33,257 bases of DNA from Circinaria calcarea (lineage: Eukaryota): positions 1-33,257 of the forward strand of contig JAVECS010000036.1 of the NCBI GenBank assembly GCA_051942165.1. Direction: 5' to 3'. Numbering within the stretch: position 1 is the stretch's first letter; each line of letters opens with the position of its first letter. Below the pieces are notes generated by a model that saw only the letters and a list, made by a program, of their open reading frames with translations, made no database searches and had not been told where the DNA came from. A program made the translations under genes and the position numbers. Shown piece by piece: positions 1 through 33,257 of this stretch.

Positions 1-282
1 TGTATTCAACTTGTGCAATGTTTGAGTATCACCACGGCATGTGTGCCCTCTCTCCGACCGTTTCTTGACAGTCTTGAATCTGGTCTGCTACGAATCGACG
101 ACCTTCGGCGCCGAGGCATGGAAGGGTCTTACGGCTATGAAGGACCACAAAGACCATGCGTAACGGAGCAATTGGCACCCGACTCTGAAAACAAACACAG
201 CCATGAAATATCGGTGCCTGGATCATTAGACATTCCTCTGCGCCCTGTGGAATACCAAGTCCTTAGCATCAATTCGGTCTAA
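1..282 (+). CDS. 3' end of a PTH11-like / fungal rhodopsin-domain integral membrane protein (5'-truncated by the window)
   Basis: Frame is open from base 1 (CIQLVQCLSITTACVPSLRPFLDSLESGLLRIDDLRRRG). The 'SIxxACxPxLRP' last-TM signature and 'FLDSLESG' resemble this family. Stop at 280-282. Confidence 0.7.
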   Translation, partial: CIQLVQCLSITTACVPSLRPFLDSLESGLLRIDDLRRRGMEGSYGYEGPQRPCVTEQLAPDSENKHSHEISVPGSLDIPLRPVEYQVLSINSV

Positions 283-1293
283 TCACTGCTTTGAGCTAAT
301 AAAGCCATATCTAATTAAGTAAGAGTTGATCTGTTATCGTCATGGATTGATGGCTTCCACCTTGTATTTAGGAGATGTGACAACTCTCAATTACATTAGC
401 AATCCTCCTCACATAACCAGAACGGAATACTATTTATCCAAGATAACCTCGCATTTGGATAAGCTATATTTATGCATTCTAAGCTTATTGAAATTGTGTT
501 TTTATAGCAATTATTTTGTTTCCCTTATCTAGGAAAGATCTATAAAGTACGTAGTAAGAATACACTGGATACTACAGCAGGTAAAACCCTGCATGCTGGG
601 CCCCACTACGCTAGTGGACTAGTAGGGCAGGTCTGTACGTCCTGCATATCGTGATGAGACGGCTGCACGGGATCTACAGCAGCATCCGCCACTAGACCGT
701 ATGTGGAAGGACATACTAGACTTGCCCATCTTAATCCTACCCACCCTTTATTATGCTCCAAGTTACACTCAACTTGTGGCGCCAATGATGATTCCCGTTC
801 TTGGCTCTCGTATCAGCACCCTCTAGGCTTCAGCTTCAAGCCTATTGTATGAGGGAGGGCTTGCCAAAAACCCGGCACCTACGTAAGAGAAGTTCATTTA
901 CTGAATTAAACCGGCTTGGTTACCTGGCCCTTAAGCAGTGTGATTGTACCTCGATGGGTCGAAGCGACGATCATGCAATACAACGTTGCGACATCTCTTA
1001 TGCCTCTAGGGTTCCACCGGGGCTCCCAGTCTTAAGGAAGGGCTGTCTACTGCCTCAACTAACTATGACCTGGTGGAACAGGAATCCCTTGCTGGCTGTG
1101 GTTATTTTATCGAAAATACATTCCCTTTGGGCATGAGTAAAGGACCCAGACACGGCATATCTCCAAAAATATCTTTGATATTCCGAAGTCCATTGCTTTC
1201 GCGTACCTGATAACATCCAATTGCGTTTGCTCTGCTATCTTGAAAATCAGAAAGTTACGCCTTCGAGACGTTGTTGAATCCGCAGATAATAGA

Positions 1294-3357
1294 ATGAAAA
1301 TAGAGGAAGTCGTTGTCTCGGGCAATTTCGAGTTACAAAATGCTGAAGGCCATGGGCTTGAGTCGCAGAGAATTGAGCATAAAGACAATATCCACCTGAC
1401 ACAAATCGGGAGAAGACCGGTGCTTAAGGTTTGGACAGACCCCGTTATCTAGCTCTAATAGAAGCTGCATGGGCGTGTTCATATGACTGACTAGAGTGAA
1501 GCGGAACTTTGGCTGGATGTCCATTCTGGCCTTTAGTTGCATCATATTGGCTACGTGGGTAGAGGCTCTCTTGTATGACACAGAATATATCCATTACAGC
1601 TTAATACCGCTGACTTGGCTCAGAGTCCTAGGTGCTGGCTTCGTGAAGTAAATCACCAAGAAGCAATTACTATCTGGTCCTGATTATATCTCTAGCGGCG
1701 GACCAGCTGGCTTGATCTACAGCTTTTTGATAGTATGGGTTGGCAGTCTTTACAAGTCTAGGTGAGCTGGCTTCCATGTAAGTCGATGCCCTAGATATTT
1801 CGATGAAGGGGAAAGTGAGAAGTACTATTAGGGCACCGACTTCCGGAGGTCAGTATCATTGGGTATCAATGCTGGCACCCAAGTCTTGCCACAAACTGTG
1901 TAGCTATATAACAGGCACGTTATCTTGGACCTCCAAATCTTCATTCCCATACCTAATCTAGTCAATTAGGATGGCTTACAGTTGTTGGTTGGCAAGTCAA
2001 CGTCACCTTGACATCCTACACCACTGGTACGGTTCTGCAAGGCTTGATTGAAATGATCTACCAAGATTATAGCCCGCGATCCTGGCAAGGCACATTGCTT
2101 TTCTACGGGGTTTTGTCCCTTTGCATATTTGTGAATACAGTTGTTGGCACGACTCTTCCAAAGGTCGAACTCGCGCTGTTGATACTTTACCTCCTCGGCT
2201 TCTTTTGCTGCTTGGTTCCTTTGGTCTACCTGGCACCTCACAGTAACGCTCACTACGTATTCACGACTTTTCTCAACAATGGTGGTTGGAGTTCCAAAGG
2301 ATTGTCTTTCTTTCTAGGTTTGTCGACCAACGCTTTTACGTACCTCGGTATGACATTTCTCTCATCTAATGACGTGGGCTTCATACTAATCATTTTTTCA
2401 GGTGCTGATGCCGTTTACCACGTATGAAGAATCTGGTTAGGTCACCGTTGCCCAAGCCGCTAACACTACCCCAGATGAGCGAAGAGATACAGAATGCCGC
2501 CGTTGTGGTGCCATGGGCAATTATTATGAGCATGCTACTGAACGGTGTTGTGGGCTTTGCAATGTCTATTGCTATTCTTTTCTGCATTGGTGATCCGGAT
2601 GCAATCTTTACTACAAGCTTCAGGTATCCTTTTATGGAGATTTTCTTACAGGCTACAAACTCCGTCGCGGGTAGCGCAATCATGATATCGACTGTTATTA
2701 CAGCGTGTTTAGGTCTTTCTATCGGATGCATGGCCGCTGCTTCTCGAATGCTGTGGGCCTTTGCTCGTGACCGCGGTGTTCCCGGATGGCGATATATTCG
2801 TAAGGTAAGGCTTCCCTAACCTTGTTAAATCAGGCATGATTCACAGGACGTTTTAGATCAATAAGAAAAGCTCGATACCGACTATATCTATCCTCATCAC
2901 CACTGCGTTCTCTGTTTTAATCGGCTTAATCAGTATTGGTTCTACTATGGCGTTTGAGGCCTTTTCGTTCGTGACTATCGGAAGCTTCTATCTTTCCTAC
3001 CTTTTAGCTTGTGCCTTACTCCTCTGGAGGCGCTGTAATGGCTCTATCAAGACGCTGGCAGAGATTCCGCCATCCGTCTACAGACCAAACACGAATCTGC
3101 CTGGAAGCGCTGGAAACCTGGTCTGGGGACCGTGGAGGATAGAAGGATGGCTTGGCACCGCTATCAACGCTTTTGCCTGCTTATACCTTCTTGTGATGCT
3201 GGTTTTCATATTTTGGCCATTTGTGACACCTGTCACGTTGTCAACTATGAACTACAGCAGTCTGGTGATAGCGTCTATAGCGGTGTTCAGTGCGGCGTAT
3301 TATGTTTTCTGGGCGCACAGGACATACAAAGGACCAATCGTAGATTTGAATGCCTAA
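1294..3357 (+). pseudogene. APC-superfamily ACT-type (choline/GABA, Hnm1/Uga4-like) amino-acid permease with one frameshift; pseudogene or sequence error
   Basis: Exons 1294-1428, 1502-1572, 1624-1647, 1696-1777, 1832-1914, 1970-2347, 2402-2421, 2475-2804, 2857-3357. Motifs: RNFGWMSIL, NGGPAGLIY, GELASMAPTSGGQYHWV, GADAVYHMSEEIQNA, SRMLWAFARDRGVP, GPW, MNYSS. Exon 4 shifts frame at ~1745 (TGA at 1763-1765 in the incoming frame). Intron 1915-1969 is GC-AG. Confidence 0.8.
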
Positions 3358-3764
3358 AAACTCTTTGGTAGCCCCTATATAGCTGAAGCAGGAGGGAGAT
3401 TTTCTGATTTCTGGTGCCGTATATTTCAAGCGCCATGGTCGGTCCTTCACTGGAGAAAGATCCTCGTTTGTAATCACGGATACTTCCTCATCTTGGTTTT
3501 TATGCTTTCTTCAATAAAGAGAAGCAAGCTTAACGCCCGCATTTGAGTCAGTGTAATATCAACCTTGAAATGTCTCAAAAGATACATGGATACGGTATTC
3601 AATGCATTCACAAATTGTTATAGCCGAGCCGAGGCCGTAAACAGGCTCTCACCCTCTCTTCATGAATCATTTTCATCTACAATTACTTGATTCTTGTTCC
3701 GCTGCCCGGTTATTACTGGGAGGCCCACTTCTTCTACTGATAGTACTTGGCCGTATAAGTCAAC

Positions 3765-4913
3765 ATGCCTACGCAATCGTATTTCAGCCAGTTCCCCCCA
3801 TTTCCAGACAATGTGCCAACTGCTCAATTGCCATCTATCACTTACAAAAGGCTTCTGACGGGGGACATGGCTGAATCTACTGCATTGTTTGATGCCTTCA
3901 GAGCCACCGGGTTTTGTCTGCTCGATCTCCGAGGTTGCTCCGAAGGCGAAACCTTTCTAAATGAGGCTGAAAGCGTTTTCCGAGTAAATCAAGACATCCA
4001 CGACTTGGATCTGGAGGAGAAAATGAAATATGCCTTCCAACTACCCAAGTCACTCTTCGGGTATGTCGCTGAGCTTTCGTGTCCAAAACTCTCCGGCTCG
4101 ACCCTCTTTTAGGATTCTAGCGGTCGGCTAACACCGTGTCAACTTTCCAGCTACAAATGCGCTGGCGCCACCAAGATCGAGTCCGGCCGTCCTGACCGCT
4201 TTGAATTTTATAATACAAGCCAAGATGATATGCTTGGCAACGGACCACCACGGGCCAACCCAGCTCCAATCGAGAATAATCGCCAGTTGCTGAAATCTTA
4301 TATAGTCCAGGCTTATTCGGTCGTGAAGGTGATTCTGTCTCATCTTGACTCCCACCTGGACCTCGCACCTGGCACGCTTGCTTCTCTGCAACCGCAGACC
4401 AAAGTCTCCGGCACAGCAGTCCGCCTTCTCCGCTATATGCCACAGCCTGCTGGAGACCGTCGGACCAGCTTGCTCGGCCACACCGACATCGGGTCCGTCA
4501 CCCTCCTCTTCAACGTCCTCGGCGGCTTGCAGATTCTCCCGGCCGGCCTCGACAACGTTGACGGAAATTGGCGTTACGTCAAGCCGCAGCCAGGTTGCGC
4601 GATCCTGAGTCTGGGCGATGCGATGGTCGAGTGGACCGCGGGGATACTACGCAGCAATTTGCATCGCGTCACCTATGCGCCGGGCGAACAGGCGAATACC
4701 CCGCGTTACAGCGTGGCCTATTTGGTCCGGCCGGAAGCGAGCGTGTCAATGAAAAGGCTAGGTGTTGGAGGCGTCATCCCGGCGCTGCAGGAAGGGGAAG
4801 AGGATGTCGATATGGATGTGACAGAATGGGAAAGGCAAAAGGCGACGGCCATTCAAAGCGGAATGGACAATGCGAGAAGCCGAGGCGGGAGAGAGATTGG
4901 CGTACAGAGCTGA
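3765..4913 (+). CDS. 2-oxoglutarate/Fe(II)-dependent dioxygenase (DIOX_N + 2OG-FeII_Oxy, IPNS-like fold)
   Basis: Exons 3765-4060 and 4151-4913 (GTATGT...CCAG intron, GCTAAC branch). HTD...H iron triad (HTDIGS, NLHRV) and RYS 2OG-binding motif. Confidence 0.93.
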
Positions 4914-5819
4914 TGTTCCTCCTCGCAGAGCGAAAGCACGATAGCAATCGGTTTTCCGTAGTAACCGAGATTGCTACTTAGCGGATATATGGTAGAGGCT
5001 TGTGCAGACAGTCGAACGTGATTACTCCTTGGACTTTCACCGATACTTTCTATAACAGGGCATTAGTCGAGTAGCATGTCTTCGAGACATGCACTTATTG
5101 CTAGTTAGGTTCATGACTATCTAAGATACAGCCAAGGAGAAAAGCTTCTCTATGAGATGTAAATGATTGACCTCGTAGACCCGTAGATCACACGGTTCCT
5201 CCACAAGTCTATACCTTTTCAACCATTGTAACCTCAAGGATGTCTCAATGTCAAGTTTCCAACGGCATTGGCGGATTGAAACCCAGCGCTAGCCTCGCCG
5301 CCTAATTTTCACCTCAGCTCCTCCTTAGGTCTCTATCTATAAAAAGCCAAGAATGCATGCATACTGTCACGAGGTCCCCCTACGACTTCCACGGAAGGTC
5401 CGGGTTGGGGGGACACGTATATAAAGGGCAGCACTTTTAGCATAGAGAGAAATCAAGCAACCTTGACTACTTAACACATACTCCATTGCTCGTACGCCAC
5501 CAACTCAGTCTTAAGCAAAACATACTCGATTTCACTGGGAAGATGTGTTGGTGATATTTGTTGCATAAATGTTAAAGCTTCCTTAGGAGCTTTACCGCCC
5601 GTGCGCAAGCAGAGCTTCGATAAGAAAGTTACTCCTCCTGGAGGCGCATCCTCATTATTATCATGCTCGGGGTGATCTCGTCTATCCCTCGGTTTTCTCA
5701 GTTACCCGAGGAAGAGATTCAAAGGAATGAGTATATCCCCTGGCCGAAGAAGCTGAAACGTTTATGTAGTAATGGCGTCTTCCTTGAAGCCGATTTTCGT
5801 TCAATCCCGTCTACTCAAA

Positions 5820-6085
5820 CCTTTTTCCTCTCATCCTTTCCCGCCCGACTGCCCCTTTTCCTATGCGTTCCTTCTTTCTTCCCCTCCTTTTCTCCCCTCC
5901 CCATCAACTCCTTTCACCCTTTCTGGTCTATTCGACTTCCCCAATTTCTCTCTCCTCCATGCCACATTTGCTCCTTCGCTTCTTCCTCCCTGTTTCTACA
6001 TGGTCTCCTTCTTTGTTCCCTCCTTTCCCTACTCCCTCCTTTCCCTATTCCCTCCTTTCCCTCCCCACCCTTCTTCCTCTCCTCG
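5820..6085. repeat. Pyrimidine-rich (C/T) low-complexity tract
   Basis: About 260 nt dominated by CT/CCT/TTC runs on the + strand with no fixed period. It generates the spurious Pro/Ser/Phe-rich and Glu/Gly/Arg-rich ORFs in the track. Confidence 0.8.
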
Positions 6086-6954
6086 ATACCGTAGAGCACT
6101 TCACTTGAACAAAGTCCCAGGCTAAGCTATGTGGTAATCCGAGGCATGAGCAATACGATGGGCTATACGCATTCGATACGAGAGCTAACCATTCCAGAAG
6201 AAGAACATGTGAGCGAAAGCTTTTTCGCCCTACGCCAAGAACGTCGGCGAAGCGGAAGCACTACCATCCCTGGGCGTAAAAGCAAAACAAGTGTGTGCGA
6301 CTGAACCATGGTAGCTTTGAATCGAAATAACATGGAGCTGAACCGTGGCAATAACACTCCAAGGAGGGAAGTAATACAGGTTTGCTGCTGATAGCTAGAA
6401 AGATGTACGGTCATCTACATAAATACCCTTTTTTAGTTCAGGGATGGGAGCATGGCCCCCTTGCAAGGAGGATTGAGAAGACACCAACGGGAGCAGGAGG
6501 GAGCACCAACTTGGCATCCAGTTATACCTACCGCCCTATTACTTACACTTTAGCTAAAATTCCCTAATTCTATAATTCAGAGACTGCTGCCTAAAGCCAA
6601 TAGCTGAAGCCCCTGCACCCCCCAACAAAGGATATTTACGGTTCAGTGATAGGATTAGCTCCAGTCAAAGCAAGGAATCTTGTCATAAAGGGGTCCTGAT
6701 ACGCGTACCGCTGAACGAGTGAACGAAGGGATAAACGAGCCAAACTCCAAGTGACGAGAGATCAGGACTATAGACTAGACTTCTAACAAGAAATGAGGAT
6801 AAGATCTAGCTACGCTGAATTGTACGGCTCTCCTCCTGCATTATCTCTCCCTCTGATCTTTACCCATGTTTACCCTCCTTTCTTATATCGTAATCAAAGT
6901 TCTGATCCCAACATATCTGTCCGACGGCCGCGCTGGAGATATAGGTACGTTTCG

Positions 6955-8866
6955 TTAAGGCGTGGCGGACCTCCGAAAATTCCCAGCCTTCGTCCTATCT
7001 TTCCTTTCCCATGCCCAGATCCCCGCTGTCGTAGCCACCATCAAGACTACCGTAATGACGGCATATAACCCGCCGCCCTTGAGCCCGTGGGTTCCGCCAC
7101 TGTAGCCTTGACTGTCCATCCCTTGACCTGTGAAATTCGTACTGAACAGAGTCTGCCCCTCTCCAAATCAGTCTTTTCAACTAGCCGTACGCAAAAATCT
7201 AAGCGCTCAGGTAAGAAAATGTCGTACCGCAACAAGAGTCCCCGGCAAGTATAGCATCGAAACAATAGCGACGAGCTTCATGGTCCTGGAGTCGGAACGC
7301 GTGCTCGCCGCAAGCTCGAGCATATTCTTAGAGTCATGCTCCGCAGTCGTGGCAATGCGGGCGATGTGGGCACTGGCCTGAGCGAGGGATGCGTGATGCA
7401 TGTAAGAAAGGAGAACGTGAATCTGTTATCACCAGTATTCGTCAGATTATCCTCCATGGGCATTGGGAACCGGCAGGCTTACCAACGTTGATGTGCGCTC
7501 CGCACGGCTGAGCAAGACTTGTACCGAGCGCTGATACCCGTTTACACAAGCTATACTGACCTGTAAGTCTTGGTCTAGCATTCGATAATGGAGGTCAGAG
7601 CCGGGGGCTGAGTCAGAATCGTTCAAGTCCTTGTGCAGGCGCGATAGAGCGTGCTGAATGGAGATGTTGGTGTCGAGAATCAGGCTTGCGTCCTGGAGAT
7701 TTTCAGATAGGTGTAGCAGGCGTTGGACGTCGGAGATTGCGACTTGGAAGTTTGCTTGATTGGAATGGGTAGAGGAGATTTCAAACAGGCGGGCGTTTTG
7801 ACCCTATGTATGGTATAAGAAAATAGGAGTCGTGAGCGGCCACAGGAGCCTACCGTGTTAGCGATTCTCCAATTCAGATGTTTTAGGTATGTAGGCCATT
7901 GGAAGAGAGTTGAGTTGAGTAAGGTGGTATGTAGCGAGAGTGGGGATAAGGAGTGCGATTCGGTAGAGCTTACGATCAATCGTTTGATAGCCGTTGATGG
8001 TTGAATGACAATCCAAGTATTTGACCTGGTCTGAAAATTATGCTTTTGGTAAATACCAATTGTACGGGTAGACCAAGGATGGGTGTCTCTTCCAGTTTCT
8101 TCGATGTATCTTATGTTGTAGAACATTTCTACAACTTATTAGTGACGAGCCGTTGTCCTAAAGTGGAATATTATGACAACCGTAACTGAAGGCGGTCGTT
8201 ATTTTACTATTGAGAGGTTGACTTCTCTTGTAAGATAGATAGTCTCGACATATACCTTCATCCTTCTCATCTATCTTGGAGCCAAAACATTGAACGAATT
8301 CAAGAAATTGAGGATGTACTTCGTGAGCAGATAGGACTTTCATGAGCAAGTCTTCTGTAACCAGGAGTGGGGACCAAGAATGTTTCTGGTACAGAAATCT
8401 GAAACTACATTATTATACAGCAACCGATACCAGGGATTATGCGAATATGAGAGAAATCGGCTGCTCATGATAACAATAGATGCGGCAGAACTCACATGAA
8501 ATGGTCGTCTTGTTCCGATAGGTGATCCTAACCATATAGTTCAGCGAGGCTTCGCGGGCCATATCTTTCAAACTGATCCACCTGAAATTTAGAGTTGAAC
8601 TCAGTTGCATTCGTAATCATATTATAAACCTTCCTTCGGCCATTGTGACTATGCTCTGCCTTCACTTGGGCTCCCGTGAGGTTAGTCGTAGTCATTAGAT
8701 CTAATCGAACTATGTTTTGGCTGAAAAGTCTCGGTCCGTCGGCTGACAGTCGGGCATGGAATCGCTCCAGATCATAGTCTTTGAATAGCGGCAACAGGTT
8801 ACACGGATATGTGTCGCAAACTGCCGCCGAGGTTGGCTTAGATGAGGGACCAGGAGAGGAAGCCAT
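6955..8866 (-). CDS. Fungal CorA-like domain protein (~507 aa) with C-terminal 2-TM hairpin
   Basis: Seven exons: 8866-8582, 8527-8496, 8398-8181, 8128-7854, 7803-7483, 7422-7228, 7152-6955. They sum to 1524 nt with no internal stop, and the ATG context is ACAATGG. Motifs: YPCNL, QKHSWSPLLVT, VHPQFLEFVQCFG, YNIRYIE, PWSTRTIGIYQK, WIVIQP, then a long helical stalk, DSRTMKLVAIVSMLYLPGTLVATLFSTNF (TM1) and LYAVITVVLMVATTAGIWAW (TM2). Confidence 0.8.
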
Positions 8867-9755
8867 TGTTTGTGAGGGAAGTTGCACTCCCGGGGGGGAG
8901 GGGCTCTGGGTTCCATATTATCAGCTGCGGGGGTGGAGAAGGCTGCAAGCCTTGGTGGCGTCTTAGTATATTAAGACACCGAATCCAGTAATTTTCTGCG
9001 AGACTGCATGTGAGGCGTTGGTGCCTAGAGAATACACATAGAGGCGCAAGTACGATCTAGAAGTGACCGGCGATCAGGCTATACAGAATGCATCTAAGGT
9101 TCCGAAAAAGACTCAAGAAAGAAAGCGCAGGGCTACCAATGAAACCCCTCCCCCAATACACATCCTATCTAGAGACCGCTTATTCGTGAATGTCCTTGGG
9201 CATTCGCATCAAAAGTACGGACAACCTATCACACTAATGTATCTGATGGACCTTTGTTAATGGTCATATTCCACCGATGAAATTTCAGTCTGCAAGTACG
9301 CGTTAAGATGTTATTCACTTTTCAAGATAGTGGGATTGTACCGCGTCTAGATTGCGAGGAATCTCAAGAATGTAAGAGTTGTCTTTATGCTAGCCTCAAT
9401 CGATTAGCTGCCGTCTGCCTCGTCCTGCTATAAAGGGCCTGCAGTACCGTTACTTTACAGATTTGTCCAGCGAATAGTGTCTTAAGGAGATTGTATAGCT
9501 TCTGCTTGTCGATATATCGTGCTGAGACGGCCTGAACAACAGACATAACTGTGTTGGGTGCCGTTAAGCGTATAAGGGGTAGTCTTGAGGTGGGAAGGAT
9601 GAAGCCTGAAAGCTAGAAAAGATCCTCGACTGCTCTTGATTTCTTCGATTAGCTCAAGGCTTCACGGTCCCCGCAGTAAGCTGTACCACACAATGCCAAG
9701 CCTCAGCCTTGCCGACATTTGGGACCATTCAAACTGCGTATGAACTCATGGAGCG
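8867..9755. promoter_or_regulatory. Divergent intergenic/promoter region shared by the CorA-like and tandem-kinase genes
   Basis: Head-to-head starts 889 nt apart. TATA-like CTATAAAG at ~9428 and GTATAAG at ~9570 on the + strand. Confidence 0.45.
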
Positions 9756-12658
9756 ATGATGGACCTGAAGAACTTGCTACGTAACTCGCTGGAGCATGTC
9801 CGTAAAGAATCTAAAGCGAAAGACGGCGGAGGGCGGTGGTTTGTCCCTCTAGCAGAGTTACTGACCCAGCTCAAGGACCAGCAGATTGTAGAAAAGGCTG
9901 TGTTACAAGACCTCAAGATCCGTGAGGATGAACGACGAATGATTACGGCACTGGTGCTGGAATCGATTCCAAGAGTGTTCTCTATTTTGTTGTATAATGG
10001 CCACGAGGAACATCTGTCGGGATTTCTCTACCGGAGAAAAAATGACTCTGGGCTACCCTATCTCAAGGACGCTTTGCATTTTTTACCGCCTGACGTCGCT
10101 GCCGACTTCGTTGAGCGCCAATGGGAGTTCATCCCTGTGACTCTCAAGAAAGGTGCATTACGTCTTGATCTTGAGTATCTGCACATCCTTCCTTATTATG
10201 AAGATACGCACATTGGTCAAGGGGGGTTTGGAGAGGTATTCAGGGTTAAGCTTCACGTGAGGTGTCAAGAACTACATGCCCTACAGAATTCAGAGGTACC
10301 GGTTTTGTTTCTGTGGCATAATACCTTCCATACACCCACTTACTGCAACCTTAGTCTATCTACATAGCCCGTAAGCAAATCAAGGCAGACTCGAAATCGA
10401 TCGAAGAAACAGTGGTGCTCGAGCTTCTTCAGAAACTAAGGCATCCTAACATCATCGAGTTCCTGGGATCTTATGTATATCGTGGATTTCATAATCTGCT
10501 TTTCCCGCTTGCTGACATGAACCTGCACGAATTCTTCCGTGCGGATATCCAGCTGCCAGCCGATGTTCTGTTGTCCGAAATACATGGTATTGCCGATGGT
10601 CTAGCCCATATCCATAGATTCATCTTGTTAGACGGAGAGACGGAGCTAAAACATATCGGTTATCACCACGACTTGAGGCCCGCCAACATCTTATTCATCG
10701 GTACGAAGTTCGTAATCACTGATTTTGGCCTTTCAAAGTTGAAACCAGAAGATGAGACATCCAGATCTAGACTACGTGGGGGTCACGATGATTATTTAGG
10801 ACCTGAAGCCTTCGATGAGATCGATTGGTCGAACGGAAAGGTCGGTCGTGCCCTTGACGTTTGGGCCCTGGGTTGCATAATTGCAGAATTTGCCACCTAT
10901 ATGGCGAATCTAAGCGTTGAGGAATTCAAGAGGAGTCGAGAAGAAACTTATAAGCACGAATGGCTATCGATAACAGATTGTGCTTTTCATCTGGGCGGTG
11001 TTCTAAGACCTGCTGTCGATGCTTGGCTATCTCAGCTGGCATCTGGTCACGGCTCTAACCATAGCGAGCTTGTGAAGCTTACTAGGGAGATGCTTAATCC
11101 AATTTGGCGAAGGAGGATTGATATCAGTGTTGCTATACAGCGTTTGTCCATCATCAACTTGCATTCAAAAGCTTCTGCGGTGGACCATTTACTGACCGAA
11201 CATACCCATTGCGAGCCACCTTACAAAAAGACAACGCATGTATTTGTGCTATTAGAGACCATGCGGTTCCATGCTTGGTACGAGGCCTACCAGTCGATGG
11301 ACAGAAATCATATGTTTGAGAATATCCAAGACACCCTTAGCACTCTTGACATGCTACAAAAAGCCATCAAACTACTGACTTGCACCTTCAACGACTCGGT
11401 AGCTTCCATTTATGATTCCCAGCTACCAGATGACATCGATCATATTGGGAAGATTATCGATTCTTTAGGCAAAGACCTTCCAAAACATCAACAGAATGAT
11501 ATGGATAGACTCTGGACCCAGAGCGTAACAGAAATTGAAAGCATGGATGTTTTGCAGCAAATTCGAACCGCCTCTATGACGACCAGATACCGGGCTGTCG
11601 GTATCAAGTCCGCGATGAGATATATGTCTCGCGCCATCTCCAAATCCATTCGCGCAGGCGGTAAGAAGATGCTACTTGATGCTGGAGAGATTGAAGTTGG
11701 AGGTGACGACCAGTTTGATTGTGTTGAATCTGACGAAAAAGAGATAACTCGAAGCAGTGGCTATTGCGACGATTTACGAGTGCTTATCGAATGGGTCAGA
11801 TACGACCCACGGTGGAAGGGAACCCAAGGGGACGAAATGCTTACGCGAATGGAGAACTTGGCCAGATTCCTTAATCCGGACGAGACTGCACGTTCTGGAA
11901 TTCTTAAAGATCGTGTTCTTGAATGCTTGGGCTATTTCCACGATTCGAAGAGGTGGAAGTTTGGATTTGCCTATCGGATACCTTCAGATTCAAATAGCGC
12001 CTCTCTTGATGTTTTCGCCCTCAATAACATCATTCAGGGAGAGCCAAAAAGTGCAACGAGACCTGATCTAGGCGAGGTGTTTAAATTAGGGCAAGTCTTG
12101 GTAGGCACAGTGGATGCGCTTCATGAGGTTGGATGGCTCCACAAGAGCATATCATCCCACAACATCCTAATTCAGGCAGACACCAAGGACGCCGCTTGTA
12201 GAAAGATCGGTTCGGCGGTATTAGCAGGTTTCTCTCAGAGCAGGCCAGAGGTACTTGTGATGACACTCGGCCCAACCCCATCATTCAGACTTTATCACCA
12301 CCCTCGCTATATTGAATCAGGCTCTTCATTCAATAAAACATATGATTTCTTTGGTGTAGGGATCGTCCTACTAGAGTTAGGACTCTGGTGTACTATGGCC
12401 TATTTATTCGAACATGATACTAGCTTGAGCAGTCCAGTCTCTCGCTCGACGGCCGAGGCAAACCAGAAAATACTCTTAGAGAAATATGTCCCTCAGCTCG
12501 GCGAGCGTGTAGGAGCTGTGTACAGAGACGCTGTAGTCTTCTGTCTTGATGCAGAAAGGGAATTTGGAGGCTCATCAAACACCATGGAAGACCGAAGAGC
12601 GGCGCAGAGGGCATTCCGTGAAAATGTAGTCGACCCGCTAGCTAGGTGTTATGCCTGA
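9756..12658 (+). CDS. Tandem kinase-pseudokinase protein (~947 aa)
   Basis: Exons 9756-10295 and 10355-12658 (GTACCG...TTAG intron supplies the IARK beta3 lysine). Domain 1 has GQGGFGEV, ARK, HHDLRPAN, DFG, GPE and DVWALG. Domain 2 is kinase-like, with VLIEW, LECLGYF, LHKSISSHNI, LAGF, YHHPRY and YDFFGVGIVLLELGLW; it lacks the beta3 Lys, the catalytic Asp and the DFG Asp. Confidence 0.88.
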
Positions 12659-12748
12659 AACGTGATCTGTTATTGTTAGCAATAGACAAGAGTGATGGGC
12701 CAAAGAGACTTGTATTACCAAACAATAATGCAGTGAAGCATAGTAGAA

Positions 12749-15700
12749 TTAATCCGTCGTCTCTCTAAAACAACTCATCGAAGCTGCTTTGCGCTGTTCT
12801 CGGACAAAGCGCAATTGAGCTATACGAGGTGCAGTAATCTTTAGGCTTTCGTTCATTCTTTGGGAAGCATCGACCACATCTGTGAACACTTTTTCTGACT
12901 CTTCAAGATTACCTTGGCCATATAGAACTGCGGCAAGATCATTTTTTGCTCTAAGAGTTAGAGGTGCATCGGGCCCTAAAAGTCTTTCTCGAACTTCCAG
13001 CACTACCCTAATATACCGCTCTGCTTCTCCATATTCACCTTGTGCATTTAGTACAGACGCAAGATTCATCATTGAAAGTTGAACAGTCTCGTGCTCTTCG
13101 GGCAGAACTGTACGCCGAATCTCCAGCGCTTCCACCTCTAGCTTTTGTGAATCCTGGTATTGCCCCTGTCTGAAATGCAGGTCTGCATGTCGGACGCAGA
13201 TGGCCGCGCGCCAGAGAAGGGTTTCACGTGAAGTGCCACCGCCAGTTTCTTCAATGACTTTATATAGCTGTTTAGCCTCTTCTAATCTCTCATATCTCCC
13301 ATACGCATAGGCCAAATCTCCCATCGTTTTGATTGTTGAGAGATGGTATGGACCTAGGAATATCTTCTTCAGTTGCAAATTCTCTAAAACCTCCATCTCG
13401 AGCTCTCTTGTCAATTCGCCTTGAAGTCTAGTACCTAACGCGTTACCCCTCATCCTAAGAAATACCGGGTGTTGAGGACCAAACCTATCCAAAGCGAGGT
13501 GAACAGCTTGTTGTTCCATCTTTATTGCTTCCTCATATTTACCTTCTCGCTTACATAGTGTAGCATAGATCGCAATGGCCAGAATCTCCATATCTTTACC
13601 GGTCACAGCGCTTTTTAGCTTTGTGTCAAACAGGTTTCTGGCTTTGGGATAATCCCCTGCCTCAACGTAGACTTTCATAAGAACAACATTTACTCTTAAA
13701 GTCTCGAGATGGTGAGGCCCGACTGAGCTGCTACACCAAGAAAGAGCGTTAGTGCATAGGTTTGCTGCTTGACCAATTTCTCCTTGATCAGCCAGGGTAA
13801 GAGCAAATTCCCGCGCTGCCTCAATAGCAATAACTCCAAGGGGTCCCTTGCCACAACGGGCCTCTAAAATCTGTTTATGGAGCTTGACAGCCTTGTCGAA
13901 GGAGCCTTGTTCGGAGAGAAAGTGTGCCAGGTTGGCCTTTGCTACAGTTACGTACGGATGCTCTCCTCCTAAGCTTAACCTGCAAGATTCTAGCGTGCTC
14001 TCTCTCAAAGCCTCCGCCTGATCTCTCTTGGCGTCGAGAACTAGCCCGGAGGCAATCACTTCGATACACCCTAAGAAGGTTGCCGGGTCCATAGCAGGAG
14101 AGTTCCCTAAAGCTTCCACTACCTCCTTGGCTTCTATTGAAGCATCTCTTACTTCTCCTTGCCTGAGTAGATTACTAGCTAGCAGGTGTTTGGTCCGTGA
14201 GGTAAGTATCGAAGGATCTCGTTTGTCAAGCGGAGCTCTGAATCTTAACACGGTCCGTAGTATCTTTTCTTCCTCTTTGAAATCCTTCTTAGAGCCGCGT
14301 ATGGCTGCAAGGACCTCTTCTGCCTCAAGCTTCATGGGGTCATCTTGTTTGAACTTTCTTTTGAAAACTTTGATGGCGCTACGAGCAGCATCTTCAGCAT
14401 CTTCTAAGCGGCCGAGATCCCGAAACATGTTGGCTTGACACATCCGAGTATACGCTTTGATCACCGGATCTTCTACCCGTGAGGTTTTTGCCGCAACAAG
14501 AGCCATCATCTCATTTGCCTTTTGAAGAAACCCTACGTGTTGAATCGAGGAGGCCCAACATAGCTCGGCTCGAATAGTTAGCGGATGATACTCACCCAAT
14601 GTCTCTGTTCTGGCTTCACTGACTAGCTGCAACAAAGTTGCTGCTTCTTCGTGCCTACCCAGATCTGTAAGTGTTCTGCCCAGATTTTGTGACACCGTGA
14701 TAGCATCGGGGTGGTCTGGGCCTAGAACTTGGACAGTAGATTCTTGAAGTTGGCGTTGCAACGCTTCTGCTTCTATCAGTCGCCCCTGGAGTGCCAAGAT
14801 CATGGCCAAGCCGTTTAGGGATGATAAGGTTAGAGGATGCCGCTCCTGAAGTATTTCTTTGCATGTCGATATCACATCTTGCTGAAGATCTTTAGCTTTC
14901 TGGAACTGAGCTTGAGTTACGTATATCTGGGCGAGATCCGTCTTTAGCTGTAATAGAGACTTATCTGATTCGCCAATGGCTAGCTTTCTTGCATTAATTT
15001 CTAGTAAAAGCGACTCTTCAGCTTCTAGCAACCGCCCTTCCTTCCTGTATTGTTCCGTGCGATCTGTTGTCACAAGAAGACCAAGACTAAGAGAATCTCG
15101 GACCTGCTGAGAAAGATTACCAGTGAGCTGATAGTTATGCTTGATTTGGTCAACCGCTGAGGTAAGGTCTGTTTCTTTCATTGCGGCTCTTTGTAGCCAG
15201 GACTGGGACTGCTGAGGTGTTCTTCGAACCCCGAACCCGATTGTGTGACAAATTGCGAGCTGAAAGGCATAATGTTGTGCACATTTGGAACACGGAGAGC
15301 ATCTAACTTTCGATTCGAGATCCACGGCTATATTACGCCTTAAGATGTAATCTACGTCGTCAAGTTCGCTAAGTGCATTTACGATCTGCAAAGGTCATTT
15401 AATTGAGCCATAAATTTCTAAGGGCAAGAGAAAAGGCCTTCCATACATCGAAAACTTTATGAGAACATGGAATTGTAGGTGTGAAAGATGCTGAGGGAGG
15501 ACATAATGGGGACATTTCTCGCTTCCTAAATGGCACGTGAGTTATTCGTCAATGAAAACAAGCGGGTTTTCTACTCAAATGAATCATTTTTCCCGAGTAG
15601 ACGGACGAGATGCGCCCAGTCCACTTTTCTGCGACCAGGCTCTTGAATCAGGGTATCCGAAATGGCTTCCTCTAAAACCCTTTGATGCAAGGAAGGGATG

Positions 15701-16666
15701 TCGGATGCCATGGCTATACATAGAATCTTCTGCTTTAAAGAATCAATCATTTGGAGATTCTTAAGCTTTTGATTGGTTGACGGCGTGGGATCTATGAAGA
15801 ACATGTCATGACTTTTCAATGCATCCATTGGGATAAGGATATGAGCAGCGAGAAAACCGATCGAGTAGAGATCGGAGAACACGATATCATCAGCTGATAT
15901 ACAAACCTGCTGAGCTGTTTGCAGTTCAGGCGCATTCCATAAAGGAGTCCCTTCGGGGATTCGCACTTGCCCTCGAATTGCGGATGATCCAAAATCTGTG
16001 ACCTGGCAGCAGATCCTTCCTTCCTTATCTTCATTCACCAATATATTGTCTGGCTTAACATCACCATGGCCAATACCTATATTTCAATCAGTGGATGGCC
16101 ATACGGCCTCACTTTATTGCTCACGTACCACAATCGTGGAGTAGCCGAAAAGCCTCCATTACCTGAGAAAAGATTTGGAGCCGAACATCGTCATTGATCG
16201 TTTCTTGCGTGAGAAAGCTTGCAAGGCTTCCTCGGCTTACTTTAGATGTCAAGGTGTACGGCCAGGCCTTTGACCTCCGAGCATCAATATCCCAAACAAT
16301 GCCAATGAGACTGACAATGTGTATGTTTGCTCTAATAGGAGGGTACTGTAATATGCAAAGCTCGGTTGCCAAGCTGTACCAGTCCTGAAAAGAACTGTCG
16401 TCGCATGTACGCCGAGAAGATATTGCATTTTTGAAAATTAGAGTAGTAGCGATGTCGGCTACAGATTGAAATACATCACCCGACCGACCACGGCCGACAA
16501 TACCGAGGCCAGTATGAGGGGATATGGGGAGGAGGGAAACCGAGTGGTGTTGTACGATGCTCAGGAGGTCGATGAGGCTCGTCTGCTCTACATTTTTCTC
16601 TAGGTCAGCCTTATTGGACGGACCTGAAAGATCGACGACTCGTGAGAAGCGGATAGTTCCTGGCAT
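12749..16666 (-). CDS. Ser/Thr kinase - Sel1-like repeat - long TPR array (kinesin-light-chain-like) protein (~1251 aa)
   Basis: Exons 16666-16129, 16076-15575, 15525-15447, 15385-12749 (3756 nt, in frame). Kinase motifs: GRGRSGDV, IFK, HGDVKPDN, DFG, GTPLWNAPE, SDLYSIG. Sel1-like segment AFQLAICHTIGFGV...SWL. About 42-aa repeats with LGxxHPxT (ERHPLT, GPDHPDA, GEYHPLT, GEHPYV, GPHHLET, GPQHPV, GPYHLST, EEHETV, GPDAPLT). Confidence 0.88.
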
Positions 16667-16811
16667 TCTGCGACGGGGAATCAGTCGAGGAGTTGAAGCG
16701 CTGGGAATTGGGAGTGCAAAGAATGCTGCACTTGGGTGCCAAAGACCGTGAAACACTAAAACTTTAAGCGAGAATCATACCACAGTACAGGCCTGGGAGA
16801 AACGCCGACGA

Positions 16812-16820
16812 TTTATATAA
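16812..16820 (-). promoter_or_regulatory. Candidate TATA box of the kinase-TPR gene
   Basis: TTATATAAA on the - strand about 150 nt upstream of ATG 16666. Confidence 0.4.
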
Positions 16821-17478
16821 CCTCTACCCCTTTTACTCGTCGACCTTTTATAACACTTTCTTTGACTAGACTCCCTTATACTCCATTCAAGGAAGCAAAG
16901 TAAGGCCGGACACGGGCCAGCATCAGAAATGCAAAGACTTTGGTAAACTGGAGAAGTGGGCTAGAGATATCTCCCTATGGTACGCGACTATTTCGGTTAC
17001 AGTGATGAGTGGGTCGGAGACTACATTGAACAGACCCTGGTACAGTCAAGGTAATACTCTCGGCGGTAGCTTCTGATTATGCTCTTTCCTCAGATTTGCT
17101 TCTCATCCAACAGTCTATGATATCTCCAAGACACCGGAAGTCAAATTTTATGAGCATATCTTACTGTCTTCTCTTCCATTCACATCGGTCCTTTGTGCTT
17201 TGTTCCTCAGACCTATGAACGGTTTAGTAAGGAGGTTCGACAGAGTTATGATGGTGGATATTCGGTGTTAATAGTCGAGGGTTTTTACAGCGAGAATAGG
17301 GCCGATATTCTCCACATGGATACCTCACATCGTAGACGACTCCTAAATGCATGTTCGACTTGCCCTACTGAAGAAGAAGTATGGGTATCAAAACAAATCA
17401 CCTAACCAAATTGTTAAAACGCCAGCGCTATGCTCTACCTTCCAATGACTTCCGCCCTAACCCTTTGTTAATCTCATT

Positions 17479-19152
17479 CTACTCCTCCGGCTTATAAACA
17501 GCCTCCTTGCACAGCACCACCACCTTCTTAAAGAACCGCCTCCACTCCACCGGATCCCCCTTCACCTTGATGAAATTCACCTCCACCAAGCCCTCATCCA
17601 TGCCTTCCATCCTCTCTACCACAATATCTCCACTAAGAGCACAGTTACGCGCATCCATTGTCTTGACCTTGAGCCACGCCGTAGCATCCTGCCCGTTAAG
17701 CGCTGACGGTGGGAGTATAGGGACCGGCACGCCCAACCGATGTAAACTTTCGGAGATGGTTGGCAGGAGAGCGGGGAAAGCCCACAGGGAGAAGAAGCGG
17801 GTAAGGGAGTGCGAGGGGAGGATGTCGCGGAACTGGCGGGCGAATTGTGTGCGGCTCAAAGGGACGGAAGGAGTGGCGGAGAATTGCGAAAAGGATGGTT
17901 CCTCGGCAAGTCGGTCCTCTAGATTATCGTTGCGGTACAGACCTGTTGGTCTATCCGATGTAGGCTGACTGGCTGACACGCCTCCGGCTATGTAACGAGG
18001 TGGTTTCTCCCAATCGAACATGATGTCGTTGATCGGTGTCTCGGGCTGAGTGGATGCGAATTTGGTATCCCAGTCCGGTTTGTCAACCTCCATAGCATCT
18101 GTCGACCTTTGTGGACGTTGTGAACCCATTGGATCCTGGTTAAAGTCTATCTTCATGTTCTCCAACATCTGAGTAGCTAGGGCAATAGGATTTGTGAGCT
18201 TGCCATTAGCGCCTAGGTACTGGTTTTTCCTGGTAAACCACGGATGCCTCCTCACATCATCGAGGGAAAACCGGGCTTCAGGATTGATCTTCATCATTCC
18301 TCGTAGTAACGAAAGTGTCTCTGTGGGTAGATTTTGCCACAGTTCATCGTCCGGACGCCCGTTTGTCCTTGCATATTCGTTGAACTCATAGCTTCGATCT
18401 AATGGTTCATCCCAGGGTGTATTACCGACCAATAGAACGAAAAGTACCACCCCGCAAGACCATATATCGACAAGATCGCCATAATAGCCTTGACCTGATT
18501 TCTTCCCGGTTAGAGGATCGCAAGTGACGACTTCTGGGGCCGTATATGGAGGACTCCCGCAACTTGTTTTACAGATCTTTCTGACTCCTTGATAGGAGAA
18601 GAGGGTGGCAAGCCCAAAATCGGCAATTTTCAAATTCCCTTCTGCAGACAATAGTATGTTCTCGGGCTTGATATCCCGGTGTCCTACGCCCTTCGAATGC
18701 ATAAATGCTACCGCACTGACGAGCTGTGTAAAGTAAAGATGGGCAATATCTTCCCCAATCCCAACGTCAGATTCAATTTTGTCGAACAGATCCCCCCCTT
18801 CTGCCAACTCCATGGCGATCCATTTCCAAGCTTGATCCTCGCCGGATCGAAAGAACTGTACGATGTTGGGATGCTGATCTAGGTGTTGATGCAAGGTAAT
18901 TTCGAGATTCAGCTGCTTGAGGGTGATTCGACCATGTCGGATTGCGAAGGCTTTGTGGATAAACTTGACGGCAAAGATAGGGGAAGGACTGTCGAGAGGT
19001 CTTGCTTTCTTGATGCTTCTATCCTTAGCATCAAGTTTCTGTGACTTCAAATGTATGACTTACCATGCATAGGCCCCCTGCCCTATCGTCTTTGATATGA
19101 TGTGAAAGGGCAGCTCGCTTGGAAGCGGCGCGAGTTGAGAATGGGCTATCAT
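17479..19152 (-). CDS. chk1: Checkpoint kinase Chk1 (~541 aa)
   Basis: Exon 1 19152-19064 (MIAHSQLAPLPSELPFHIISKTIGQGAYA) and exon 2 19015-17479. Motifs: FAVKFIHK, GGDLFDKIESD, HRDIKPEN, DFGLAT, CGSPPYTAPE, GNTPWDEP, SQ/TQ sites, and a C-terminal KA1-like LTRFFS...KVKGDPVEWRRFFK. Confidence 0.95.
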
Positions 19153-19687
19153 CTTGACACAAGCAATTCACCGATGCTCCTTTTCATTACTGGAGAGCTC
19201 CAGTTGCTTCATATCTCAAACAGGCGTATCGCAATTCTTTCCTGTTTGTGCCATAGAACAGTGCTAGCCACTCAACCACGAAAGCCACGCGATTGAGTTT
19301 CAAGCCTCGCGACGAAAACACTGTAAATCCGCGATGAGCAGGGGTACGGTCAAAATCGGTACCGCGGAAGCTAGTCTAAAACCGGTTGCCATGTAAACAA
19401 ATGCCAATTTTAACTCGTCTTTTTCTGAAGCCTCAAAGTCCTACAAATACCCATCCTCACCGCCCTGAAGCACTCCACGGCAACTTTTACTACTTGCATC
19501 GCCTTTGACCCAGCATTGGATTCATTGTACATCCATTCCACCGCATACATAACCCCGCATTCACACCTTTCGCATACCATTCAACAAACTCCATACATCG
19601 TCAACAATTCCACCGCCCTTATCCTATCCGTTTCTTTGTCCTCGGAATCCCTACTTCAACATTCAACCTTGTACTCCATCACTCGAA
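19153..19687. promoter_or_regulatory. Bidirectional chk1/E2-C promoter with candidate cell-cycle and DNA-damage elements
   Basis: SCB-like CACGAAA 19277-19283; CGCG cores at ~19288, 19308 and 19330; X-box-like GTTGCCATGTAAAC 19385-19398 overlapping forkhead GTAAACAAA 19393-19401; second X-box-like CTCCACGGCAAC ~19473-19484. Confidence 0.5.
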
Positions 19688-20393
19688 ATGGACTACAATA
19701 TGGAGGACACCCAGAACTCCGCCCCCGGAGACCCCACTCTCCACGAAGCCGCCAAACTCCATCCCGCACCTCGCCGAAACGACACCCAGAGCGTCACTAA
19801 ACAGTATACCCTCACTCCACTTCCTTCAAACCCATACACGATACTGACCTGCCTCTCCCATCCCTAGCCTCCAATCCGAACTCATGACCCTCATGCTCTC
19901 CTCCCCTCCCAACATCTCCGCCTTCCCCTCCTCGACCTCCCTCCTCACCTGGACCGGCACCCTTTCCGGGCCCGAATCTACCCCTTACGCCAACCTTACC
20001 TTCAAGCTCACCTTCACCTTTCCCTCCAACTACCCCTACGCACCCCCCAACGTCGTCTTCAAAACTCCCATCTACCACCCCAACGTCGACTTCAGTGGGC
20101 GCATCTGCCTCGACATCCTCAAGGAGAAGTGGAGTGCCGTGCTGAACGTCATGAGCGTGCTACTGAGCTTGCAGAGTTTGCTGGGAGAACCGAATAAGTG
20201 TGTTTTCATTCCTTTTCTGATCTTTGGAGAGTCGGATGGGCACTAGTGAATGAGATGCTGATTACACTTCTGTGACTCTAGCGCGAGTCCTCTGAACGGC
20301 GAAGCGGCGGAGCTATGGGACAGCGATCCAGCGGAATTCAAAAGAAAAGTGCTAGCACGCCATCGGGACCTGGAGGATGACGAGGAGGAGTGA
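19688..20393 (+). CDS. ubc11: Ubiquitin-conjugating enzyme E2-C (UBE2C/UbcH10/Ubc11 type, APC/C E2), ~185 aa
   Basis: Exons 19688-19803, 19868-20197, 20282-20393. N-terminal extension ...[47 protein letters not shown] (catalytic Cys), [19 protein letters not shown]. Confidence 0.93.
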
Positions 20394-21102
20394 GCAGGAG
20401 CGAGCTTATACTTAAGCAGAGTAAGCGGGAGCTCAATTTAAGGCCTCTTCAGCATCGGCCATGACCAAGGACGTCAGGACTGCGGAGCATGCAGAGGCTA
20501 CTCTGGTAGCATTTGTGTTTGGATGGGGGAATCTGGTAGTCACGGCTACAAAATACTAGTCTGTGGTTTTTCTGGTGCATTGCATGCCAAGGGCGCCAGA
20601 AATGAAGCATTTTCTTTTACAATGGCAGGAATGGTAAAACGACCTCTATTAACCATTGGAAAAACTCATAACATAGTCTCGTATATTTCCCTTTGACATG
20701 AGAATTATGTTATAGAGTTCAGGATACGTCGGCCAACCTCTCTCCTCCCTCTGTGTTGTCATCAGCCATCAACGCCGTACATACCCTTATCCCAGTGTGC
20801 CTCTTGTTTAAACAAAAGTCCTAGCCAGTAGCAGCGCTCTCTCTCTCTCTTTCTCTAAACTTGACGACGTTTTTACCTGTAGGAAAGCCAAACCGAACCA
20901 AAGGACAAATACGCGTTGCAGCTTTTCTCCCCTTCGCTCACCTCTGACCGGGAATAGGAAAACACCACACCCGCCCGCTCCATAACGCCTTGCTGGGGAG
21001 ATTCGAGCCCTTCGACATCTCCGAAGAGGATACACAACACAAAAGGAAATTTTCGGTGTAGCTCAATGGCAACCTGAATTGACAAGCGGTGAAGAGGGGG
21101 GT

Positions 21103-24100
21103 TTACGACATCGGCGAAACAGGATCGTCGTAAGCCGGGCCGTCAGTCGCATCCTGACGTTTGAAAAACGGGGCAACCTCAGGTTCTTCAACGGCCTCGG
21201 GGATGGTGGTGCAATATCTCTTCAGGACCTGCTTGAGTGCCGGTCTACGGATTGGCTTGGGGAGAAAGAAATCCATTCCGGAATCGAGACACTCTTTGAC
21301 ATTACTTTCTTCGGCGAAGGCGGTCAAAGCTACAATTGGCGCGGAGTAGCCCATCCCCCTAATAAGCCGGGTACTTTGAAGACCATCGAGATTCGGCATC
21401 TAGATTAAATAAGCCAACAGCTCTTGCATGAGACGGTCTCCTTGGTAAACTTACTTGAACGTCCATGAATATCAAGTTGAAATATTTGTGCTGCTCCATG
21501 GATTCCTTTACAAGCTCAAAGGCCTCCTGCCCATCCTTTGCAACGGTCACGTCTAGCAATTGTCAGTTTGGATTGCGAAGTTGCATCAATGGACCCTACC
21601 GTAGATATCTTCAAGCTTTAGCATACGTAGAACAACTTCTTGATTGACTTTATTGTCTTCGGCAACTAAAACTCTGACCTTATCACCACTCTTTGACGCC
21701 TCAGCAGCAACACGCTCCATGGCCTCGAGCTGTTGCTTAGGTGTCTCCAAAGGTGGACTGGTAGCAAAAAATGGCTGACTTAGACCCACAAGGCGTGGCT
21801 TGCTTGCCGGAGAATCGAAGGCATTGAGCACAGGTGCTGCACTGGTACCGGATTCACCAGTCACATCTATTGAGCTATCTGGACGAGCTGTGCCAGGCTC
21901 GTCTCGAATAGATATAGAAACACTATTCGGCCTTGAGCTAACATTGAGATTTGAGCTGCTGGTGCTATCTGCTCTCTCTTTCGTGTACCTAGTCGAGTGT
22001 TAGTCACAATTACATCTATATTGGTTGATCTGATCGTACTTGAGAGGGATCCGCATTGTGAAAGTACTGCCGACACCTTCTTCGCTTCTTAACCACACAG
22101 TACCTTGCATGAGACTTGCTAACTGCGAGCAGATACTGAGTCCTAAGCCAGTCCCACCATATTTCTTACTTAGCCCAAGGTCCCCTTGGACGAAGGGCTC
22201 AAAGACTTTTCGCTGCTGCGCGATCGGTATCCCAGGGCCTGTGTCTTCAACCTCAAACTCGAATATAAGAGTTCTTGCATTTAAAGGTGGTGGTGAAGAC
22301 GATCTTTCGCATACAGCAATTGGAGGTAGTGGCTTCGGCTCTCTTCCATTGATTGACAAGGCTGTATCTAGACGCTTCGTTTTTTCCGACTCTGCTTGAC
22401 CAGGTGAGCTAAGGAATGAATTCGCACCGGAAGTATTGCGCCCTCGAGCGTTGGGGAACCTCCCAGGGAAGTATTTTGACTTTTTGGATTGCTTCGATTG
22501 TATCGAGTCTTTTCGGCTACTAGGTGGCTTCTCTACGCCCTTGTCACCGATACACTTGATACGGACAATGACAGACCCGCCTGGAGGGGTGAATTTTCTA
22601 CATGGTGTCAGTGGTGACATCTCAGGTAAGCGTAGAATTAAAGAATTACTCACAGGCTATTGCTGACGAGGTTTATGATGACTTGCAAGATACGATGCTG
22701 GTCCCCCCATACACACATATCTCGTACACGTCCAGTGCCAAAGGGGCCATATCCAGCTTGACCTGAAGTGCCGGTTGTAAAGTCAGGGCGCTCATCAGGT
22801 CCTTCAAAGACTAGGCCTAGGTTGATGGTACCCTCCTTGGCCTGTTTGTCGAATATAGAGAGTATCTGAGAGCTGATATCGGCGAGGCGAAATTCCCTTT
22901 CGTCAAGAGTAAGCTGTTGGCCGATCTGGTTCCTGCTAAAGGTTAAAAGGTCGGTGAGCAAATGTAACAGGAGATCTCCACTCTTATAGATGATCCCCAA
23001 TGACCGCTTAATCTTGGTTGAATCTTCTTCATGCATGCAGACAGCACACATACCGAGGATGCCGTTGAGCGGAGTCTTCAGCTCATGACTAATATTTGCA
23101 ATGAAGAGTGTTTTGCTCTCGTTGGCCGCCTCTGCAGCCTTCTTGCTAAGTTCGAGCTCATGTGTCCTCTCCCTTACCCGCTCTTCAAGTCTCTCGTACT
23201 GCATCATTAGTTCTTCGCTCATTTCGTTGAATGTGCTTGTCAAGTCGGTCAATTCGTCGTTTACAAAGTGTTTGCGGTCCGGCACTTTGCCGGGTATCCG
23301 AAATGTGTGTCTTCGTGCTTGCTCCTGTCTTTCAAATCTACTTTTACGTCGCTCTTTGCGCCATCGAGATATATGGTCCATGAAACCTTCCTTTTTGGCC
23401 ACTTGAGCTAATTCTTCCTCATCACCAGATTCTGGCTCGTCTGGTGCGCCGGACGTAGAACTCCTCACACTACCGTCATCGGACGGATAACCGTAAGGGT
23501 CAACTGTCCTCTTTGTAGCTTCCCGCAATCTTCGAATGGGCCGAACAGAATAATGGGCTATCGGAAACAGGAACAGTATGATTCCACCAGCAGTACCAAA
23601 AACGCAAGCCAGTAAAACATTCCTGAGATGGTTGATAGGCTGGACCACTTCATCACGTGACAGCTCGACAAGTAGTATCCAGTCGACTAGAGGCGAGTTT
23701 GGTAGACCATACCCCACAGACACTGAATCGCCCATCTCATTGCGGGAATTGAGCAGACTGCCAGCATTATTCAAAGCGTTGTTGTTGCGTGATATAGCGT
23801 TCAGCGCCCCGGGGAAGTCTTGGAGTGCGAAAGGAGTATCTGGCTTCCCAAAAGCAGAGTTGGCATGTCGGACGCTACGTGACGCGTTGACTATGGGAGG
23901 TAGAACAAAATGAGCTTCTTCTCCATCTATCGTAAACTCGCTGGCCATAGGATTACTGCTGTAGCTGATCCCAGCTGGAAATCTATTATCGATAGTAGTT
24001 GGTCCAACAATCAATACCTCTCCCGTGCTACCAAGACCTTCAAGCGCCCTTAGAACGCTGTATATAAGTTCTGCGTTCATGACCACTGTGACCCACCCCA

Positions 24101-24899
24101 GGGTGTCCGTGATAGACGTATTGTTAATGACTGGTAGGGTAATAGAAACCAATGCGAAGCTGTTATTGAGTACCCATGGTCCCAGGAATATGGACGAGTT
24201 TTGCTGAAGCGGCTCCCCATTAAAGAATGCATTGGACTGATTAAACGTACTGTTGAGGACGGTAGAGGTAAAAGTAAGGTTCGGATACAGATTCGGGGGG
24301 TATCCCAGTCCATCATCGCCGAGAAACACAGCGGTTCCATTTTCATAATTGTAAGGCAGCCGTATACCTGCCGTTGAACTTGCAGTAGCATTGATCAGAC
24401 CATACGGTCCATTACTACCTGTACCATTCTTCGAGATTACGCGAGCTTGTAACAGGTATTGCGATGTCCCCACGCCACCGAGTGTGCCCTGCAGGTCTTG
24501 GGTCGGCCTTATCCAGTTCTCGGCAGTGTTGTTTCCCTGGTCGTTGTATCGTTGCAAGGCATTCTGTACGGTTACACGCGTCGAGATGGCCTGAACGCTT
24601 GTCTGTAGGAGGGCAAGATTGGATAGGAGTTGTTCGGAGTATAGGGAAGCTGTGAGGGTAAGGCCTGATAATCTGAACCGTAAATCAGCTATATGAAGCG
24701 TGAGGATGTTGGAGAGAATAAATCCTGCCTAATGTCGACCACAAAGTTGTAGTTGGTAACCCACTAGAAGCAGTCAATTAGCACCATGAACGGCGTCCGG
24801 ATTTGAGTATCATACAGTCGCAATGGCAATCACTGCGAGTCCCACCAAGCTGCAGAAGAGTACCAACAGTCCCAGTTGTTCTCGAATCGGAATTCGCAT
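21103..24899 (-). CDS. sln1: Transmembrane hybrid histidine kinase, Sln1/TcsB type (group VI), ~1159 aa
   Basis: Exons 24899-24816, 24763-24729, 24672-22654, 22597-22040, 21988-21600, 21552-21455, 21399-21103 (3480 nt). MRIPIREQL+TM1, N-glycosylation-rich ectodomain, TM2, H-box [12 protein letters not shown]-box NLVSNSLKFT, G1 DTGPGI, F/G2 FEPFVQGD...GGTGLGLSI, receiver AEDN/FMDVQMP/LPKP. Confidence 0.95.
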
Positions 24900-26557
24900 G
24901 CTGATAGAAAGAATGGTTCTGCTGCTCTAGGACGCTCTAAGAAATTATCTGCTTGTTCCCGAAACCTTTCTCTGCGTGATACAAAGCAGGCGGCACAGCG
25001 GCTGATGTGACCTCGGACGTCTCTGTCCTTCAATATGTCCGATACCTGCACGCTCATCACCGTTGCAGGCTTTGCGGTTTATCTGAAAGGTCGATAGGTT
25101 ACCAGAGCAGGATTAGTTCCCATGTCGCAAACAGTCGCAGAGAAATCTGCTTTGTTGATGCAGACAACAGTCAGGTTTTGCGAGGCTTTGTCTGTGGGGG
25201 CTTCCAAGTGAGCTCACAGCAGGTGGAGGAGCCTACGGTGCAGCAGCACAAAGGCAGGAAAAAGGCGAGGTTGCTTAAAAGGAAGGTTAGGAGAGTCAGG
25301 AACCGGGAATGAATGAATATTTATGCGTGATATACGATGATAGGTTAAGAATAGTCAGAGAAGCAGTGCAGGTAGGATTTGTTCTGCTATCATACTGGTA
25401 ATACACTTTACCCAGAGTACCATCGCGGCTTACACACTACGGACTGCCAAGATCCGATAGCTCGGGCTGCGGACGTAAGGAGCGCCGGAGAGCGACCGTA
25501 CGTCAGGCCTGCCGATCTCTTTAGATTGAGTTACGAACACGTGGAACCCATTCCTTCACGGGTTACATGGTTCCAAAGTATCTTACAACGCCAACAATCC
25601 GTCCGTCCACCTTTTGTCTTTGATGGGGAGGGTGCACAACAGCATCCGCCTTGAATGAAGCCATGATGGCACAGAAGCCGCAATTCGAGCAGTGAGGCAA
25701 GTCTAGGATAAATACCGGGGCATGGCTGGCATCTGTGCAGTTTCTTCTTCTCTCCTCCAGCTCTTTCAACCCAGTTGCCCCCCAAACCTGTGACTTCGAG
25801 GCAGATGCTCGAGAATATGAAGAGAGCATCGGTGCCAATCTTCACTCGCAATCGTCTTCAGCATCCACCGACATCGCCAGACTCTGTGTCTTTCTCTGCA
25901 GACTTCAGGGACTTTTTCTAACTGTCTAGCAAGTGCTTCTATTATCCTAACTCTAGGCGAAACCCTTATGAGCCATGTCCAGGAAGCAATCATCGTCATG
26001 GGCCGAGAGAGGAGTAAGGTTTCAAAACAAAACCGCCCTCTGCAATGCTTCTGGTATCTTGTCATTCGTTTCAAGGCGGAAGAGTTGGTACATATATTCT
26101 CAAATTGCAAATTTCGGTATGCGCGTACTTTTAAGTGTAGTAGGCGGGTTCAATCCTTACCTAGAGGTGTTGTGTAAACAATGACTCGGTCCACATTGAT
26201 TGATATACTGCAGCTGCTTGCCGGGGCAGTATCCAATCGCAAATAACTGTATCTATGTTCGTATCTCCTTTTCTACATCCTCCCTGATGATGTGTATGCG
26301 CTCGCTTGCGGCCTGTCAAACACCGGTGACACTTGACTCGATCCTGCCGTTAACGTTTACTTGCAAACTTCTCTGGCGCGTTCCGACAAGGATGTGGTAT
26401 TGGTCATTGTGCTGTCATTTATGCCGGCAATACGCGCTGATGCGCATCAGAAACTATAACATTCTGTAAAATTCCTTGCTGCTGATAAATCCAAGTCTCA
26501 TGTATTGTGCGATATTGAAATCGGGTCGTCAGATAAATAAAAAAAAGCGATCGACAC

Positions 26558-27944
26558 ATGGCTACTCGGTCATGGCAGCCTGCGATACCCGTTGCGCCTT
26601 TACCTCCTGACTTTATCCTGTGCGGTTCCTTGTATGGAGAAAACCTTGACGCCCTAGATTGCAAACATGCTGCAGGCAAGCTTCCTTGGGGGAGTCGGCC
26701 CGTGTCGTATCGTCTCGACCTCCAACCGAGCCCCTTTGCTTTGCCAATTTCTGTTACTACGGGTTAGCAAGAAGAGCTGAACAGATCTGCTTTGTCAAAA
26801 ACTGACATTCAAAATAGGCAACTGTATGGTGTCTGTCGAAATTGCCGGCCCTAACCCTCCTCTGACATTCACTGCTATTCCTAATTATGTCCGTGGATTG
26901 GCGGCTTGGGTCGTTAATGAATGCGTATCTCGTGGTGGATATGGTGGATTTGCGACATTGATGATAGGCAACTTGATAAGTTTCGTGCTCAATCCTACAA
27001 TCGATTTGCTCCTTGACCCTTTACGTAAGGCCGCTGAACCCAGCTGTGTGTCAGCGGAGAAATTATGCTGACCCTGTGGATACGATAATCTTACAGCATC
27101 CTCCACAGCGTTTATAACTGTCACTGTTGGCCATACAAGCGGCCCAAAAACCCCAGGCAACTTTGATCCCTCAATTCCAATGGTAATTTTAGAGAACATA
27201 TGGGACATTCGGAACACAGTACCATCCAATACCGCTACCTACAAGCACCTTCAAACCAAAGCACAATTGATGCGTTTACAGGCCATGGCTATGCAGCGTA
27301 GCGAAAGGGATGTACCATGGTGGCTCCACCATTCGTTAGCGCCCGATGAGATGACATATGACTGTGATGCAGCATTAGGAAGTCCTAAAGCCATGGACTG
27401 CAGTAAACTACAAAATCAGATTAGGTCCAGAGCTGGTAATGTACAGGTTGGGTTAGGAGAAGTCAAGTATCTTTCTGCTAGTAAGTAGAACTGCCTACCA
27501 ACCATTCTGTGAACCGACCAGATCCAGTACTAATTATAACTTCAAAAGATACCTGCCACGTTGCTGTCTATTCAAGTATAGCGATTGTCCTTACCTGGGC
27601 ACAGATACAAACTGCTCTAGGGACGCTTCTGAACTTTTGTACTACAGGTCCACTGAAACCGTCGCGAGGGGGTAGAGCATATTTTGGGCCGCAGCCAGCG
27701 CTCAGTGGTCGAAGGAGAAAGAGAGCGAGTGGAGCGACAGGTGAGCGGAAATTCCCGTTGTTGAAAATACCAAATATTAATGTCAATTGAATCGAAAGGA
27801 TTGAATGCCCTGCCTCAACACGTCAATCTTACAATATTCGAGCAACTGGAACCATGGCAAACAAACCCTGCAAAAGAAATCAAGACCTGTACATGGCAGG
27901 CGATACTGGGCAGGCACCCTGTAACATCATGTCACACTCCTTGA
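26558..27944 (+). CDS. Hypothetical Cys-patterned protein (~377 aa) with two related modules
   Basis: Exons 26558-26762, 26818-27024, 27097-27480, 27549-27740, 27799-27944 join in frame (1134 nt) through four GT-AG introns. The start codon is uncertain. Confidence 0.72.
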
Positions 27945-29076
27945 TGAGAGCGGATGAGTCTACATACTCACGATTAGGGAAATGTTATATCGTTAATTTT
28001 ACTTGCAAAGACGAGTCACAAGGCCTACCTTAGGTGGCTGTACTTCTCAGTTCACCTTGCAACTCCTGCACTGATTTCTTTGTTTAGGATTCATTCTCTG
28101 TCATTCTAAGATTAACAGAGGGGATGAGGCATGTACGAGATTTCCTACTTCACTTGCCATCTCATCCCTTCGTGTTGCCTAAAGCTACAGCCTGTCGAAG
28201 ACGGCCAGCGGATAGGTTAGCTTCTACTTCCTTGAGGACTATCCATAAAAACAAGGAATCCTCTGATAGTACGAATCCACCTGCCTTGAAAGAAGCCGTG
28301 ACTTTCTGTGTCCTCAATCGCCATCCTACCGCGATCATCCCGTAAAACCCGCTTCGGCCTCCTTGCTCAGATATGACCTCGCCGCAGATATCGATAGTTG
28401 GGTTCCCCGTTCGTTCCCCTCACTAGCCTCGGTCTCCAACCCTCGACGCACCTTAGAAAGGGATTCCAAATTGGGACACGAGTATGACACCCATGCCGCC
28501 GAATCTCTCGGTTCTGTAAACATTCCTACCCTCTACGCGTTCACATCAAAGTTGACTCGAGCCCACATGATGGCCGAATCTCATTACCTCAATGTGATTC
28601 CAAAACAACAGCTACGTTTGTAACAGGGTTGAAAGGGGCGGGTAAATAGGGGTTGCAGTAAATATCTAGTATGTGTGTTATTTCGCCCCCGTGTGAGCAC
28701 GCCAGACGTTTGTCATCTGGTTAGATGGTCTGGGTTTTGAGGCTGTAGCACAGTAGCAATTAGTTTCAGAACGAACCTTGATTTCTTCACCTATGTCCAT
28801 CAAAGCACATAAGGGGGAATGATGGATGAGATGATCATTGCCCTTTTTCCAAGCGGACGATTTAGAATCACACTGCTGAAAGTAACTATATAACCAAATC
28901 TTCTATCGCGAGAGCACATTAACGTATAATAGAATTCTTAGTGATTTACTCCTTATGGGTGTTAGTATGCGGCGGGGCCCTCCCCATGTTGATATTTAGC
29001 TATCTTTCATTGGCAATGGCTTCCCCGTCCCCCCCCCTCGATTGCAGGTTTTTTGTTAAACGATATTTACAGAAAC

Positions 29077-29399
29077 TTGGGGGGTTTAGGTTTTTTTGGC
29101 TAGAAATGTGTTATGCTCGGGAACACGGCACCGATGGGCTAAGCCCGATGCTGTAAAGCACGGGGGGCAAGCTGGCAAAAACTATACATTCGTATTGGCC
29201 ACACTAGGTCCACTGGCATAACATAGCTCAGTTGTGGATGTACAATAGGCGGGGGTGGCCTGGCAGACGAGGTATCGATTGGCTGGAAGCATTGTTATTC
29301 CGGGCCTACCTAACATCCTCCGAGCATAACAGAAAAAACCTAAACCCCAATTCACGGGTAAGGCTACTCGCTTAAAATAGCCACACATAAATCTAGCCA
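29077..29399. repeat. Imperfect inverted repeat (MITE/TIR-like)
   Basis: TTGGGGGGTTTAGGTTTTTT (29077-29096) and TGTTATGCTCGG (29109-29120) are mirrored by CCGAGCATAACA-G-AAAAAACCTAAACCCCAA (29320-29350). TGGCTAGAAATGTGT (29097-29111) is mirrored by CACACATAAATCTAGCCA (29382-29399). Confidence 0.6.
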
Positions 29400-29461
29400 T
29401 ACTTCAGCTGACAACGTCATTAACTCGTTAAACCTTCTGCCTCTCGGTGAAAAGAACACCA

Positions 29462-29563
29462 ACGCCGGTAGCGTCCTCTTAGTTGAAGGTGTTGACCTGT
29501 CGGGAGAAAGACGCCGTCTCCCCGTAGCGTCCTCTGTCTGACTTAGTTTGAAGTTGTTGATTT
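29462..29563 (+). repeat. Degenerate direct repeat upstream of the PD-(D/E)XK-like gene
   Basis: GTAGCGTCCTCT at ~29467 and ~29524, each followed by TAGTT(T)GAAG(G/T)TGTTGA. Confidence 0.55.
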
Positions 29564-29633
29564 CAGTTGTAAGTAAACATACTTGATAGTACAGTTACAA
29601 TCCAAAGATTTTCTACTCGACGCGCTTTTCATA

Positions 29634-31425
29634 ATGCCTAAACTTACTATGGCTAACTCCACTGGCCGACAAGGAAAACTCGATAATCGCCCCATAGAGC
29701 GTCAATGTCGTACAGTCTCGAAAGAAAATCAACGCACTGTGTTAAAGCATCGAAGCTCAGAACCAAGGTAAGACTTTCCGAGGACGATTATTCTTTAGAT
29801 TCTATACTTATATGTTGTAAAGCCAGCAACAAGGAAAACGACGATTAAAACCTACTGAGCCATCTCCTGCCGAGCCATCTCCTGTCGAGTCTTTCGGATT
29901 CGAAACTGATCCTACCATTATCAAAGGCATTTGGGAAGACGTCAGGAACCATTTGACTCTCACCACCACTGCCATGAAGACGCAGTCAGGAATTCCCTCG
30001 ACCGCACATGCGAAAGGTTCACTTTCTTACAATACCAACTACCTAAAGCCCAGGAGAATCAACATATTCACATATGCGGATAATAACGATTCACACTCGG
30101 AACTCGATAATGTACCTACACGGCGTAACCTTGGTCCCTTCTATGTCGATCATGACGACAAGGCGTTTCTTGAGGACATCATATCGAACGTCGAAATTTT
30201 TATTGCCAGACGGGAAAATGAGGGTCAATGGGAATCTAACATATATTCGTGGTTTTTACGCCCGAACATGTCAGCGCCGGGATATTCCGAACCGGACGCA
30301 CCATCAGAATCTCAGGATCCGAATTATGTTCCTAAAGACAATAAAGCCTCGCGACAAATCAAGCCTGGATTTTCACTGATTTCCCCGGACGGGAAAATTC
30401 TACTTCCCCCGATGGATGACATTGAGAACAAGCGTCGCAAGTCAGCAAATAGTCTCCCGCCAAAAGAAGGTACCGAAAAACACGTTTCTGCAAATCGCAG
30501 TCATATTTTTCCTGACATGATATTTGCTCCGAGGGCGTATAAGCGGAACGATAACTATCAAGTATTTCACACTGGCCGAGCTTATCCCGCAATCCGCAAT
30601 CTTCATAGCCTCGACCTGTATCCTCCATATCTCATCGTCGAAAACAAACCGACCGATGCGCAAGAAACAGAGGCCAGGCAGCCTATAGCACTTTTAGCGG
30701 CTATGCTGTTATTCGAGCGATTAAAGTTACGTGTTATAGGGGGTAATTATAGATATCAGAATCTTTGTATATTCATTATAACTTGCTGCGGTCCAAGCGT
30801 GACAATTTGGAAAATGTCATTTGCCGGCGAAGAAAAGGACGAGGGTTGTTTGATCGGATATAAATTATACCCGATAGGAGAATATAACATTATTAATCGA
30901 CAAATGCTAACAACTTTATGTCAGCGAATTAATAATATTCATTTATACGGACTTACCACTCATAAATTCAGTATCTTGGCCGATCTTAACGCATCGGTCG
31001 AGAAAAGGCTTCATTTAGAAGATCTGGATTTACTTGCATTACGCGTGAAAAAAGTTGGTACGGAATTCGTGGTCGAAGCCCAACGATCCGAGAATACTGA
31101 GGACACGTTGGATAGTTCTTTGTTAACGCTTCCAAAGGCGCCTTCAAATCCGGCCTCAAACCCACTTTCCCCAGCGCGGCAAAATAACACAGGAGGAAAA
31201 TACAGGTTTTCCACTGTATCCAAGTCCCTAATCCCCATATCTTGTCAAAGGAACCGACCTTCCACGCCTTCGAATGCGGCTTTGGGCAAACGCCCCTCAA
31301 ACGGGCAGGTTAAAGGAAGAACAGCAAAAATGTCTCCTTTTACACCTACATTGCCGTTGCGCACCGGTGTGAAAAAACGAAAGCGAGGACGGCCGAAGAG
31401 AGTGACATTAAAAGAGGATGTTTAA
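29634..31425 (+). CDS. Putative PD-(D/E)XK-fold (restriction-endonuclease-like) protein with C-terminal AT-hook/NLS (~578 aa)
   Basis: Exon 1 29634-29767 splices (GTAAGA...AAG) in frame to 29823-31425. Core: IFPDMIF ... PYLIVENK ... EARQPIALLAAMLL ... IFIITCCGPSVTIWKM. Tail KKRKRGRPKR. The family call is from motif pattern only. Confidence 0.62.
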
Positions 31426-31465
31426 GGTTCCGTTTTCACTGGTATCGATTGATAGCGTTTACTAG

Positions 31466-31919
31466 AGTGGCTTGGAGCTGAGCGTTGTCTTAATGGATCA
31501 AGAGATGCCCGTCATGGATGGGCTCATCTGTACGAGGAAAATCAGGGAGCTACAGGAAGCGGGTGAGATAACTGAGCATGTGCCTATCATTGCTGTGACG
31601 GTAAATGCCAGGGACAAGCAGATTGCCCAAGTCAGTACTGTCTTGCACTTCCCGACGATGACTCCAAGGCTAATGGGTATCACCTAACCAGCTGCTGCTC
31701 GTAGGAATGGTGCGTTCCAGACCTTTTCCATTGTACCGCATTGAGGCTAATATGCTATAGGATGATGTGGTTTCGAAACCTTTCCGGATCCCTGAATTGA
31801 TGCCCAAAATGGAGGACCTGGTTACGAAGTATAATCTCGAAATATGTCTTCAAGGGGCGGGGCAGTACAGAAACCGACAAAATACCCATTCAGGGAAAAT
31901 TTCTGCATGGAGTTTGTAG
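31466..31919 (+). pseudogene. Orphan 5'-truncated receiver-domain remnant of a fungal hybrid histidine kinase
   Basis: Segments 31466-31630, 31692-31709, 31761-31919 give SGLELSVVLMDQEMPVMDGLICTRKIRELQ...VPIIAVTVNARDKQIAQ-LLLVGM-DDVVSKPFRIPEL. The beta1 acidic pair (EDN), alpha1 and any kinase core are absent upstream. Confidence 0.75.
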
Positions 31920-32314
31920 AGATGAGAGAGAGGGAATGAATAGAGGTCCATTGTTCGGATTAGCGCATCGCATGGCTGATGGCGTTGCTGATGAGCAGCT
32001 CGTTGAGTTGGGTCAAGGCGAGAAGTCCACTGCCGAGTGGCCTCAAACCCTGTCTTTTGATTCCAAGCGCGCTGTCTTTGTAATATCCATTGGTGAGGTA
32101 TTGGAGTTGCGTATACAACACGAGGGACAAGTGCAGGGCCGCTATTGCATTATGACCTACATTAGTGGTTCGTATAGTGGCGCGATGATGGGATCACATG
32201 TCGTCAATCATACCCCACATTAGCTTTCAGTCTCGTCGCATGTAAACGTACTATGTCCATTTTCAATCTACTAACTGTGTGAGTTTTAATTTAAACTCGC
32301 CGCTCCGGCTTGCA

Positions 32315-33257
32315 ATGTCTTTCCAATCTATACCTGTCCTGGACCTTTCCCAGGCGCATGTTGGAGAAACCAAGTCCGCCTTTCTTGAGGACCTTCGTTA
32401 TGCACTCATGGAAGTCGGCTTCTTTTACATCAGCAACACAGGTATAGAGAATGCACTCACCCAGGACGTTATCACACAAGGAAAGCGGTTCTTCGATCTA
32501 CCTGAGGAGAAGAAGCTAGAAGTACAGATGAAGAATGCGGCAAGCTTTCTAGGTACAAATGCGCGCATCAAGCTCATCCCACGGGACGGCGCTGACCTTC
32601 AGGTTACAACAAACTCGGCAATGAAATCACGCGGCATAAGGTTGATTGGCGTGAACAAATCGACCTTTCAACTCCGCATCCGCTTCCATTGCCCAGCGCC
32701 CCCATCTACCACAACCTCCTCGCCCCCAACCAATGGCCAGATCCAGCTTTCCTTCCCTCATTCCGGCCGGTATATGAAACATACATTCGCCAGATGTCTG
32801 CCCTCTCCACATCATTCACCAGCCTCATTGCCGAAGCACTCGATCTACCAGCAACCGCCTTTGACAGATTCTTCGACGCTGACCAGCAGCACAAGCTCAA
32901 GGTTGTCAAATACCCCGATATAGCAGAGCTGGGGGTGGCGGAGGGCGTAGAATCGCAAGGAGTCGGACCGCACAAGGACAGCATGCTCACGTCCTATCTT
33001 TTGCAAGCGTCGCACCATCACGGTCTTCAGGCACAGAATATGGCAGGCGAGTGGATCGACTGCCCTCCCATTGCGGGAACGCTTGTGGTCGCGATAGGTC
33101 AGGGACTCGAAGCAATCACGCATGGTGTTTGTGCTAGCACCACGCACCGAGTTCTTAGTCCAGGCAGAGGACAAGGGGCGCGGTTCAGTGTGCCCTTCTT
33201 CCAGGGTGTGAGCTACGATGCAACATTTGAGAGCGTAGATGTCCCGGAGCAGATTAG
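32315..33257 (+). CDS. 2OG-Fe(II) dioxygenase, IPNS-like family (3'-truncated by the window)
   Basis: Exon 1 32315-32552 (IPVLDLS, EVGFFYISN, FFDLPEEKK), intron 32553-32602, exon 2 GYNKLGNEIT...DWREQIDL...PNQWP...KLKVVKYP...GVGPHKDS...TTHRV...RFSVPFFQG. Confidence 0.92.

Follow-up and report, generated by a model that had tools for sequence, protein, structure and literature searches.

A recurrent trio of kinase–TPR, kinase–pseudokinase and CorA-fold genes in filamentous ascomycetes, a candidate signalling unit controlling a membrane pore

Introduction

Do three neighbouring genes of the lichen fungus Circinaria calcarea, coding for two kinase proteins and a membrane protein, form a single functional unit, and what might such a unit do? 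The genes occupy positions 6955–16666 of the window, the whole 33,257-nucleotide stretch of DNA that was analysed. To our knowledge, few clusters of several genes are conserved in fungi other than those for metabolism and mating. Those known in signalling, which pair NLR with HeLo or gasdermin with protease, have shaped ideas on fungal immunity. The original prediction for this locus, made from the sequence, knew of no described fungal system of such composition. Our full-text literature search agrees: it found no paper describing the trio, or directly linking protein phosphorylation to a CorA-fold membrane protein, and no paper naming "DUF7580", a domain family that is central to the argument below.

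Results

Three intact genes among core genes

The locus holds three intact, intron-bearing genes, here called A, B and C (Table 1). Gene A, with its ATG at 8866 and its stop at 6955, is composed of seven exons (8866–8582, 8527–8496, 8398–8181, 8128–7854, 7803–7483, 7422–7228 and 7152–6955) and six GT..AG introns of 50–97 nt. An in-frame TAG at 8528–8530 falls within a 54-nt intron, and removing this intron makes the stretch equal in length to the homologue P0229. Gene B, running from the ATG at 9756 to a stop codon that ends at 12658, has two exons (9756–10295 and 10355–12658) around one 59-nt intron (10296–10354). Gene C (ATG 16666, stop 12749) has four exons (16666–16129, 16076–15575, 15525–15447 and 15385–12749) and is colinear with an annotated orthologue of 1244 aa, to which it is 78% identical.

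The splice models confirm the tight packing that had been predicted, with A and B head-to-head and B and C tail-to-tail across a gap of the predicted size. The divergent stretch that separates the A and B start codons may be a shared promoter. As also foreseen, the trio sits among core genes, and to its right lie a kinase whose closest solved relatives are Chk1 (9e-49), an E2 gene (UQ_con 5.9e-40) and a HisKA/HATPase_c histidine kinase. Sequencing run X1 carries the window trio syntenically at ~93% nucleotide identity. Next to nothing of the window stretch is present in runs X2 and X3.

Table 1. Coordinates of the three genes and the regions between them, in window positions
Feature	Positions	Strand	Basis
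Gene A, CorA-fold membrane protein (predicted), 507 aa	6955..8866	-	splice model
A–B divergent intergenic region, 889 nt between start codons	8867..9755	.	gene-model coordinates
Gene B, kinase–pseudokinase, 947 aa	9756..12658	+	splice model, Pfam, motifs
B–C gap, exactly 90 nt between convergent stop codons	12659..12748	.	gene-model coordinates
Gene C, kinase–TPR, 1251 aa	12749..16666	-	splice model, Pfam, motifs

Gene A encodes a predicted CorA-fold membrane protein

Protein A is 31.7% identical to P0229 over 479 aa (E 1.4e-80), and P0107, a 100% match to the A exons, has a precomputed Pfam assignment to PF26616, "CorA-like". Single A exons gave no Pfam match, CorA included, with a Pfam set that lacks the PF26616 model, and the 91-aa exon used as a protein-search query returned only its own record. 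PF01544 is mostly under its cut-off on A homologues. In the Atlas clusters closest to P0238, another member of the A family, PF26616 is found in 60–84% of members.

The fold was assessed on a predicted model of P0238 rather than of A itself (pLDDT 65, with the core, residues 190–480, mostly above 75). T. maritima CorA was the sole Foldseek target among the matches listed (E 2.1e-9, probability 1.00), with a target-normalised TM of 0.5–0.6. The match takes in the alpha/beta domain at the N-terminus, a long stalk helix and both transmembrane helices. This is the CorA layout, in which the stalk helix leads into TM1 (MKLVAIVSMLYLPGTLVA in A) and a short loop (TLFSTNF) connects it to a C-terminal TM2 (LYAVITVVLMVATTAGIWAW). 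By modelled fold and TM1–loop–TM2 layout, A is a member of the CorA superfamily, and the label "CorA-like" given to it earlier is borne out.

The Gly-Met-Asn (GMN) signature at the end of TM1 is absent. The window has LFSTNF, with STN at the GMN position, homologues have FSTGF or FSSNL, and GMN is replaced by FS[ST]x throughout the family. Protein A keeps the conserved TM1 Pro and the Asn that follows it, which is the Asn of GMN within STN. The GMN of CorA, Mrs2 and Alr1 is needed for Mg2+ selectivity. Since its Asn is kept, A could still conduct cations in the ordinary way. Thus A shares the fold, the TM1 Pro and the following Asn with CorA, ZntB, Mrs2 and Alr1, but differs from them in having STN instead of GMN and in its fungus-specific N-terminal region, which is PF26616 "CorA-like" in Pfam 38.1.

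Gene B joins a kinase to a pseudokinase

Protein B is 81% identical to P0392. In single ORFs, Pfam detects Pkinase (4.2e-25) and a weak DUF7580 under its cut-off (0.0031); DUF7580 clears the cut-off in B homologues. Kinase 1 is complete, with a G-loop (GQGGFGEV), catalytic Lys, HHD (284–286), Asn and DFG (303–305). The HHD is of the non-RD type, a feature conserved in the family, and among solved structures kinase 1 is closest to NEK-type kinases. A helical middle region separates it from domain 2, where, in a segment that begins with WLHKSISSHN at residue 774, HKS replaces HRD and GFS replaces DFG. Since domain 2 is without the catalytic Asp and has GFS for DFG, the kinase–pseudokinase architecture claimed for B is correct. 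Both patterns are kept across family members (HHDL[KR]PxN and DFG in kinase 1; WxH[KR] without Asp and GFxxSRP in the pseudokinase), and the family shares ~40% identity across ascomycete classes with these motifs intact.

The N-terminal domain of B (~residues 1–130) is helical in a predicted model with a pLDDT of 90.8. Exon 1 had no Pfam match, and Foldseek gave the domain no match at E ≤0.001. By VIA-align, all six matches with Z of at least 5 are SAM domains, the best at Z 7.2 (rmsd 1.6 Å, 60 of 65 residues), and a Z below 8 can reflect a common arrangement. We therefore describe the modelled domain as SAM-like.

Several systems offer comparisons. The pseudokinase of B is of the DUF7580 type, as in fungal MLKL-like HeLo–DUF7580 proteins such as P0103, which fuses HeLo to DUF7580 and is 30% identical to B over 237 aa. 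Unlike MLKL-like executioners, B lacks a four-helix bundle or HeLo domain (no such Pfam match on B or its orthologues), and its N-terminal domain instead resembles SAM. Like RIPK3–MLKL, B pairs an active kinase with a conserved pseudokinase, but the two are fused in B, and a separate gene encodes the membrane protein. Kinase and pseudokinase also share one chain in the plant tandem kinase proteins, which include Rpg1, WTK1/Yr15, Sr62 and Lr9. The likeness is one of architecture, with no specific sequence relation seen. Kinase 1 is closest to NEK-type kinases among solved structures, and B is partnered by a TPR kinase and a CorA-like protein rather than by an NLR.

Gene C joins a kinase to a TPR array

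The kinase–TPR composition claimed for C is upheld by Pfam on single ORFs (TPR_12 6.4e-67, TPR_10 9.4e-61, Pkinase 6.7e-9) and by intact kinase motifs. The N-terminal kinase, with HGD at 183–185 and DFG at 207–209, is non-RD, and the family keeps the motif HGDxKPxN with DFG. Non-RD kinases have been linked to innate immune signalling. A linker with a Sel1-like motif (AFQLAICHTIGFGV) connects the kinase to the C-terminal part, a long TPR_10/TPR_12 array. C and its orthologues have only Pkinase and TPR/Sel1 families, and in the orthologue P0395 Pfam shows Pkinase and TPR families only. C has no NACHT or NB-ARC, and its residues 400–520 leave too little space for a NOD. It thereby differs from fungal NLR/STAND receptors, in which such a domain is central. 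A search with the C TPR exon returned three orthologues, and much of what came next were bacterial Ser/Thr kinases with TPR_10/12 at no more than 30% identity; C shares the Pkinase and TPR Pfam set of these fusions at this low identity.

At the DNA level, the TPR region of C has no tandem repeats and no 126-bp array. One of the three arrays tested was repeat-conserved, that of the C-like gene at L075 (126 bp × 12.8 copies, 77% matches); the array at L050 had no DNA-level repeat conservation. Judged by its nucleotide sequence, the window array is an old, diverged one that does not belong to the hypervariable NLR type and differs in this from typical diversifying sensors of fungal immunity.

The trio recurs in unrelated surroundings

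To retrieve metagenome loci, we queried with A-family sequences alone, in a 10-sequence alignment. From 381 pattern matches, 346 were confirmed, and the best 80 were kept. These all belong to one A subfamily (PWS[LIF]R pattern) and were dereplicated at ≥90% nucleotide identity of the A gene to 40 groups, 20 of which include a locus 10 kb or longer. In 13 of these 20 long groups, the locus also has, within 10 kb, a complete B-like gene, with both kinase and pseudokinase, and a C-like gene, with kinase and TPR on the same strand; three others have B only, and four have another, single kinase. Among ORFs of these loci, Pfam detects Pkinase together with DUF7580, and also Pkinase with TPR_10/12 after it. 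The genes differ among loci in order and strand, and A and B are divergent neighbours in 9 of the 13. Some trio loci have two C-like genes, and at one A-family locus (L040) the partner is a TPR-only gene.

The flanks of the trio loci are unrelated core genes. Among 288 flank ORFs (≥90 aa) of the 13 loci, only one ORF pair was common, no flank family occurred in three or more loci, and there was no fourth conserved gene. The possibility that the trio is cargo of a mobile element was rejected, as these flanks have no common ORF such as a recombinase.

B and C have consecutive locus tags in an annotated lichen relative, and two more assemblies have B-like and C-like genes on contigs of equal size. 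A public gene model from another lichen fungus, P0278, joins A-like and C-like parts. We rejected it as a true fusion: the A-like part breaks off past TM1 and is followed by a short stretch without matches, and the C-like part aligns from residue 23 of P0395. Most simply, P0278 represents two adjoining genes merged by the annotator. Single metagenome assemblies contain several distinct trios, and the MAG with P0107 has a second B gene, P0070.

The original prediction had proposed a search for homologues that neighbour one another beyond chance, and this is what the long groups reveal. Close relatives (78–81% identity, and run X1 at ~93% nucleotide identity) are trivially syntenic, as would be expected if the adjacency were chance or residual synteny in a few close relatives. 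Such an origin, the default assumption before loci were compared, is nonetheless extremely improbable, because groups selected by A alone carry B and C in 13 of 20 cases, in varying order and between unrelated flanks, and because the B family is rare (106 matches in a protein search).

Co-retention solely by linkage or shared regulation, for instance through a bidirectional promoter and without a biochemical relay, would agree with the divergent starts of A and B in the window. We consider it improbable. The trio persists while order and orientation change, 4 of the 13 trio loci lack the divergent A–B pair, and unrelated genes rarely stay together in fungi over distances such as the ~0.3 to 1.7 substitutions per site spanned by the branches of our trees.

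Partly congruent gene trees, and loss alleles that fit an accessory unit

Tree distances correlate most strongly between A and B (r 0.87), followed by B and C (0.63) and A and C (0.48), and 3–4 of 11 splits are common to the trees versus 0.29 expected. The three trees are only partly congruent, with strongly supported conflicts (e.g. L002 and L038). As kin share history, the congruence is no proof of co-evolution. Together with the recurrence in 13 of 20 groups, the unrelated flanks and the consecutive B and C genes of the lichen relative, the partly congruent trees lend strong support to the single functional unit that had been claimed. Near-identical loci can differ in having lost C alone or both B and C; L077, for example, lacks C and retains A and B. 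Presence/absence variation had been named in advance as a feature to look for, and its occurrence between near-identical loci fits an accessory, conflict-type system, short of proof.

These losses also bear on a homeostatic role, in which the trio is real but the two kinases tune a CorA-superfamily ion channel to nutrient, osmotic or metal status, with no part in non-self response or death. WNK–SPAK and Hal4/5-type kinases tune transporters in this manner. The CorA fold and retained signature Asn of A, the old and diverged TPR array of the window, the conservation of B across ascomycete classes and the position of the window trio among core genes are all consistent with such a role. It is less readily reconciled with the family-wide replacement of GMN, the several trios per metagenome assembly and second B gene of the P0107 MAG, the loss of C, alone or along with B, at otherwise near-identical loci, and the lack of synteny among trio contexts. 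We regard it as unlikely, though a serious alternative. Since the module is multi-copy, lies among unrelated core genes and has loss alleles, an accessory response to stress, damage or non-self, possibly including regulated cell death, is more likely than housekeeping ion uptake.

Discussion

A possible relay from C through B to A

The trio is probably an undescribed signalling unit that controls a membrane pore. More specifically, we tentatively favour, at somewhat below an even chance, the reading that the three genes represent a single copy of a module that is conserved and co-inherited among filamentous ascomycetes. The module would be an accessory phospho-signalling system gating a CorA-derived channel. 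In C, the TPR array would restrain the kinase until it encounters a cue or ligand. Released C would then act on the DUF7580 pseudokinase of B, a putative "receiver" of the type joined in other fungal proteins to the pore-forming HeLo domain, and B, freed or oligomerised via its SAM-like domain, would have its kinase switched on. B may then phosphorylate or bind the cytoplasmic funnel of a pentameric A, and the opening of A would lead to ion flux or membrane permeabilisation. This direction of signalling, which the original prediction also proposed, is purely an inference, as is a non-self or cell-death role. A complex prediction run without alignments or controls on the C kinase (P0395, 1–400) and the B pseudokinase (P0392, 620–946) gave no verdict (score 0.00) and weighs neither for nor against the relay.

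The same module may be wired otherwise, with the B pseudokinase as sensor or decoy in the manner of plant tandem kinase proteins, C or A downstream or as a scaffold, and C perhaps optional. A and B are the tightest pair, by tree correlation, by their divergent arrangement in 9 of 13 loci and by the three long groups with B and no C; L077 has A and B without C, and some loci have two C-like genes. We judge this wiring to be rather improbable, since DUF7580, being also fused to a HeLo executioner, is a better fit to a receiver than to a sensor, and since enzyme-fused repeat arrays are the usual sensors in the fungal clustered systems covered by the portion of PMC12881547 consulted.

Relation to known membrane-acting systems

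In some bacterial type III CRISPR systems, a CorA-fold membrane protein activated by a nucleotide signal is the output. The comparison is one of analogy only, as the trio has no CRISPR or nucleotide-signal parts. Closer in organisation are the fungal sensor/executioner clusters, which in the same portion of PMC12881547 include NWD2/HET-S, PNT1/HELLP(/SBP) and gasdermin with a protease bearing TPR, WD40 or ANK repeats. Like these clusters, as they are presented there, the trio is a set of two or three genes in which a repeat protein with an enzymatic or signalling head lies beside a membrane-acting protein, copy number varies and the arrays are of TPR_10/12 type. In contrast to the clusters in that portion, the trio has no NOD domain, amyloid motif or protease; it signals by two protein kinases and a pseudokinase, its membrane part has a predicted CorA fold instead of HeLo or gasdermin, and any role in cell death is putative. 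In Morchella importuna, the part of PMC8940278 consulted lists a gene with a CorA-like domain, mimpvic32, in an interval of 23 genes, as an unvalidated candidate for vegetative incompatibility.

Taken at its fullest, the proposal is of an NLR-independent death or immune pathway, widespread in filamentous ascomycetes, in which a TPR-guarded kinase senses a non-self or damage cue and signals to an MLKL-type receiver on a SAM-oligomerising tandem kinase and thence to a CorA-derived pore. We consider this fuller version doubtful, a minority possibility.

Implications

That the trio is inherited together over such deep divergence leads us to predict that phosphorylation of proteins is functionally tied, in a direct way, to a membrane protein of CorA fold. 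Three families that lack characterisation, PF26616 "CorA-like", DUF7580 and fungal kinase–TPR fusions, thereby acquire a function that can be tested, and MLKL-like HeLo–DUF7580 proteins a candidate upstream kinase logic. If the death or immune pathway were true, the A family would be a third class of fungal executioner, alongside HeLo/HELL and gasdermin, and would provide the first CorA-fold protein of eukaryotes to serve as a death or defence effector.

Gene structure and layout of the trio

The original observation of a locus of three tightly packed genes in the window, a fungal contig of 33,257 nt, namely A (a CorA-fold membrane protein), B (a kinase and DUF7580 pseudokinase) and C (a kinase with a TPR array), was confirmed. 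Manual gene models, based on stop-to-stop ORFs, GT..AG introns and homologues, bear out the tail-to-tail placement of B and C with a 90-nt gap. A and B are head-to-head, separated by 889 nt. One exon of A is 100% identical to the 269-aa public protein P0107, which NCBI labels a Circinaria calcarea MAG protein. The P0107 model has an internal Met start, takes in only three exons out of seven and runs on through the final intron of A, so that the N-terminal third and TM2 are missing from it. An upstream 54-nt intron of A has a weak donor, GTGGAT, and holds an in-frame TAG; once spliced, the surrounding stretch has exactly the length of its Lepidopterella homologue P0229. Retention of this intron would give a protein ending after 112 aa. 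C is colinear with an annotated Varicellaria rhodocarpa protein across 1244 aa at 78% identity.

On its right side the trio is followed by a kinase of Chk1 type, closest to Chk1 among solved structures (9e-49), and by genes for an E2 enzyme and a histidine kinase. Other features of the window include two oxygenase genes near its ends and a low-complexity, CT-rich stretch just downstream of A that is probably non-coding.

Positions of features in the window and in metagenome loci
Sequence	Feature	Position	Strand	Description
Window	Gene A	8866 to 6955	minus	7 exons, 507 aa
Window	P0107 model	7207-8126	minus	public model of A
Window	A intron	8528-8581	minus	54 nt; TAG at 8528-8530
Window	Gene B	9756 to 12658	plus	one 59-nt intron, 947 aa
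Window	B Cys-x-Ala	~12644-12655		C-terminal motif
Window	Gene C	16666 to 12749	minus	4 exons, 1251 aa
Window	Permease	2857-3357		amino-acid permease fragment
Window	Oxygenase	3759-4913	plus	2OG-Fe(II); DIOX_N + 2OG-FeII_Oxy
Window	Oxygenase	32246-33255	plus	2OG-Fe(II); DIOX_N + 2OG-FeII_Oxy
Window	CT-rich stretch	5624-6125	plus	three overlapping open frames
Window	Open frame	29821-31425	plus	534 aa; no Pfam match
Window	Left flank	5000-6491		unlike X1 contigs
Window	Right flank	16794-19000		unlike X1 contigs
L005	Replacement DNA	1-9897		no long ORFs
L040	Partner ORF	3063-4879	minus	WD40-repeat or TPR_10/12
L040	Partner ORF	10532-12505	minus	WD40-repeat or TPR_10/12
L075	C-like gene	1591-3200		126-bp repeat unit

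The trio is co-located across metagenome loci

The scan of JGI metagenome contigs used no query other than an alignment of ten A-family proteins, with the pattern PWS[LIF]R[QNH]x[AG][VI]Y. Of 381 pattern matches 346 were confirmed, and the best 80 of these 346 were kept with flanks of up to 10 kb. Parts of B and C served as tblastn queries against the fetched loci, which were clustered on the A gene at ≥90% nucleotide identity into 40 groups, 20 of them with a locus no shorter than 10 kb. A full B had matches at both catalytic-loop regions and a full C had kinase and TPR matches on one strand; each group took the score of its best member, and partners are missing from some members. Full B and C are present in 13 of the 20 A-selected groups that reach 10 kb (B only in three, a partial or other kinase in four, a weak C kinase only or nothing in none), so that the original claim of a three-gene module is well supported. 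The 20 groups with shorter loci include none with full B and C, one with B only, two with a partial or other kinase, one with only a weak C kinase and 16 with nothing, the many empty groups being as expected of contigs of 1–8 kb. Pfam identified uninterrupted ORFs of Pkinase plus DUF7580 (cut-off passed in four of five tested) and of Pkinase followed by TPR_10/12, and in the groups with another kinase it placed Pkinase ORFs adjoining A. At four loci (L041, L052, L068 and L074) the A-like gene adjoins a single Pkinase gene preceded by a 236–437-aa ORF without a Pfam match, perhaps a version of the system with two genes.

The regions around the trio are not shared. Among 288 ORFs of at least 90 aa outside A, B and C in 13 representative trio loci, no family recurred in three loci or more, and just one pair was shared. 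The flank genes scanned are unrelated core genes, such as Mgm1-type dynamin, listerin, oxysterol-binding protein, FAN1 and Rpb1. The trio is thus the only conserved unit, with no fourth member, and general synteny is ruled out as its cause. The proposed check on whether homologues occur as neighbours, run here on metagenome loci, therefore found adjacency beyond general synteny; adjacency by chance is, in our judgment, very remote.

Order and strand vary; nine of the 13 loci have A and B as divergent neighbours, like the window. C is found on the far side of B or of A, or between the two, and some loci carry two C-like genes. Co-regulation of the genes without a relay is a reading that we consider improbable. 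Trees were made from stitched, approximate sequences of the 13 loci and the window. Patristic distances correlate for A–B (r 0.87, p 0.0002), B–C (0.63, p 0.002) and A–C (0.48, p 0.02), of which relatedness alone yields some congruence. The trees have 3–4 of 11 splits in common, against 0.29 expected from label shuffling, and the window groups with locus L042 in all three (support 96, 35 and 85). They also show well-supported conflicts. We take these comparisons only as evidence that A, B and C have largely been inherited or duplicated together.

In close relatives, the three best B matches and the three best C matches lie on contigs with one shared set of three lengths (15,605, 27,909 and 25,998 nt). 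The B and C genes of Varicellaria rhodocarpa are consecutive locus tags, and the third pair is just 43–48% identical to the window genes. Two contigs of X1, a rock-metagenome run, are jointly colinear with A–B and B–C, with 6–7.5% of letters differing. The public model P0278 (1344 aa, Gallowayella MAG) pairs an A-like part ending after TM1 with a C-like kinase-TPR part, whose alignment to the C orthologue P0395 starts at residue 23 of the latter; identity is 27% to A and 24% to C. We read P0278 as two adjoining genes merged by the annotator, which would make it another, distant instance of A beside C.

Signs that the locus is changeable

Three loci (L005, L012 and L013) have downstream DNA 97–98% identical to that of L008. 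In these three, at least 9.9 kb of DNA with 31–35% GC stands in place of the 5′ portion of A and all of B and C. The replaced form is found in three assemblies and the intact trio in six. In L005 the replacement DNA looks RIP-like in composition. L077 is 88% identical to L075 over B and A and has no C gene. In L040, TPR-only ORFs take the place that B has in L055, a relative 91% identical to it. These ORFs lie directly upstream of A, and a very regular WD40-repeat ORF (WD40 1.5e-178) is found about 4 kb from A; the partner set thus differs although the A gene is near-identical to that of the relative. The X1 trio contigs run on, at both sides, into sequence unlike the window. Chk1 in X1 is on another contig of similar depth and about 85% identity, which may come from a different organism or represent a different genomic context. 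The losses and replacements are signs of an accessory, changeable locus.

Domain architecture of the three proteins

The A family is large and ascomycete. HMMER with P0107 retrieved 604 cluster representatives at E ≤0.001 and 113 at ≤1e-10, and named members are spread over Dothideomycetes, Sordariomycetes, Leotiomycetes, Eurotiomycetes, Pezizomycetes and Lecanoromycetes. The name given to the family in the sources is "CorA-like transporter domain-containing protein" (Pfam 38.1 PF26616). Pfam CorA (PF01544) matches five of 11 homologues in one scan and three of five in another, with the cut-off passed by only one of them, P0320 (28.8 bits). The AlphaFold model of family member P0238 has a mean pLDDT of 65 and a well-predicted core. 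Thermotoga CorA is its sole Foldseek target among the matches listed (E 2.1e-9, prob 1.00, target-normalised TM 0.5–0.6), with 73 matches at E ≤0.001. The predicted structure shows a CorA fold, and the GMN signature is gone, the window having LFSTNF and relatives FSTGF or FSSNL.

The first kinase of B is complete, with intact catalytic motifs (GQGGFGEV, HHD, DFG), while its C-terminal kinase fold is dead, with WLHKSISSHN in place of HRD and GFS in place of DFG. Both patterns are kept across family members. The C-terminal domain corresponds to Pfam DUF7580, under the cut-off in the window and above it in relatives, and is also found fused to a HeLo domain in the public protein P0103. Residues 1–130 have a confident predicted fold (pLDDT 90.8). 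Each of the six structural matches with Z ≥5 is a SAM domain (best Z 7.2, rmsd 1.6 Å over 60 residues), although such Z values may reflect a common arrangement, and Foldseek found no match for this domain; a SAM-like fold is a lead only. A protein search (106 matches) found B-family proteins of about 950 aa and about 40% identity across Pezizomycotina. The Circinaria calcarea MAG has a second member, P0070, at 30% identity. B-family C-termini carry a conserved Cys-x-Ala (CYA, CCA, CHA, CFA).

In C, a non-RD kinase with intact catalytic motifs (HGD, DFG) is followed by a linker bearing a Sel1-like motif and then by a long TPR_10/12 array; Pfam found no NACHT or NB-ARC domain in C. The linker of one relative passes the Pfam Sel1 cut-off. 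In the protein search, the TPR exon has only three close relatives (80, 78 and 43% identity), followed at ≤30% by bacterial-type kinase-TPR proteins, CHAT-TPR proteins and fungal NLR TPRs. The C-like gene of L075 has a 126-bp unit in 12.8 copies (77% DNA matches), with a 378-bp super-period, and so resembles the arrays of diversifying fungal receptors. The arrays of the window and L050 are unlike these, having no DNA-level tandem repeats.

A possible signaling relay

C, which joins an enzyme head to a repeat array in the manner of fungal protease-TPR and NLR sensors, would be the sensing or initiating part. The signal would be received by the DUF7580 domain of B, the domain fused to HeLo in MLKL-like fungal proteins. 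The B kinase, perhaps after SAM-type assembly, would then act on the cytoplasmic funnel of A, which would open. A different wiring, with B as the sensor, seems quite unlikely to us. We tentatively favor an accessory phospho-gated channel, its roles including stress, non-self or death; that the same module serves ion homeostasis is less likely, if still a serious possibility.

A full-text literature search found no description of the trio, and "DUF7580" occurred in no paper there. Passages of a 2025 review on regulated cell death in fungi describe HELL domains attached to kinase or pseudokinase domains, as well as death clusters of two or three genes, and those passages make no mention of a CorA-like protein (PMC12881547). 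A polymorphic CorA-like PF01544 gene is reported as one of two unvalidated vegetative-incompatibility candidates in Morchella importuna (PMC8940278). With a composition undescribed in the papers searched, the trio is a variation on the fungal theme of clustered sensor and executioner genes.
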